From: Oscillospiraceae bacterium | GTDB taxonomy: Bacteria > Bacillota > Clostridia > Oscillospirales > Oscillospiraceae | Direction: 5' to 3' | NCBI GenBank assembly: GCA_022799035.1 | Contig: JAAWNQ010000009.1 | Coordinates: 289-64,288 of the forward strand | DNA length: 64,000 nucleotides | In this document: piece after piece, positions 1-64,000 of the stretch | Position numbering within the stretch: the first letter of the stretch is position 1 | Layout of the letters: every line of letters begins with the position of its first letter | Translations under genes and position numbers: made by a program | Notes under the pieces: model-generated | What the model was told of the DNA's origin: nothing | What the model saw: the letters and a program-made list of their open reading frames with translations, nothing else | The model's database searches: none

Positions 1-3000
1 CTGCAAAGACAGGTCCAGGTAGAGCACGTCCTCCTTTTTGCCTGTGACCAGCTCCCCGATCTCCTCCTTATCCGCCGGCTCGTCCAGCTTTTCCACGGTG
101 AGCTTCACCGTGACGGTCTGCCACCCGTGGATCTCCCCGGCCAGGTCCTTCAGAACCTCCGTATCCGTGGTCACCTCCGGGGTATCCGTTCCCGGCTTCA
201 ACTCCACCTCACCCTTGGTCTGGTCCCCGGTGACGGTACGGTCATAGCCGCAGGTGGTGCAGATGACAACCTCATCGCTGCCATAGACATGCTCGGCATC
301 GTCCTTCTTTTCCCCGCAGTTTGTGCACGCATGCCAATGCCTGGTCTCGTCTGTACTCCACGTATTCGCCCAGGCGTGGGAGACAGTAAAATCCGCGGTG
401 GCGGTGACCGCCTCATAGTTGGTGGCGGCGGGGAAGGAGGCCCGGACGGTGTACTCCCCGGGAGTGACAGGCTTGGTGGCTGAGTAGGTCTCATCCGCCG
501 CGCCCTTGACCTTATAGACATAGCTCACCCCCTCCACCCCGTTGGTATCCGAGGTGGGCACCGGCACACTGGGCTCCCCGCCGCAGGTGAAATCGGCCAT
601 GGTGACGCTGCCCCTGCCGGGGGCTTTGGAGATGACAAAGGGGAACTGCTTCACCCCGATATAGTTTTCGTCCTCGTCCGCTATCCGGACCACCATGGCA
701 AAGCTTCCGGCGTTGGTGGGCGGGATCTCGGAGCGGTCGCCGCCGTATGCGGTGCCATCCACGCCCTTATAGGTGATCTCAATGTGGTCCTCCGGGATAT
801 TGGCGGTCACGTTCGTGCCGTCGTCGGTCTCGACGGCCAGTGTCCCGTCATAGGCGATGGGCTGGCCGTTATACGCCCGGTTGGTGAACAAAATGCCCCC
901 AAATTGCACAGAGGTCTTGTTGTTGGCATTGATCTTGAGGACGTTGGAAAAGGTCTCGTAGTTGTTCGACCGGATCTCCACGGTGATGGAGCCCACCTCC
1001 CCGGTGGTCTCCACCTCGTTGAACCCAATGGGCAGATGGAGGATGGCCATGCCCTCCTCCCGCTCAATGCGGGCGGGGGCATTTTCCCCGTCATAGTAGC
1101 CGGCGGGAAGGTCTACATTCAGAATGGTATAGAACGGCGCGCCCCAATCCTTGCGGTGTTCCGTAATACCCTCCGCGTTGAGCTGAGGCAGAAGGTTGGC
1201 CAGGGCGAAGGTGTACTCCTTGGCCAGTTTGTTGGTAATGTTGCGGGACACCTCCGTGGCCGTGGGGGGCGCGGCCTTGGAGATGATCACCGAGGTAGGC
1301 AGGGTCACATTGACCTGGGCAGTGTAATTGCCCGCCTTGGCCCCGGTGAGGGGCAGGCTGTTGAGGGTCACCGTCTTATAGGGTGTGTCGCTGACGTCGG
1401 GGCTGGAGACCGTCCCCTTGAGGCCCGTGGTATTCACCGCCACGTCATCCCCGGCTACCACCCCGTCCAGGGTCACGGCGGTGACCGCCACCGACGTGGT
1501 GCCGTCATAGGCCCGGTCCGTTGCCTTGGCGGCGGTGGCGGTGAGGGTCTTGGCGGTGACGGTAAAGCTCTGGTCCGTGCTCCCGGCGTAGCTGCCCTTG
1601 CCCGTGACGGTAACAGTGGCCGTGCCCTTGTTCACGTTATCCTTGTAGCTGACGGTGTAGTCGGTATCCGGGGTCAGGGTCGCGCCGCCCACCTTCACGG
1701 TGACCGTGGGCTTATTCTCCCCGCCATTGTAAACATAGCTGGACTTGTCCAGAGTGATGGCAAGGGTCTTGCTCTCGGTGTGGGACGGATCGGCCCCGCA
1801 CACCCGCTTCACAGTCTTTCCGTCCGCCTGGAGGGTCCACTTGCCCCAGGTGTGACCGGCGGGGATGGGCTTCTGGGCGGTGATCACATACCCGCACACC
1901 GAGCAGTGGCTCCCCTCCGTCAGGCCGTCTTCGGTACAGGTGGGGTTCTTCGCCGAGTCGGTGACGGCCTTGTGTTCGCCGTAGCTGTCCTTGTCACCGT
2001 TATTGATGATGGGACATTCGGCGGCGGTACACTCATGCCAGTGGTGGGTTTTGTTGGTGGTCCAAGCCCCGGCCCAGGTGTGGCTGTGGGCAGGGGCGAT
2101 GACCACCGACTTGGCGATCTCATCGCCGACCTTGAGGGTGAGGACTGTGCCGGTGAATATCTCAGCCTCCTTCAACTCGGCGTCAGCCAGGTTGGTAAAG
2201 TCGTTTGCCGTAGTGCTGCCCTGGATGGAGTACCCATCCGCCAAAATCTGGACGGTATCGTCCCCGAAAGCTGCCGCTGCGGTTGTGCCGCTGATCCTCA
2301 CAACGCCGCCGTCACTGACCTGAAGGTTTCCACCCACATCTATATTAAGGCCAATACATGCCCCCTGGTCGTCGGGGGTGGACGCCGTCACCGTGAACTC
2401 CGCTCCGCCGGTCACCTGAATGCCGCCGACGTAACCGCCGAAACACAGCATATCCAAGGCGGAGGCGGAGACCGTCAGCGTTCCCGTGCCCGTGACGGTC
2501 AGAGGAGAAAAATAGCTCATATCTCCGGTCATGATGCCCATGGCATATTTACCACTAATGGTGATATTGTTGTCGCTTCCATCGGCAAGCACGATGGTCA
2601 GCTCGTCGCTGCAAAGAAGCCCAACCGCTATTACATCTAGCGGATACCCTTCGTTAACGTTCACACCGTCCAGGGTCAGGGTGGGAGTGCCGTTCACCAC
2701 CGCGAAGGAGGCCTTGCCGGAGGCGACGCTCTCGGGGACGCCGCGAAAGATATCATCGTAATTGTCCTGGGTCACCTCGACGGGCCCCAACGCCAGCATA
2801 TGAATATTCGGGTCTGCCAGCCAGTCAACGGTGGCCTGATCTTCCGGCGACACGATGGTGACAATGTTAGACATCAAATGGCCGCTCTCATGGCTGACAG
2901 CACAGTAGTATTTTCCCAGCTCACGGGTGCTCAGGGAGGGGCTGGTCTCTCCCTCCATCGCCGTCCAGCAGCGGTCCACAGTAATAACAGCAGTAAATTC

Positions 3001-3510
3001 GCTGCTGCTCTTTATCCAGATACCTCCGTCATCATCAAATGTGGCGGTGTAGACGCCATCGCCCATTTTCTGGAAACTGTCGCCGGAACCATTTTCGACG
3101 GTCAGAGTATCGTTGACCATCTCAGGGGGGATTCGCACGGTGACCTGATCGCCGGGCGAAGTGATATACTTAATTGAGACTCTATATATAGCCGTTACAC
3201 CCATCTCCGCTGTCCAGTGTCCATCGGCGTAAGAGCCTTCATTGTTATAGACAGGAGCCGCACCCAGTTCATCCTCTGCTGGGTCTGATCCTACTAAGTT
3301 GTAGGTCTCGGGGACGGAAATCTTTTTCCACCATTGGAAGCCCTCGGTCAGTTCATCCGGACCGGCTTCCGCTTTCACGGTGTAACCGTTTTCCGTCGTG
3401 GGCTGTTGGGTGATCTCCGCACGGTAAGAAGCCCACACTGTGGTGGGCAGAATGCCCGACAGCAGACAGAGGGTAAACAGCGCGGAAAGCAAGCGGTTTC
3501 TGTGTTTCAT
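1..3510 (-). CDS. Large secreted/cell-surface repeat protein, partial (C-terminus beyond left edge): signal peptide, Ig-like, beta-rich, Cys/His repeats, YDG/MBG-like domains
   Basis: Hand-translated: ATG at 3510 with GGAGG RBS; no in-frame stop down to base 1 (1170 codons). N-term MKHRNRLLSALFTLCLLSGILPTTVWA signal peptide; SYVYNGGENKPTVTV...DYTVSYKDNVNKGTATVTVTGKGSY repeat; RAYDGTT (YDG-like); HWHEC/HWHAC motifs. Confidence 0.85.
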   Translation of the reverse strand, partial: MKHRNRLLSALFTLCLLSGILPTTVWASYRAEITQQPTTENGYTVKAEAGPDELTEGFQWWKKISVPETYNLVGSDPAEDELGAAPVYNNEGSYADGHWTAEMGVTAIYRVSIKYITSPGDQVTVRIPPEMVNDTLTVENGSGDSFQKMGDGVYTATFDDDGGIWIKSSSEFTAVITVDRCWTAMEGETSPSLSTRELGKYYCAVSHESGHLMSNIVTIVSPEDQATVDWLADPNIHMLALGPVEVTQDNYDDIFRGVPESVASGKASFAVVNGTPTLTLDGVNVNEGYPLDVIAVGLLCSDELTIVLADGSDNNITISGKYAMGIMTGDMSYFSPLTVTGTGTLTVSASALDMLCFGGYVGGIQVTGGAEFTVTASTPDDQGACIGLNIDVGGNLQVSDGGVVRISGTTAAAAFGDDTVQILADGYSIQGSTTANDFTNLADAELKEAEIFTGTVLTLKVGDEIAKSVVIAPAHSHTWAGAWTTNKTHHWHECTAAECPIINNGDKDSYGEHKAVTDSAKNPTCTEDGLTEGSHCSVCGYVITAQKPIPAGHTWGKWTLQADGKTVKRVCGADPSHTESKTLAITLDKSSYVYNGGENKPTVTVKVGGATLTPDTDYTVSYKDNVNKGTATVTVTGKGSYAGSTDQSFTVTAKTLTATAAKATDRAYDGTTSVAVTAVTLDGVVAGDDVAVNTTGLKGTVSSPDVSDTPYKTVTLNSLPLTGAKAGNYTAQVNVTLPTSVIISKAAPPTATEVSRNITNKLAKEYTFALANLLPQLNAEGITEHRKDWGAPFYTILNVDLPAGYYDGENAPARIEREEGMAILHLPIGFNEVETTGEVGSITVEIRSNNYETFSNVLKINANNKTSVQFGGILFTNRAYNGQPIAYDGTLAVETDDGTNVTANIPEDHIEITYKGVDGTAYGGDRSEIPPTNAGSFAMVVRIADEDENYIGVKQFPFVISKAPGRGSVTMADFTCGGEPSVPVPTSDTNGVEGVSYVYKVKGAADETYSATKPVTPGEYTVRASFPAATNYEAVTATADFTVSHAWANTWSTDETRHWHACTNCGEKKDDAEHVYGSDEVVICTTCGYDRTVTGDQTKGEVELKPGTDTPEVTTDTEVLKDLAGEIHGWQTVTVKLTVEKLDEPADKEEIGELVTGKKEDVLYLDLSLQ

Positions 3511-3744
3511 GGGTATGCCTCCTATCAAATCAATGATTCGGGTATCTTTCATCTCTGTACCTCTCCCTATATAACCAGACAGATTTTCCCCCATCCCCGT
3601 TGCGCCCGGATAAAAAATTTTTATTATTTTCTTTTACACCATAAATAGCAGCACACAGAAGGCCCCCCTCCCCCCCTCAAGACCCCCTCCCCAAATCTCG
3701 GCATCCCCACAAAAAGTCCCTTCCCCTGCCCACCATATGATCAT

Positions 3745-3785
3745 AAAAAACGAGTCTGAAAGGTTCTCGAAACCTTTCAGACTCG
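3745..3785 (-). terminator. Intrinsic terminator for the gntR-HAD transcript
   Basis: Perfect stem cgagtctgaaaggtt/aacctttcagactcg with A6 (U-tract on minus) at 3745-3750. Confidence 0.8.
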
Positions 3786-3829
3786 CTTTGATCTATAACC
3801 TGTTTATACCTGCCTACCCCTGACCCCCG

Positions 3830-4546
3830 TCAAGCCGAAGTCAGAGACAACCCCAAATGCTCTGCCAAGCCCCAGAGATCGTCAAAAACCACATCCGCCT
3901 GGGCCTGGACCTCCGGGACGGGAGGGACCTGGTCCGGGATCAGTACCGAATAGGCGCCCGACGCCACAGCCGCCAAAATACCGTTTTGAGAATCCTCCAC
4001 TACGGCGCATTCCGTAATGGGCAGTCCCAGCCGCTCCCCAGCGGCCAGGAAGATATCGGGGGCCGGTTTGGACTTTAGTCCCAGGTCCCCCGAGAGAACA
4101 GCCTGGAACCTCAAGGGGATATCCGCCGCCCGGAACAGGGTCTCCGCGTCCCGCCGGGGGCTGGAGGTGGCCAATGCGGTGGGGATCCCCGCCTCCCAGA
4201 GAGCGAAAAGCAGTTCCCCGGCCCCCGGCTTGGGCGGACCCGACGGCCCCGTCCACAGCGTTTTCGCCAGATTTGTCCGGTACTCGTAGACCCTTTGGGC
4301 CAGCTCCTCATCCCCGTGAAAAAAATCCACATAGGCCCGGGGCATGGTCCTTTGACTGCTGCCCGAGGTATGGAGAAACATGGCCTCACTGCCTGTAAAA
4401 CCGAACTCCTTCTCCGCCATCTTCCAGGTGCGAAGCCAAAACCCCTCGCTGTCAAAAAGGGTCCCGTCCATATCGAAGATAAACCCGTATATCTTTCTCC
4501 CCGAGGGGGTACAGAGAAACGGGGCGGCATTCTGTTCCAGGGACAC
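3830..4546 (-). CDS. HAD-IA family phosphatase (beta-PGM-like)
   Basis: FDMDGTLFDSE motif I, LATSS, KPAPD, VVEDSQNG; probable GTG start at 4546 after GGAGG (track start 4609 is longer). Confidence 0.85.
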   Translation of the reverse strand: MSLEQNAAPFLCTPSGRKIYGFIFDMDGTLFDSEGFWLRTWKMAEKEFGFTGSEAMFLHTSGSSQRTMPRAYVDFFHGDEELAQRVYEYRTNLAKTLWTGPSGPPKPGAGELLFALWEAGIPTALATSSPRRDAETLFRAADIPLRFQAVLSGDLGLKSKPAPDIFLAAGERLGLPITECAVVEDSQNGILAAVASGAYSVLIPDQVPPVPEVQAQADVVFDDLWGLAEHLGLSLTSA

Positions 4547-4577
4547 GGCCCATCCCCTCCTTTCCTTCCGGCCTCTT

Positions 4578-5294
4578 TCAGCCCTCCATGGTGTAGACGT
4601 ACATCTCACCGTTATAGTAGGTCTCGGTATATTCCAGCAGGGCCTGGCGGCCCTCCTGCATGGTATACGTCACATGGGAACTGCACAAAAGCGCCCCCTC
4701 CTCGATCCCCAAAAGCTGTTTCTGCTCCGGGGTGGGAAGGGTAGCCCGCAGCTCCCGGTCACTGGTCCGGCTGTGGTCGATCCCCTGGGCGTCCAGATAG
4801 GCGTAAAAGGAGTGGTTCAGACACTCCACATTGATGGCGGGAAGGACCTTGGCGGCGATATAGGTATAGTTGATGGCAATAGGGGTGTCATTTCCCGTGC
4901 GCAGGCGGACAAAGGAATGGACCAGATCCATCTCCTGAAGTCCCAGCTTTCCCATCGCCACAGGGACCTCCCCCGCCTGGACCACCCGGTAGGAGACCAG
5001 CTTGGCCCCAGCCACCATCCCCACCGACTTCATATCCTCGCTGAAGCTGCGGCCCGAGGCGGTCTCCTTCCTCACCGAGGGCGGCATGACAAAGCTTCCC
5101 TTCCCCGGGGTCCGCTTGATATATCCCAGGTCGCTCAAATGATTCAGGGCCTTGCTGATGGTCATGCGGGAGAAGCCGAACCGCTCACACAGCTGCTCCT
5201 CCGTCATGATCTGATCTCCCGGCTTAAGCTGGCCGGAAAGGATATTCTCCTTCAAAAGTTCTTCCACCTGCTGGTATTTGGGTCTGCTCGGCAT
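4578..5294 (-). CDS. GntR family (HutC/UTRA) transcriptional regulator
   Basis: PKYQQV...TEEQLCERFGFSRMTISKAL...GKGSFV wHTH plus C-terminal UTRA-like domain. Confidence 0.92.
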   Translation of the reverse strand: MPSRPKYQQVEELLKENILSGQLKPGDQIMTEEQLCERFGFSRMTISKALNHLSDLGYIKRTPGKGSFVMPPSVRKETASGRSFSEDMKSVGMVAGAKLVSYRVVQAGEVPVAMGKLGLQEMDLVHSFVRLRTGNDTPIAINYTYIAAKVLPAINVECLNHSFYAYLDAQGIDHSRTSDRELRATLPTPEQKQLLGIEEGALLCSSHVTYTMQEGRQALLEYTETYYNGEMYVYTMEG

Positions 5295-5320
5295 GGCGGA
5301 TCCCCCCTTTGTATGTACAT

Positions 5321-5349
5321 ATTATAGTCTAAGCCCCCGGATTTGTCTA
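5321..5349 (-). promoter_or_regulatory. SigA-type promoter of gntR
   Basis: TAGACA (5349-5344) - 17 nt - TATAAT (5326-5321) on minus strand. Confidence 0.65.
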
Positions 5350-5446
5350 CCGAAAAAACAGTTTTTTCCTAAAAAAGCCCAAAAATATTCCCTTTTTTTC
5401 TTCTCAAACCCGGGAGAATCCCCTTCCCAAAAATATTTTTGCAGCA

Positions 5447-5511
5447 GTCTATACAAAATTTCCGAAAGACTATTGCATTCCTCTTGGTTATTCTTTATTA
5501 TGTATATACAT
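5447..5511 (+). promoter_or_regulatory. PTS operon promoter with GTNTANAC-type GntR/HutC operators
   Basis: TTGCAT (5473-5478) - 17 nt - TATTAT (5496-5501); perfect palindrome ATGTATATACAT 5500-5511; GTCTATAC 5447-5454. Confidence 0.6.
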
Positions 5512-5614
5512 TTAAGCCATCTCAATTACGAGCTTCTTTCAAATCCTTGGGAATGGCATGATTTACCAGATAATATGTATAGGGAAATCGATCATTCTTC
5601 CGGGAGGGACCAAG

Positions 5615-6034
5615 ATGAACCAGTTTGTCATTGCCACCCATTCCACCCTGGCCCAGGGCTTTACCCAGGCCATCCACTTCTTCTATCCCGAGGTGGAAAA
5701 CCTCCGCTTCCTCAACGCCTATGTGGAAAGCCAGGAGCTGGAGAAGGACCTGCGCTCCATTTTGGAGGATATCCGGGGAGAAAACATCGTTGTCCTCACC
5801 GACATTCCCGGCGGCAGCGTGAACCAGGTAGCCATGAAGCTCCAGCGGGAGTATGGCTTCCAACTGGCCGCGGGGATCAACCTGCCCATGCTGCTGGATC
5901 TGGTGTCCGAATCCCAGGACGTGGGTCCTGAAGCCCTTCGTTCCGCCCTGGACACCGGACGGGAGGGCATGGTCTATATGAACGACCTGACCCCGCCGGC
6001 GGAGCTCCCCCCGGAGGACGACGAGGAACTGTGA
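5615..6034 (+). CDS. PTS mannose/fructose/sorbose family EIIA
   Basis: FVIATHSTLAQG (phospho-His) and VLTDIPGGSVNQ motifs; ATG 5615 after GGGAGGG. Confidence 0.9.
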   Translation: MNQFVIATHSTLAQGFTQAIHFFYPEVENLRFLNAYVESQELEKDLRSILEDIRGENIVVLTDIPGGSVNQVAMKLQREYGFQLAAGINLPMLLDLVSESQDVGPEALRSALDTGREGMVYMNDLTPPAELPPEDDEEL

Positions 6035-6100
6035 CCGTTGGAGGGCAGAGCTCCCTCCTACCATATAATACCAAACCATATTGAAAGGGAGGAAACATGA

Positions 6101-6601
6101 ATGATCCTGATGACGCGAGCTGATGACAGACTGATCCACGGCATGGTGGCGGTCTCCTGGACTTCCCACCTGAAGCCCCAGACCATCCTGGTAGCCAACG
6201 ACGTCACCGCCAAGGATGAGTTCAAGTCCATGACCATGAAGATGGCCCAGCCCGCCGGGGTCAAGCTGATCATCAAGACCCTGGACGATTCCATCAAGGC
6301 CCTGAACAACCCTATCAACGACAACAAGCACATTTTCCTGGTGGTCGAGAGCGTGGCCGACGCCCTTTACATCTACGAGCGTATCAACAACAAATTTCAG
6401 CGTTTGAACGTAGGCACGGCAGGGGTCAATAAAAAGGAGGGAGAAGAATACATACCGACTCTGCCGCAGGTATTTATGACAGCCAAAGAATTTGAGTGCG
6501 CGGAAAAAATGGCTGCCGGCGGGGTGGAGATCTTCGCGCAGATCACCCCCACAAGAGAACGGATGGAGTTCAAGGACATTGAGAGAATCTTCAAAAAATA
6601 G
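6101..6601 (+). CDS. PTS mannose family EIIB
   Basis: RADDRLIHGMV motif, LNVG. Confidence 0.92.
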   Translation: MILMTRADDRLIHGMVAVSWTSHLKPQTILVANDVTAKDEFKSMTMKMAQPAGVKLIIKTLDDSIKALNNPINDNKHIFLVVESVADALYIYERINNKFQRLNVGTAGVNKKEGEEYIPTLPQVFMTAKEFECAEKMAAGGVEIFAQITPTRERMEFKDIERIFKK

Positions 6602-6613
6602 GAGGAATGAGTT

Positions 6614-7381
6614 ATGTTTCAAGGTTTCCTGGTCGCGTTAGTGGCGGCTCTGGTCTACATGGAGTCCCGGATCGGCGGACAACACATGCTGGACCGCCCC
6701 ATCATCATCGGCCCCCTGGTGGGTATCATCATGGGCAACCCCGCCATGGGCCTGCTCATCGGCGGTGAGCTGGAGCTGGTCTGGATGGGCCTGGTGGGCA
6801 TCGGCACCTCTACTCCCCCCGACGTGGTAGTGGGCTCCGCCCTGGCGACCGCTCTGGCCATCAAGACTGGCGCGGACTACACCACCACCCTGGCCCTGGC
6901 CATCCCCATCTCCCTGCTGGCTCAGGTCGGCTCCATCGGCGTGTGCATCCTGAACACCGCCTTCGCCCACCGGGCCGACGCCTGTGCCGAGAAGGGCGAT
7001 TACCGCGGAGTGGAGATCTCCAACTGGATGGGCTCCGCCCTCTATTTTGTCTTCAAGTTCAGCATGGTGTTCATCGGCTTCCTCATCGGCGCCGACCTGA
7101 TCACCGCCATCGTTGAGAACATTCCCGCCGTCATCCAGCAGGGCCTTGGTCAGTCCGGCAACCTGCTGCCCGCCCTGGGCGTTGCCATGCTCATCCAGCT
7201 CACCTGGGACCGGAAGTTCGGCGCGTTCCTGTTCCTCGGCTTTGCCCTGGCCGCCTTCCTGAATGTGAGCACTCTGGGTGCCGCCATCTTCGGCGTGGTC
7301 ATCGCCGTCCTTTACTTCACCATGTCCGGCAACAATAACGCCCAGGCTGTGGCCTATTCCAACGAAAGTGAGGAGCTGTAA
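6614..7381 (+). CDS. PTS mannose family EIIC
   Basis: DRPIIIGPLVG...GLLIGGELEL...PPD, hydrophobic. Confidence 0.92.
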   Translation: MFQGFLVALVAALVYMESRIGGQHMLDRPIIIGPLVGIIMGNPAMGLLIGGELELVWMGLVGIGTSTPPDVVVGSALATALAIKTGADYTTTLALAIPISLLAQVGSIGVCILNTAFAHRADACAEKGDYRGVEISNWMGSALYFVFKFSMVFIGFLIGADLITAIVENIPAVIQQGLGQSGNLLPALGVAMLIQLTWDRKFGAFLFLGFALAAFLNVSTLGAAIFGVVIAVLYFTMSGNNNAQAVAYSNESEEL

Positions 7382-7383
7382 TT

Positions 7384-8202
7384 ATGGCAGTGGAAAAGAA
7401 ACTCAGCGAGAAGACGCTGAAGAAGGTCTATAACCGTCACTATCAGCTGCTGGGCTGCTTTAACTACGAGCGGCAGATGTCCACCGGCTACGCCTGGACC
7501 ATGATGCCCGCCCTGCGGGAGCTTTACGCCGACGACCCCGCGGAGATGAAGAAGGGCGTCAAGCGCCACCTGGAGTTCTTCAACTGCGCCACCACCCCCA
7601 GCCCCTTCATCGTGGGTATCACCTGCGCCATGGAGGAGCAGAACGCCAGCGCCGAACCCGGCGAGTACGACGCCTCGGCCATCACCTCGGTAAAGACCGC
7701 CCTCATGGGCCCTCTGGCCGGTATCGGCGACAGCTTCTTCTGGGGCACCTTCCGGGTCATCGGCGCCGGTATCGGCGCTCCCCTGGCTGTGGCCGGCAAC
7801 TTCCTTGGCCCCCTGCTCTATTTCCTTCTGAACTTTATCCCCTCTGAGATCGTGCGCCGCCTGGGCTTCAAGATCGGTTACGAGGGCGGCAGCTCCTTCC
7901 TCACCCGCATCTCCGCCGACGGCACCCTCCAGAAGCTCACCGAGGCCGCCCGTATCATGGGCCTCATCGTCATCGGCGCCATGATCCCGTCTATGGTAAA
8001 GGTAAACTTAGCCGCCGTCCTCAACATCAACGGAGCCGAGATCGTCCTGCAAAGCATTGTGGATCAGGTCTGCCCCTATCTGCTGCCCCTGTTGCTGACC
8101 TTCGGCTGTTACCGGCTTCTGAACAAGAAGATCTCCGGCACCGCCATCATGATCGGTCTGCTGGTCCTGGGCGTGGCGGCCACCGCGCTGCATATCCTGT
8201 AA
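7384..8202 (+). CDS. PTS mannose family EIID
   Basis: FNYERQM, RHLEFFN, KTALMGPLAGIGDSFFW. Confidence 0.93.
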   Translation: MAVEKKLSEKTLKKVYNRHYQLLGCFNYERQMSTGYAWTMMPALRELYADDPAEMKKGVKRHLEFFNCATTPSPFIVGITCAMEEQNASAEPGEYDASAITSVKTALMGPLAGIGDSFFWGTFRVIGAGIGAPLAVAGNFLGPLLYFLLNFIPSEIVRRLGFKIGYEGGSSFLTRISADGTLQKLTEAARIMGLIVIGAMIPSMVKVNLAAVLNINGAEIVLQSIVDQVCPYLLPLLLTFGCYRLLNKKISGTAIMIGLLVLGVAATALHIL

Positions 8203-8247
8203 GTTAAAACTATAATCGGTTCGGAAGAAAGGCGTAGGTGTACTATC

Positions 8248-8973
8248 GTGGATAAAAAAGCCATTATCGACAGCCTGAAGGACGGCCTCATCGTCTCCTG
8301 TCAGGCGGTGCCCAGCGAGCCTCATTACATGCCCGGGGTGGTTCCCATGTTCGCCCGGTGCGCCCAGTGGGCCGGCGCCGCCGGCCTGCGGATCGACACC
8401 CCCGACAACGTCCGGGAGGTAAAGGCCCAGGTAGACCTTCCGGTCATCGGCCTGTGGAAGATCGACCGGGGGATCAAGGACGTCTACATCACCCCCCACT
8501 TTGACGCCGCCCGCCAGCTTTGGGAGGCCGGGGCTGAGATCATCGCCATCCAGGCCACCAACCACCGCCGGGACGACGGCAAGCTGTCCTATGAGACCAT
8601 CACCGAGGTCAAGGAGCGCATCCCCCAGGCCCTGGTCTTCGCCGATATCGCCACCGCCGAGGACGCCAAGGAGGCCGCCGCCCGGGGGGCGGATTTCGTG
8701 GCCCCCACCATGTACGGCTACGTGAAGGCGGGGACCTTCACCGGCCCCGAGATCAAGGATGCTCCCGATTACCGCCTGCTGCGGGATATCGTGGACGCGG
8801 TGAAGGGCACTGGCTCCATGGTCATCATGGAGGGTAAGGTGGCCACCCCTGAGATCGCCATTCAATGCCTCTACATGGGAGCCCATGCCGTGGTGGTGGG
8901 CAACGCCATCACCCGGCCCCACATCACCGCCAAGCGGTTCGCCCGGGCTCTGGACCGTTACCACAATGAATAA
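8248..8973 (+). CDS. nanE: NanE-like N-acylmannosamine-6-phosphate 2-epimerase (divergent)
   Basis: GLIVSCQA, PVIGLWK (catalytic Lys position), YITP, EGKVATPE, VVVGNAITRP; GTG start. Confidence 0.8.
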   Translation: MDKKAIIDSLKDGLIVSCQAVPSEPHYMPGVVPMFARCAQWAGAAGLRIDTPDNVREVKAQVDLPVIGLWKIDRGIKDVYITPHFDAARQLWEAGAEIIAIQATNHRRDDGKLSYETITEVKERIPQALVFADIATAEDAKEAAARGADFVAPTMYGYVKAGTFTGPEIKDAPDYRLLRDIVDAVKGTGSMVIMEGKVATPEIAIQCLYMGAHAVVVGNAITRPHITAKRFARALDRYHNE

Positions 8974-9637
8974 GCTCTGGCTCCTCCTACTCCTGGGCGG
9001 CCTTATAGTCGCCAGCCTGTTCTACAAGCGCTGGGCAGTGAACTACGGTTTGAAGCGGCTTTACGCCCTGCGGAACGCCGGGAACAGTGAGGAGTTTCTC
9101 CAGGCGGTGGACTCCAGTTATATCCGCCTTCATTTCAGCCCCTTTGCCCGACAGCTTATGAAGCTGAATTATTGGATCGACAGGGGGGAGAACGGGAAGG
9201 TGGAGGAGCTGCTCCCCACCTTTGAGGAACTGAAATGCTCCCGAAAGGACCGGATCGCTTTTTACTCCAGAGCCCTGGGCTACACCCTGGAAAAGGGCCG
9301 TCCCCAGCAGGCCCGGGAGTATATGGATAAGCTGGAGAGCCTCCTAAAGGACAAAACCGACCCCCAGTCCCAGGCCATAAAGCTGGAGCTGGAACAGTTG
9401 GACGGCGTCTATCTGAAAAAAGATACCTCCCTCATCCCCGTTCTGGAACAGCTTTTGGAGCAGACCAAGGGGGAAAATGCCTCTGTGATATGCTACCGTC
9501 TGGCCCGGCTCTATCACGCCCAGGGGGATCCGGTCCAGACCGATCGGTACCTGGACCGGGCCCTGAAGCTAACAGGACAGGAATCCTCTCAGAACGCGCT
9601 GCGGGCATCCATGAAGGATCATTCTCTATTAGATTAA
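8966..9637 (+). CDS. Membrane-anchored helical (TPR-like) hypothetical protein
   Basis: ATG overlaps nanE end; N-terminal TM MNKLWLLLLLGGLIVASLF; YRLARLYHAQGDPVQTDRYLDRAL resembles a TPR. Confidence 0.7.
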   Translation: MNKLWLLLLLGGLIVASLFYKRWAVNYGLKRLYALRNAGNSEEFLQAVDSSYIRLHFSPFARQLMKLNYWIDRGENGKVEELLPTFEELKCSRKDRIAFYSRALGYTLEKGRPQQAREYMDKLESLLKDKTDPQSQAIKLELEQLDGVYLKKDTSLIPVLEQLLEQTKGENASVICYRLARLYHAQGDPVQTDRYLDRALKLTGQESSQNALRASMKDHSLLD

Positions 9638-9652
9638 AAGGAGACCGATGAC

Positions 9653-10738
9653 ATGCAGGACAAAAATTGGGATATGTACGATTATATCTTGGAATCCAAG
9701 GCCGCGGTCAGAAACATTGTGGACCATCAGGACCCTATTTTCAAGGAGGCCCTGGCCTACTTAAAGGATAAGCCCATCGAGCAGATCTACATCCTGGGTT
9801 CCGGTACCAGCTATCACGCCTCTGTGGCCGCCAAAAATGTGGTGGAGGATGCCCTGGGGATCAAGGTCATCAACATGTACCCCATGGAGTTTGTGGACAA
9901 CGAGCGGGTATTCAATACCAAGACCCTGGTGGTGGGCATCTCCCACGCCGGCAGAAGCTCCAGTACCATCAAGGCCTTGGATAAGGCCCGGAGCCTGGGC
10001 CTTATGACCATCGCCATGACCGCCGAGCGGGACCGTCCCATCGTGGACCACGGGGAAACCTCGGTCTACATTGAGATCGGGGATGAATTTGCCGGTCCCA
10101 AGACCAAGGGATACATCGGCTCCATCGCCACCATCGCTCTGCTGGGACTCAAGCTTGCCGTACAACAGGGCAAGCTGACCGAAGGGGAAAAGGCGGAATT
10201 GGAGAAACGGATGCTGGACACCGCCGACCAAATCCCCGATATTGCCGAAAAGGCCTGGCAGTGGTACAAAGACAACGCCGAAGAGCTGAAAAAATGCCGC
10301 CGCCTGCTGGTGCTGGGCTACGAGAGCTGTATGAGCGCCATGCTGGAGGGCACCCTGAAAATTCTGGAGGCCGTCCGTTACAGCGTCACCGGTTACGAGC
10401 TGGAGGAGTTCATGCACGGGGTATACCACTCCATCGACAAGGACGCCTATATGCTCTATCTGGGCTGCCCCGGCAAGCATTATGACCGGATGATCCATAT
10501 GCGTGACTATTTTGCCCAGCAAAGAGGGGCCAAGGGCTATGTGGTCACCTCCGATCCCGGTCAGACCGGGAAGGAAAATTTCGTCTATCCCTTCAAAAAC
10601 GATCCCTATTTTGCCTCCATGGAATATGTGGTCCCCCTCCAGGTCATCGCCAGAAAGCTGTCCCTGGATCTGGGCATTGATTGCAACCTGTCCAGCGACC
10701 CCGATTTCCATAAGAACATGGGCAGCTACTCCTACTGA
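9653..10738 (+). CDS. SIS-domain sugar-phosphate isomerase/deglycase (GlmS-C/FrlB/AgaS-like)
   Basis: ILGSGTSYHA, GISHAGRS, KTKGY, EGTLKILE, LEEFMHG. Confidence 0.88.
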   Translation: MQDKNWDMYDYILESKAAVRNIVDHQDPIFKEALAYLKDKPIEQIYILGSGTSYHASVAAKNVVEDALGIKVINMYPMEFVDNERVFNTKTLVVGISHAGRSSSTIKALDKARSLGLMTIAMTAERDRPIVDHGETSVYIEIGDEFAGPKTKGYIGSIATIALLGLKLAVQQGKLTEGEKAELEKRMLDTADQIPDIAEKAWQWYKDNAEELKKCRRLLVLGYESCMSAMLEGTLKILEAVRYSVTGYELEEFMHGVYHSIDKDAYMLYLGCPGKHYDRMIHMRDYFAQQRGAKGYVVTSDPGQTGKENFVYPFKNDPYFASMEYVVPLQVIARKLSLDLGIDCNLSSDPDFHKNMGSYSY

Positions 10739-10854
10739 TCCCATTTTAGGATGGGAGATCCACCCCTCCTCTCTCTTTGCCGCCCCGACCCCACCAAAAG
10801 GTCGGGGCGGCCCTTTTCAGGGACAGAGAAAAACTCACCCAAGGAGGAACTCCG

Positions 10855-11511
10855 GTGAACAAACCTTTCCGCGCGGTCATTTTTGACATGGACGGGGTCC
10901 TGGTGGACTCTGAATGGCAATATCACCTCCGAAGACTTGATTTTCTCCGGGAGCATGGTGTAGAATTGCCACAGGAAACCCTTCCCCAGGTCATCGGCCG
11001 CCCCTACCAAAGCTATGTGGACATGGTCCTGAGCCTGGATGGAGTCTCCTGGACCCAGGAGGAATATACCCGCCTCTACGATGCCTATACCCAGCGAATC
11101 GGGCGGCTCCACTACGACCAATGCCTGTTCTCAGACGCCCCCGGCGTCCTCTCCCTTCTGAAGCGGAAGGGACTTCGTCTGGGTCTGGCCTCCTCCTCCC
11201 CCCGGAGGGCGGTCTCCCTCATGCTCTCCGACTGCGGCTTCGGGACTATATTTCACTGTGTCTTGGCCCAGGAGGACGTGGAGCAGGTCAAACCCTCCCC
11301 TGAGATCTACCGAAAAGCCGCCGCCCGCCTGGACCTCTCCCCTGAGGAGTGCGTGGCGGTGGAGGATTCGGTCCACGGCATCCGCTCCGCCCTGGACGCG
11401 GGGATGACCGTGGTGGCAAAGACCTCCCCCCATTATGAGCTGGACCAGTCCGCCGCCCACTACCACATCAGACAGCTTCAGGACCTGCCCCCTCTTCTGG
11501 AGCGGCTGTAA
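10855..11511 (+). CDS. HAD-IA family phosphatase
   Basis: IFDMDGVLVDSE, LASSS, KPSPEIY, VEDSVHG; GTG start 10855 after AAGGAGG. Confidence 0.88.
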   Translation: MNKPFRAVIFDMDGVLVDSEWQYHLRRLDFLREHGVELPQETLPQVIGRPYQSYVDMVLSLDGVSWTQEEYTRLYDAYTQRIGRLHYDQCLFSDAPGVLSLLKRKGLRLGLASSSPRRAVSLMLSDCGFGTIFHCVLAQEDVEQVKPSPEIYRKAAARLDLSPEECVAVEDSVHGIRSALDAGMTVVAKTSPHYELDQSAAHYHIRQLQDLPPLLERL

Positions 11512-11545
11512 GCAGGCTAAAACCAATATAGAAGGAGTGTCCCCT

Positions 11546-12619
11546 ATGATAACCCTACTGGAAACCATTCAGCAGATCCCCGGCGTCCTCTCCTCGGTGA
11601 TCGCCAACCGGAAGACCACCTTCCAGGCCCTTCTGGAGGCAGTGGACAGCCGGGAGACCCCCATCACCCAGATCATCCTTCTGGGCTCGGGTACTTCCAA
11701 CACCTCGGGCTGTACCGCCCGGTATTTTGCCGAGCAGGCCGGCGGCCTTCCTGTCCGGGCGGTGATTCCCAATGACTTCTGCTACGCCCCCTTCCATGAT
11801 CCCAACGCCCTCTACCTGATCATCTCCCAGACCGGCACCTCCATCAAGACCAGGGAGTGTCTGGACCTGATCAAGGACTTCGGCGGACTGGCCGCCGCCA
11901 TGAGCGAATCCCCCAACACCCCCATCGCCCAGGCCGCGGAGGTCTATGTGGATATGGGCTGCGGCTATGAGGAGCATAAGACCCGTACCATCGGATACAG
12001 CGCCACCGTCCTCACCATCATGCTCTTGGGCTTGGAGCTGGGGCTCCGGCGGGGCCATCTGACCCAGGCCCAGTATGACTCTTACCTCTCCCAGGCTCAA
12101 AAGCTCCCCGCCGCCATTGAGAGGGTCATCGACGACGCCATGACCTGGATGGACCGGAGCAAGTGGGAGATGCTCCACTCCGACCTTTTGTTCTTCACCG
12201 GGGTCAACTCCCTCTGGGGCGTGGCCCAGGAGGCCGCCTGCAAGGTCTGGGAGCTTCCCAAGCTGGCCTCCATGGGGGTAGACCTGGACGAGAGCATGCA
12301 CGGGCCCAACTTTGGCTTTAACGGCCGTCACTGCGTCCTTGTCCTGGACGATGGCCGGGTGGACAGCCAAAAGGCCGCCGCCATGGTCCGGTACATGAAA
12401 ACCGAATTCAAAAACGGCTTTATGATCGGCCCCGATCCGGTAGGCCCCGGCGACCTGAAGCTGATCCCTCAGAGCGGTCCCTTCTCCTGCCTGGAATTCG
12501 CCGCCGCCATCCAGATCCTGGCCTACCGCCTGGCCCAGGACTGCGGTCGTGACCTCCAATCCCCCCACGACAACAGCGTAATGAACAGCTACTTCATCTC
12601 CCACAGCGACCAAAAATAA
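11546..12619 (+). CDS. Second SIS-domain sugar-phosphate isomerase/deglycase
   Basis: LLGSGTSNTS, ISQTGTS, KTRTIGY, EAACKVWE, DESMHGP; ATG 11546 after GAAGGAG. Confidence 0.85.
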   Translation: MITLLETIQQIPGVLSSVIANRKTTFQALLEAVDSRETPITQIILLGSGTSNTSGCTARYFAEQAGGLPVRAVIPNDFCYAPFHDPNALYLIISQTGTSIKTRECLDLIKDFGGLAAAMSESPNTPIAQAAEVYVDMGCGYEEHKTRTIGYSATVLTIMLLGLELGLRRGHLTQAQYDSYLSQAQKLPAAIERVIDDAMTWMDRSKWEMLHSDLLFFTGVNSLWGVAQEAACKVWELPKLASMGVDLDESMHGPNFGFNGRHCVLVLDDGRVDSQKAAAMVRYMKTEFKNGFMIGPDPVGPGDLKLIPQSGPFSCLEFAAAIQILAYRLAQDCGRDLQSPHDNSVMNSYFISHSDQK

Positions 12620-12720
12620 CTCCAAAACCCCTTCCGGGGCTAACACTCCCAGCGCAGGACCTTTTTAACTTTCTTTTATAATTCTCAAGGCCCAAGCATT
12701 TTTTCAACAAGAGTCCTACT

Positions 12721-12763
12721 AAAAAACAGCCCCAACCATCTCTACAGAATGGTTGGGGCTGTC
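12721..12763. terminator. Hairpin between convergent PTS locus and PRTase
   Basis: 14-bp stem acagccccaaccat/atggttggggctgt with A-tract on the left. Confidence 0.7.
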
Positions 12764-12789
12764 CATAATTTCGTTCCCGCCTGTCCTCA

Positions 12790-13398
12790 TCAAACCTCCA
12801 GGACAGGCAGCTCAAACAGGTGGTACAGGTTCTCCGGCAGGGTCACTCCCGCCTCCACGCTGATGACGGCATGGGCGGCGATCTCCGCCCCCGCCTTCCG
12901 GGCCAACTCCTGCAGGGCTCCGGTGGTCCCCCCGCCGCCGTAGACGTCGTCCAAAAGCAGGATCCGCTTACCCTGGAGGAATTCCACATCGTCGTCGGTG
13001 AGGGAGATGGTCTGGTCCTTGGGGGTGGTCACCGAGCGGTAGGTGGCCTCCACCCTGGCCCCTCCGGTACTCTTACGGGCCACCGCTGTCCGTTCCAGCT
13101 CAACGCCTTTTGCCTTGGACCAGCGCAGGGCGATGGCGTGGGCCAGGGCGTTGCTCTTGGCTACCGGATTCAGGATGGTGTCAAATTCCACCCCGGAATT
13201 CAGAAGTTTTTCCGTCAATTCCTCAGCGGCGGCCTCAATCAGGCTCACCTGACCGGAAATATCCAAAAATCCAACCATTCTTCCGCTAATCAGCTTAAAA
13301 GGAAGCACAAAAGTTTTCCCCGCCATTTTTACTTCCAGGTTTTTTCCCCCATTTTCGCCCTCTACGATCCGGGTCTTTTCCTGTCCAAACCGCTCCAT
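12790..13398 (-). CDS. Type I phosphoribosyltransferase (adenine/xanthine PRT-like)
   Basis: PRPP loop ILLLDDVYGGGGT; start ambiguous (13398/13407/13416). Confidence 0.8.
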   Translation of the reverse strand: MERFGQEKTRIVEGENGGKNLEVKMAGKTFVLPFKLISGRMVGFLDISGQVSLIEAAAEELTEKLLNSGVEFDTILNPVAKSNALAHAIALRWSKAKGVELERTAVARKSTGGARVEATYRSVTTPKDQTISLTDDDVEFLQGKRILLLDDVYGGGGTTGALQELARKAGAEIAAHAVISVEAGVTLPENLYHLFELPVLEV

Positions 13399-13495
13399 TT
13401 TCGCCATCCTTCCCATTTTTTCTGGTTACAAAAGAGTTACAAATCCCTTTTTTCTATTTTACCACAGCTTCCCTCCAAAAGCAACGCAGTCCCGC

Positions 13496-13535
13496 AAAAA
13501 GGTCCCGCCTCACCTTTCAGTGGGCGGGACCTTTT
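13496..13535 (-). terminator. Intrinsic terminator after amidohydrolase gene
   Basis: aaaaggtcccgcc(t)cac/gtgggcgggacctttt stem with A5 tract. Confidence 0.75.
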
Positions 13536-13551
13536 GTGTCCACAAAAACGA

Positions 13552-14802
13552 TCAGATCTCCTGTCCACCGCAGAAACGGCGGGCAATATTTCGGGAATCG
13601 CCGCAGTAGATAAGCCGCTGGAGCCGCTCAGCCAGAGTGTACTCCCGGTAGGAGCGAAGCCTCTCGTCCTCCAGGACCAGAGCGTCGAACTGGTAGCCCG
13701 GCTCAAAGCTGCCCACCTTGCCGAAAAAGCCGCCGCCCCCCTTGGTGGCCAGATAAAACGCGTCGGCGGCCGAGAGGGCCCCCTCCCGGGTCAGGGTCTT
13801 GGAGGCCTGGATGGCGGAGGCCATATTCTGGAACATATTGAGGCTGTGTCCCCCGCCGATGTCGCTGCCCAGTCCCACCGGGACCCCCAGCTCCAGGACC
13901 TTCCTCACCGGGAGGAACCGGTCCCCAGGAATGTGCTGGATGGCGTTGGGACAGTAGGCGATATAGACGCCCCGCCGGGCCATGAGTTCAAACTCCTGCT
14001 CCGTGGCATAGGCACAGTGGGCCATCACCGTAGGGGTCTGTCCGAACAGGCCGTATTTGTCCCAGACAAAGCCGTAGAGCTTCTCCACCGGAAACCGGTC
14101 CCGGACCATCTCCAGGTCAAAATCCCCCTCGCACATGTGGGACTGGACGGGAAGGTTCTCCTCCCGGGCCTTATTTCCCAGGAAATCCAGCAGCTCCTCC
14201 GAGGCGGCGGGGATAAACTCAGGGCTGAGGATATACCCCACCCTTCCCTTTCTCTCCCCGGCCCAGCTTATCAGGTCCAGGGTCTGGGCGACAGACTCCT
14301 CCGTCCCCTCCTGGGCCTCACCGAAGGCCCCATGGTCCGAGTTCATCTTGCCCACATAGGCCCCCAGGCCCTTCCTCCCCAGCCGCTCCATCAGGTCCTT
14401 CACCGGCTGGGGACCGGTGGCCCCCATGATGACGGAGCGGGTGATCCCGTTCTCCCACAGCGCCTCCACCAAGTCCTGGTTCACCTGGGCGGCGTACTGG
14501 GGATCGGCGGAGTACCGCTGTTCGGCAGGGTAGGTGCACTGGGTAAACCACTCATCCCCTGTACCGTCATAGCCCAGGCCCGCCGAGGGAAGCTGGGCGG
14601 CGTGGAGGTGCAGGTCGCTGAAGGCAGGGATGAGAAGGCTGTGGCCCAACTCCTCCACCGGATGATCTCTCAGCTCCGGGGGGAGGGTCGGGTATGTCCC
14701 CCGAACCGCGCCGTCCTCCTCCACCGCCACATAGCCCTGGGGGAGGGCGGTGAGGACTCCCAGCTTGGGAGAAAAGAGAATATCGCCGTGATAAAGCTTC
14801 AT
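13552..14802 (-). CDS. Guanine-deaminase-like amidohydrolase
   Basis: DLHLHAAQ, QSHMCE, MAHC, GLGSDIGGG, GSFEPGYQFDAL; but SPEF replaces the usual TPRF. Confidence 0.8.
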   Translation of the reverse strand: MKLYHGDILFSPKLGVLTALPQGYVAVEEDGAVRGTYPTLPPELRDHPVEELGHSLLIPAFSDLHLHAAQLPSAGLGYDGTGDEWFTQCTYPAEQRYSADPQYAAQVNQDLVEALWENGITRSVIMGATGPQPVKDLMERLGRKGLGAYVGKMNSDHGAFGEAQEGTEESVAQTLDLISWAGERKGRVGYILSPEFIPAASEELLDFLGNKAREENLPVQSHMCEGDFDLEMVRDRFPVEKLYGFVWDKYGLFGQTPTVMAHCAYATEQEFELMARRGVYIAYCPNAIQHIPGDRFLPVRKVLELGVPVGLGSDIGGGHSLNMFQNMASAIQASKTLTREGALSAADAFYLATKGGGGFFGKVGSFEPGYQFDALVLEDERLRSYREYTLAERLQRLIYCGDSRNIARRFCGGQEI

Positions 14803-14844
14803 GGTTCTTCCCTCCTTGCCCCGTTCCGGGGCTGTTTTTGGGGA

Positions 14845-16347
14845 TCATTTTTCCCGGTAAAGACCGGACAGTTTGTCATAGCAGGGCTTCAGGCTGGGAT
14901 AAAGCTCCCGGTAAAGGGCGTAGGCCCGGTCATAGACCTTGGCGTGGTCCGGGATGGGACGGTAATCCCGGTATTCCCCCAGAAAGCCCTGTATCTGCTC
15001 CCAGTCTGTAAAGACGCCGCCGCTCATTCCCGCCAGGAAGGCCACCCCCATGGCGCTGCCGGGGTGGGCGGGGAAGGAGCGGACCGGGCGGTTCAGCACG
15101 TCGGCGGCGATCTGGCACCAGAAGGAGCTTTTGGCTCCCCCGTTGGTGGCCAGGACCCGGGTGGGGGTATACCCCGCCTCCTCCAAAAGCTCCACATGAT
15201 GGCGGAATCCGTAGATCACCGACTCCAGCACCGCCCGGAACAGATGCTCCCGGGTGTGGGAGAGGGTAAGGCCAAACAGAACTCCCCGGGCCTGGGGGTC
15301 GAACAGAGGCGTCTTCTCCCCCAGGAAGTAGGGCAAAATGATAAGGCCGTCGGAGGCGGGGGGCAGCTTTTCCGCCTCCCGGTCCATCCTCTGAAAGACC
15401 TGGGGATCCTCGGTACCCAGAATATCCTTGGTGAGCCATTTCACCAGGGAGCCGCTGGCCGCCATACAGCCGTTGATCAGATAGTGGCCGGGAACGATAT
15501 GATAGTCAAAGAACAGCTTGGGATGGGTAGCCAGCCGGTCGGTGCAGAACAGGATATCCCCCGCCCCGCCGAACTTGATGAGCAGCTCTCCGGGCCGGGT
15601 GATCCCCGCCGCCAGGGTGGAGGCCACATGGTCGGCGCTTCCGGCGATGACCGGGATCCCCTGGGGAAGCCCCAGGGACTCTGTTCCCACGGTGGTCCCC
15701 ACCACCTCCCCGGGCTGGGACACCGGGGGAAGAAGTCTGGGGGAGAGGCCAAACCGCTCCATATACTCGGGGATCCACTCCCCCCGGTGGATGTCGTAGA
15801 GGCCGCTCTCGGCGGCCCAGTTCAGCTCCACCTGCCGCTTGCCGGTAAGCCGGTAGACCATGTAGTCGTAGGAGCCCATGACCGTCCTGACCCTGGCAAA
15901 GACCTCCGGCTCCTCCTCCTTGACCCACAGCAGCCGGGGCAGCACATGCTGGGCGTTGGTATATCCCCCGGTCCGGCGGTAAAGCTCCTCCTGGGGCAGC
16001 TCCCCCCTCACCCGGTCAAGCTGGTCCACCGCCCGGGCGTCGTTCTGCTGGATGGTATTGCGGACCGGCTCCCCCTTTTCGTCCAGGAGGACGATGGCGG
16101 GGACCATGCCACTGCAGCCGATGGCCCGAAGGCCGGACAGCTTATCCCCGTGCTCCCCGGCGATCCGGGCCAGGGTGGCCGCGGCGTTGTCCCACCAGAC
16201 CTCCGCCCTCTCCTCCGCCCAACCGGGACGGAGGGAGAGAAGGTCGTGGCCCTGGGTCTCCTGAGCCGTCAGCTCCCCATCCTCTGAGATAAGGACCGTC
16301 TTCACTCCTGTGGTACCCACGTCGATCCCCATGGCATACCGCTTCAT
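14845..16347 (-). CDS. FGGY-family carbohydrate kinase (xylulokinase-like)
   Basis: GIDVGTTGVK, QQNDAR, LPYFLGEKTP, NGGAKSSFWCQIAADV. Confidence 0.9.
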   Translation of the reverse strand: MKRYAMGIDVGTTGVKTVLISEDGELTAQETQGHDLLSLRPGWAEERAEVWWDNAAATLARIAGEHGDKLSGLRAIGCSGMVPAIVLLDEKGEPVRNTIQQNDARAVDQLDRVRGELPQEELYRRTGGYTNAQHVLPRLLWVKEEEPEVFARVRTVMGSYDYMVYRLTGKRQVELNWAAESGLYDIHRGEWIPEYMERFGLSPRLLPPVSQPGEVVGTTVGTESLGLPQGIPVIAGSADHVASTLAAGITRPGELLIKFGGAGDILFCTDRLATHPKLFFDYHIVPGHYLINGCMAASGSLVKWLTKDILGTEDPQVFQRMDREAEKLPPASDGLIILPYFLGEKTPLFDPQARGVLFGLTLSHTREHLFRAVLESVIYGFRHHVELLEEAGYTPTRVLATNGGAKSSFWCQIAADVLNRPVRSFPAHPGSAMGVAFLAGMSGGVFTDWEQIQGFLGEYRDYRPIPDHAKVYDRAYALYRELYPSLKPCYDKLSGLYREK

Positions 16348-16366
16348 AAACCTCCCCCTTCCTTGT

Positions 16367-17023
16367 TTACAGCAGGCCCTTTTCCTCCAGGGTCCCGCGC
16401 AGCTCCTGATAGCTTCCGGCCTCCAAGTCGGCCCCGGTGATATCCTGACGGATGGCCGAGGCCCGGAGGGCCGCCACCGTCATACCCGCCGCCTTGCCCG
16501 CGGCGATACCCACAGGGGAATCCTCCACCACCAGACAGTCCCCGGCCTGGGCCCCCAGGAACCGGGCGGCGGTCAGGTAGGGCTCCGGGGAGGGCTTGGT
16601 ATTGCTCACCATATCCCGGCACACAATGGCGTCGAACCGGCGGACCATGCCGAACCGGTCCAGGGCGGAGAGAACGCTCTTACTGCTGGTGGAGGAGACC
16701 AGGGCGGTCCCGATCCCCCGTTCCCTCAGGTGATCCAGGAATTCCTCCGCCCCGGGGAACAGGGCCAGCTCCGGAGAGTCCAGATAGAAGCTGCCGCAAT
16801 GACGGGCCTCCTCGGCCAAAAACTCCTGAGGGGTCAGGGGAAGATCGTGGGTCCGGACCATGGTCTCTGCGATGGAGACGCTGGTCTTTCCCACAAACTG
16901 CTCCAGCTCCTCCGGAGAGTACTCCACCCCGTAGTGGGCCATGTGCCGCTGGAGGCGCTTCAGATAGAGGGGCTCACTATCCATGAGCACCCCGTCCATA
17001 TCAAAAAGAAAATAGTTCTTCAT
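16367..17023 (-). CDS. HAD-IA family phosphatase
   Basis: LFDMDGVLMDSE, KPSPEPY, VVEDSPVG. Confidence 0.88.
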   Translation of the reverse strand: MKNYFLFDMDGVLMDSEPLYLKRLQRHMAHYGVEYSPEELEQFVGKTSVSIAETMVRTHDLPLTPQEFLAEEARHCGSFYLDSPELALFPGAEEFLDHLRERGIGTALVSSTSSKSVLSALDRFGMVRRFDAIVCRDMVSNTKPSPEPYLTAARFLGAQAGDCLVVEDSPVGIAAGKAAGMTVAALRASAIRQDITGADLEAGSYQELRGTLEEKGLL

Positions 17024-17027
17024 CCGC

Positions 17028-17843
17028 TTACTTCAGACCCTCCCGGAACTTGTGGACCTCCTCCATAAAGGCCAGGACCCGGGATTTGTCCACCTGGTTT
17101 TCAAACACGCCGTCATACTTAAAGGTAGTGCCCACCACGGCGGCGTCGGCCACCGCGAGCTGGTTGGCGATGGTATCCTTCCGGCAGCCGGTGTTGGCGA
17201 TGACCACGGTGCCGGGAACGGTCTTTTTCACCTCGGCCAGGATCTGAGAGTCGGCGGCCACCCCGGCGGTAAGGCCGGAGACACAGAGAGCGTCGGCCTT
17301 GCAGTTGAATACGGTGCTCTTGGCGATCTGGGTGATATCCCGCTGGGCCAGATACTTGGCCGCCTCGGGGACGATGTTGAACAGCAGCTTTACATCCTCG
17401 GCGCCGATGGCCTGACGGTGGCGGGAGACCTCCCCGTAGTTGGTGTTCCACAGGCCGAAGTCGCTGGCGTAGACCCCGGTGAAGATCTCCCGGACAAATT
17501 TGGCCCCGGTGGCGGCGGCCAGATCCAGGGAGGCGGCCCCGTCCCACAGGGCGTTGACCCCGAAGGGGATCTTGATCTCGCTCATCAGCTCGCCAATGAC
17601 CCGGGCCATGGCGGCCACCGTCTCCTTACGCACGTCGGTGAGGTAGGGAAGGCTGAACTCATTGGAGAACATGACCGCGTCCACGCCCCCCTCCTGAAGG
17701 GCCAGGAAATCCTCCCGGGCCTTGTCCACCACCCAGGTCATACCCTTCTGTTTGTCATAGCCGGGATCGCCGGGCATGGCCTGGAGATGACACATGGCGA
17801 TGATGGCCTTCTCTGTCCCGATCACTTCTTTCAACCAACTCAT
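17028..17843 (-). CDS. BtpA/SgcQ family TIM-barrel protein
   Basis: IIAMCHLQAMPGDP, GGVDAVMFSNEFSLPY, FGVNALWD, DALCVSG, AAVVGTTFK. Confidence 0.88.
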   Translation of the reverse strand: MSWLKEVIGTEKAIIAMCHLQAMPGDPGYDKQKGMTWVVDKAREDFLALQEGGVDAVMFSNEFSLPYLTDVRKETVAAMARVIGELMSEIKIPFGVNALWDGAASLDLAAATGAKFVREIFTGVYASDFGLWNTNYGEVSRHRQAIGAEDVKLLFNIVPEAAKYLAQRDITQIAKSTVFNCKADALCVSGLTAGVAADSQILAEVKKTVPGTVVIANTGCRKDTIANQLAVADAAVVGTTFKYDGVFENQVDKSRVLAFMEEVHKFREGLK

Positions 17844-17884
17844 GTTTGTACGCTCCTTCCGATTTCTTTGATGTAAAATATGTC

Positions 17885-18676
17885 CTACGCCAGCTCCAGC
17901 TTGGCGCCTTGGGACTCCAAACGCTCCCGCTTCTCCGGGGCAAGCCCCCGGTCGGTGATGATCCAGTCTATCTCCGCAAGGCGGCAGACCTGGACCGGGG
18001 CCGCCTGTTCAAACTTGGTATGGTCGGCCAGAAGCACCACCCGTTTGCCCGCCCGGACGATGTTCCGCTTGATCCCGGCTTCAAAGAATCCGGTGTTGGA
18101 CACTCCGAAGTCACCGCTCACCGCGTCGGCGGTGAGGAAGGCGGTGTCCACCCGAAGCTGGCTGATAAAGTCCTCCACCATGCCCCCGATCAGAACCTTT
18201 TGGTTGGTCCGCTTCAATCCCCCTGTGAGGACCACGGTGGTGGTGGGATCAAACTCCACGTTGGCCGCCAGATAAAGGTCGTGGGTGATGACGGTAAGGC
18301 CCTTTTTCTCCGCCAGACACAGGGCGAGCTGGTAGGCGGTGGTGCCCGAGTCCAGGATGACCACATCCCCCTCCGACACGTACCGGGCGGCGGCTTGGGC
18401 GATGCACCGCTTCTCCTCCAGCTGGAGGCTCATTTTCTCGTCATAGACCCGCTCGAACATGCTCTTTTCCTGGGGGAAGATGGCCCCTCCGTGGGTCCGC
18501 TTTACCAGTCCCCGGGCGGCCAGGTCGTCCAGGTCCCTGCGGATGGTGGATTCGGATACGTGGAACAGGAGGGCCAGGTCCCTGATGGACACGCTGCCCC
18601 GCTCCTGAACACAGCGCAGCACGTTTTGCAGACGATCCTCCGGGATCGGGTAGTCGGGCAATTGCTTTTCCCTCAT
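17885..18676 (-). CDS. DeoR/GlpR family transcriptional regulator
   Basis: VSESTIRRDLDDL, RTHGGA, ILDSGTT, LADHTKF; ATG 18676 after GGGAGAGG. Confidence 0.92.
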   Translation of the reverse strand: MREKQLPDYPIPEDRLQNVLRCVQERGSVSIRDLALLFHVSESTIRRDLDDLAARGLVKRTHGGAIFPQEKSMFERVYDEKMSLQLEEKRCIAQAAARYVSEGDVVILDSGTTAYQLALCLAEKKGLTVITHDLYLAANVEFDPTTTVVLTGGLKRTNQKVLIGGMVEDFISQLRVDTAFLTADAVSGDFGVSNTGFFEAGIKRNIVRAGKRVVLLADHTKFEQAAPVQVCRLAEIDWIITDRGLAPEKRERLESQGAKLELA

Positions 18677-18991
18677 GCTCTCACCTCTCCCTCCGATTAT
18701 ACCGCAGGGTGGAATATTTTGCAATCATTTTTTGATTCTTCCATAAATCTATCATATTCTTCCACACAGTTTGCAAGCAGAGGCAAAAAGGCCCCCGCCC
18801 TTGGCTTTGACGGGCCTGTTTTCCTCTGTGGGCGGAAGGCAGGGACCCCTTTTCCCCTCTTTTTGACCAAACCGTGAAAAAGAAGACAATGAAAATTTAT
18901 GATTTTCGTAAAATTTGGATTTACTCCTTTCTCATTTTATGCTATGATACAGTTACGAAATTTTGGGATATATTTCAAAGGAAGTTGAGCT

Positions 18992-19417
18992 ATGAAGATC
19001 CAGCAGGCCACCAAGCGGGAGACCTTACATATCGCTCTGGGGACCCTCTGCTTCTCCGCCGTCCTGCAGCTGGCATTTTTCCTGCTGGGCCGGTGGGAGC
19101 CAGGGGTGCTGTGGGGCAATCTTTTGGGGGGCGGCTACGCCGTTGTGAACTTCTTCGCCCTTGGGCTTACGGTCCAGAAGATGGCCGCCGACCCCAACGA
19201 GAAGCGGGGAAAGTTGACCATGCAGGTGTCCTACACTCTGCGGATGCTCTTTACCGTTTTTGTGGTGGTGCTGGCCATCAAGCTGCCCGGGGTATACTGG
19301 CCCGCGGCGGTGATCCCCCTGTTTTTCCCCCGTTTGACCATCCTTACCATGCAGCTTCTGGGGATGTACAAGCCCCCCAGGGCAGAAAATGAAAAAGGAG
19401 GCGATGATCCGGTATGA
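18992..19417 (+). CDS. atpI: ATP synthase protein I (AtpI-like, 4 TM)
   Basis: Hydrophobic 141 aa, first gene of atp operon, overlaps atpB start. Confidence 0.7.
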   Translation: MKIQQATKRETLHIALGTLCFSAVLQLAFFLLGRWEPGVLWGNLLGGGYAVVNFFALGLTVQKMAADPNEKRGKLTMQVSYTLRMLFTVFVVVLAIKLPGVYWPAAVIPLFFPRLTILTMQLLGMYKPPRAENEKGGDDPV

Positions 19418-20160
19418 ACGTGGATATTACCGGCGCCCGCATCTATTGGACCATTCCTGTTTTAGGCGGTATCCCCATCACCGCCACCATCGTCAACGCC
19501 ACCATTGTTTCTCTGGCGGTGCTGGCGGCCTGTATCTTCCTCACCCGGGACCTTCAGGTCCGCTCGGTGAGCAAGCGGCAGGTGGTGGCTGAGTTTTTGG
19601 TGGAGACCGCCCAGAATTTTGTCAACGGGAACATGGGGGAGCGTTTTGCCTACTACGGCCCCTTCGTGGCGGCCCTGTTCGCCTCCTCCATCTTCGGCAG
19701 TCTGCTCAGTCTGCTGGGCATGTTCCCCCCCACCAGCGACCTTTCCACCACGGGGGCCTGGGCGGTGATGGTGTTCGTGCTCATCACCTACACCAAGATC
19801 AAAACCGGCGGCCTGGGCGGCTATCTGAAGGGCTTTACCCAACCCATCCCGGTGCTTACCCCCTTCAATGTGCTCTCCGAGCTGGCTACCCCCATCTCCA
19901 TGGCCTTCCGTCACTTCGGCAACGTGGTCTCGGGCAGCGTCATCTCCACCCTGGTCTACGCGGCCCTGGCCTCGGCCTCCCACGCCATCCTGTCCTGGCT
20001 GCCGGGGGCCTTGGGGGATATCCTGGGGGTCATCCCCATCCTGCAGGTGGGTATCCCGGCGGTGCTCAGCGTGTACTTTGACCTTTTCTCCAGCGCCATG
20101 CAGGCCTTTATCTTCTGCATGCTCACCACCCTCTATATCGCCAACGCGGCGGAGGAATGA
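19414..20160 (+). CDS. atpB: F0 subunit a
   Basis: PPTSDLSTT, PISMAFRHFGNV, QAFIFCMLT. Confidence 0.95.
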   Translation: MNVDITGARIYWTIPVLGGIPITATIVNATIVSLAVLAACIFLTRDLQVRSVSKRQVVAEFLVETAQNFVNGNMGERFAYYGPFVAALFASSIFGSLLSLLGMFPPTSDLSTTGAWAVMVFVLITYTKIKTGGLGGYLKGFTQPIPVLTPFNVLSELATPISMAFRHFGNVVSGSVISTLVYAALASASHAILSWLPGALGDILGVIPILQVGIPAVLSVYFDLFSSAMQAFIFCMLTTLYIANAAEE

Positions 20161-20189
20161 TCCCGTTTTCTGACGCCCTTGGGCGCTGA

Positions 20190-20492
<303 letters not shown>

Positions 20493-20540
20493 GAACCAGG
20501 GGAGAGACGGGCCTCTGCCCGTCCATAAGGAGGAGACAGT

Positions 20541-21040
20541 ATGAAGGAATTTCAAGATCTTGTCACCCTCGCCCCGTGGACGTTCATCTTCCAGATCTGC
20601 AACCTGCTGATTTTGACAGCGGGGGTCAAGCACTTCCTCTTTGAGCCGGTACAGAAGGTCCTGCAAAAGCGGAAGGAGCAGGTGGAGGATACATACGCCA
20701 CCGCGGAGAAGGCGGAGGGTGAGGCCCTGGCCATGAAGGAGGAGTGCGAAAAGCGGCTCTCCGGTGCCAGGGACGAGGCTTCCGAGATCGTCAAGACCGC
20801 CACCGTCCGGGCCACCGCCCGGACCGAGGAGATGATGACCGCCGCCCGCGCGGAGGTGGCCGCCCTCAAGACCAAGGCGGATCAGGAGATCGAGAGCGAG
20901 CGGCGCAAGGCCGCCGGGGAGCTGAAAAACGACATCTCCGAGCTGGTGCTGGACATCGCCGGGAAGGTGGTGGAGAAGGAGATCGACCCCGCCACCCACA
21001 AGGACCTGATCGACGACTTCATCAGCCGGGTAGGTGACGA

Positions 21041-21044
<4 letters not shown>
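20541..21044 (+). CDS. atpF: F0 subunit b
   Basis: N-terminal TM, FLFEPV..L..R, coiled coil. Confidence 0.93.
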
Positions 21045-23123
<2,079 letters not shown>

Positions 23124-23140
23124 GAAGGAGGTGAGGCCCC

Positions 23141-25419
<2,279 letters not shown>

Positions 25420-25443
25420 AGCCAAGGGAAAGGAAGTTTTCCT

Positions 25444-25839
25444 ATGCCGACCTTTCATTTGCAGATCGTGACCCCTGACGGGGGCTTTTACGACGGGGAC
25501 GCGGAAAAGCTGATCGTCCGCGCCCTGGGGGGGGATGTGTGCATCCTGCCCCGCCATGCCCCCTACGTCACCGCCCTGGGAGCTGGAGAAGCCATGGTGG
25601 TCATTGACGGTCAGCGGCGAAACGCCGCCTGCGCCGGGGGGATGCTGGCTGTCACCCAGGACGACGTGCGCCTGGTGGCCACCACCTTCGAGTGGGCCGA
25701 GGACATTGACAAGGACCGGGCCAAACGGGCCAAGGAGGAGGCCGAGCGCCGCATCCAGTCCGCCCGGGACGCCCACGAGCTGGAGATGGCCAAGGCCAAG
25801 CTTTCCCGCGCCCTGGCCCGGATCAAGGCCGCCGGATAA
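25444..25839 (+). CDS. atpC: F1 subunit epsilon
   Basis: LQIVTPD, ILPRHAP, C-terminal helices. Confidence 0.96.
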   Translation: MPTFHLQIVTPDGGFYDGDAEKLIVRALGGDVCILPRHAPYVTALGAGEAMVVIDGQRRNAACAGGMLAVTQDDVRLVATTFEWAEDIDKDRAKRAKEEAERRIQSARDAHELEMAKAKLSRALARIKAAG

Positions 25840-25857
25840 GGGGACTTTTCCACAGAA

Positions 25858-25897
25858 TAAAAAAGGGAGAAACGCCAACGCGTTTCTCCCTTTTTTA
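25858..25897. terminator. Bidirectional terminator after atpC
   Basis: aaaaaagggagaaacgc/gcgtttctccctttttt. Confidence 0.85.
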
Positions 25898-25940
25898 TCC
25901 ACAGCCCCTTTCCATGGGGCCACCCCCCCTTGTCTCCGCC

Positions 25941-26736
25941 TCAGGGAAAGAAAAACCCGGCCGTCATGTCCAGATAATTTTCTCCCCCATATCCGGGAAA
26001 CCTCTCCCGCACCGCCTTCCGGAATTCCTCCCTGCCTCTGCAGCGGCCCGCCAGGGTCCTTACCTCCCGCAGATACTCCAGCTTTTGGACCACATCCCTC
26101 CGGTCCTCCGGGGTGTGATGGGAGGTGAGGATCAGGGTGAACCCCCGGTCAAGATAGCCCTTCAACTGGGTCTCCATAGCCTCCGCCCCCTGGACCCCGG
26201 GGATGATGGAGTGGCAGTCGTGGCCCAGCATGTGGGTATAGACCGCCCCCATCTCCGGAATGGCGATGTCAAAGGCCTCGTTGGTGGGAATGACCTCCAG
26301 CTCCACCCCGCCTATGACTGTCCGCCCCGGCTCCAAAAGATGGGTAACGGTATAGATCCTGTTGTCAAAGGCCGCCCCAAAAACCTGAGCAAACTGGTCG
26401 ATCAGGGCCTTTCCCCCGCCGGCATGGCCGTACCCGGGCCTCAGGGGTGGCGTACACCCGGACCCCCTCGCAAAACCCGGCCCCCGCCATATGGTAGGCG
26501 GCCACCACCCCAGCCACAGTCAGCCCCGACTCCCTCAGATATTCCTCCAAGGCGGCTATACTCTCCCGGAAGCAGGGCGGCTCGATCACCACCGCCCGGC
26601 CCTCCCTCTCCACCACCAGGGTCTGATCGTTGATGGGGTCCCCGGTCTCATAGGCGTGGAGCTTGGCTGTGCCGAAATCATAGACCCGCATCACTCCCAC
26701 GCTCATGGGCCGGGTCCGGCAGTCGTTTTTGTTCAT
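25941..26736 (-). pseudogene. Frameshifted hypothetical gene (degenerate MBL-fold-like), split near 26433
   Basis: ORF from ATG 26736 (AGGAGG RBS) reads ...YATPEAR; shifting one base at GCC CGG G TAC continues YGHAGGGKALIDQFAQVFGAAFDNRIYTVTHLLEPG into ORF 25941..26336. Could be a sequencing error. Confidence 0.65.
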
Positions 26737-26920
26737 GCTGTTCTCCTCCTGTGGAATATTGGGAGCTTCCGCTCCCTTCCCCTCCATCCTACCGCCTCCC
26801 CCTTCCTTTGTAAAGTACGCACTTTTTTATGCCTAAGTCACCTTTTGGTAACCTATTGACCCTCTTTACCTCATCCGTTATAATGGATGGGACCAGTCTG
26901 AAAAAGGGAGGTGGACCTAT

Positions 26921-27241
26921 ATGACCAGGGAGGAACTGCCCTCCTGCCCTGTGGCCGCCACCGTGGCCCTGATTGGCAGCAAGTGGAAGCTGCTGATCCT
27001 CCGGAACCTTCTCCTCCGCCCCTGGCGGTTCAACGAGCTGAAACGGGACCTGGAGGGCGTGAGCCAGAAGGTCCTCACCGACTCTCTCCGGGCTTTGGAG
27101 GCCGACGGGATCCTCACCCGTACCCTCTATCCGGAGGTGCCTCCCCGGGTGGAATACGCCCTCACCGACCTGGGCCGCAGTCTGAAGCCCATCCTGGACG
27201 CCATGGAGGCCTGGGGGAGTAGCTACCAGAAGCGCTTTTGA
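26921..27241 (+). CDS. HxlR/DUF24 winged-helix regulator
   Basis: CPVAATVALIGSKWKLLIL, RFNELKR, YPEVPPRVEYALT. Confidence 0.92.
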   Translation: MTREELPSCPVAATVALIGSKWKLLILRNLLLRPWRFNELKRDLEGVSQKVLTDSLRALEADGILTRTLYPEVPPRVEYALTDLGRSLKPILDAMEAWGSSYQKRF

Positions 27242-27351
27242 ACCAGACCTCCCGGCAATTTGGCACCCTTTTCCTATCCAAATCGTAATAATTTATCGGT
27301 TTATTTCTATTTGTTTTACCAGGATCCCTTCTTTTTTACCGCCAAAACAAA

Positions 27352-27383
27352 AACGGGAACGCTTTCAAAAAAGCGTTCCCGTT
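27352..27383. terminator. Terminator hairpin between hxlR and tatC
   Basis: aacgggaacgctt/aagcgttcccgtt stem. Confidence 0.7.
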
Positions 27384-27384
27384 C

Positions 27385-28170
27385 TTATTCCTCTGTCTCC
27401 TCTTCCCCGTCCTCCTCCGGCTTTTTCCGCCGGAATTTCATCAGGACCCAGCACAGGAGGATGCTGAACTGGTAAAGGAGCATCATGGGGACAGCCACCA
27501 TGATCTGGGATACGATATCCGGGGGCGTGATCACCGCCGCGACGAAGAAGATGATCACGACAACCACCTTACGGGCCTTCTTCATCCATTCCACCTTCAC
27601 CAATCCCAACTGGGTCAGCAGGACCGAGACCACCGGCAGCTCAAAGACGATGCCGAAGATCACAAAGATGGTAAGGAGAAAGGAGATGTAATTGTGGACT
27701 GAGATGGAGGCCGTGATACCGCTGCCCTCCTTGATGCCGATAAGAAACTCCAGCATGAAGGGGAGCATCAGCTTATAGGCAAAATAGACTCCGCCCACAA
27801 AGCAGATCAGCCCAAAACAGATAGCCAGCACATAGAGAATGTTCTCCCTGGCCTTCAATCCCGGCCGGATAAAGGCCCACACCTGGAACAGGATCACCGG
27901 CAGGGTAACGCAGATGGCCGCCACCAAGGCCACCCCAAAGTGCTCCATCAGCAGCTCCTGGGGGGAGAGGTACACATACCGGTAACCGTAGGTTTTTCCG
28001 ATATCCGTAAGCAGTTTGACGATATCGGCGGCAAAATAGAGGCACACCGTAAAGACCGCCACCAGACACCCCACGCATACCATCAGCCGGTTGCGAAGCT
28101 CCTTCAGGTGGCCGGACAGGGCCATGGTCTTGCCGTCCTGCTCCGCCTTTTTCTTCCGATTTTTTCCCAT
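27385..28170 (-). CDS. tatC: Twin-arginine translocase TatC
   Basis: MALSGHLKELRNRL, FQVWAFIRPGL, FELPVV, AAVITPPD. Confidence 0.95.
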   Translation of the reverse strand: MGKNRKKKAEQDGKTMALSGHLKELRNRLMVCVGCLVAVFTVCLYFAADIVKLLTDIGKTYGYRYVYLSPQELLMEHFGVALVAAICVTLPVILFQVWAFIRPGLKARENILYVLAICFGLICFVGGVYFAYKLMLPFMLEFLIGIKEGSGITASISVHNYISFLLTIFVIFGIVFELPVVSVLLTQLGLVKVEWMKKARKVVVVIIFFVAAVITPPDIVSQIMVAVPMMLLYQFSILLCWVLMKFRRKKPEEDGEEETEE

Positions 28171-28340
28171 TATTCCTCGTTCTTGTCCTTCTTCTCTCCG
28201 TCCTCATCCTCGCTCATACCGGCCCGAAGATTTTTGATGCTCTTTCCCATCATCTTGGTCAGCTTGGGGATCTGGGTGGGGCCAAAGATCACGATGACCA
28301 CCGCCAGGACGATGAGCAGTTCCGTTGTGGAAATCCGCAT
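28170..28340 (-). CDS. tatA: Twin-arginine translocase TatA (56 aa, below ORF-track cutoff)
   Basis: Hand-translated MRISTTELLIVLAVVIVIFGPTQIPKLTKMMGKSIKNLRAG...; AGGAGG RBS; stop overlaps tatC ATG. Confidence 0.88.
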   Translation of the reverse strand: MRISTTELLIVLAVVIVIFGPTQIPKLTKMMGKSIKNLRAGMSEDEDGEKKDKNEE

Positions 28341-28406
28341 GGTTCGTTCCTCCTACTTTTTTGATTGTTTCCAGTTTATCATTTTTGTTACCACTTTGTA
28401 ACCGGT

Positions 28407-28862
28407 TTATCCCGCAGTTTGGGCCTCCTCGGGCTGGGGCTCCTCCGTCCCGCCGGAGGGCTCCTCCGGGGCGGGTTCCTCCCCGGGGGTGGAGTCCTGG
28501 GCGGGCGCTTCCGCCGCCTGGGGGGCTTCGGGCCCCTCCTCTTTTGCCGGCTCCTCCTTGGAGGGAACCTTTTTCTCCGACTGACCCAGATCGGTGAAGG
28601 ACTTTTTGATCTCCTTCACGCTGCCCTCCACCTCATCCTTTAGCTCGGTGATGGGCTCCATGGCCTCCCGCAGGGGCTTCTGGGCTTCCTCCAGGGGCTC
28701 GATAACGCTCTCCCGGATGTCCTTGGTGGCCTCGGAGGAGACCTTTCGGAACTCCTTCAGCGCCTCCCCCAGCTTTTTGGCGTAGTAGGGCATCTTATCC
28801 GGTCCCAGGACCAGCAGAGCCACCGCCAGGATCACCAGGATCTCGGTAAATCCGATTCTCAA
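28407..28862 (-). CDS. tatB: TatB-like subunit with acidic Pro/Ala tail
   Basis: TTG start; GFTEILVILAVALLVLGPDKMP..AKKLG..LKEFRK. Confidence 0.75.
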   Translation of the reverse strand: MRIGFTEILVILAVALLVLGPDKMPYYAKKLGEALKEFRKVSSEATKDIRESVIEPLEEAQKPLREAMEPITELKDEVEGSVKEIKKSFTDLGQSEKKVPSKEEPAKEEGPEAPQAAEAPAQDSTPGEEPAPEEPSGGTEEPQPEEAQTAG

Positions 28863-28976
28863 CCCTTCTTCCCTTCCTTCTTATCCCTTGTGAAAATATC
28901 TTCATAGCGTATTTACTATGATACCATATCCCGCTGAAATGTCAACAAAAAGAGAGGGGACCAATCCTCCGCCCTG

Positions 28977-29011
28977 AAAAGACCCCGCAGGTCAAAAAGA
29001 CCTGCGGGGTC
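28977..29011 (-). terminator. Terminator after flavoprotein 1
   Basis: 13-bp stem gaccccgcaggtc/gacctgcggggtc, A4 tract. Confidence 0.75.
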
Positions 29012-29027
29012 CCTCTGTGTCCTTTGG

Positions 29028-31043
29028 TCAGCCGTCGATACCGGCGGCCACCTTTACCGCCTTGATGGCGTAGGTCATGTTCCGGCCCATGGCGATGCCC
29101 GCCATAAGGCAGGGGTAGTTGTTGACAAAGAAACCGCCGGCGTTGTCGCCGCAGACGAAGAGACCCTCGATGGGCTCCCGGTTCTCATCCACCACCCGGC
29201 CATTCTCATCACAGAGAAGGCCCTGCTCAGTGGTCAGCAGGCATGCACCCATCCAGAAGCTGTAATAGGGGCCCTGCTTTAGGGCGGACAGGCGGTAGGC
29301 GGGCTTGCCGAAGTCCACATCCTCCTGATTCTCGTAAAGCTCGTTATACCGAGCGCAGGTGGCAAGGAAGGTCTCCTTGTCCTTGCCGGAAAAACCCATC
29401 TTGTCCGCCAACTCCTCCAGGGTATCGGCTTTGAAGGCGTTGCCCTTCTGGATCTGACCATCGATCATCTCCAGAGTGCGCTCCCGACTGCCGTTGCGGG
29501 TACCGGCGGAGCAGCCGATGGTATGGAAACGCTGCACATCGTCAAAGAAGTTATCGTCAAAGACGATGGCATACACACCGCCGGGCTGGTTGTAAGCGGC
29601 GTAGCTCATCATGTCGTAAGTGCCGGACTCGTTGGTAAAGCGCTCGCCCCGGCGGTTGACCTTCAGGAAGGGCTGGGAGCCAATGTTGAACTGCCCCTCG
29701 GGGGAAGGGAACACCCGGTCGCCGGTGGAGGTCTTCATATAGCCCGCGTCCACGCCGGGGGCGATGATACCCCGGTCAAAGAGCATGGGGGCGGCCTCCG
29801 CCTGCATGGCGGCTCCGGCCCAGACGCCGGCCTTGATGCCGTCGCCGGTGTCAGTGGGCCAGCCGTTGTTGTTTGCGGTGACGGCGGTGCCCTGAGGATC
29901 CAACTGCTCCATCATATCGGGGTTGTAGGGATAGCCGCCGCAGGCCAGCAGCACGCCCTTGGCGGCGTTGATGCGGATATACTTTCCGGTTTCGGTATTC
30001 TGGGCGATAACGCCGGTGACCTTACCGCCGGATCTCTCCAGCTTCACCAGGGTAGTATTGAAGTCAATGGGCACCCCGGCCTCCTCCTCAATGATCCTGC
30101 AGAAAATGGTGTTCCGGTCCACCTCACCAAAACCCCAAAAGTGCTCCTCCACGGGGAAGAAGAAACGACCGGTATCCTCCTCGGGCCAATGGGCCTCGTC
30201 CCCCACGGTGACATTCACCTTGGCATCGGGGAGATACTGGGCGTAGCAGTCCTTGATAAATTTGTGCATGGCGGCGGACTCGTTGAACCAGGTATCCCAC
30301 AGCTTTAGATTGGTCTTACCGGAGGAGAACCGCTTCAGCTCGTTACGCATGGCGGCCCGGTCCATGGGCTTTGCCCCGGCGGCCAGAGCGTCCTCAGAGT
30401 CACACACACCATACCAGCCCCGGACCCGGGCAGGGGCAGTCCCTTTCTCAATGATACGGAACTTCACGCCGTTCCTGGCGGCGTAGGCTCCGGCGCACAG
30501 ACCGCCGTTGCCCGCACCCACGATAAGGAAGTCGGTATCCCAGGTCTCGTCCACACCGGAAACCTCAGGCTCAGTACCCAGCCAGCCGGCGGGACCGTTT
30601 TCGGCGGAGTCACCCCCGGTGATGACCTCAACGGGAATCTCACCCTTGGCCTGCTGAATACACTTTCCGGCAGCCTCCATGACAGCCTTGGAGGTAAGGG
30701 TGGCGCCGGATACAGTATCAATTTCGTTGCTCTGCTTCTGCATGAGAGCAGCCTTAAGAGTCTCAGCGGCAGCCTGACCGTAATTCTCTGTCTCACCAGA
30801 CAGGTCCAGCACCACGTCGGTGATGGCGTCGGCGGAGAAGGTCATGGTCACCAAGATAGTGCTGACGGCTCCCTGGGCCTTGGAGGTATATGTACCGGGG
30901 GTGTAGAGGCCCTTCTGCTCCGGGGCGGAATTTTCCCCAGGGGTCTTACTGCCGCAGCCGGCCAGCATCCCCAGGGCGGCCATCCCCGCGGCGGCGCCGG
31001 CGCCCTTGATAAACTGGCGGCGGGAGAGTTCTTTTTTGCTCAT
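29028..31043 (-). CDS. Tat-exported lipoprotein flavoenzyme 1 (FMN-binding + FAD_binding_2, flavocytochrome-c/fumarate-reductase superfamily)
   Basis: SRRQFIK twin-Arg, LAGC lipobox, DTVSGAT flavinylation motif, GAGNGG, TGDG, GLFVCGD; ATG 31043 after AAAGGAGG. Confidence 0.9.
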   Translation of the reverse strand: MSKKELSRRQFIKGAGAAAGMAALGMLAGCGSKTPGENSAPEQKGLYTPGTYTSKAQGAVSTILVTMTFSADAITDVVLDLSGETENYGQAAAETLKAALMQKQSNEIDTVSGATLTSKAVMEAAGKCIQQAKGEIPVEVITGGDSAENGPAGWLGTEPEVSGVDETWDTDFLIVGAGNGGLCAGAYAARNGVKFRIIEKGTAPARVRGWYGVCDSEDALAAGAKPMDRAAMRNELKRFSSGKTNLKLWDTWFNESAAMHKFIKDCYAQYLPDAKVNVTVGDEAHWPEEDTGRFFFPVEEHFWGFGEVDRNTIFCRIIEEEAGVPIDFNTTLVKLERSGGKVTGVIAQNTETGKYIRINAAKGVLLACGGYPYNPDMMEQLDPQGTAVTANNNGWPTDTGDGIKAGVWAGAAMQAEAAPMLFDRGIIAPGVDAGYMKTSTGDRVFPSPEGQFNIGSQPFLKVNRRGERFTNESGTYDMMSYAAYNQPGGVYAIVFDDNFFDDVQRFHTIGCSAGTRNGSRERTLEMIDGQIQKGNAFKADTLEELADKMGFSGKDKETFLATCARYNELYENQEDVDFGKPAYRLSALKQGPYYSFWMGACLLTTEQGLLCDENGRVVDENREPIEGLFVCGDNAGGFFVNNYPCLMAGIAMGRNMTYAIKAVKVAAGIDG

Positions 31044-31186
31044 TCCTGTTTCCTCCTTTTCATTGTTGGGCTTTGGTTTTCTTTTTGCCATTGGATTATA
31101 TCAGCTTTACAAAGAGGAAAAAAGGAGATATAATTTTCACATAGCGCAAAAATTATTTGCGTTATGGGGAAGGGAGGACATAGGAA

Positions 31187-32086
31187 ATGGAGATCAACCA
31201 GCTTCGCTACTTTTTGAAAACTGCCCAAACGCTGAATTACAGCAGAGCAGCCCAGGAGCTGTTTACCTCCCGGCAGGCCCTGCGCCATACCCTGGGAACT
31301 TTGGAGCGGGAGCTGGGTCAGAGTCTGTTTTACAACGACCACAACAGGCTTACCCTCACCGAACACGGAGAGTATCTGCGCCAAGCCTTTCAGGGGCTGA
31401 TGGAGACCTTTGACGAGCAGGAGCGGAACATCAAGCTCCTGTTCCAGGGGCAGATCACCCTTCGAGTGGTCTTTTCGGTCAGCCTGTTTCCCTTTCATCT
31501 GCCCAACCTGGACGCCTATCTGGATGAGTTCCTGGAAAAGCACTCCCACATCCGACTGGACCAGGAGCGCCTTCCCGCCGATCAGGTGGTGGACACCGCC
31601 GAAGGGGGAGAGGTGGACCTGGCCTGTGTGCTTCAAATGCCCACACCCCGGCCTGGGTGCAGCGTGGCAGTCCTCCGGACCAGCCCGGTCAGTATAGGCT
31701 CCGGCCCCCAGTCCCCCCTTTTTGGCCGGAAGTCTGTTACCCCTGAGGAGCTGACCGCAGTCCCCCTGGTGGGGATGGGCAGCTTGGACAGGATCGCCAG
31801 ACCGCTGTGGGAGGACTGTGAACGGAGGGGGATCCGGCTGAACTACCGGGTGGTCCCCAGCGCCATTGAAGCCCTGTATCTGACTCAAAACAGCCTCTCC
31901 TCCTGCTTTAACACCTTTTTCAATACCAGGTCCAGCCCGGCCAGTCATTTTGACGAGCCAAGGGCCCATACCCGGCTGGAGGGATATGACTGGGAGCTGG
32001 CCGCCCTGTGTCCCCAGGGGCGGGAGAATCATTCCGCCGCCCGGCTTTTGGCGGAGTTCCTTCGGGAGAAATACAGGGGGAGATAA
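31187..32086 (+). CDS. LysR family regulator 1
   Basis: QLRYFLKTAQTLNYSRAAQELFTSRQAL...LERELG..LF..LTEHG. Confidence 0.92.
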   Translation: MEINQLRYFLKTAQTLNYSRAAQELFTSRQALRHTLGTLERELGQSLFYNDHNRLTLTEHGEYLRQAFQGLMETFDEQERNIKLLFQGQITLRVVFSVSLFPFHLPNLDAYLDEFLEKHSHIRLDQERLPADQVVDTAEGGEVDLACVLQMPTPRPGCSVAVLRTSPVSIGSGPQSPLFGRKSVTPEELTAVPLVGMGSLDRIARPLWEDCERRGIRLNYRVVPSAIEALYLTQNSLSSCFNTFFNTRSSPASHFDEPRAHTRLEGYDWELAALCPQGRENHSAARLLAEFLREKYRGR

Positions 32087-32093
32087 TGAGGAG

Positions 32094-32127
32094 AAAGGAT
32101 CCCGCCCGGGACTGGGCGGGATCCTTT
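32094..32127. terminator. Bidirectional terminator (LysR1 / flavoprotein 2)
   Basis: 14-bp stem aaaggatcccgccc/gggcgggatccttt. Confidence 0.8.
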
Positions 32128-32158
32128 TTCTATCCTTTCAGCCTTTTCTCAGAGGGGC

Positions 32159-34228
32159 TCAGACCCCGGCGGCGCAGTTCTTGCCGGCGATATAGCCGTA
32201 GAACACGCACAGGGAGTGGCTGATGCCCCGGAAGCAGATGGGATATTCCACGGCGTAGCGGCTACCCTGGACGTTGCCGCAGACGTAGAGGCCGGGGATC
32301 AGGTCCCGGGTGGGGCTGGCTGGCTCCCCGGCGGTGAAGGTATGGCAGTTCTCGTCGCTCTCCAGACCGCCCACACAGACCAGCATGGCGGTGGTCCCCC
32401 ACTGGCAGGCGTAGAAGGGCCCCTTCTCAATGGGGAACATCCGCTTGCCCGGTTTGCCGAAATCCTCGTCCTTGCCGGCCCTGGCCAGGTCGTTATATCG
32501 CTGGATGGAGGCCAGGGCGGTATCCAGGGCCTGCCCCTCAAAGCCCATGTTTTTCAGCAGCTCCTCAATGGTCTCCCCCTTGAACTGGAAGGCCTCCGCC
32601 TTCTCAGAGACCTTGGTGTACTGCCGGTCGGTATAGTTGGCGTTGGCGGCGGCGTCCTCCTCCTCGGGGATGATATAGCACAGGCCCCCGTGGTTGGCGG
32701 GCATGAAGGGGATCTGCTGGGGCCAGGCGGAGTCGAAGATCTGGAAGGAGGTGTGCTGGGGCTGGAGCTCGATCTGATTCTCCAGCTGCTGGCCGGGGAT
32801 GGACTCGTTCATGAACCGCTCCCCCCGCAGGTTGATCTGGAGGAAGGGGGTGACCCCCATACCGCTGCCCATATGGTGGGTCATGGGGGCGTGGAAATCC
32901 TGGACCTTGGCCCCGGCCCAGGCGCCCATGCGAAGGCCGTCGCCGGTCTCCACGGTCTTGCCCTCCACATCCACGCCCAGCATACCCATGGCGCCCATGT
33001 TCATGATCTGCTTATCCAGGATCTCAGGGGCGAAATGCTTCATGATCCTCTCATCCCCGGAGTTGTCGCCGGTGGCCAGGATCACCCCCTTGGAGGCGTT
33101 GAGCTGGATATATTGATTGCCGTTCTGGGCGTCCCGGATGATGACGCCGGTGACCCGGCCGGAGGAGTCCTTGAGCAGCTTGGTGCCGAAGCAGCCATAG
33201 AAGGTCTTGGCCCCCTTGCTGATGGCGTCGTTGAGCTGGGCCTCCACGATGAAGCCCTGCTGATCCTTCCGGCTGGAGCGGAACTCCATGGAGGAGGGGA
33301 AGGTGGGGAACTCCTCCTCCCGGTAATCGTAGTGCTCGGGCTGGGGCCAGGCCAGAGGCACCAGAATGCCCTTGTCAAACTGCTCCTGGGTCACCTTCTC
33401 CCGGGTGGAGTCGCAGATGGTCAGGTCGGGGTAGGCCCCAAGGAACCAGTCCATGGCCTCATGGCCGTGCTCGGCCCAGCGCTTGATAATGGCCCGCTTA
33501 TTCCGGTAGGTACACTCCCGCATGAGCCGGTCCACCACCACATCGGTGTCCACGATCCCCTCCCGGCCCCAGCGCTTGTTGAGGGAGCCGTTGAGAAGGG
33601 CGTACTCTCCGGAGCGGCAGTTGAAAGATGCGGATTTCTCTACGATGGCGACCCGGGCTCCCTCCTCAGCGGCGGCCCGGGCGGCGCAGATCCCGGAAAG
33701 TCCCGCGCCGATGATGACCACGTCAAAATCCTGGGTGTCGGAGATGGAGGGGATCTCGGGCTCGGCCCCCAGCCAATCCTCCCCCTCCACGGCGGCGGTC
33801 ACGGGGGCGGAGACGGTGACGCTCTCCCCCTTGGCCTGGGCGATACAGGCCTTGGCGGCCTCCTTTACGGCGTTGGTTGTGACGGTAGCGCCGCTGACAG
33901 CGTCGATATCGGCCCCCTGGGCCTCCAGAATGGCCTTTTTCAGGTCCTCCCCCGCCACCTGACCGATGTTTTCGGTCTCCTTGGACAGGTCCAAGGTCAC
34001 GTCGGTGATGGCGTTGGCGTCAAAGGTCATGGTGACGGTGATCTCCCCCATGCCGGTGGCGGTGGCGCTGTATGTACCGGGGGTATACAGGCCCTTGGCT
34101 CCGGCGGTGGGCTCTGAGACCTTATCCTGGCAGGCCCCCAGGACCCCCATGGCGGCCAGACCCAGCGCCCCGGCGGCGGTGCCCTTCAGGAAATCCCGGC
34201 GGGAAAGCTCCTTGTGCTGCTTTTTCAT
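32159..34228 (-). CDS. Tat-exported lipoprotein flavoenzyme 2 (FMN-binding + FAD_binding_2)
   Basis: SRRDFLK, LGAC lipobox, DAVSGAT, GAGLSG, TGDG, GLYVCGN. Confidence 0.9.
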   Translation of the reverse strand: MKKQHKELSRRDFLKGTAAGALGLAAMGVLGACQDKVSEPTAGAKGLYTPGTYSATATGMGEITVTMTFDANAITDVTLDLSKETENIGQVAGEDLKKAILEAQGADIDAVSGATVTTNAVKEAAKACIAQAKGESVTVSAPVTAAVEGEDWLGAEPEIPSISDTQDFDVVIIGAGLSGICAARAAAEEGARVAIVEKSASFNCRSGEYALLNGSLNKRWGREGIVDTDVVVDRLMRECTYRNKRAIIKRWAEHGHEAMDWFLGAYPDLTICDSTREKVTQEQFDKGILVPLAWPQPEHYDYREEEFPTFPSSMEFRSSRKDQQGFIVEAQLNDAISKGAKTFYGCFGTKLLKDSSGRVTGVIIRDAQNGNQYIQLNASKGVILATGDNSGDERIMKHFAPEILDKQIMNMGAMGMLGVDVEGKTVETGDGLRMGAWAGAKVQDFHAPMTHHMGSGMGVTPFLQINLRGERFMNESIPGQQLENQIELQPQHTSFQIFDSAWPQQIPFMPANHGGLCYIIPEEEDAAANANYTDRQYTKVSEKAEAFQFKGETIEELLKNMGFEGQALDTALASIQRYNDLARAGKDEDFGKPGKRMFPIEKGPFYACQWGTTAMLVCVGGLESDENCHTFTAGEPASPTRDLIPGLYVCGNVQGSRYAVEYPICFRGISHSLCVFYGYIAGKNCAAGV

Positions 34229-34294
34229 ACGACTCTCTCCTTCTTATACCCTATACAGGGCTATGATCTGTCCTATTATACTATCGTTAACCCC

Positions 34295-34323
34295 TTGACA
34301 ATCAATTCCGTTTCCGCTATGAT
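34295..34323 (+). promoter_or_regulatory. SigA-type promoter of LysR2
   Basis: TTGACA (34295-34300) - 17 nt - TATGAT (34318-34323). Confidence 0.7.
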
Positions 34324-34357
34324 TAAGTCGAAAACGGAATCAGTAGGGGGGATGGGA

Positions 34358-35263
34358 ATGGAGACAGGCCATGTGGAGGAGTTTCTGGTGCTGGTGGAGG
34401 AGAGGAACTACTGGCGGGCGGCGGAGAAGCTGTATATGAACCAGTCCACTCTCTCCAAGCACATCAAGGCTTTGGAGAGGGAGCTGGAGGGGGAGCTGCT
34501 CACCCGCACCACCCGGTCGGTGGAGCTGACCGACTATGGGCGGGCCTTTCTCCCCTACGCCCGGGATCTGGCCCGGATCCAGAGCGGATGTACCGCCGCC
34601 CTGCGGCGGCTGCGGGAGAGCCACAGCGGTCAGGTGCGGCTCTACTGTATCCCGGCTTTGGCCCAGTATGGGCTGACAAAGCTGCTGGTGGGCTTCCACA
34701 GGGCTTACCCCGATTTTTATCTCCGGGTGGAGGAGACCAGCTCCTATCACTGCCGGAAGGCTTTGGAGCAGCGGGAGTGCGAGCTGGCCCTCTGCTGGGA
34801 GATGGACCCGGCTATTTTTCCCGGCATGGGAAAGGCCCTGACCAGCCTCCCCCTGGTCCGGGACCGGCTCATCCTGACGGTGGTCCGGGAGCATCCCTTG
34901 GCGGGGCGGGAGCGCATATCCTTGGGGGAGCTGGAGAGCAGCGACGTATGTCTGTTCAAAGGGTATCCGGCGGAGCTGGCCCGGGAGAGCTGTCGGCGGG
35001 CCGGTTTTTCCCTCCGGCCGGCCTGCGTCACCGACGCCACCTCCAACATCCTGGATGTGCTTCGGGAGGAGAATCATGTGGCCTTGCTGCCCGAGGGATT
35101 GATCCGGCACGCCATGGACTTCTCCCCGGCGGTGAGGGAGGGGTACACTTTGATAGAGCTGGAGGAAACGGTGGAGCTGGTCCTGTCCCTGAGTCATCTG
35201 GAGGAGGTCCCCCTGTCGGCGGCGGGACAGAGGTTTTGGGAGCTTTTTATCCAGGCAAAGTAA
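34358..35263 (+). CDS. LysR family regulator 2
   Basis: EFLVLVEERNYWRAAEKLYMNQSTLSKHIKALERELEGELLTRTTRSVELT; start 34352 or 34358. Confidence 0.92.
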   Translation: METGHVEEFLVLVEERNYWRAAEKLYMNQSTLSKHIKALERELEGELLTRTTRSVELTDYGRAFLPYARDLARIQSGCTAALRRLRESHSGQVRLYCIPALAQYGLTKLLVGFHRAYPDFYLRVEETSSYHCRKALEQRECELALCWEMDPAIFPGMGKALTSLPLVRDRLILTVVREHPLAGRERISLGELESSDVCLFKGYPAELARESCRRAGFSLRPACVTDATSNILDVLREENHVALLPEGLIRHAMDFSPAVREGYTLIELEETVELVLSLSHLEEVPLSAAGQRFWELFIQAK

Positions 35264-35312
35264 AAAGCCCCTGTGGAGGCTCCGATACTCGGGGCTTCCA
35301 CAGGGGCTTTTT
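35262..35312. terminator. Bidirectional terminator (LysR2 / rplQ)
   Basis: Long stem aaaagcccctgtggaggctccga/tcggggcttccacaggggctttt. Confidence 0.85.
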
Positions 35313-35325
35313 GTTTTGTTGGGGA

Positions 35326-35667
35326 TTACACCAACTGGATGACCGCCATCTCAGCGGCGTCGCCCCGGCGGGGGCCGATGCGGACCACACGGGTGTAGCC
35401 GCCGTCACGGGTGGCGTACTTGGGTCCGATCTGGTCAAACAGCTTCTTGGCCACGTCTTCCTTGGTGAGGAAGCTCAACGCCTGCCGATAGGCGGCCAGG
35501 TCGTTCTTCTTGGCCAGGGTGATCATCTTCTCGGCCAGGGGAGCCACCTCCTTGGCGCGGGTCACGGTGGTCTTGATCTGGCCGTTCTCCAGCAGGTAGG
35601 TGGTCATGGCGCGAAGCATGGCCATACGCTGGTCGGTCGGTCTTCCCAGTTTACGAACTGCGGGCAT
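35326..35667 (-). CDS. rplQ: 50S ribosomal protein L17
   Basis: [24 protein letters not shown]. Confidence 0.98.
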
Positions 35668-35692
35668 TTTCTCTCACTCCTCTCGGCAGGTA

Positions 35693-36640
35693 TTAGTTAT
35701 TCTCGTCATCCGCAAGGCTCAGGCCCATCATGGCCAGCTTGTTCATGACTTCCTCCAGGCTCTTGCGGCCCAGGTTCCGGACCTTCATCATCTCGTCCTG
35801 GGTCTTGGAGATCAGGTCCTCCACCGTATTGATGCTGGCCCGCTTCAGGCAGTTGAAGCTGCGCACGGAGAGATCCAGCTCTTCGATGGTCATCTCCAGC
35901 ACCTTGTCCCGCTGGGCCTCGGCCTTCTCCACCACGGTGGAGGTGGAGCCCATGGTCTCAGAGAGATCGGTGAACAGGAGGAAGTGATCCACCAGGATCC
36001 GGGCTCCCAGGCTCACCGCGTCACGGGCGTCGATAGTGCCGTTGGTCCAGACCTCCAGGGTCAGCTTGTCAAAGTCGGTCCGGTCGCCCACACGGGTGTT
36101 CTCCACGGTGTAGTTGACCTTCCGCACAGGGGTGTAGACCGAATCTATGGGAATCACCCCGATGATGGTCTGGGCGTTCTTGTTCCGCTCGGCGGGAACA
36201 TAGCCCCGGCCATGGGAGAGGGTCAGTTCCATGTTCAGGCTGGCCCCGGGACTCAGGGTGGCGATGTGCAGGTCAGGATTCAGGATCTCCACCTCGCCGT
36301 CGGCCTTGATGTCGCCGGCGGTGACTTCGCATTCGCCGTTGGCCTCAATGTAGACGGTCTTGACCCCCTCGCTGTGGAGCTTGGCGATGATGGCCTTCAC
36401 GTTGAGGACGATCTCGGTCACGTCCTCCTTCACGCCAGGGATGGTGGAAAACTCATGCTGGATCCCGGCGATCTTGATGGAAGTCACCGCGGTGCCGGGG
36501 AGGGAGGACAGCAGCACCCGCCTGAGGGCATTGCCCAAGGTGGTGCCGTAGCCCCGCTCCAGAGGCTCTACAACATACTTGCCATAGGTGTTATCGCCGT
36601 TATCCTCGCAGTCGATGCGGGGTCTTTCGATTTCAACCAT
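35693..36640 (-). CDS. rpoA: RNA polymerase alpha subunit
   Basis: [28 protein letters not shown]. Confidence 0.99.
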
Positions 36641-36710
36641 TGATTACCCTCCTTCAGTGGGCGGCTTCTACGCCGCCTGATTGGTCGATTCCGCGATCTG
36701 AGGGTATGGC

Positions 36711-37313
36711 TTACTTGGAGTACAACTCGACGATGAGGTGCTCCTCGATGGGCAGGTCGATGTCCTCGCGGGCGGGCAGCTTGGACACGGTGCCGGAGAG
36801 GGAGTTCTTCTCCTTGCTCAGCCACTGGGGCACGTTGACGATGATGGCGTCCTCGCCCACGAAGCGCTTGAACTTCACGCTCTGGCGGCTGGACTCCTTG
36901 ACCTCGATCACGTCGCCCACCTTCACCAGGTAGGAGGGGATGTTGACCTTGCGGCCGTTGACGGTGAAGTGGCCGTGGTTCACCAGCTGACGGGCCTCAC
37001 GGCGGGTCATGGCGAAGCCCAGACGGTACACCACGTTGTCCAGACGGCGCTCCACCAGGATGAGCAGGTTCTCGCCGGTCTCCCCGGGCATACGGATGGC
37101 CTTCTCATAGTAGGAGTGGAACTGCTTCTCCAGAATGCCGTAGACGAACTTGACCTTCTGCTTCTCCTGGAGCTGGGTGGCGTACTCGCTCTGCTTCCGG
37201 CGCACATTGGCCTTAGGCTTGCGGTTGGTGGTCTTCTTGTCATAGCCCATAGCGGCGGGGGAGATCCCCAGCGCCTTACAACGCTTGGCGATGGGCTGCA
37301 TATTCTTAGCCAT
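36711..37313 (-). CDS. rpsD: 30S ribosomal protein S4
   Basis: [16 protein letters not shown]-like [14 protein letters not shown]. Confidence 0.98.
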
Positions 37314-37330
37314 TCGATTTCTCCTCCTTC

Positions 37331-37726
37331 TTACACTCTACGGCGCTTGGGCGGACGGCAGCCGTTGTGGGGCACGGGGGTCACGTCCTTGATGAGGGTG
37401 ACCTCCAGGCCCACGGCCTGGAGAGCCCGGATGGCGGCCTCGCGGCCCTGGCCGGGACCCTTCACGTAAACCTCCACGGTCTTCAGTCCGGCGTTCTCGA
37501 TGGCGGCCTTGGCGGCAGTCTCGGCGGCGGTCTGAGCGGCGAAGGGGGTGGACTTCCGGGAGCCCCGGAATCCCATCTCACCGGAGGACGCCCAGCTAAG
37601 GGCGTTGCCCTGCATGTCGGTGACGGTGATCATGGTGTTGTTGAAAGAGGAGCGGATATGCACCTGGCCCTTTTCAACGTTCTTGCGCTCGCGGCGGCGG
37701 CGCACTACTTTCTTGTTAGCAGCCAT
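37331..37726 (-). CDS. rpsK: 30S ribosomal protein S11
   Basis: [22 protein letters not shown]. Confidence 0.99.
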
Positions 37727-37739
37727 TGCTTATCCCTCC

Positions 37740-38108
37740 TTACTTCTTCTTGTTGGCGACGGTACGCTTCGGACCCTTCCGGGTACGGGCGTTGGTCTTG
37801 GTCCTCTGACCCCGGACGGGCAGGCCCTTGCGGTGCCGCACGCCCCGGTAGCAGCCGATCTCGGTCAGCCGCTTGATATCCATGGCCAGGTCACGGCGGA
37901 GGTCGCCCTCCACAGTGTAGCTGTGACCAATGATCTCACGCAGCTTGGCCTCCTCGGCCTCGGTCAGGTCCTTCACCCGGGTATCGGGGTTGATCCCGGC
38001 CTGGGCCAGGATCTTAGTGGCGCTGGTGCGCCCGATGCCGAAGATATAGGTCAGACCGATCTCGATCCGTTTGTCTCTCGGCAAATCAATACCAGCAATA
38101 CGAGCCAT
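37740..38108 (-). CDS. rpsM: 30S ribosomal protein S13
   Basis: [24 protein letters not shown]. Confidence 0.99.
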
Positions 38109-38128
38109 ACTGTTTCAGCACCTCCTTC

Positions 38129-38242
38129 TTAACCTTGTCTTTGTTTATGCTTGGGGTTTTCGCAGATAACCATGACCTTGCCCTTGCGCTTGATGATCTT
38201 GCACTTCTCGCACATGGGCTTCACGGACGGCCTTACTTTCAT
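38129..38242 (-). CDS. rpmJ: 50S ribosomal protein L36 (not in ORF track)
   Basis: Hand-translated [37 protein letters not shown]. Confidence 0.98.
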
Positions 38243-38475
38243 GATAAACCTCCTTGTGAATGCCTGAATGGCCCCGCGTCGTCGCAAGCTACATATCCTT
38301 CCCTTCCGGGCAAGCCCAAAAGCTCAGTTATTCCGCTGCTCCTCCTTTCCCCAACAAAACCCTTCGGATTTTGCCGGGGACCCCATTTAAGGTCAAGGTC
38401 AAGAGCAGGGCAAGGTCTGCGACGATTTGGTCGTTTATAGTTTCGTTGGTGGGATCCCCCACCGGGAATACATTG

Positions 38476-38694
38476 TTATTTGGTTCTCCAGGTAATACGG
38501 CCTCTGGTGAGGTCGTAGGGCGACATCTGGACCGTGACCTTGTCCCCGGGCAGGATCCGGATGAAGTTCATCCGCAGCTTGCCGGAGATGTGGGCCAGGA
38601 TGATGTGGCCGTTACCGATATCCACCCGGAAGGTGGTGTTGGGGAGGGACTCTACCACAACGCCCTCCACCTCGATCATATCATCTTTTGCCAA
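38476..38694 (-). CDS. infA: Translation initiation factor IF-1
   Basis: TTG start; [20 protein letters not shown]. Confidence 0.98.
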
Positions 38695-38698
38695 AGCG

Positions 38699-38986
38699 TC
38701 AAACCTCCTTGGCTGGGAAGGCGGCTAAGGCCCTCCGAATGTCATTGTTGGTGACCGGCTCCCCCTGCATGAGCCTTTGGACCACAGGGTGGTCGTAGGG
38801 ATGCAGGTGGTCGGTCAGGACCCTTACATGGCCCAGTTTCTTTCGCTTGGGCTTGGTGACCTTTCGGCGTTTGCCGTCGGCCAGGTGAAGCATACCGCTC
38901 TCCCGGTCCACACCCACCACACAGAACAGCCCTTCCTTATCCCGTCCGGCGGTGGAGCGGACGATCCAGCCTTGGTAATCGTACAT
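38699..38986 (-). CDS. KOW-domain (L14E-like) protein
   Basis: [10 protein letters not shown]...ADGKRR...KPKRKK; usual map-infA position in Clostridia. Confidence 0.85.
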
Positions 38987-39756
38987 CAGGCCGGCTCTCC
39001 GTTCTCGTCCACCGTGAGGAGCTCAGGCTCCCCGTCGGTAATCAGGATGGTGTTCTCGTAATGGGCGGCGAGGCTGCCGTCGGCGGACACGGTGGTCCAC
39101 CTGTCGGGCAGCACCCGGACCCGCCAGTCTCCGGCGCAGACCATGGGCTCCACCGCGATGACCATACCGGGCTGGAACCGGGCGCCGTGGCCCGCCGCGC
39201 CGTAGTTGGGTACCTCGGGGGCCTCGTGCATCTTGCTGCCCACTCCGTGGCCCACGAAATCCCGGACCACGCCGTAGCCGAAGCTTTCCACATACTGCTG
39301 GACCGCGTGGCCCACGTCGGATACCCGGCAGCCTACCCGGGCGTTTTTCACGCCCTCGAAGAAGCTTTGCCGGGTCACCTCCACCAGCTTCCTGGCCTCC
39401 TCAGAGACCTGTCCGCAGAAGTAGGTGGCGGCGCAGTCTCCGTGGTATCCGTTGAGGAAAGCTCCCACGTCCACAGAGACGATGTCCCCCTCCTTCAGCT
39501 TCCGGGAACCGGGGATGCCGTGGATGACGACCTCGTTTACCGAAATACAGGTGGAGGCGGGAAACCCGCCGTAGCCCAGAAAAGACGGCTTGGCGCCGTG
39601 GCTTTCGATGAACTTCCGGACCTCTCTGTCGATCTCCCCGGTGGTGATCCCGGGGCGGATGAGGGATCCGGCCAACTTGCGGGCCTGGGCGGTGAGCCGT
39701 CCGGCGGCCCGCATTTTTTCGATCTCGCTGGGAGATTTAATGGAGATCATTTCCAT
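38986..39756 (-). CDS. map: Methionine aminopeptidase type I
   Basis: SVNEVVIHGIP, GHGVG, AVEPM, AHYENT. Confidence 0.98.
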   Translation of the reverse strand: MEMISIKSPSEIEKMRAAGRLTAQARKLAGSLIRPGITTGEIDREVRKFIESHGAKPSFLGYGGFPASTCISVNEVVIHGIPGSRKLKEGDIVSVDVGAFLNGYHGDCAATYFCGQVSEEARKLVEVTRQSFFEGVKNARVGCRVSDVGHAVQQYVESFGYGVVRDFVGHGVGSKMHEAPEVPNYGAAGHGARFQPGMVIAVEPMVCAGDWRVRVLPDRWTTVSADGSLAAHYENTILITDGEPELLTVDENGEPA

Positions 39757-39758
39757 CT

Positions 39759-40391
39759 TCAGACCCCCAGAATGGAGAGGATAGCCCTGTCCACACTTTC
39801 GATGCTTCCCGTGTTCTCCACCCTGCGGAGCAGGCCCCGCTGGGTATAGAATTCCTTGAGAGGCTCGGTCTGCTTGTGATAGACCGCCAGGCGGTCCCGA
39901 ATGGTCTCCTCGGTGTCGTCCTTCCTGTGGACCAGCTCACTGCCGCAGCGGTCGCAGAGCCCCTCAGTCTTGGGGGGCTGGACCACCATATGGTAGGTGG
40001 CGCCGCAGTCCAGACACACCCGGCGGCCCATGATCCGGTGGGTCACTTCGTCGTCCGAGACCTCAATGGAGATCACGTGGTCGAAGTGAAGCCCTTCCTC
40101 CTCCAGAGCCTGGGCCTGGGCCAGAGTGCGGGGCACCCCGTCCAGGATATAGCCCTTGGAGCAATCGGGCTGGGCCACACGCTGGGCCACCATGGGAATG
40201 ATGACCTCGTCAGGGACCAGCTGTCCCGCGTCGATGAGGACCTTGGCCTTTTTCCCCAACTCGGTCCCCGCCTTCACGGCGGAGCGGAGCATATCTCCGG
40301 TGGAGATGGTGGGTATGCCTAACTTTTCACTGATGATGGCCGCCTGGGTGCCTTTTCCGGCCCCCGGAGGTCCCAGGAAAATCAGTTTCAT
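39759..40391 (-). CDS. adk: Adenylate kinase
   Basis: GPPGAGKGTQ, STGDMLR, Zn-lid CLDC/CDRC. Confidence 0.98.
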   Translation of the reverse strand: MKLIFLGPPGAGKGTQAAIISEKLGIPTISTGDMLRSAVKAGTELGKKAKVLIDAGQLVPDEVIIPMVAQRVAQPDCSKGYILDGVPRTLAQAQALEEEGLHFDHVISIEVSDDEVTHRIMGRRVCLDCGATYHMVVQPPKTEGLCDRCGSELVHRKDDTEETIRDRLAVYHKQTEPLKEFYTQRGLLRRVENTGSIESVDRAILSILGV

Positions 40392-40404
40392 AGCCAGCCC
40401 CCGC

Positions 40405-41793
40405 TTACTCCAGGAAGCCCTTGTAGTGGCGCATCATGAGCTGGGCCTCCAGGGCCTTGCTGGTCTCCAGGGCCACGCCCACGGCGATGATGATGGAGGT
40501 CCCGCCCACAGCCAGGTCGGAACGGCCCACCAGATTGCCCGAAAGGATAGGCACGATGGCGATGACAGACAGGAACATGGCGCCGAAGAAAGTGATCTTG
40601 CTCAGCACCTTGCGGATGAAGTCGGCGGTGGGCTTGCCGGGCCGGAAGCCGGGGACAAAGCCGCCGTTCTTCTTCAGGTTGTTGGCAACCTCGGTGGGAT
40701 CAAACTGCATGGTGGAGTAGAAATAGCTGAAGGCCAGGATGAGCAGGAAATACACCACCGTGTAGATCAGCCCATTGGCGTCAAACACCCGCAGGAAGTT
40801 TTCCCAGAAGGTGGCGTCGGTCTGGCCGGGCTTGGCGGCCTGGATGCCCGCGAAAGCGCAGATGGTGGCGGGCAGGGAGGCGATGGACTGGGCGAAGATG
40901 ATGGGAAGCACACCGGACATATTCACCTTCAGGGGAATATGGCTGGACTGGCCGCCGTAGATCTTCCGGCCCACCACCCGCTTGGCGTACTGCACGGGGA
41001 TCCGCCGCTCGGCGTTCTGGATATAGACCACGAAGACCACCAGGGCCAGCAGGCCAATGACGATCACCGGGATCAGAGCCGGATGGAGCCGGGAGGCCAG
41101 GAAGTTGGCGTACCCTTCGCTCTCGGCGCCGCCGTAAGCGGCAATCAGATCCTCGGTGATGGGGATCTGCCACATGGACACGCCCTGCCCCATGGAGCTG
41201 ATCATGTTGGGGATCCGGGACAGGATGCCGGCAAACAGGATCATGGAGATACCGTTGCCGATGCCCTTCTCGGTAATCTGCTCGCCCAGCCACATGACGA
41301 AGGCGGAACCGGCCACAAAGGTGGTGACGATGACAAAGCCGGCCCAGAAACCGTTCACATCACCCACGGCCAACAGTTCGTTGGTCCGCATGATGGTGTA
41401 GTAGCCATAGCCCTGGAGCACCGCGATAGCCACGGTGGTATACCGGGTGATGGCGGCGATCTTCTTCCGGCCTTCCTCGCCGCCCTCCTTGGCCAGCCGC
41501 TCCAGAGCGGGGATAGCCACGGTGAGCAGCTCGATGATAATGGAGCTGTTGATATAGGGCTGGACGCCCAGGGCAAAGACGGCGGCCATGGAGAAGGCGG
41601 TGCCGTTCATAGTGCCCAGCAGATCAAAGATGGTGCCCGACATGTTGCCCAGAAAAGCGGCCAGCTTATCCCCGTCCACAAAGGGAGTGGGGACCACAGA
41701 GCCCAGCCGGAAGATCAACAGGGCGAAGACGGTGAATAGGATCTTGCTCTTCAGCTCAGGCACCTTCCAGGCGTTCTTTAGTGTCTGGATCAA
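40405..41793 (-). CDS. secY: Preprotein translocase SecY
   Basis: FALGVQPYINSSII, WLGEQITEKGIGNGIS, GFVPGFRPG. Confidence 0.98.
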   Translation of the reverse strand: MIQTLKNAWKVPELKSKILFTVFALLIFRLGSVVPTPFVDGDKLAAFLGNMSGTIFDLLGTMNGTAFSMAAVFALGVQPYINSSIIIELLTVAIPALERLAKEGGEEGRKKIAAITRYTTVAIAVLQGYGYYTIMRTNELLAVGDVNGFWAGFVIVTTFVAGSAFVMWLGEQITEKGIGNGISMILFAGILSRIPNMISSMGQGVSMWQIPITEDLIAAYGGAESEGYANFLASRLHPALIPVIVIGLLALVVFVVYIQNAERRIPVQYAKRVVGRKIYGGQSSHIPLKVNMSGVLPIIFAQSIASLPATICAFAGIQAAKPGQTDATFWENFLRVFDANGLIYTVVYFLLILAFSYFYSTMQFDPTEVANNLKKNGGFVPGFRPGKPTADFIRKVLSKITFFGAMFLSVIAIVPILSGNLVGRSDLAVGGTSIIIAVGVALETSKALEAQLMMRHYKGFLE

Positions 41794-41794
41794 A

Positions 41795-42235
41795 TCAGAT
41801 CACCTCAGCCTTTCCGCCCGCAGCCTCGATCTTTTCCTTGGCGGAGGCGGAGAAGGCAGTCGCCCGGACGGTCAGCTTCTTGGTGAGGGAGCCGTTGCCC
41901 AGTACCTTCACGCCGTACTCACACTTGGAAAGGATACCCTTTTCCAGCAGGTCGCAGACATTGACGGTAGCGCCGTCCTCAAACTTGTTCAGGGAAGCCA
42001 CGTTGATGGCCTCCAGCTTCTTTGCGAAGATGTTGTTGAAGCCCCGCTTGGGCAGCCGGCGGGCCAGAGGCATCTGGCCGCCCTCAAATCCCACGCGGAC
42101 CCCGCCGCCGGAGCGGGCCTTCTGACCCTTGTGGCCCCGGCCGCCGGTCTTGCCGTTGCCGGTGCCAACGCCCCGGCCCTTACGCCAGGCCTTGGGGTTG
42201 GAGCCGGCCACGGGGGAGAGATCATGAAGATTCAT
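41795..42235 (-). CDS. rplO: 50S ribosomal protein L15
   Basis: [20 protein letters not shown]. Confidence 0.98.
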
Positions 42236-42249
42236 TTCTCTTATCCTCC

Positions 42250-42447
42250 TTACTTGTCCTCGGTGACCTGCAGGAGGTAACCGATGCTGGCGATCTTGCC
42301 CCGGGTAGCCTCGTTATCAGGCTGCACGGTGGTATCGCCGATCTTCCGAAGGCCCAGAGACTCGGCGGTGGCCTTGTGCTTACAAAGGCGGCCGTTCAGG
42401 CTCTTGACCAGCTTGATATTCAAGCTCGCAGTTTTTGCTTTCGCCAT
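42250..42447 (-). CDS. rpmD: 50S ribosomal protein L30
   Basis: IKLVKSL...ESLGLRKIG; position. Confidence 0.93.
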
Positions 42448-42461
42448 TTCTTCCGCCCTCC

Positions 42462-42962
42462 TTAACCGACGATCTCTTCCACGCTCTTGCCCCGGATGGC
42501 GGCCACCTCTTCAGGCGTCCGCAGGGCCTTCAGCCCCTCGAAGGTGGCGGAAACCACGTTCTGGGGGTTGTTGGAGCGCAGGCACTTGGCCCGGATGTCC
42601 CGGATACCGGCAGCCTCCATGACGGCACGCACCGGGCCGCCGGCGATGATACCGGTACCGGCGGGGGCGGGCTTCATCATGACCTTGCCGGCGCCGAACA
42701 CGCCGATGACCTCGTGGGGAATGGTGGTGCCGGAGACACTCACCTTGATCATGTGCTTCTTGGCATCCTCGATGCCCTTGCGAATGGCCTCGGGGACCTC
42801 GGCGGCCTTACCAGTGCCGAAGCCCACGTTCCCCTTCTCATCGCCCACCACCATCAGGGCGGCGAACTTCATCACACGACCGCCCTTGACGGTCTTGGAA
42901 ACCCGGTTCAGGGAAACGAGCTTCTCGCTGTACTCACTCTGCTCACGTTCAAACTTAGGCAT
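42462..42962 (-). CDS. rpsE: 30S ribosomal protein S5
   Basis: [18 protein letters not shown]. Confidence 0.99.
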
Positions 42963-42979
42963 TTCGTTTCCTCCTCCCG

Positions 42980-43339
42980 TTAAAATTCCAGGCCGCCCTC
43001 ACGGGCGCCTTCGGCCAGAGCCGCCACACGTCCGTGATAGACGTAGCCGCCCCGGTCAAACACTACGGTAGTGATGCCGGCGGCCTTGGCCCGCTCAGCC
43101 ACCATCTGGCCAACCTTCTTGGCGCCCTCCACATTGGAGCCGCGGCCGTCAAAGGCTTTTTCCAGGGAGGAAGCGGAGACCAGGGTCTTGCCCGCCACAT
43201 CGTCGATGATCTGGGCGTAGATGTTGGTCCCGCTGCGGAACACGTTCAGACGGGGTCTCTCGGGCGTGCCGGAGATCTTCCCGCGGACACGGCGATGCCG
43301 CTTCAAACGCTGGGCGTTGGTATCAGGTCTTTTGATCAT
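42980..43339 (-). CDS. rplR: 50S ribosomal protein L18
   Basis: [21 protein letters not shown]. Confidence 0.98.
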
Positions 43340-43353
43340 ATCAGCACACCTCC

Positions 43354-43902
43354 TTACTTCTTCTTGACGCCGGTCTTACCTTCCTTGCGGCGGATGACCT
43401 CGTCAGCGTATTTGATTCCCTTGCCCTTGTAAGGCTCGGGAGGTCTTTTCTCTCTCACTTCAGCGGCGAACTGGCCCACCTTCTGCTTGTCGGGACCATG
43501 GATGGTAATGTGGTTGGGATCGGGCACGTCGATGGTGATCCCCTCGATCTCCTCCATAATAACCTGATGGGAGAAGCCCAGGTTCATCACCAGCTTCTTG
43601 CCCTCCTTGGCCACACGGTAACCTACGCCGTTGACTTCCAGATCCTTCTTGAACTCCTCGGTGACGCCCACCACCATGTTGTGGAGCAGGGTCCGGGTCA
43701 GGCCGTGCAGGCTCCGGTTCTCCTTGGCGTCATCGGGCCGAGTCACGTGGAGCTCGGCACCCTCCTGGGTAATGGTCATGGCGGGGCTGAGCTGCTGGCT
43801 CAGGGTTCCCTTGGGACCCTTGACGGTAACAACGTTACCCGCCTCGATCTTCACGTCCACACCGGCGGGGACAGAGATCGGCATTCTACCAATTCTAGAC
43901 AT
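43354..43902 (-). CDS. rplF: 50S ribosomal protein L6
   Basis: [15 protein letters not shown]. Confidence 0.99.
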
Positions 43903-43917
43903 TCTCTATTCCCCTCC

Positions 43918-44319
43918 TTACCATACGAAGGCCAGCACTTCGCCGCCAACGTGGGCGGCCCGGGCGGCCTTGTCGGTCATAACGCCCTTGGAGGTGGACA
44001 CGATGGCGATGCCCAGGCCCTTGATGACCCGGGGCATCTCGTCGGCGCCGGCGTAGACCCGCAGACCGGGCTTACTCACCCGGCGCAGACCGGTGATGAC
44101 CTTCTCCTTATTGGGCTGGTTGTACTTCAAAGTGATGCGGATGACGCCCTGGGTGCCGTCGTCGATGAGCTGGTAATTCTTGATATACCCCTCATCCAGC
44201 AGGATCTGGGCGATGGACTTCTTCATGTTGGAAGCGGGAACGTCCACCGAATCATGCTTGGCATTGTTGGCGTTGCGGATACGGGTAAGCATATCCGCGA
44301 TGGGATCTGTAATGTGCAT
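43918..44319 (-). CDS. rpsH: 30S ribosomal protein S8
   Basis: [21 protein letters not shown]. Confidence 0.99.
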
Positions 44320-44360
44320 GCTTTTTTACCTCCTTATAGAGTTACAGGCAGAGCCTGTAT

Positions 44361-44410
44361 CAGCGGCAAGGTATCTGAGGTTAGGCAGCCCCAGACCTGT
44401 TAAACCGCTG
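44361..44410 (-). promoter_or_regulatory. Candidate uS8-binding operator hairpin (16S h21 mimic) upstream of rpsH
   Basis: mRNA CAGCGG..AGGUCUGGGG loop CCUCAGAUACCU..CCGCUG with bulged UA in GAUAC. Confidence 0.5.
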
Positions 44411-44449
44411 TCGGGCACTTTCAAATAACCGGGCAAAAGCCCCCTGGTT

Positions 44450-44635
44450 TTACCAGGAGGACTTTTTCACCCCGGGGATCTGACCCTTGTAAGCCAGCTC
44501 GCGGAAGCAGATACGGCAGATACCGTAGTCCCGCAGGTAGGCGTGAGGCCGGCCGCAGAGCTTGCAGCGGTTATAGCGGCGGCTGGAGAACTTGGGAGTC
44601 CTCTGCTGCTTGAGGATCATAGACTTCTTCGCCAT
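44450..44635 (-). CDS. rpsN: 30S ribosomal protein S14 (Zn-binding type)
   Basis: RCKLCGR...CRIC. Confidence 0.98.
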
Positions 44636-44647
44636 GGTATTCCCTCC

Positions 44648-45331
44648 TTACGCCCGGTCGGCGAAGGGCGCGCCGATGAGCGTCAGCAGCTCCCGGGCCT
44701 CCTCGTCGGTGTTGGCGGTGGTGCAGAGCACAACGTCCATGCCCCGGATCTTGTCGATCTTGTCGTACTCGATCTCGGGGAAGATCAGCTGCTCCTTGAT
44801 ACCCAGAGCGTAGTTGCCCCGGCCGTCGAAGGAGTTGGGGTTGATGCCCCGGAAGTCACGGACGCGGGGCAGGGCCACGTTGAACAGACGGTCCAAAAAC
44901 TCCCACATCCGGTCGCCCCGGAGGGTGACCTTGGCGCCGATGGGCATCTCCTCACGGAGCTTGAAGTTAGCCACGGACTTCTTGGCCTTGGTGATGATGG
45001 CCTTCTGGCCGGTGATCTTGGTCAGATCCCCCACCACAGCCTCCAGCACCTTGGAGTTCTCCCGAGCCTCACCGCAGCCGCAGTTGACCACGATCTTGTC
45101 CAGCTTGGGAAGCTGCATCACGGACTTGTAGCCGAACTTCTGCATCAGAGCAGGAGCGACTTCCTTCTGATACTTGGCCTTCAGGTTGGGGACGTACTTG
45201 CCGTCGTCAGCTTTGGCAGCCTTCTTCTCGGCCTTGGGGGCCTTCTCAGCCTTGGGGGCGGCAGCCTTCTTGGTCTTGGTCTCTTTGACCTCGGCCTCAG
45301 CCATCACCTCGGGCTCTTTCTTCTCAGCCAT
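44648..45331 (-). CDS. rplE: 50S ribosomal protein L5 with N-terminal K/A/E-rich extension
   Basis: [15 protein letters not shown]; RBS GAGGAG at 45331 start. Confidence 0.97.
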
Positions 45332-45348
45332 TGGTTTCTCCTCCTCTC

Positions 45349-45666
45349 TCAGATTTCAGCGCCGCACTTCTTGCAGACGCGGACCCGCTTGCCGTCCTTC
45401 CCGACCTTGCTGGCGGGACGGGTGGGCTTGTTGCACTTGGGGCACACCCGCATGACCTTGCAGGCGTAGATGGGGGCTTCCTTCTTGATGATGCCGCCCT
45501 GCTCGCCCTGCTGGCGGGGCTTGGTGTGGCGGGAGACCACGTTGACCTTCTCCACCACCACTTTCCGGCTCTCGGGCATGGCCTCCAGAACGGTGCCCTG
45601 CTTGCCCTTATCCTTGCCGGAGAGAACGACCACAGTGTCGCCCTTCTTAACGCTCATAGTGTTCAT
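45349..45666 (-). CDS. rplX: 50S ribosomal protein L24
   Basis: [16 protein letters not shown]. Confidence 0.98.
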
Positions 45667-45683
45667 ATTCTTCTCCTACCCCC

Positions 45684-46052
45684 TTACAGCACTTCGGGAG
45701 CCAGCGAGAGGATCTTCATGTAATCCTTGTCGCGCAGCTCGCGGGCCACCGGCCCAAAGATACGGGTGCCTTTGGGGTTTCTGTCGTCCTTGATGAGGAC
45801 GGCGGCGTTCTCGTCAAAGCGGACGTAGCTGCCGTCGGGACGGTGGATGCCCTTGGCGGTACGGACGATGACGGCCTTGACCACCTCGCCCTTCTTCACC
45901 GTGCCGCCGGGTTGCGCCTTCCGCACGGAGGCCACCACCACATCGCCGATGTTGGCGAACTTCCGCTTGGAGCCGCCCAGGGGACGGATGACCTTGATCT
46001 CTTTGGCGCCGGTATTATCGGCGACTTTCAGATAGCTTTCCTGCTGAATCAT
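45684..46052 (-). CDS. rplN: 50S ribosomal protein L14
   Basis: [16 protein letters not shown]. Confidence 0.99.
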
Positions 46053-46064
46053 ACCAGCACCTCC

Positions 46065-46325
46065 TTATTTCGCTTTTTCAATGATCTCGACCACGCGCCA
46101 GCGCTTATCCTTGCTCAGGGGGCGGGTCTCCATCACGCGGACGCGGTCGCCCACGCCACACTCGTTCTTCTCGTCATGGGCCTTGAGCTTGTAGGTCCGC
46201 TTGACGATCTTCTTGTACAGGGGGTGGGCCACACGGTCGGCGATGGCCACAACCACGGTCTTGTCCATCTTATCGGAAACCACCAGGCCGACTCTGGTCT
46301 TGCGGGAAGAAGTTCTGTTTTCCAT
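46065..46325 (-). CDS. rpsQ: 30S ribosomal protein S17
   Basis: [20 protein letters not shown]. Confidence 0.98.
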
Positions 46326-46338
46326 TTCCTACTCCTCC

Positions 46339-46536
46339 TTATCGGCCGGCGAGCTCTTGCTCGCGGATGATGGTCTTGACCCGGGCGATGTCCCGCTTGA
46401 CCTGGGCGATCTTCACCGGGTTCTCCAACTGGTTGGTGGCGTGCTGAAGGCGGAGGTTGAACAGATCCTTCTTCAGCTCACCCAGCTTCGCCTCCAGCTC
46501 GGAGACGGACATCTTGCGAACTTCATTGGCCTTCAT
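46339..46536 (-). CDS. rpmC: 50S ribosomal protein L29
   Basis: LFNLRLQHATNQLEN..IARVKT. Confidence 0.98.
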   Translation of the reverse strand: MKANEVRKMSVSELEAKLGELKKDLFNLRLQHATNQLENPVKIAQVKRDIARVKTIIREQELAGR

Positions 46537-46967
46537 TACGCTTCACCACCCTTCTGCGGCTCTTCGCGCTTGATGATCTTGCACTTGACCGGCAGCTTGT
46601 GGCTGGCAAGGCGCAGGGCCTCCTTGGCCACATCCTCGGCCACGCCGGCGATCTCAAACATGACCTTGTCGGGCTTCACCACGGCCACCCAGTGGTCGGG
46701 GGCGCCCTTACCGGAACCCATACGGGTACCCAGGGCCTTGCTGGTCACGGGCTTATCGGGGAAGATCTTGATCCAGACCTTACCGCCACGCTTGGTGTGA
46801 CGGGTCATGGCGATACGGGCAGCCTCGATCTGGTTGGAGGTGATCCAGGCCGGCTCGGTGGTGGCAAGGCCCCACTCGCCGTAAGCCACGGTATTACCCC
46901 GGGTGGCCCGGCCGGTCATACGGCCCCGGTGGACCCGGCGGTATTTAACTCTCTTGGGCATCAGCAT
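46536..46967 (-). CDS. rplP: 50S ribosomal protein L16
   Basis: [16 protein letters not shown]. Confidence 0.99.
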
Positions 46968-46969
46968 GG

Positions 46970-47848
46970 TTACTCTTGCCCTCCTTCCTGAATCTCAGGA
47001 GCGGCGGCCTCCACAGGAGCGGCGGCCTCTACCGGCTTGGGGGCCGGACGGCTCTGGACGCGGTTATAGCTGGGGCCGCTGGGACGGCGGTCGCCGTCGC
47101 GGCGGGGGCCGCCCCGGCGGTCGTCCCGGCGGTCGCCGTCACGGCGATCCCGGCGGGGACGCTCAGGACGCTCCTTGAAGTTCTTGGTGTCCAGCGTACG
47201 GGGGGTGGTCCGCAGGGTCTGGGTCAGGACCTCGCCCTTGTAGATCCACACCTTCACGCCGATACGGCCATAGGTGGTAGCGGCCTCGGTAAAGCCGTAC
47301 TCCACATCGGCCCGCAGGGTCTGCAGGGGGATGGTACCGTCGTGGTAGTGCTCCACACCGGCGATCTCACGCCCGCCCAGACGGCCGGAGCAGGAAATCT
47401 TGATACCCAGGGCGCCGGCCCGCATGGCCCGGCCCATGGCGTTCTTCATGGCCCGGCGGTGGGCGATACGGCCCTCCAGCTGCTGGGCGATGTTCTCGGC
47501 CACCAGCTGGGCGTTGGTATCCATGCTCTTCACCTCAACAATGTTGAGGGCCACGCTCTTACCGATCATCTTCTCCACCTGGGCGCGGAGCCGCTCGATC
47601 TCGGCGCCGCCCTTGCCAATGACCACACCGGGCTTGGCGCAGTGGAGGTAGATCCGCACCTTGGCGTTGTCGCGCTCGATCTCGATCTTGGGAACGCCGG
47701 CGGAATACAGGGTCTTCTTCAGGTACTCCCGGATCTTGTGATCCTCCACCAGCAGGTCGCCCACCAGCTCGTTCTTAGCGTACCAGCGGGAGTCCCAGTC
47801 CTTGATGATGCCTACCCGGAGGCCATGAGGATTGACTTTCTGTCCCAT
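46970..47848 (-). CDS. rpsC: 30S ribosomal protein S3 with long R/D/G- and A/P-rich C-terminal tail
   Basis: [31 protein letters not shown]. Confidence 0.98.
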
Positions 47849-47849
47849 A

Positions 47850-48191
47850 TTACTTGGCCTCCTTTTCCGCTACCGCGACAGTGATGTGGGAAGTGCGCTT
47901 GTTGATCCGGAAGGCCCGGCCCTGGGCACGGGGGCGGATCCGCTTAATGATGGGGCCCGGAGTGGCGAAGGTGGTGGACACATACAGCTTCTCGGGATCC
48001 ATCTGGTGATTGTTCTCCGCGTTGGCGGCCGCGCTCTTGAGCAGCTTCAGCAGCAGCTCGCTGGCAGCCTTGGGAGTGGTCATGAGGATGGCGGTGGCCT
48101 GGGCCACGCTCTTGCCCCGGATCAGGTCGCAGACAATGCCGACCTTGCGGGGGGAGATACGGGCGTATCTCAAAGTTGCTTTCGCTTCCAT
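47850..48191 (-). CDS. rplV: 50S ribosomal protein L22
   Basis: [19 protein letters not shown]. Confidence 0.98.
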
Positions 48192-48208
48192 ATCTTCTCT
48201 CCTCCCTA

Positions 48209-48478
48209 TTAACCGGTCTTGCTGCCCGAGTGGCCCTTGAAGGTCCGGGTGGGGGCGAACTCGCCCAGCTTGTGACCCACCATATCCTCGGTGACGTAGA
48301 CAGGCACGTGCTTCCGGCCGTCATGGACGGCAAAGGTATGACCCACGAAGGAGGGGAAGATGGTGGAGGCGCGGCTCCAGGTCTTCAGGACCTTCTTCTC
48401 GTTCTTCTGGTTCATCTCGTCAACCCGCTTCAGCAGCTCAGGAGCGCAAAACGGGCCCTTCTTAATGCTTCTGGACAT
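48209..48478 (-). CDS. rpsS: 30S ribosomal protein S19
   Basis: [13 protein letters not shown]. Confidence 0.99.
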
Positions 48479-48493
48479 ATTTTACTCTCCTCC

Positions 48494-49327
48494 TTACTTC
48501 GCGTTGCGGTGCTTGACGATGAACTTCTCAGTGCGGTTCTTGCCCTTCCGGGTCTTGTAACCCATGGCGGGCTTGCCCCAGGGGGTCACAGGGCCGGGAC
48601 GGCCAACCGGGCTCTTGCCCTCGCCGCCGCCGTGGGGGTGGTCGTTGGGGTTCATGACAGAGCCACGAACCGTGGGCCGCCAACCCATGTGGCGCTTCCG
48701 GCCGGCCTTACCGATCTGGATGTTCTCGTGATCGGTGTTGCCCACCTGGCCGATGGTGGCCATGCAGTCCAGGCGGATGTAGCGCATCTCGCCGGAGGGC
48801 AGACGAACCTGGGCCATGCCGTTCTCCTTGGCCATCAGCTGAGCCGCCACACCGGCGGACCGGACCAGCTGGCCGCCCTTGCCAGGGTAGAGCTCGATGT
48901 TGTGGATCATGGTGCCCACAGGGATGTTGCTGATGGGCAGAGCGTTGCCGGGGAGAATGTCGGCGTCGGGGCCGGTCATGATGATGTGGCCGGCCTTCAG
49001 GCCCACAGGAGCCAGGATATACCGGCGCTCCCCGTCCTCGTACTCGATGAGGGCGATGTTGGCGGAGCGGTTGGGATCGTACTGCAGGTTGATCACCTTG
49101 GCAGTGCCGTTCTTGTCCCGCTTGAAGTCCACCACACGGTACTTCTTCTTGTTGCCGCCGCCGCGGTGGCGGACGGTGATCCGGCCATAGCTGTTGCGGC
49201 CGGCGTTCTTCTTCAGGTTCTCCAGCAGAGAACGCTCGGGCTTGGCCTTTTTGTCGATCCCGTCGAAGGCGGACACGGTCATGTGGCGCCGGGAGGGAGT
49301 CGTCGGTTTAAAAGTCTTAATTGCCAT
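48494..49327 (-). CDS. rplB: 50S ribosomal protein L2
   Basis: [20 protein letters not shown]. Confidence 0.99.
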
Positions 49328-49340
49328 TTTTCTCTCCTCC

Positions 49341-49637
49341 TTACACCATGCCCTCGAAGAACTCGATGGTCTTGGAGTCCTCCGTCAGGGTGATCATGGC
49401 CTTTTTCCAGGAAGGACGGCGTCCCTTGGGGTAAGCCCCGGTCCGCTTCTCCTTGCCCTGCATGTTCAGGGTGTTGACCTTAGCCACCTTCACCCCGAAG
49501 ATCTCCTCGATGGCCTTGGCGATCTGGATCTTATTGGCGTCCTTGGCCACCTCGAAGGTGTACTTCTTGTTCTCGGTCTCGCTCATGGACTGCTCGGTGA
49601 TGATGGGGCGCTTGATGATATCGTAAGCGGTAGCCAT
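49341..49637 (-). CDS. rplW: 50S ribosomal protein L23
   Basis: [19 protein letters not shown]. Confidence 0.98.
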
Positions 49638-50251
49638 TACGCGAACACCTCCTCGATAACGGCCAGAGCGGCCTTGTCCACGATGAACTCGTTGGCGTTC
49701 AGGATGTCGTAGACGTTGATGAGATTGGCGGGGGAGGTCACGACCCCGGGAATGTTCCGGGCGGACTTCACCACGTTGGGGCAGCTGGTGACCACCAGAG
49801 CCTTCTTGGAGTCCACCGCGTTGAGGAACTGCTGGAAGGTCTTGGTCTTGATCTCGTCCATCCCCAGACCGTCCACCACCAGCACCTTGCCCTCAGCCGC
49901 CTTGGCGGAGAGAGCGGACTTCAGCGCCAGCCGACGGACCTTCTTGTTCAGGGTGTAGCGGTAAGAGCGGGGCTTGGGGGCGAACACGATTCCGCCGTGG
50001 GTCCACTGGGGAGCCCGGGTGGAACCCTGACGGGCCCGGCCGGTGCCCTTCTGGCGCCAGGGCTTTCTGCCGCCGCCGGAGACTTCAGCCCGGGTCAGGG
50101 CGCTCTGAGTGCCCTGCCGGCAGTTGGCCAGGTGGTTCTTCACCACGTCATGCATCACGCTGACGTTGGGCTCGATCCCGAAAATGGCCTCGGAAAGCTC
50201 TACGCTGCTCTTCTTCTTTCCGGCCATATCATACACGTTAGCCTTAGGCAT
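49637..50251 (-). CDS. rplD: 50S ribosomal protein L4
   Basis: KPWRQKGTGRARQG. Confidence 0.99.
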   Translation of the reverse strand: MPKANVYDMAGKKKSSVELSEAIFGIEPNVSVMHDVVKNHLANCRQGTQSALTRAEVSGGGRKPWRQKGTGRARQGSTRAPQWTHGGIVFAPKPRSYRYTLNKKVRRLALKSALSAKAAEGKVLVVDGLGMDEIKTKTFQQFLNAVDSKKALVVTSCPNVVKSARNIPGVVTSPANLINVYDILNANEFIVDKAALAVIEEVFA

Positions 50252-50270
50252 TTCTTACTCTCTCCTTTCC

Positions 50271-50996
50271 TTAAGCGTTGCGGGCGGAAGCCTTCTGGGG
50301 ATTCCGTCCGGAGGCCTTCTGCGGGTTCTTGGAGATACCGGCGTCGGCGCCCTTCTCCTTGACGTTGATCACGCTGTTGCGCAGGAACACCACCCCGCCC
50401 TTAGGGCCGGGAATGGCGCCCCGCACGGCGATGAGGTTCAGCTCCTCGTCCACCTTGATCACGTCCAGGTTCAGCACGGTGACCTGCTCGGCGCCCATGT
50501 GGCCCGCGCCGTCCCGGCCCTTGAAGATCCGGCTGGGATCGGTGCCCGAGCCCAGGGAGCCCTGGTGACGGTGGACAGGGCCGCCGCCGTGGGTGTTGCG
50601 CTTGACCGCGGCGCCGTGGCGCTTGACAACACCCTGGAACCCGTGGCCCTTGCTGACGCCGGTGACGTCCACCCGGTCGCCCTCGGCGAACACGGTGCAG
50701 TTCACCGTGTCGCCCACGTTCAGGCTGTCGGTATCCTTCAGCTTGAACTCCTTGAGTACCTTCTTCAGTACGCCCTCGCCGGCCTTCTTCAGGTGGCCCA
50801 GCTCAGGCTTGGTGAGCTTGCGCTCAGCCACGTCCTGGTAACCCAGCTGGATGGCGTTGTAGCCGTCCTTCTCCTCGGTCTTCTTCTGCACCACAGTGCA
50901 GGGGCCCGCCTCAATGACGGTGACCGGGATCACGCGGCCCGCTTCGTCGAAGATCTGCGTCATGCCGACCTTCTTGCCGATAATGGCCTTTTCCAT
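50271..50996 (-). CDS. rplC: 50S ribosomal protein L3
   Basis: [18 protein letters not shown]. Confidence 0.99.
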
Positions 50997-51187
50997 GTGT
51001 CTGCTTCCTCCTTATTTTAAGGTTATTGGTTGAGAGAGTTATCCACAACCGGGATATTGCTCTGTCAACATGACCCGTCTGCCTCAATAGGCGGCAGACC
51101 GCGGTACAACAAATTTATGCCCTCAAAGAGGGTCTGCGTGGGGCTCGACGACTCGGCAGGCCCTCTCCCCTAACTCCAGGGGGGCTG

Positions 51188-51368
51188 TCAGGCTCCGCAA
51201 TGACCTGGTCGCTTCGGGATCTAACTCCTCCGCCGCACTCCTGTTAGTCGTGCGGTTCCCTTCGGCATCGGCTTCGCCGAACTCCGCAAAATCTCTCCGC
51301 GGCCTTCAGCCGCTCCAAGATTTCACTCCGCTTCGTCGTTAGCCCCTCAGCAGGCCATCGCTCCGCCC
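51188..51368. repeat. Nested-hairpin repeat element, copy A (rpsJ-rplC spacer)
   Basis: Shares the exact 23-mer cgcttcgggatctaactcctccg (51210-51232) and a gtcgttag..ccctc arm with copy B. Confidence 0.7.
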
Positions 51369-51371
51369 TTC

Positions 51372-51686
51372 TTACAGCTTGATCTCAATATCCACACCAG
51401 CGGGCAGTTCCAGGCTCATCAGGGCCTCCACGGTCTTGGGGGAGGGCTTGATGACGTCGATGAGCCGCTTGTGGGTGCGGCGCTCGAACTGCTCCCGGGA
51501 ATCCTTGTACTTGTGCACGGCCCGAAGGATGGTGACGACCTCCTTCTTGGTGGGCAGGGGGATGGGGCCGGAGACGGTAGCGCCGGTGCGCTTGGCGGTC
51601 TCCACGATCTTCTCCGCCGACTGGTCGATGAGCTGGTGATCGTAAGCCTTCAGGCGAATACGGATCATTTCTTTCTGAGCTGCCAT
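51372..51686 (-). CDS. rpsJ: 30S ribosomal protein S10
   Basis: [17 protein letters not shown]; ATG 51686 after AAGGAGG. Confidence 0.99.
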
Positions 51687-51704
51687 GTGTTGTTCCTCCT
51701 TAAT

Positions 51705-51885
51705 AATACGAAGTGCTTGGTTTGTACTGGCTGCCACGCTTCGCAACGGTCTGACCGCTTCGGGATCTAACTCCTCCGACTTCGCAAAAAGCTCTGTGCG
51801 GCTTTGCCGCCCGCCGCTTTTCGCTCCGCTCCGTCGTTAGTCCCTCGACAGACCCTTGCTCCGCGCTTCGTGTCACGCTTCGTAT
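51705..51885. repeat. Nested-hairpin repeat element, copy B (rpsJ 5' leader)
   Basis: 23-mer at 51756-51778; successive stems tacgaag/cttcgta, gcaa/ttgc, ggtctg/cagacc, ctaac/gttag, aaaagc/gctttt. Confidence 0.7.
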
Positions 51886-51930
51886 CGGTGAGATTTCCTA
51901 TCCACGTTTTCGTGCGTATCACTCCACGAC

Positions 51931-51963
51931 AGAAAGAAAACCGGCGCAAAAGCTGGCCGGTTT
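51931..51963 (-). terminator. Candidate attenuator in S10 leader
   Basis: AAACCGGC/GCCGGUUU stem followed by UCUUUCU on minus strand. Confidence 0.5.
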
Positions 51964-52009
51964 GCTCCCCGCAAGGCGATATACGCCGTGGCAAGGACTT
52001 CTCAGCCGC

Positions 52010-52075
52010 CCGATCAACGGACATACTCCGCGGAAGTTACCTCATTTCTGAGCAATCTCCCGCATCATCGCATAG
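52010..52075 (-). ncRNA. Candidate S10 ribosomal leader element
   Basis: GCGAUGAUGCGGGAGAUUGC...UUCCGCGGAGUAUGUCC just after the promoter, resembling my recollection of Firmicute rpsJ leaders; not searched against Rfam. Confidence 0.5.
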
Positions 52076-52100
52076 TGCGCCCCTAAACAGGCGCTTGATT

Positions 52101-52129
52101 ATGATACTACAAACTCCCCCGGTAGTCAA
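52101..52129 (-). promoter_or_regulatory. S10 operon SigA promoter
   Basis: TTGACT (52129-52124) - 17 nt - TATCAT (52106-52101), AT-rich upstream tract. Confidence 0.75.
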
Positions 52130-52348
52130 TAGGAAATTTCAAATTTTACGAAGAAATTTTCAAGGAATCTCCGATTCTTTCTCCCCTTTTCTTCCGGGGA
52201 ACACTTTCCCGACAAAAACTCCGGGTCAGAGCCACAGCCCCGCCCGGAATTTTTGTGAATGTTTTTTGTTTTGCCGCGCGGAATCCCTCCGCTTTTAAGG
52301 GGACCTTTCTCCCGTAGGGGCGCACACTGTGCGCCCGCGCCGTTTTTC

Positions 52349-53539
52349 TTACTCCCAGGGAAAAGCCGTCTCCTCCTCATAGGGGGCCAACATCTCCGGC
52401 CTTCCCTCCCCGTTGATGCAAAGCCCGTCCAGATAGGCCTCCCCCTCCCGTCCGGCGCTGTCAGTGTAGAGAAGGGACAGGATCACCCTATCTCCCCGCT
52501 TCAGCTCCAGGCCCTCCGCCGGGATGGCTGTCTCCTCCCGTTTCTCCAGGGACTTCTCCTCCCCGCTCCAAAAGAGCTCCCCGTTGACCCACAGCCGGAG
52601 ACAGCCCTTTTTCAACCCCAGATCCTGCCAGCCTTCGGCGGTCTTATACTGCCCCGGCCCAACGCTGTCCAGGTAGGCGTCCATCCGGTCCGCCACGATC
52701 TTTCCCTCCCGGCTACCCACCGACCAGCCCAGGTTGCCGTTAAAATTGAGTTTTGTGCCGCTCAGCAGATAGCTCTCCTCCCCCAGCTGCTGGGTCACCA
52801 CAGCCCCATCGCCCACAAACCCCACCGACAAAATGATGTTGTCGGTGAGGGGGCAGGTCAATTCCGCCGTGAAGGTCTGCCCCGCCCCCAGCGTTCCGGG
52901 GATCTCCACCGGCTCAAACTCCGCCCCCACGGCGGAGAACACCGCCCTCATCCCCTCCCGGTACTCCCGGGGGGTGGCGGTGAGGGAGAAGGTCACCGTC
53001 CCCCTCTCCAGATTCATCTCCAGGATCTCATAGCCCTTCCCGGCGGTGACGCTGTTCTGCTCCTCCAGGATCTCCCGCACCTGTCCGGTGAGGGAGCTGA
53101 TCTGCCGGGAGACCGTGTTGTCGATGTTGGATATATTATAATGTAGGCCCCCGATCTGGTTTTCCAGGTTGTGGATCCGGCTCATAAGGGCCCAGCCCGC
53201 CACTGCCACGGCCACCGCCGCCAGCACAAAAGGCCACCTCTTCCGCTTTTTGGGCTCCGCCGCGGGCGGGACCAGCCGCTGGGCGATGGCCTCCAGGGCC
53301 TTCAGCTCCCGCTGGGTGAGCTCGTGGTCCGGCCCCTCGCTCTCCTCCAGCCCCAAAAGGCTTCCCACCGACACCCCGAAAAGCTTGCTCATGGCAATAA
53401 GCTTATCCAGCTCGGGCACCGTGGCCCCCGACTCCCACTTGCTCACCGACTGCCGGGCCACCCCCAGCCTGTCCCCCAGCTCCTCCTGGGACATTCCGGC
53501 GGATTTCCGCAGGGCCTGTATCCGTTCACCCAAAGTCAT
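52349..53539 (-). CDS. XRE/Cro-C1 HTH protein with a TM helix and large C-terminal domain
   Basis: LGERIQALRKSAGMSQEELGDRLGVARQSVSKWESG; TM WPFVLAAVAVAVAGWALM. Confidence 0.88.
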   Translation of the reverse strand: MTLGERIQALRKSAGMSQEELGDRLGVARQSVSKWESGATVPELDKLIAMSKLFGVSVGSLLGLEESEGPDHELTQRELKALEAIAQRLVPPAAEPKKRKRWPFVLAAVAVAVAGWALMSRIHNLENQIGGLHYNISNIDNTVSRQISSLTGQVREILEEQNSVTAGKGYEILEMNLERGTVTFSLTATPREYREGMRAVFSAVGAEFEPVEIPGTLGAGQTFTAELTCPLTDNIILSVGFVGDGAVVTQQLGEESYLLSGTKLNFNGNLGWSVGSREGKIVADRMDAYLDSVGPGQYKTAEGWQDLGLKKGCLRLWVNGELFWSGEEKSLEKREETAIPAEGLELKRGDRVILSLLYTDSAGREGEAYLDGLCINGEGRPEMLAPYEEETAFPWE

Positions 53540-53717
53540 ACTCTCACTCCCCTTTCTGTTTCACAGGATAGCAGAAAGGCTTCCAAAAAGCTACCATCCG
53601 CCGGGTTCTTTTTGTCACCCGCCGGTTGCACGCATTGTCCCCCAAGGGTTTTCCCAGAAAAAGTTCCGCCCCACAGGGGCCGAATCCCGGCTCCCCATAC
53701 ACAGGTCTTTTCCCGTT

Positions 53718-55469
53718 TCACTTCCCCAGGGCGTATTTCTCCCCGTAGGCCGCCACCTGCCGCTGGAACTCGCCGCCCCCCTCCCGCATCTCCCGGAGGG
53801 ATTCGTGGACGTTCATCCCCTGGTGCTCCATCTCCATCACGCACCCGGCGATGTTGGAGCAGTGGTCGGCCACCCGCTCCAGGTCATTGAGCACGTCGGA
53901 CCAGATAAAACCGATCTCCAGGGAGCACTCCCCCTTCTGCATCCGCCGGATATGGCGGGAGCGCATCTCCTCCTTCAACCGGTCCACCACCTCCTCCAGG
54001 GGCTCCACCCGGACCGCGCTGCCCAGGTCGTTGTCCAAGAAAGCGGCCTGGGCCAGACCCAGGATCTCCTCCACCGCCCCGGACAGGATCTTCAGCTCCT
54101 CCCGGGCGGAGGCGGACAGGTCCCATTCCTTCTCCCCCAGGGTCTCCGCCGCCCCCAGCAGATTTACGCCGTGGTCGCCGATCCGCTCAAAGTCGCCCAT
54201 CAGCTTTAACAGCTTGGCGGCCTGGGCGCTGTCCTCCCCGCTGATGATGGGGCTGGCGCTGAGCTTTACCAGATAGGTGCTCAAAATATCCTCATAGTGG
54301 TCGATCCGCTCCTCATTTTTCCGGAGCTTCGCCGCCCGATCCGGGTCATAGGCCGTCAGGGACCGAAGCCCCATCCCCAGGTCCTCCACCGCAAGGCCGG
54401 CCATCTCCACCGCCACCTCCCGGCACCGCTCCAGAGCCACCGCCGGTGTCCACAGCAGACGCTCATCCAGCTTGGCTAGCTCCTCAGTCCCCTTCCCCTC
54501 AGGCACCAGCCGGTTGACCAATGCCTCCAGCGCTCCCGCCAGGGGCAGCATAAGAAGGGTACACAGCACATTGAACACCGAATGGGCCACCGCGATCCCC
54601 CACAGGGAGGCCGGCCCCTCCAAAAATCCGGGCCGCAGCAGCAGCCGCACCAGGCAGAACACCGACAGCCACACGGCGGTACCAATGACGTTAAAGAGCA
54701 GATGGACCATGGCCGTCCGCTTGGCGTTCCGGTTGGCCCCCACCGAGGAGAGCATGGCTGTGGCGCAGGTGCCGATATTCTGCCCCATGATGATGGGGAT
54801 GGCCGCCCCGTAGCTCACCTGCCCCGTCACGGCCAGGGCCTGCAAAATACCCACCGAGGCGGAGCTGGACTGGATCACCGCCGTCAGCACCGCCCCCGCC
54901 AGCACCCCCAAAACAGGATTCCGGAAGGCCACAAAGAGCTGCTGGAACCCGGGCAGCTCCCCCAGTCCCGCCACCGCTTTGGACATGGTCTCCATGCCGA
55001 ACATCAGCGTGGCGAAGCCCAGCAGGATAGTCCCCGTGTCCCGCCGCTTGTCCTTCTTCCCCGTCATGTAAAGGACCACCCCCAAAAGGGCCAGCACCGG
55101 AGTGAAGGAGGAGGGCTTGAGCAGCTTCACCCACAGGTTTCCGCTGTCCAATCCCGCCAGACTCAACACCCAGGCGGTGACGGTGGTCCCTACATTGGCC
55201 CCCATAATGACATAGATGGCCTGCTTCAAGGTCATAAGTCCGGAGTTGACAAAGCCCACCACCATCACCGTGGTGGCCGAGGAGCTCTGGATCACCGCCG
55301 TCACTCCCATACCGGTGAGCAGTCCCGCCACGGGGCTTCCCGTGATTTTTCCCAGCAGGCTGCGAAGCTGTCGCCCCGCCCGCCGCTCCAGGGCCTCCCC
55401 CATGACGCTCATGCCGAACAGAAACAGGCTCAGTCCTCCCAGCATGGTCAACAGATCAAAAATGTCCAT
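53718..55469 (-). CDS. Na/Pi cotransporter family protein with PhoU-like domains
   Basis: Twice-repeated AVIQSSSA motif, GANVGTT/GQNIGTC, ERIGDH/ERVADH. Confidence 0.93.
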   Translation of the reverse strand: MDIFDLLTMLGGLSLFLFGMSVMGEALERRAGRQLRSLLGKITGSPVAGLLTGMGVTAVIQSSSATTVMVVGFVNSGLMTLKQAIYVIMGANVGTTVTAWVLSLAGLDSGNLWVKLLKPSSFTPVLALLGVVLYMTGKKDKRRDTGTILLGFATLMFGMETMSKAVAGLGELPGFQQLFVAFRNPVLGVLAGAVLTAVIQSSSASVGILQALAVTGQVSYGAAIPIIMGQNIGTCATAMLSSVGANRNAKRTAMVHLLFNVIGTAVWLSVFCLVRLLLRPGFLEGPASLWGIAVAHSVFNVLCTLLMLPLAGALEALVNRLVPEGKGTEELAKLDERLLWTPAVALERCREVAVEMAGLAVEDLGMGLRSLTAYDPDRAAKLRKNEERIDHYEDILSTYLVKLSASPIISGEDSAQAAKLLKLMGDFERIGDHGVNLLGAAETLGEKEWDLSASAREELKILSGAVEEILGLAQAAFLDNDLGSAVRVEPLEEVVDRLKEEMRSRHIRRMQKGECSLEIGFIWSDVLNDLERVADHCSNIAGCVMEMEHQGMNVHESLREMREGGGEFQRQVAAYGEKYALGK

Positions 55470-55542
55470 ATTTCATCTCCCTTTTCCTAAAAAATAGTAT
55501 ATCCAGATCGGTTTGGGTCAACCGTTATTGTTCCAAAGAAGA

Positions 55543-55591
55543 AAAAAGCGAGACTTTGCCGCAAAAATTTTGCGGCAAAGTCTCGCTTTTT
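55543..55591 (-). terminator. Riboswitch expression-platform terminator
   Basis: 24-bp perfect inverted repeat aaaaagcgagactttgccgcaaaa/ttttgcggcaaagtctcgcttttt overlapping the aptamer 3' strand, upstream of Na/Pi start codon. Confidence 0.8.
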
Positions 55592-55677
55592 CATTACAAA
55601 ACCGGGCTCCCCTTGGGAGCCGTACTGACGGCCAAGTAAACATGGATACCCTCCCATGCAAGCTACTCCCTTTTCCA
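55574..55677 (-). ncRNA. yybP-ykoY (Mn2+) riboswitch aptamer
   Basis: Ordered hallmark segments AAAGGGAGUAGC, CCGUCAGUAC, CCGG, GCGAGACUUU; TTGACG...TATACT promoter immediately upstream. Confidence 0.75.
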
Positions 55678-55792
55678 AAAAGAGTATATCCTGCCAGGAG
55701 TCCTTTCGTCAAGTCCGCGTTTTCAACAGATTCCCCGTTTCAGTCTGCCCCCGTCATGGGCATTTCACCCACAAGCCTGTCCCTGTATCCTC

Positions 55793-56653
55793 TCATTCAT
55801 TCTCCCCCAAGGCTTTCAGGGCCGCATCCTTGGCCTTCTCCACCTCCAGGGACCGTCCGGTAAAGTGCTCCAGGGCCAGAATGGCCTGGTGGAGGAGCAT
55901 CCCCATACCGTTCATGGCGGGGTGGCCCAGCTCCTTGGCCCTTCTCAGCAGGGCGGTCTCTGCCGGGGCGTAGATCAGATCGCACACCGCCGCCCCGGCC
56001 GGCAGGGCCTCCAGAAAGCGGAGATCCTCAAACTCCGATCCCGTCCCCTCCATGCCCAGGGGCGTACAGTTCACCAGAACGTCACACTCCTCCGCCAGCC
56101 GCTTTAGCTCCCCGGGGGAAAATCCCGCCGGGGTCATTCTGTCCGGGTCCAGATCACAGAGGGCCTCCGATTTAGTTACAGAACGGTTACATACTGTAAC
56201 CAAATTGTTACTATTTGCCAGCGCCAGCCCCACCGCCTTGGCGGCTCCCCCAGCCCCCAGGAGGAGCACCCGCTTTCCCCATCCCTCCCCCGTCAGCTCA
56301 GTCAAAGCCCGGAGAAATCCGGGGCCGTCGGTGTTAAATCCGTAATATTCCCCGTTTTTAATACAAACTGTATTCACCGCTCCGCACTTTTCCGCCAGGG
56401 GATCCAGGCTGTCCATCCAGCCCACCAGCTCCTCCTTGTGGGGCATGGTGGCGTTGAAGCCGGCGTATCCGGCCACGGAGGCGGCCTTCAGCCACTCCCC
56501 GACCCGCCCTTTGGGAACGGGCTGACAGAGGTAGATATAGTCCAGACCAAAAGCGGAGATCATGGCATTCTGAATAAGAGGGGACTTGGAATGGAGGACC
56601 GGATCGCCGATGACGCAGAGCTTTTTTGTTGTGTTGGTCAAGGTTACCTTCAT
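55793..56653 (-). CDS. aroE: Shikimate dehydrogenase
   Basis: GDPVLHSKSP, NATMPHK, GAVNTV, NTDG, LLGAGGAA. Confidence 0.96.
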   Translation of the reverse strand: MKVTLTNTTKKLCVIGDPVLHSKSPLIQNAMISAFGLDYIYLCQPVPKGRVGEWLKAASVAGYAGFNATMPHKEELVGWMDSLDPLAEKCGAVNTVCIKNGEYYGFNTDGPGFLRALTELTGEGWGKRVLLLGAGGAAKAVGLALANSNNLVTVCNRSVTKSEALCDLDPDRMTPAGFSPGELKRLAEECDVLVNCTPLGMEGTGSEFEDLRFLEALPAGAAVCDLIYAPAETALLRRAKELGHPAMNGMGMLLHQAILALEHFTGRSLEVEKAKDAALKALGENE

Positions 56654-56883
56654 ATTCAGACCACTTCCCTGAGGGTGTTATTTTTCCGACCGGTCATATC
56701 TCTTATCCCCCATATCCCCCTGAGGAACCACACCTTTCCCCAAAATAATTTTTTGCTTCCATTTGGGAGAAAAGAGAGGAAATTTTTAAGCTCTGTATTC
56801 TCTCGGAGCTTGTCACGGGGTTTTATTGCCCCATATGGGGCATAGCAGTCATTTTTCACATTCCATTTGACAAGCTCGCCTGA

Positions 56884-57276
56884 TCACTTGATAAAAGCAT
56901 TGATCAAAATTGAACCATTGTCCGTTGTCACCTGGAGCGTTCCCCAATCAAAGAGCAGTGAGCCATTCTCGCCTGTTCCTGTGGAAGTAGACTTGTAGTG
57001 TTCCATAAGGGTACTGTAGTCGGCTTCGTCCGTATCGTTAAAGGTTACAGTCAAAATGGAGTTGTAATCCGGATCGTCGGTTATGCCGTCAGAAAAGCTG
57101 CAATTCCCCAATGTGCCCACTGTTATCTCTAACGCATCAGGAATTTTAGCGTTATCAATTTGAGGGAATGTACTATTTTGCAGACTGTCCCCATTCCCGC
57201 AAGAGGTCAGCGCCGTGATCAAGACAATACCGGCACATAAAACAGGTATCATTCTTTGACTTCTTATTTTTTTCAT
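56884..57276 (-). CDS. AT-rich hypothetical lipoprotein
   Basis: MKKIRSQRMIPVLCAGIVLITALTSC lipobox; start 57276 or 57282. Confidence 0.7.
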   Translation of the reverse strand: MKKIRSQRMIPVLCAGIVLITALTSCGNGDSLQNSTFPQIDNAKIPDALEITVGTLGNCSFSDGITDDPDYNSILTVTFNDTDEADYSTLMEHYKSTSTGTGENGSLLFDWGTLQVTTDNGSILINAFIK

Positions 57277-57356
57277 CGTCATACCCTTATTATCTTCAAA
57301 GTGATGATATCCGCCTGTGCCAAGGGGCTGTATATTCATTGACCCAGGGCGCCGGG

Positions 57357-57794
57357 TCATCTTTTCCCGCGCGGATCCAAAAAATATCCCATGGCCGCCT
57401 CGTAGCCATAAAGACCCAGGCCGGTGATCTGACCTACGCAGCCGGGGGCGGTGACGCTTTTATGGCGGAACTCCTCCCGCCGGTGGATATTGGAGATGTG
57501 GACCTCCACGCAGGGCACCTCCACCGCCTTCAGGGCATCCAGAATGGCCACGGAATAGTGGGTGTAAGCCCCGGGATTCAGGATGATGGCATCATAAACC
57601 CCCTGGGCGGCCTGGATGGCGTCCACGATGGCCCCCTCGTGGTTGGACTGGAAGCACTCCGCCGTAGAGCCGTGGGCGGCGGCGAATGCCTTCAGCCTTT
57701 CGCAGAGGGCCTGGTACCCCTCCCTGCCGTAGACCTCCGGCTCCCGCTGGCCCAGCAGGTTCAGGTTGGGACCGTTGATAATGAGAAATTTCAT
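57357..57794 (-). CDS. aroQ: Type II 3-dehydroquinate dehydratase
   Basis: INGPNLNLLGQREPEVYG, FQSNHEG, NPGAYTH, EVHISN; ATG 57794 overlaps aroK stop. Confidence 0.96.
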   Translation of the reverse strand: MKFLIINGPNLNLLGQREPEVYGREGYQALCERLKAFAAAHGSTAECFQSNHEGAIVDAIQAAQGVYDAIILNPGAYTHYSVAILDALKAVEVPCVEVHISNIHRREEFRHKSVTAPGCVGQITGLGLYGYEAAMGYFLDPRGKR

Positions 57795-58324
57795 GGCGTT
57801 TTGCTCCCTTCTGTATTGTCCCAGGAGGCGATGGTCTCCACCGCCTCCTTCACCCGGGCGGCGGTGGAGATGGGGGAGGTAAAGTCCCTCACGGTAGCGT
57901 CGGCCCATTTTTCGTAGATGGGGGCCCGCTGGGCGGTCCTCTCCAGAAAGGCCGCCCGTCCCTCCTGAGCCAGGGGGCGGCCGGTCATGTCTCCGGTGTC
58001 GAAAATGTCCCCGGGGTCCCGGTCCAGCCAGATCACGATACCGCTCTGTTTTAAGGCGGACATGGCTCCCTCCTGGAGGGGGAGGCCCCCGCCGCAGGCG
58101 ATGATAAGGTCCTGCCGGAGGGAGAGGGCCTGGGCTACCCCCACCTCCAGAGAGCGGAAGTAGGGCTCCCCCTGGGTCTCAAAGATCTCCGGAATGGTCA
58201 TGCCCTCCTGTCGCTCGATGAGTTTGTCGGTGTCCACCAGGGTACGCTTCAGCCGCGAGGCCAGAAGCTCCCCCACGGTAGTCTTGCCGCAGCCCATCAT
58301 GCCGATGAGGATGATGTTTTTCAT
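57791..58324 (-). CDS. aroK: Shikimate kinase
   Basis: GMMGCGKTT, CGGG, RPL. Confidence 0.95.
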   Translation of the reverse strand: MKNIILIGMMGCGKTTVGELLASRLKRTLVDTDKLIERQEGMTIPEIFETQGEPYFRSLEVGVAQALSLRQDLIIACGGGLPLQEGAMSALKQSGIVIWLDRDPGDIFDTGDMTGRPLAQEGRAAFLERTAQRAPIYEKWADATVRDFTSPISTAARVKEAVETIASWDNTEGSKTP

Positions 58325-58354
58325 GTCCTGTTCTTCCTCTCTTCCTCTGTCCTG

Positions 58355-58927
58355 TCACATTCTCCAATAGGGGTTTTCTTTGTCATAGCGGCTGACCATG
58401 ATAAACCAGTTTTTGTTCAGACGCTTTTGATAAAAGCGGTAACCGCCCCACTCCGGGTTGCCGGGGTCGTGGGAGTAGGTCAGGCTTCCATTTGCGGAAT
58501 AGACCAGATCCCCTTTCCGCACGGAATACCAAATTTCGCAGGGGGAGTCCGTTTGCCGGTCCCCGCACCCAAAGAGAAAATCATAGACCTCTATGTAGAA
58601 TACGCCCGCTTCCCACAGGGTGGGCACCGTTTCAGCCAAAGAGGAATAATTCTCCGGATTTTGAGGCTGCTTTCTCACCGTGAGGGAGGCGATTTTTCCA
58701 TCCCTCAGGTAGAGTTGGATATAGGGGTCTGATGTTCCCTCGCTCCATGGCTCCTCCTGTTCTATTTCCCGCAGCATGGCTTCAAGCTGGACAGAAAAGA
58801 GATTGAAGGAGGTCTTATACTTTTGGTAGGCGACCCAGGGGGCAAGGAATTTAAGCTGGGAAAGGGTCAGCACTCCCACTGTCAGGCAGAGGGCCCAGGT
58901 AAAAAGGCGTTTCTCCGCTCTGCTCAT
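58355..58927 (-). CDS. Hypothetical membrane-anchored protein
   Basis: N-terminal TM; ATGA overlap with pheA stop; no recognisable family. Confidence 0.7.
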   Translation of the reverse strand: MSRAEKRLFTWALCLTVGVLTLSQLKFLAPWVAYQKYKTSFNLFSVQLEAMLREIEQEEPWSEGTSDPYIQLYLRDGKIASLTVRKQPQNPENYSSLAETVPTLWEAGVFYIEVYDFLFGCGDRQTDSPCEIWYSVRKGDLVYSANGSLTYSHDPGNPEWGGYRFYQKRLNKNWFIMVSRYDKENPYWRM

Positions 58928-60081
58928 CCCTCATACCCCTTGAAATTCCCCAGGATCCGAAAGTCCGCCGAGAGCTGGCTGAGCTCGTGGAGGACGCCGT
59001 CCATGCCGGGGGCGGTGAGGTCCCCGGTGAACTCCGCGAAGAAACGGTATTCCCAGCCCCGGTCGGGGATGGGCCGGGACTCCAGCTTCACCATGTTCAG
59101 GCCGTAGACGGCGAAGATGGTGAGGATCTCGTGGAGGGAGCCGGCCTGGTGGGGCAGGGTGAACACCGCGGCGATTTTGTCCCGGCCCTGGCGCAGCTCC
59201 AGCCGGGGGGAGACCGCCACGAAGCGGGTAAAGTTGGCGGTGTTGTGGTTGATGGGGCAGGCCAGCACCTCCAGGCCATAGAGCCGGGCGGCCCGTTTGG
59301 AGCAGATGGCGGCGGCGGTCTTGTCCCCTGTCTCCTTCACCTGCCGGGCCGAGCCCGCCGTGTCCAGGGTGGGGACCCGCTCCCAGCCCCGGTGGCCGTC
59401 CAGGAACCGGTCGCACTGCATAAGGCCCTGCTCATGGGAGTAGACCGTCCGGATGTCCTCCAGGGTCACCCCGGGGAGAACGGCCAGACAGTGCTCCACC
59501 TTCACCTGCCACTCCCCCACCAGGGAGAAATCATACTGGGCCAGGAGGTCATAGACCTGGCGGATGGAGCCGGTGGAGGAATTCTCAATGGGAAGCATGG
59601 CGTAATCCGCCTCATCCCGGGCCAGGGCCTGGAACACATCGTTGAACCAGGGAAGGCCCTGGGAGCGGATATCCTCCCCGAAAAATCCGGCGGCGGCCTC
59701 CTCGCTGTAAGCCCCCGGCTCCCCCTGGTAGACTACCCGGGGTCTCTCCACCGGCTCCCGCCGGGTCCCGTAGGTCTTGAGCCACTGGGCATAGCCGGGA
59801 TCCTCGCTCCCCTCCCGGACCAGCTTTCGCTGTTGGCGGCGGGAGATGGCCATGATGGACTCGTAGAGGGAGGCCACCTCCGCCTTTTGGGCAGGGTCGG
59901 GGGCCAGGGCGGTCTTGGCGGCCAGGACCTGCTGTTCCCGTCCGCTGTCCAGCACGGGGAGGCCGTTCTGCTTTTTGTATTCGCCCACCTTTTGGGTCAC
60001 CGTCATCCGCTCCAGAAAGAGGGGGACGAGCTTGGCGTCGATGGAATCGATCTGGACCCGGTAGTCGTCTAACAGGGACAT
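58924..60081 (-). CDS. pheA: Chorismate mutase / prephenate dehydratase (P-protein)
   Basis: RVQIDSID CM domain, YQGEPGAYSE, PIENS, SHEQG, NFTRF, ESRP ACT motif. Confidence 0.96.
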   Translation of the reverse strand: MSLLDDYRVQIDSIDAKLVPLFLERMTVTQKVGEYKKQNGLPVLDSGREQQVLAAKTALAPDPAQKAEVASLYESIMAISRRQQRKLVREGSEDPGYAQWLKTYGTRREPVERPRVVYQGEPGAYSEEAAAGFFGEDIRSQGLPWFNDVFQALARDEADYAMLPIENSSTGSIRQVYDLLAQYDFSLVGEWQVKVEHCLAVLPGVTLEDIRTVYSHEQGLMQCDRFLDGHRGWERVPTLDTAGSARQVKETGDKTAAAICSKRAARLYGLEVLACPINHNTANFTRFVAVSPRLELRQGRDKIAAVFTLPHQAGSLHEILTIFAVYGLNMVKLESRPIPDRGWEYRFFAEFTGDLTAPGMDGVLHELSQLSADFRILGNFKGYEG

Positions 60082-60095
60082 AGCCTATCTCTCCT

Positions 60096-61139
60096 TTATA
60101 TGCCTAAGACCTCACAGGCCGCCAGGGCAGCCGCCGCCTCGATGACGGGGACGGCCCGGTGGACCACGCAGGGGTCGTGGCGGCCGGTAATCTCGATCTC
60201 CACTTCCTCCCCGGTGCGCAGGTCCACACTCTCCTGGGGAAGGCCGATGGAGGGGGTGGGACGAAGGGTGGCCTCAAAGACCACGGGCATACCGTTGGTA
60301 ATGCCGCCGTTGATCCCTCCGGCGTGGTTGGTTTTGGTGAGGACCTTGCCGTCCTTCACCTCAAAGGGGTCGTTGGCCTCGGTGCCCCGCATATAGGAGA
60401 AGCCCACCCCAGCCCCGAAGGCTACCGCTTTCACGGCGGGGACGGCGAAGAGGTATTGGGAGAAGATCCCCTCCACGTTACGCCCAAAGTCGGGGGCTCC
60501 AAACCCGGCGGGGAGACCTGCCACTACACATTCGATGGAGCCGCCCACCGAATCCTGGTCATTTTTCGCCTCCAGAATGGCTTGGCGCATTTCTTCGCCC
60601 CTGGCGTCGTCCAGAACGGGGAATGGCTTGTCCGCTATGGCTTTCAGCTCCTCCACGTCCTCCCAGGCCCGGTCCAGAATGCCGTAGATGGCGCTGATGT
60701 GGGACCACACCCAGACGCCCTGTTGGGCCAGGAGCTGTTTGGCCACCGCTCCCGCCGCCACCAGGGGGGCGGTGAGCCGGCCGGAGAAATGGCCGCCCCC
60801 CCGGTAGTCCAGGTTTCCCTTGCTCCCGATGAATCCGGCGTAATCCCCGTGGCTGGGCCGGGGGGTATAGCGGAGGGCCTCATAGTCGGTGGAGTGCTGG
60901 TCGGAATTTTGGATGACCAGAGTCAGCGGGGTCCCGGTGGTCTTCCCCTCAAAGAGACCGGAGAGAATATGAACCTGGTCGGCCTCCCGCCGGGAGGTGG
61001 ACAGGCCGTCGGGCTTGGGGGCGCGGCGGGAAAGCTCCCTGCCCATGAGCTCCATATCCACTTCCAGTCCCGGGGTGACCCCCTCCAGGGTCACCCCGAT
61101 GGCGGGGCCGTGGGATTCGCCAAAGATGGTGTATCTCAT
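60096..61139 (-). CDS. aroC: Chorismate synthase
   Basis: GESHG, RPSHGD, GGGHFSGR, GRHDPC. Confidence 0.98.
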   Translation of the reverse strand: MRYTIFGESHGPAIGVTLEGVTPGLEVDMELMGRELSRRAPKPDGLSTSRREADQVHILSGLFEGKTTGTPLTLVIQNSDQHSTDYEALRYTPRPSHGDYAGFIGSKGNLDYRGGGHFSGRLTAPLVAAGAVAKQLLAQQGVWVWSHISAIYGILDRAWEDVEELKAIADKPFPVLDDARGEEMRQAILEAKNDQDSVGGSIECVVAGLPAGFGAPDFGRNVEGIFSQYLFAVPAVKAVAFGAGVGFSYMRGTEANDPFEVKDGKVLTKTNHAGGINGGITNGMPVVFEATLRPTPSIGLPQESVDLRTGEEVEIEITGRHDPCVVHRAVPVIEAAAALAACEVLGI

Positions 61140-61142
61140 CGC

Positions 61143-61520
61143 TCAAACCTCCCTGATCTTTTTGCCCAGACCCAGCTCCCGCCGCCACTGGGGAGGGGGA
61201 CCGTCGTCCCCCCAGTATTCGTCCATAGCGGCGATCCTGCCGCCGTCCAGTTGTATAAAGGAGACCACGTGGAAGGAGACCGCCGGATCCCAGGCGGCGG
61301 ATACGTGGACGGCGGTGATGACAAGGTCTCTCACCGTCTCGGTCCGCAGGACCTCCCCGGCCCAATGGCCGGGATACTCGCAGTTGGCCCGGATGAACTC
61401 CTCCGAGGTAAACTCCTCGTTGGTGTTGGGCCAGCGGATGACGGCAGAGGGGGAGAGAAACTCTCTCATGGCGGCGGCGTTCTGGCTGAGAACAGCCTGC
61501 CAATAGGCGTGAATGTTCAT
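61143..61520 (-). CDS. SnoaL/NTF2-like protein
   Basis: MNIHAYWQAV...VIRWPNTNE...ANCEYPGHW...DEYWGDDG; ATG overlaps aroA stop. Confidence 0.75.
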   Translation of the reverse strand: MNIHAYWQAVLSQNAAAMREFLSPSAVIRWPNTNEEFTSEEFIRANCEYPGHWAGEVLRTETVRDLVITAVHVSAAWDPAVSFHVVSFIQLDGGRIAAMDEYWGDDGPPPQWRRELGLGKKIREV

Positions 61521-62779
61521 GGGGTCTCCTCTCCTGATTCCACTTTTCCGCCCAGGCGGGTGTATTCCTCCCAGAAGTCGGGATAGGATTTGTTGACAGC
61601 CTCCGCCCCGGTGAGGATCACGGGATTTTCGCACCGGGTGGCGGCGACGGCGGTCATCATGGCGATGCGGTGGTCGCCCCAGCTGTCCACCGTTGCGCCG
61701 CCGCGGAGCATCTCCCTGCCGCGGATAAGGAGGAAGTCCTTCCCCTCGGTCACGTCCGCCCCCAGGGCGTTCAGGACCGCCGTTGCGGAGGCGAGGCGGT
61801 CGCTCTCCTTGATGCGAAGCCGTCCGGCGTTCACAAGGCGGGTGGTCTTTCCCGCCGCCAGAGCCGCCGCCGCGGCCAGGGGAGGGACAAGGTCGGGGTT
61901 TTGGGACACATCCACCGCCACCTCTGGCCCGGTCCCGGCGTAGATCGCCTCCTGGAGCTCCAGGTACCGCCAATCCCCCTGGAGGGAGGGGACGGTCATC
62001 CCCTCCACCTCCACCGGGCTTCCCAGGGCCCCGGCGGCAAACCAAAACCCAGCCTGGGACCAGTCGGGCTCCACGGCGGCCTGGCCGGGACGGTAGGTCT
62101 GGTTCCCCTGGGGGTGGTACTGGGGGGGCAGGGACAGGGTGGCGGGCATCTCCACCCCGAAGGTCCCCATGGCCTGGAGGGTCATATGGATATAGTCCTC
62201 GCTCTCCAGGAAGGTGGTGGGAATGAGGGCGGAGGGGCCCTCCAGAAGGGGCAGGGCGTAGAGAAGGCCGGTGAAGAACTGGCTGGACACGTCGCCGGGA
62301 AGCCGGTATTCCCCGGGCAATAGCCGCCCCTGGACCGTGAGGACCCCGTCCTTCTGCTCATAGAAGATCCCCTTCCGGTCAAAGAGATCGAAGTAGGGCT
62401 TCTGGGGTCGGTCCATGAGCCGGCCCCGGCCGGTGAAGATCCCCCCTCCCCGCACCGCCAGGGCGATGGGAATGAGGAAGCGGAGGGTGGAGCCAGACTC
62501 CCCGCAGTCCAGGCGGGGCAGGGCCAGCCGCCGGTGGGGAGACATGGGGTTGGCCCCCATGCCCCGGACGGTGACCACATCCCCCTCCAGGGTCCACTCG
62601 GCCCCCAGTTCGGCAAGGCAGCGGAGGGTGGCCTCGATATCCTGGGAGAGGGAGACGTTGCGGACAACGCTCTCCCCCTCCGCCAGGGCGGCGGCGATGA
62701 GAAGCCGGTGGGCCTGGGATTTGCTGGGGGGCGGGGTGACGGCGCCGGATAGAGTTGTGGGAATGAGGGTGAGGGTCAT
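61517..62779 (-). CDS. aroA: EPSP synthase
   Basis: PPSKSQAHR, CGESGSTLR, SSQF, KESDRL, DHRIAM. Confidence 0.97.
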   Translation of the reverse strand: MTLTLIPTTLSGAVTPPPSKSQAHRLLIAAALAEGESVVRNVSLSQDIEATLRCLAELGAEWTLEGDVVTVRGMGANPMSPHRRLALPRLDCGESGSTLRFLIPIALAVRGGGIFTGRGRLMDRPQKPYFDLFDRKGIFYEQKDGVLTVQGRLLPGEYRLPGDVSSQFFTGLLYALPLLEGPSALIPTTFLESEDYIHMTLQAMGTFGVEMPATLSLPPQYHPQGNQTYRPGQAAVEPDWSQAGFWFAAGALGSPVEVEGMTVPSLQGDWRYLELQEAIYAGTGPEVAVDVSQNPDLVPPLAAAAALAAGKTTRLVNAGRLRIKESDRLASATAVLNALGADVTEGKDFLLIRGREMLRGGATVDSWGDHRIAMMTAVAATRCENPVILTGAEAVNKSYPDFWEEYTRLGGKVESGEETP

Positions 62780-62806
62780 AGTGGTTCTCCTTTGGTAAGG
62801 CTTTCG

Positions 62807-62916
62807 AGCGGGTTTGGAACCCGCCCCTACAAAAAAGGGGGGCGTACATCAAGGCAGGTTTGGAGCCCGCCCCTACAAAAGGCGTACTGTGCGTAGGGCG
62901 GGTTCCAGGCCCGCCC
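62807..62916. repeat. Cluster of three GTAG-type REP-like palindromes
   Basis: GTAGGGGCGGGTTCCAAACCCGCT (minus, 62807-62830), GTAGGGGCGGGCTCCAAACCTGCC (minus, 62853-62876), GTAGGGCGGGTTCCAGGCCCGCCC (plus, 62893-62916). Confidence 0.8.
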
Positions 62917-62923
62917 CAGCCCC

Positions 62924-64000
62924 TTATCTTCCGCAGAGGTCCTCCAGGCTTTGGAGGAGGGACTCCTTGCTCATTTTGACGGGGAGGGCCTTTCCCATTT
63001 TTTGGAGGAGGATCACGGTGATGTCCGTCCCCTCGCTCTTTTTATCCAGACCCACGGCCCTCACCAGGGTCTCCCGGTCGCAGTCAATGTGAGTGGGAAG
63101 GTTGAAGGCCTTCAGGAGGTCCGTAAGGGCCTGGGTCTCCTCATGGCTCTCCATGATCCCCAGGCCGGCGCCAAGCTGAAGGGCGGCGCACATCCCCGCC
63201 GAGACCGCCTGACCGTGGGTCCAGGTCTCATAATTCCCCGCCAGCTCGTAGGCGTGGCCGATGGTGTGGCCGAAGTTCAAAAGCATCCGGCGGCCGGTGT
63301 CGTGCTCATCCTCCTCCACAACAGAGCGTTTTATATCACAGCAGGTATACAGTATGTGTTCGATATTGGCCATGATCTCCGCCCTTGAGGGGTGGGCGGA
63401 GAGGAAATCGAAGAAGTCCCTGTCGGCGATACAGCCGTATTTGATGACCTCGGCCATACCATCGGAGAAGGTCTTGTCGTCCAGGGTGTTCAGGGTCTCC
63501 GGGTCCATAAGCACCAGCCTGGGCTGCCAGAAGGCTCCCGCCAGATTTTTCCCGTGGGCAAGGTCAATGGCCACCTTGCCCCCCACCGAGGAGTCCACCT
63601 GGGCCAGGAGGGTGGTGGGGATCTGGATGAAGTCCACCCCCCGGAGGATGGTGGCGGCGGCGAAGCCCGCCAGGTCCCCAACCACACCGCCTCCCAACGC
63701 CACCACGGCGTCGGTGCGGGTAAGGCCGAAGTGCATCATGGCCTCCCAGAGAGCGGCCAGGTGGGTGGCGCACTTGGCCCCCTCCCCGGCGGGACCCGCA
63801 AACAGCCCCGTATCAAAGCCGGCGTGTTCCAAGCTGTTCTCCACCCGGGTGCCGTAGAGGGGCTCCACGTTGGTATCGGTGACGATGGCGATCCGCTTGG
63901 CCTTGGGGCAGACCTTCCGGATCTCCACCCCCACTTGGTCCAGCAGGCCGGGGGCGATGTGGATGTCGTAGGAGCGGGAACCCAGGTCGATATGGAGGGT
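62924..64000 (-). CDS. aroB: 3-dehydroquinate synthase, partial (start beyond right edge)
   Basis: GGGVVGDLAGF, PTTLLAQVDSSVGGK, LLNFGHTIGHA; frame stays open to 64000 (TLHIDLGSRSYDI). Confidence 0.97.
   Translation of the reverse strand, partial: TLHIDLGSRSYDIHIAPGLLDQVGVEIRKVCPKAKRIAIVTDTNVEPLYGTRVENSLEHAGFDTGLFAGPAGEGAKCATHLAALWEAMMHFGLTRTDAVVALGGGVVGDLAGFAAATILRGVDFIQIPTTLLAQVDSSVGGKVAIDLAHGKNLAGAFWQPRLVLMDPETLNTLDDKTFSDGMAEVIKYGCIADRDFFDFLSAHPSRAEIMANIEHILYTCCDIKRSVVEEDEHDTGRRMLLNFGHTIGHAYELAGNYETWTHGQAVSAGMCAALQLGAGLGIMESHEETQALTDLLKAFNLPTHIDCDRETLVRAVGLDKKSEGTDITVILLQKMGKALPVKMSKESLLQSLEDLCGR

Follow-up and report, generated by a model that had tools for sequence, protein, structure and literature searches.

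The gene rpsJ, in the 64,000-nucleotide stretch of DNA that we analysed (the window), is bracketed by two copies of a structured RNA element, here termed the rod. These copies belong to a previously undescribed, low-copy family of ~140-nt elements present in a few mouse-gut Clostridia. Our best explanation, to which we assign about an even chance, is that the rod is a cis-acting, self-contained mRNA element that would serve both as a barrier to decay and as an obstacle at translation termination, and that would have spread at low frequency at the DNA level.

Both copies are on the minus strand and hence in the sense of the S10-operon mRNA. Along the transcript, a promoter-like site (52129-52101) is followed by an S10-Clostridia ribosomal-protein leader (52006-52076, minus strand; Rfam RF03136, 36.5 bits versus a gathering score of 35.1) and then, on the same transcript and starting 136 nt downstream, by copy B (51729-51870, minus strand, 142 nt), which scored 143.9 bits with the covariance model (E=1e-33). 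Copy B lies in the 5' UTR of the operon, between the attenuator hairpin and the Shine-Dalgarno sequence of rpsJ, and sits in the loop of a host hairpin (51708-51883, minus strand) whose arms, ACGAAG (51883-51878) and CTTCGT (51713-51708), are conserved in all relatives. The ribosome-binding site of rpsJ, AAGGAGG (51701-51695), is located immediately 3' of this hairpin. Between the two copies is rpsJ itself (51372-51686, minus strand), an open reading frame for the 104-residue ribosomal protein S10; the exact protein is annotated as PF00338 Ribosomal_S10 on other contigs. Copy A (51183-51372, minus strand, 190 nt; 140.3 bits) begins with the final A of the TAA that ends rpsJ and fills the first half of the spacer between rpsJ and rplC. 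Over aligned columns, identity between the two copies is only 71%, so neither is a recent duplicate of the other.

An earlier, sequence-only reading of this locus had drawn attention to a 23-mer shared by the two copies. This sequence, CGCTTCGGGATCTAACTCCTCCG, does occur exactly twice in the window, on the plus strand at 51210-51232 (copy A) and 51756-51778 (copy B), 546 bp apart, with no third match at up to 3 mismatches (0 expected); the stretches that flank it are 82-84% identical over 50-51 nt. It corresponds to an invariant core, comprising the 3' strand of helix P2 and neighbouring loops. The recurrence of CGAAG and CGGAG on the mRNA strand, also remarked upon earlier, amounts to 9-10 motifs per 200 nt at both copies versus 0.63 expected, and elsewhere in the window CGRAG never exceeds 4 per 200 nt. 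The extra two-hairpin insert reported for copy A is 49 nt in length relative to the family consensus (51233-51281, minus strand, defined by an alignment gap), lies on the 3' side of the central hairpin, and occupies a column that is a gap in 12 of 14 aligned copies and is filled only in the window species (W_A and L009_A). By contrast, the extra outer layers ascribed to copy B are outside the element. They consist of the host hairpin, which element-free relatives also have, and of a 12-nt partial repeat, GAAGCGTGACAC, read from the sequence directly 5' of copy B (51870-51881, minus strand), in which the GAAGCG of the element's 5' end is fused to the TGACAG of its 3' end (a 'solo' form). The proposal that units insert into one another therefore holds for the copy A insert and fails for the outer layers of copy B. 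Two other candidate features near the copies were rejected: a decayed tandem copy in the 78 nt after copy A (51105-51182) had a local score of 18 versus 14.9 ± 2.2 for shuffles, which is not significant, and an upstream open reading frame ending at copy B proved, by eye, to be only a GTG-started frame of 10 codons lacking a Shine-Dalgarno sequence.

The rod, typically 142 nt in length (range 98-199 nt), consists of five Watson-Crick helices (P0-P4) split by internal loops in which G faces A, the loops having either CGRAG opposite CGRAG or GA opposite GA. P0, through which the ends of the element pair, has only 4-5 base pairs with purine mismatches, and helix P2, which contains a single bulged A, is formed by the core of invariant sequence. 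First, a structural alignment of 14 copies contained 44 pairs, with 94.3% of cells paired as compared to 33-42% in slid controls, and 19 of these pairs displayed compensatory changes on both sides, a number reached in 0 of 500 shuffles. Second, the nested stems described in the sequence-only reading are present in minimum-free-energy folds of the mRNA-sense strand (z=-3.5 for copy B and -3.8 for copy A), whereas plus-strand folds are no more stable than those of shuffled sequence (z=-0.2 and -1.3). Third, the alignment contains 54 G.U cells versus 8 A.C cells, purines make up 84% of its unpaired columns, and the G and A columns that face each other do not vary. The sense-strand z-scores, the excess of G.U over A.C, and the purine loops identify the gene-sense strand as the folding strand. 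Together with additional copies elsewhere, the covariation and mRNA-strand folding bear out the earlier view of a non-coding element that is selected for structure and tolerated within the S10 operon. None of the outcomes that the sequence-only reading had named as counting against it was observed. Kink-turn and hammerhead readings of the CUGA...GAA segment were also considered. A kink-turn has a C-stem and a 3-nt bulge followed by G.A and A.G pairs (1b.1n and 2b.2n); read by eye, the P1/P2 junction (CUGA-GGG / CCC-GAA-GCG) has C rather than A at position 2b, the segment departs from the hammerhead consensus as well, and no Rfam entry matches.

Beyond these two copies, we found 16 further solid matches at 9 other sites, distributed among 5-6 mouse-gut Oscillospiraceae metagenome-assembled genomes (MAGs) and metagenome contigs; the sample of the family is small, at ~20 copies from 5-6 species. 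MAGs that carry the element have 1-5 matches each, and only 3-12 contigs in each metagenome run match at 80% identity or more. Identity across the family is 65-91%, and copies within one genome are only ~70-85% identical to each other, so there has been no recent burst; gene conversion, rather than selection, may account for part of this within-genome similarity, as where the P4 helix of L011 resembles that of L018. Clusters are direct tandems, with tandem pairs at L012, L014, L017, and L019. Partial copies also occur, one copy is fused to a duplicated fragment of a host gene, and a second subfamily keeps the outer architecture and has a different core. An exact 21-mer had 0 matches in JGI metagenomes, where a gapped pattern matched two contigs only; the 21-mer and two gapped patterns had no match in IMG/VR, and blastn searches of phage and plasmid collections returned no match. 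No described family matched. At gathering thresholds, the only Rfam 15 cmscan match in the window was RF03136 at 52006-52076, a feature separate from the rods, and nothing at E<=10 fell on either copy in a search of 50900-52300; among eleven related loci, Rfam matches were limited to T-box and S10 leader families. In the literature, the core sequence strings appeared in no paper, and keyword searches gave general works only.

The placement of the rods follows rules of position and orientation. All 11 independent sites are within transcription units, with the rod in the sense of the gene that it flanks, and at 9 of them the rod starts between -4 and +1 nt relative to the stop codon of the gene before it. 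The genes at these nine sites are rpsJ, hfq, sepF, a glgC/D-like gene, pta, a xanthine/uracil permease gene, a membrane-protein gene, a citrate synthase gene, and a duplicated rnhA end, which have no obvious common function. The remaining two sites are in 5' leaders, namely the S10 leader and a glyQS T-box (T-box score 86 bits). A separate intrinsic terminator follows the element at four sites (L013, L016, L017, and L018); copies A and B are themselves no intrinsic terminators, as neither is followed by a U tract and a terminator scan found none. A miniature inverted-repeat transposable element (MITE) would be expected to insert in either orientation, in contrast to the 11 sense sites seen here.

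The rods around rpsJ are also transcribed. Copies A and B are both found on metatranscriptome contigs contiguous with rpsJ (leader-B-rpsJ and rpsJ-A-rplC). This evidence comes from assembled contigs of RNA runs, which covered copy B at 51662-52029 and copy A at 50963-51438 and 51011-51431, with 0 mismatches in each case; the ends of the RNA contigs coincide with those of DNA contigs and are therefore assembly breaks. The ratio of copy B to copy A depth is ~3.5 in RNA runs and ~1 in DNA runs.

Could the rod instead be selfish DNA, a non-autonomous element like those of the REP/RAYT or IS200/IS605 type, in which a single-stranded DNA hairpin is read by a transposase encoded elsewhere? The core would then be the transposase-binding site, the orientation would reflect the lagging-strand template, whose sequence equals the sense strand of genes co-directional with replication, and any effects on RNA would be by-products. 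We consider this explanation unlikely, even though several observations fit it. The family is dispersed over unrelated loci in several genomes, its core sequence is invariant while outer helices covary, and the tandem and partial copies and the fused host-gene fragment point to DNA rearrangement at the sites. A true 12-nt direct repeat flanks a rod as well, at copy B only. G.A mismatches and G.T pairs are stable in DNA hairpins too, and the G.T and G.A signature would be expected equally from a same-sense single-stranded DNA hairpin. Moreover, sense orientation alone is compatible with a DNA-level reading, because gene orientation correlates with replication direction in Firmicutes, and GC skew on the 8-kb loci (-0.06 to +0.16) is too uninformative to separate the replication strand from the transcription strand. 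Against this explanation, a DNA-only element needs neither confinement to transcription units nor abutment to stop codons, and fixed orthologous copies keep their pairing and change at a lower rate than synonymous sites. The copies are few and old; the family was found on no phages, plasmids, or viral contigs; and an open-reading-frame survey and three Pfam scans revealed no evident transposase in the window, as the sequence-only reading had stated. Resemblance of the left flank to the 3' end of the element (GAAGCGTGACAGCC), considered as a sign of a target or duplication, was no closer at the nine sites than at 103 control gene ends (means of 3.94 versus 4.03, p=0.49). Finally, four DNA runs of the species revealed no presence/absence polymorphism. 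Of the earlier suggestion of a mobile element, historical dispersal to unrelated loci stands, and current mobility in the species sampled by these runs finds no support.

Element-free orthologous loci, which the sequence-only reading had proposed to look for, were found at each of three sites checked. Both rpsJ copies are absent from relatives with an identical S10 protein. Copy B is missing at the same place in L002-L008, L010, L011, and L015, where the host hairpin has a short loop at the position of the rod, and the element-free site carries the 12-nt solo form, exactly GAAGCGTGACAG in L015 and GAAGCGTGGACAG in L011, an exact 12-mer being expected ~0.03 times in all sequence data examined. 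Copy A has orthologues in L011 and L015 and is absent from L002-L008 and L010, in which the rpsJ-rplC spacer is 118-127 nt versus 375 nt. Relatives without a copy at pta were found too. Motifs at the element-free pta and rpsJ-3' sites, for example ACGTACAGCC in L022, may be remnants, although at a background of 0.63 per kb at up to 2 errors they are suggestive only. Where copies persist, they are constrained: orthologous copies 3' of rpsJ are 84-91% identical, as compared to 67-82% at fourfold synonymous sites of the adjacent rpsJ and rplC genes, and orthologous copies evolve more slowly than synonymous sites.

These comparisons also bear on the idea that the rod is a neutral passenger, a harmless leftover with no positive function, whose structure would persist only because copies that fold shut leave the host mRNA undisturbed. 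It would explain why relatives fare well without the rod, why the range is taxonomically narrow, and why size varies so freely, with a 49-nt insert in copy A, a 57-nt insert in L013, and a deleted centre in L014. It accounts poorly for a core that is invariant in sequence itself, beyond pairing, and for rates of change below those of synonymous sites in highly expressed genes, and it leaves stop-codon abutment unexplained. We regard it as very improbable.

The invariant core comprises ~45 nt that do not vary between loci or between species (loop J1/2, P2 and its bulged A, and the GA/GA and GGA/GAA loops), and helices outside it only covary. This pattern, the fixed position relative to the stop codon, and the second subfamily, in which a different core is set within the same outer architecture, would fit a binding site for a specific RNA-binding protein or ribonucleoprotein (RNP), such as a reader of helices and GA motifs or a nuclease specificity factor. 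In that case, the rod would serve for docking and would be no mere passive barrier, and the factor bound to it would regulate, post-transcriptionally, a small set of genes (rpsJ, hfq, sepF, pta, glg, rnhA, and others). We hold this to be unlikely, a shade below the DNA-element explanation. The partner is hypothetical, the host genes share no obvious function, the P1-P2 loop departs from the kink-turn consensus, and copies in relatives come and go with no apparent replacement. Nevertheless, a plain decay barrier needs neither ~45 nt of invariant sequence nor an exact start at the stop codon, which hints at a specific partner. The rod might be the RNA half of a dedicated, undescribed system, which would account for the stop-codon rule and the invariant core in one of two ways: a specific protein or RNP reads the rod while its base is being opened by the terminating ribosome, or the element spreads through an RNA intermediate and is targeted to the ends of open reading frames. 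This speculation is a long shot, slightly less so than the neutral-passenger reading; if its first variant is true, the rods would represent a new class of termination-coupled post-transcriptional control.

The explanation that we favour, a cis-acting mRNA element, would operate as follows. Rods would act as RNA, within the host mRNA, each as one long closed rod. Because the closing helix joins both ends, the rod is structurally self-contained and thus leaves the host RNA intact when it sits in an intercistronic spacer, in a 3' UTR before a terminator, in a T-box, or within a leader hairpin. It would be very stable, unfavourable to RNase III, and a barrier to exonucleases: behind a cistron, it would block 3'-to-5' decay by PNPase and RNase R, and copy B, next to the ribosome-binding site, would block 5'-to-3' decay by RNase J. 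As the base of the rod starts at the stop codon, a ribosome that terminates there would have to open P0 together with the first loop, and this melting would couple the rod to termination, either by slowing termination or by insulating the next cistron. The pair around rpsJ would delimit and stabilise an rpsJ-only mRNA segment; an effect on the processing or stability of rpsJ mRNA, as the sequence-only reading had raised, is a plausible prediction. The family would have reached about a dozen unrelated sites by a DNA-level route, duplicated locally in tandem, and been lost by deletion between short terminal direct repeats (GAAGCG). If this explanation is true, a few uncultured gut Clostridia place a ready-made RNA rod exactly at the ends of open reading frames and inside regulatory leaders, and one pair of rods sets apart rpsJ, the gene for S10, a protein that doubles as the transcription factor NusE. 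The family would then provide a covariation-backed model for tuning single-cistron output in essential operons, for structured repeats that live harmlessly in riboswitch-type leaders, and for runs of G.A pairs that build long nuclease-resistant helices. In mouse-gut MAGs, the covariance model can help to annotate long spacers that now seem 'empty'.

Among known systems, the family is best read as comparable in kind to REP-, ERIC-, and BOX-like repeats, with unusual features. Like rods, REPs (and BIMEs) are extragenic, co-transcribed hairpins of 3' UTRs and intercistronic spacers that are dispersed across chromosomes, and they block 3' exonucleases and stabilise upstream mRNA. In 2015, Liang, Rudd and Deutscher reportedly found that many REPs lie <=15 nt from a stop codon and stall terminating ribosomes there. 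Structured mRNAs containing REPs are substrates of RNase R and PNPase, both of which are needed (PMC12320835). REPs and rods differ in sequence, which is unrelated, and in form, as REPs are 20-40 nt with a GTAG-type head and rods are ~140 nt with five helices, purine loops, and no GTAG head. REPs also occur in both orientations, in inverted pairs, and by the hundreds per genome, versus one orientation and a handful per genome for rods, and have a cognate RAYT (Y1 HUH) gene, no such open reading frame being evident in the 64-kb window.

ERIC/IRU elements of enterobacteria, Yersinia, and Vibrio are imperfect palindromes of ~127 nt in transcribed intergenic regions, with size variants that arise from internal insertions at fixed places and with orientation-dependent effects on mRNA stability. 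Rods resemble them in size, palindromic form, transcribed intergenic setting, and internal-insertion variants. Unlike rods, ERICs are proteobacterial, occur in both orientations, are unrelated in sequence, and lack the GA-loop architecture, and a stop-codon placement rule is not reported for them; the strict orientation and stop-codon rules of the rods offer a testable contrast with both REP and ERIC. The Streptococcus pneumoniae repeat SPRITE, the Bacillus cereus group repeat bcr1, and Correia/NEMIS of Neisseria are likewise small, interspersed, RNA-folding, co-transcribed, and lineage-restricted. The same is true of the BOX and RUP repeats of S. pneumoniae (PMC3049150). Rods share with these families their small size, interspersion, co-transcription, and lineage restriction, and some of the families are modular. 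RUP, Correia, and bcr1 have MITE-type terminal inverted repeats and target duplications, neither of which is clear in rods, and BOX is built from three box modules; all of these families number in the tens to hundreds and occur in both orientations, whereas rods are low in copy number and strictly sense.

Integron attC sites are also structured, follow open reading frames in one orientation, and fold on one strand. In an attC-like reading of the rod, CTAAC...GTTAGAT would be the R''/R' core sites and rpsJ a cassette-like unit. GTTAGAT fits the GTTRRRY box, and one open reading frame ends at the TAA within CTAAC. The inverse core site is lacking, as GGCTAAC and GACTAAC do not fit RYYYAAC, and the supposed R''/R' pair, which in attC would be the outermost paired boxes, is enclosed by the conserved helices P1 and P0. 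Whereas attC sites come in arrays with an integrase, rods occur singly or in pairs, next to housekeeping genes, inside a T-box, and within the S10 leader, with no cassette arrays and no evident integrase-like open reading frame in the window. This reading is close to refuted. Finally, intercistronic stem-loops of the cip-cel operon of Ruminiclostridium cellulolyticum set the ratios of processed transcripts (PMC10311766). These stem-loops stand between cistrons of a Clostridial operon and act in the way that we propose for the rpsJ pair; they are locus-specific, whereas the rods form a dispersed sequence family with a conserved core.

The two nested hairpin copies that a sequence-only reading had reported around rpsJ were confirmed by four lines of evidence. 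First, the 23-mer noted in that reading occurred exactly twice in the window, which held no further match even when three mismatches were allowed. Second, the flanks of copies A and B were 82–84% identical. Third, the mRNA-sense strands of the two copies folded better than shuffled sequence (z = –3.5 and –3.8), and the opposite strands folded no better than shuffles (z = –0.2 and –1.3). Finally, CGAAG/CGGAG motifs were present at 9–10 per 200 nt at both copies compared to 0.63 expected, an enrichment confined to these copies within the window. The S10 operon is encoded on the minus strand, and its coordinates in this paragraph run in the mRNA direction. Copy B (51870–51729) is downstream of a promoter-like site (TTGACT, 17 nt, TATCAT; 52129–52101), the S10-Clostridia leader (Rfam RF03136; 52076–52006), and a CCGGC...GCCGG hairpin plus U tract (~51960–51931) that looks like the S10 attenuator. 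It is followed by rpsJ (51686–51372), preceded by its ribosome-binding site, then by copy A (51372–51183), another 185 nt of spacer, and the start of rplC (50996).

Copies beyond this pair were found in three ways. A search for the CGRAGGAGTTAGATCCCGRAG core across GTDB species, with one genome for each, gave ten matches on nine contigs from four mouse-gut Oscillospiraceae MAGs, a gapped pattern search added two metagenome contigs, and a covariance model from an alignment of 14 copies recovered all of them plus more divergent members, finding nothing beyond copies A and B over the 64-kb window. Copy number is low, with 3–12 contigs per run matching copy B at 80% identity or more. The consensus fold has 44 pairs, of which 18–19 show compensatory double changes, bearing out the earlier claim of covarying nested stems; 94.3% of cells across the alignment were paired, covariation as high as observed arose in 0 of 500 shuffles, and sliding partners by 1–3 columns reduced pairing to 33–42%.

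The element folds as one closed rod (helices P0–P4). P0 (4–5 bp) and P1 (10 bp) covary, as do P3 and P4, and an asymmetric junction leads from P1 to P2, an invariant 9-bp helix with one bulged A (GGGGCUAAC / GUUAGAUCCC). In the inter-helix loops, invariant alignment columns place G opposite A (for example, columns 10 G/238 A, 12 A/236 G, 37 G/206 A, and 38 A/205 G), and purines account for 84% of unpaired columns compared to 52% of paired columns. The recurring CGRAG "bulges" described previously are thus the opposing strands of the same purine–purine internal loops. Because paired cells contained 54 G·U and only 8 A·C combinations, the folding strand is the gene-sense strand. Alternatively, a specific protein might dock on the rod, which we consider unlikely. 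The covariance model also identified a second subfamily, distinct in its core and located in tandem behind first-subfamily copies on other contigs (L014, 4795–4933; L019, 3366–3502, minus strand; L012, 1–264, minus strand). Its core reads CUGYGAGGGMGCUUGGAC ... GGAGGGAAAGSRACCGAGCG, with outer helices and purine loops retained; the tandems are direct, and the two L014 copies have nearly identical P0/P1 helices and different cores.

Both copies are co-transcribed with rpsJ. In two metatranscriptome runs, some mismatch-free contigs joined the leader and copy B to rpsJ (51662/51704–52029) and others joined rpsJ and copy A to rplC (50963/51011–51438), the contig ends being assembly breaks. The ratio of B-contig to A-contig depth, a crude measure, was 3.3–4.0 in the two RNA runs compared to 0.8–1.3 in four DNA runs, indicating that the metatranscriptome contigs reflect RNA. 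The higher B depth in RNA runs (window 50963–52029) would fit either attenuation or differing stability.

Elements are dispersed among unrelated loci and occur strictly in the sense orientation, at stop codons or within leader hairpins. All 11 independent sites were sense to the flanking gene and within a transcription unit, and in nine the element started –4 to +1 nt from the end of the upstream stop codon. The upstream genes were rpsJ (orthologous sites in the window, L011, and L015), hfq, sepF (orthologous sites in L012 and L019), a glgC/D-like gene upstream of glgA, pta, and genes for a xanthine/uracil permease, a small membrane protein, and citrate synthase, with rnhA in contig L018 as a special case. 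There, rnhA is intact and its 3′ end is duplicated: a 74-nt repeat of its last codons, ~120 nt past the normal rnhA end (reverse strand, oriented 150–440), is joined in frame to the element, the fused frame ending at the TAA inside CTAAC. Such an arrangement points to duplication or rearrangement acting locally at the borders of the element. After operon-terminal genes, the element is followed by a separate intrinsic terminator (L013, L016, L017, and L018). At several sites, the leftover spacer is entirely 3′ of the element, a pattern that random placement within spacers would not give. The two 5′-leader sites are copy B in the S10 leader and a copy in a glyQS T-box leader (L021), immediately 3′ of the T-box sequence (86 bits, E = 9e-19) and ahead of the terminator. 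The L021 locus (911–1243, minus strand) has a second GGCGTGACAGC motif ~50 nt past the element, and its T-box falls slightly short of the gathering score, a shortfall that the insertion probably explains. We regard the structural and positional facts about the rod as nearly certain.

Copies have been lost in relatives. Contigs encoding an identical S10 protein fell into two groups, the window species (L001 and L009) with both copies and related genera with neither, and the rpsJ–rplC spacer is 118–127 nt in element-free relatives compared to 375 nt in the window species. Element-free sites were also found at pta orthologs (84–86% protein identity), where only 10–25 nt separate the stop codon from the terminator. 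Two closer species (L011 and L015) retain the rpsJ-3′ copy and lack copy B. At their B sites, the host hairpin that encloses copy B in the window, ACGAAG...CTTCGT, instead has GAAGCGTGACAG (L015) or GAAGCGTGGACAG (L011) in its loop, and the 12-mer there is exactly the first six plus the last six bases of the element; the same 12-mer, GAAGCGTGACAC, lies directly ahead of copy B in the window, with a chance expectation of ~0.03 in all sequence analyzed. The "outer layers" once assigned to copy B are actually this host hairpin and solo repeat, both present in relatives without the copy. Both element ends carry GAAGCG, and deletion between these direct repeats probably removed copies and left the 12-nt solo form.

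Orthologous rpsJ-3′ copies are 84–91% identical compared to 67–82% at fourfold synonymous sites of adjacent rpsJ and rplC, and the element is therefore constrained beyond the local neutral rate, although gene conversion among copies could contribute in part. That the rod is a neutral passenger seems quite improbable. Copies A and B are 71% identical and are not recent duplicates of each other. Four DNA runs contained the species (≥96% identity), and none of their contigs skipped either copy; a GC3-filtered ORF survey found no transposase-like ORF in the window. The structure-selected mobile or RNA element proposed earlier is supported, with the outer layers of copy B corrected as above and with mobility evident only as past dispersal to unrelated loci. 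That the element is selfish and read in single-stranded DNA is fairly unlikely, and that it is an attC-like site exceedingly so.

The best overall reading, to which we give roughly even chances, is a self-contained mRNA rod that acts as an exonuclease barrier tied to termination; its functional step is more tentative. As a self-contained blocking module, the rod would impede PNPase and RNase R at cistron ends and RNase J beside the rpsJ ribosome-binding site. A terminating ribosome, which covers ~10 nt past the stop codon, would have to open P0 and the first loop, and so might couple the rod to termination. The two copies flanking rpsJ would bound a stable rpsJ-only segment; S10 doubles as NusE, and separate tuning of rpsJ could be useful. 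REPs exert an effect at stop codons. Precedents for the proposed action are provided by REP sequences (PMC12320835) and by intercistronic stem-loops in a Clostridial operon (PMC10311766). The element would work like interspersed hairpins of the REP, ERIC, BOX, and bcr1 types but lacks the defining features of each family. It matched nothing in Rfam models, where neither copy fits a family, or in phages, plasmids, or the literature, and is a previously undescribed addition to this kind. Compared to those families, it is unusual in occurring in a single orientation and beginning at the stop codon, in its runs of G·A loops, invariant core, and low copy number, and in residing within two regulatory leaders.

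Elsewhere, the window (19400–25840, plus strand; 35300–51700, minus strand) appeared ordinary, with an F-type ATP synthase operon, PTS and Tat genes, the S10-spc-alpha ribosomal operons, and shikimate-pathway genes. In the portion of the rpsJ–rplC spacer common to all relatives (51010–51113, minus strand), two conserved hairpins, with no match among Rfam families, precede a CCUU that pairs with AAGG of the rplC Shine-Dalgarno sequence; 6 of 24 pairs show compensatory changes among five species, making this a candidate cis-regulator of rplC translation. A hairpin and U run (52203–52264, minus strand) directly after an HTH_3-domain gene (52349–53539) gave a weak, spurious mir-8521 match and is most likely the intrinsic terminator of that gene.
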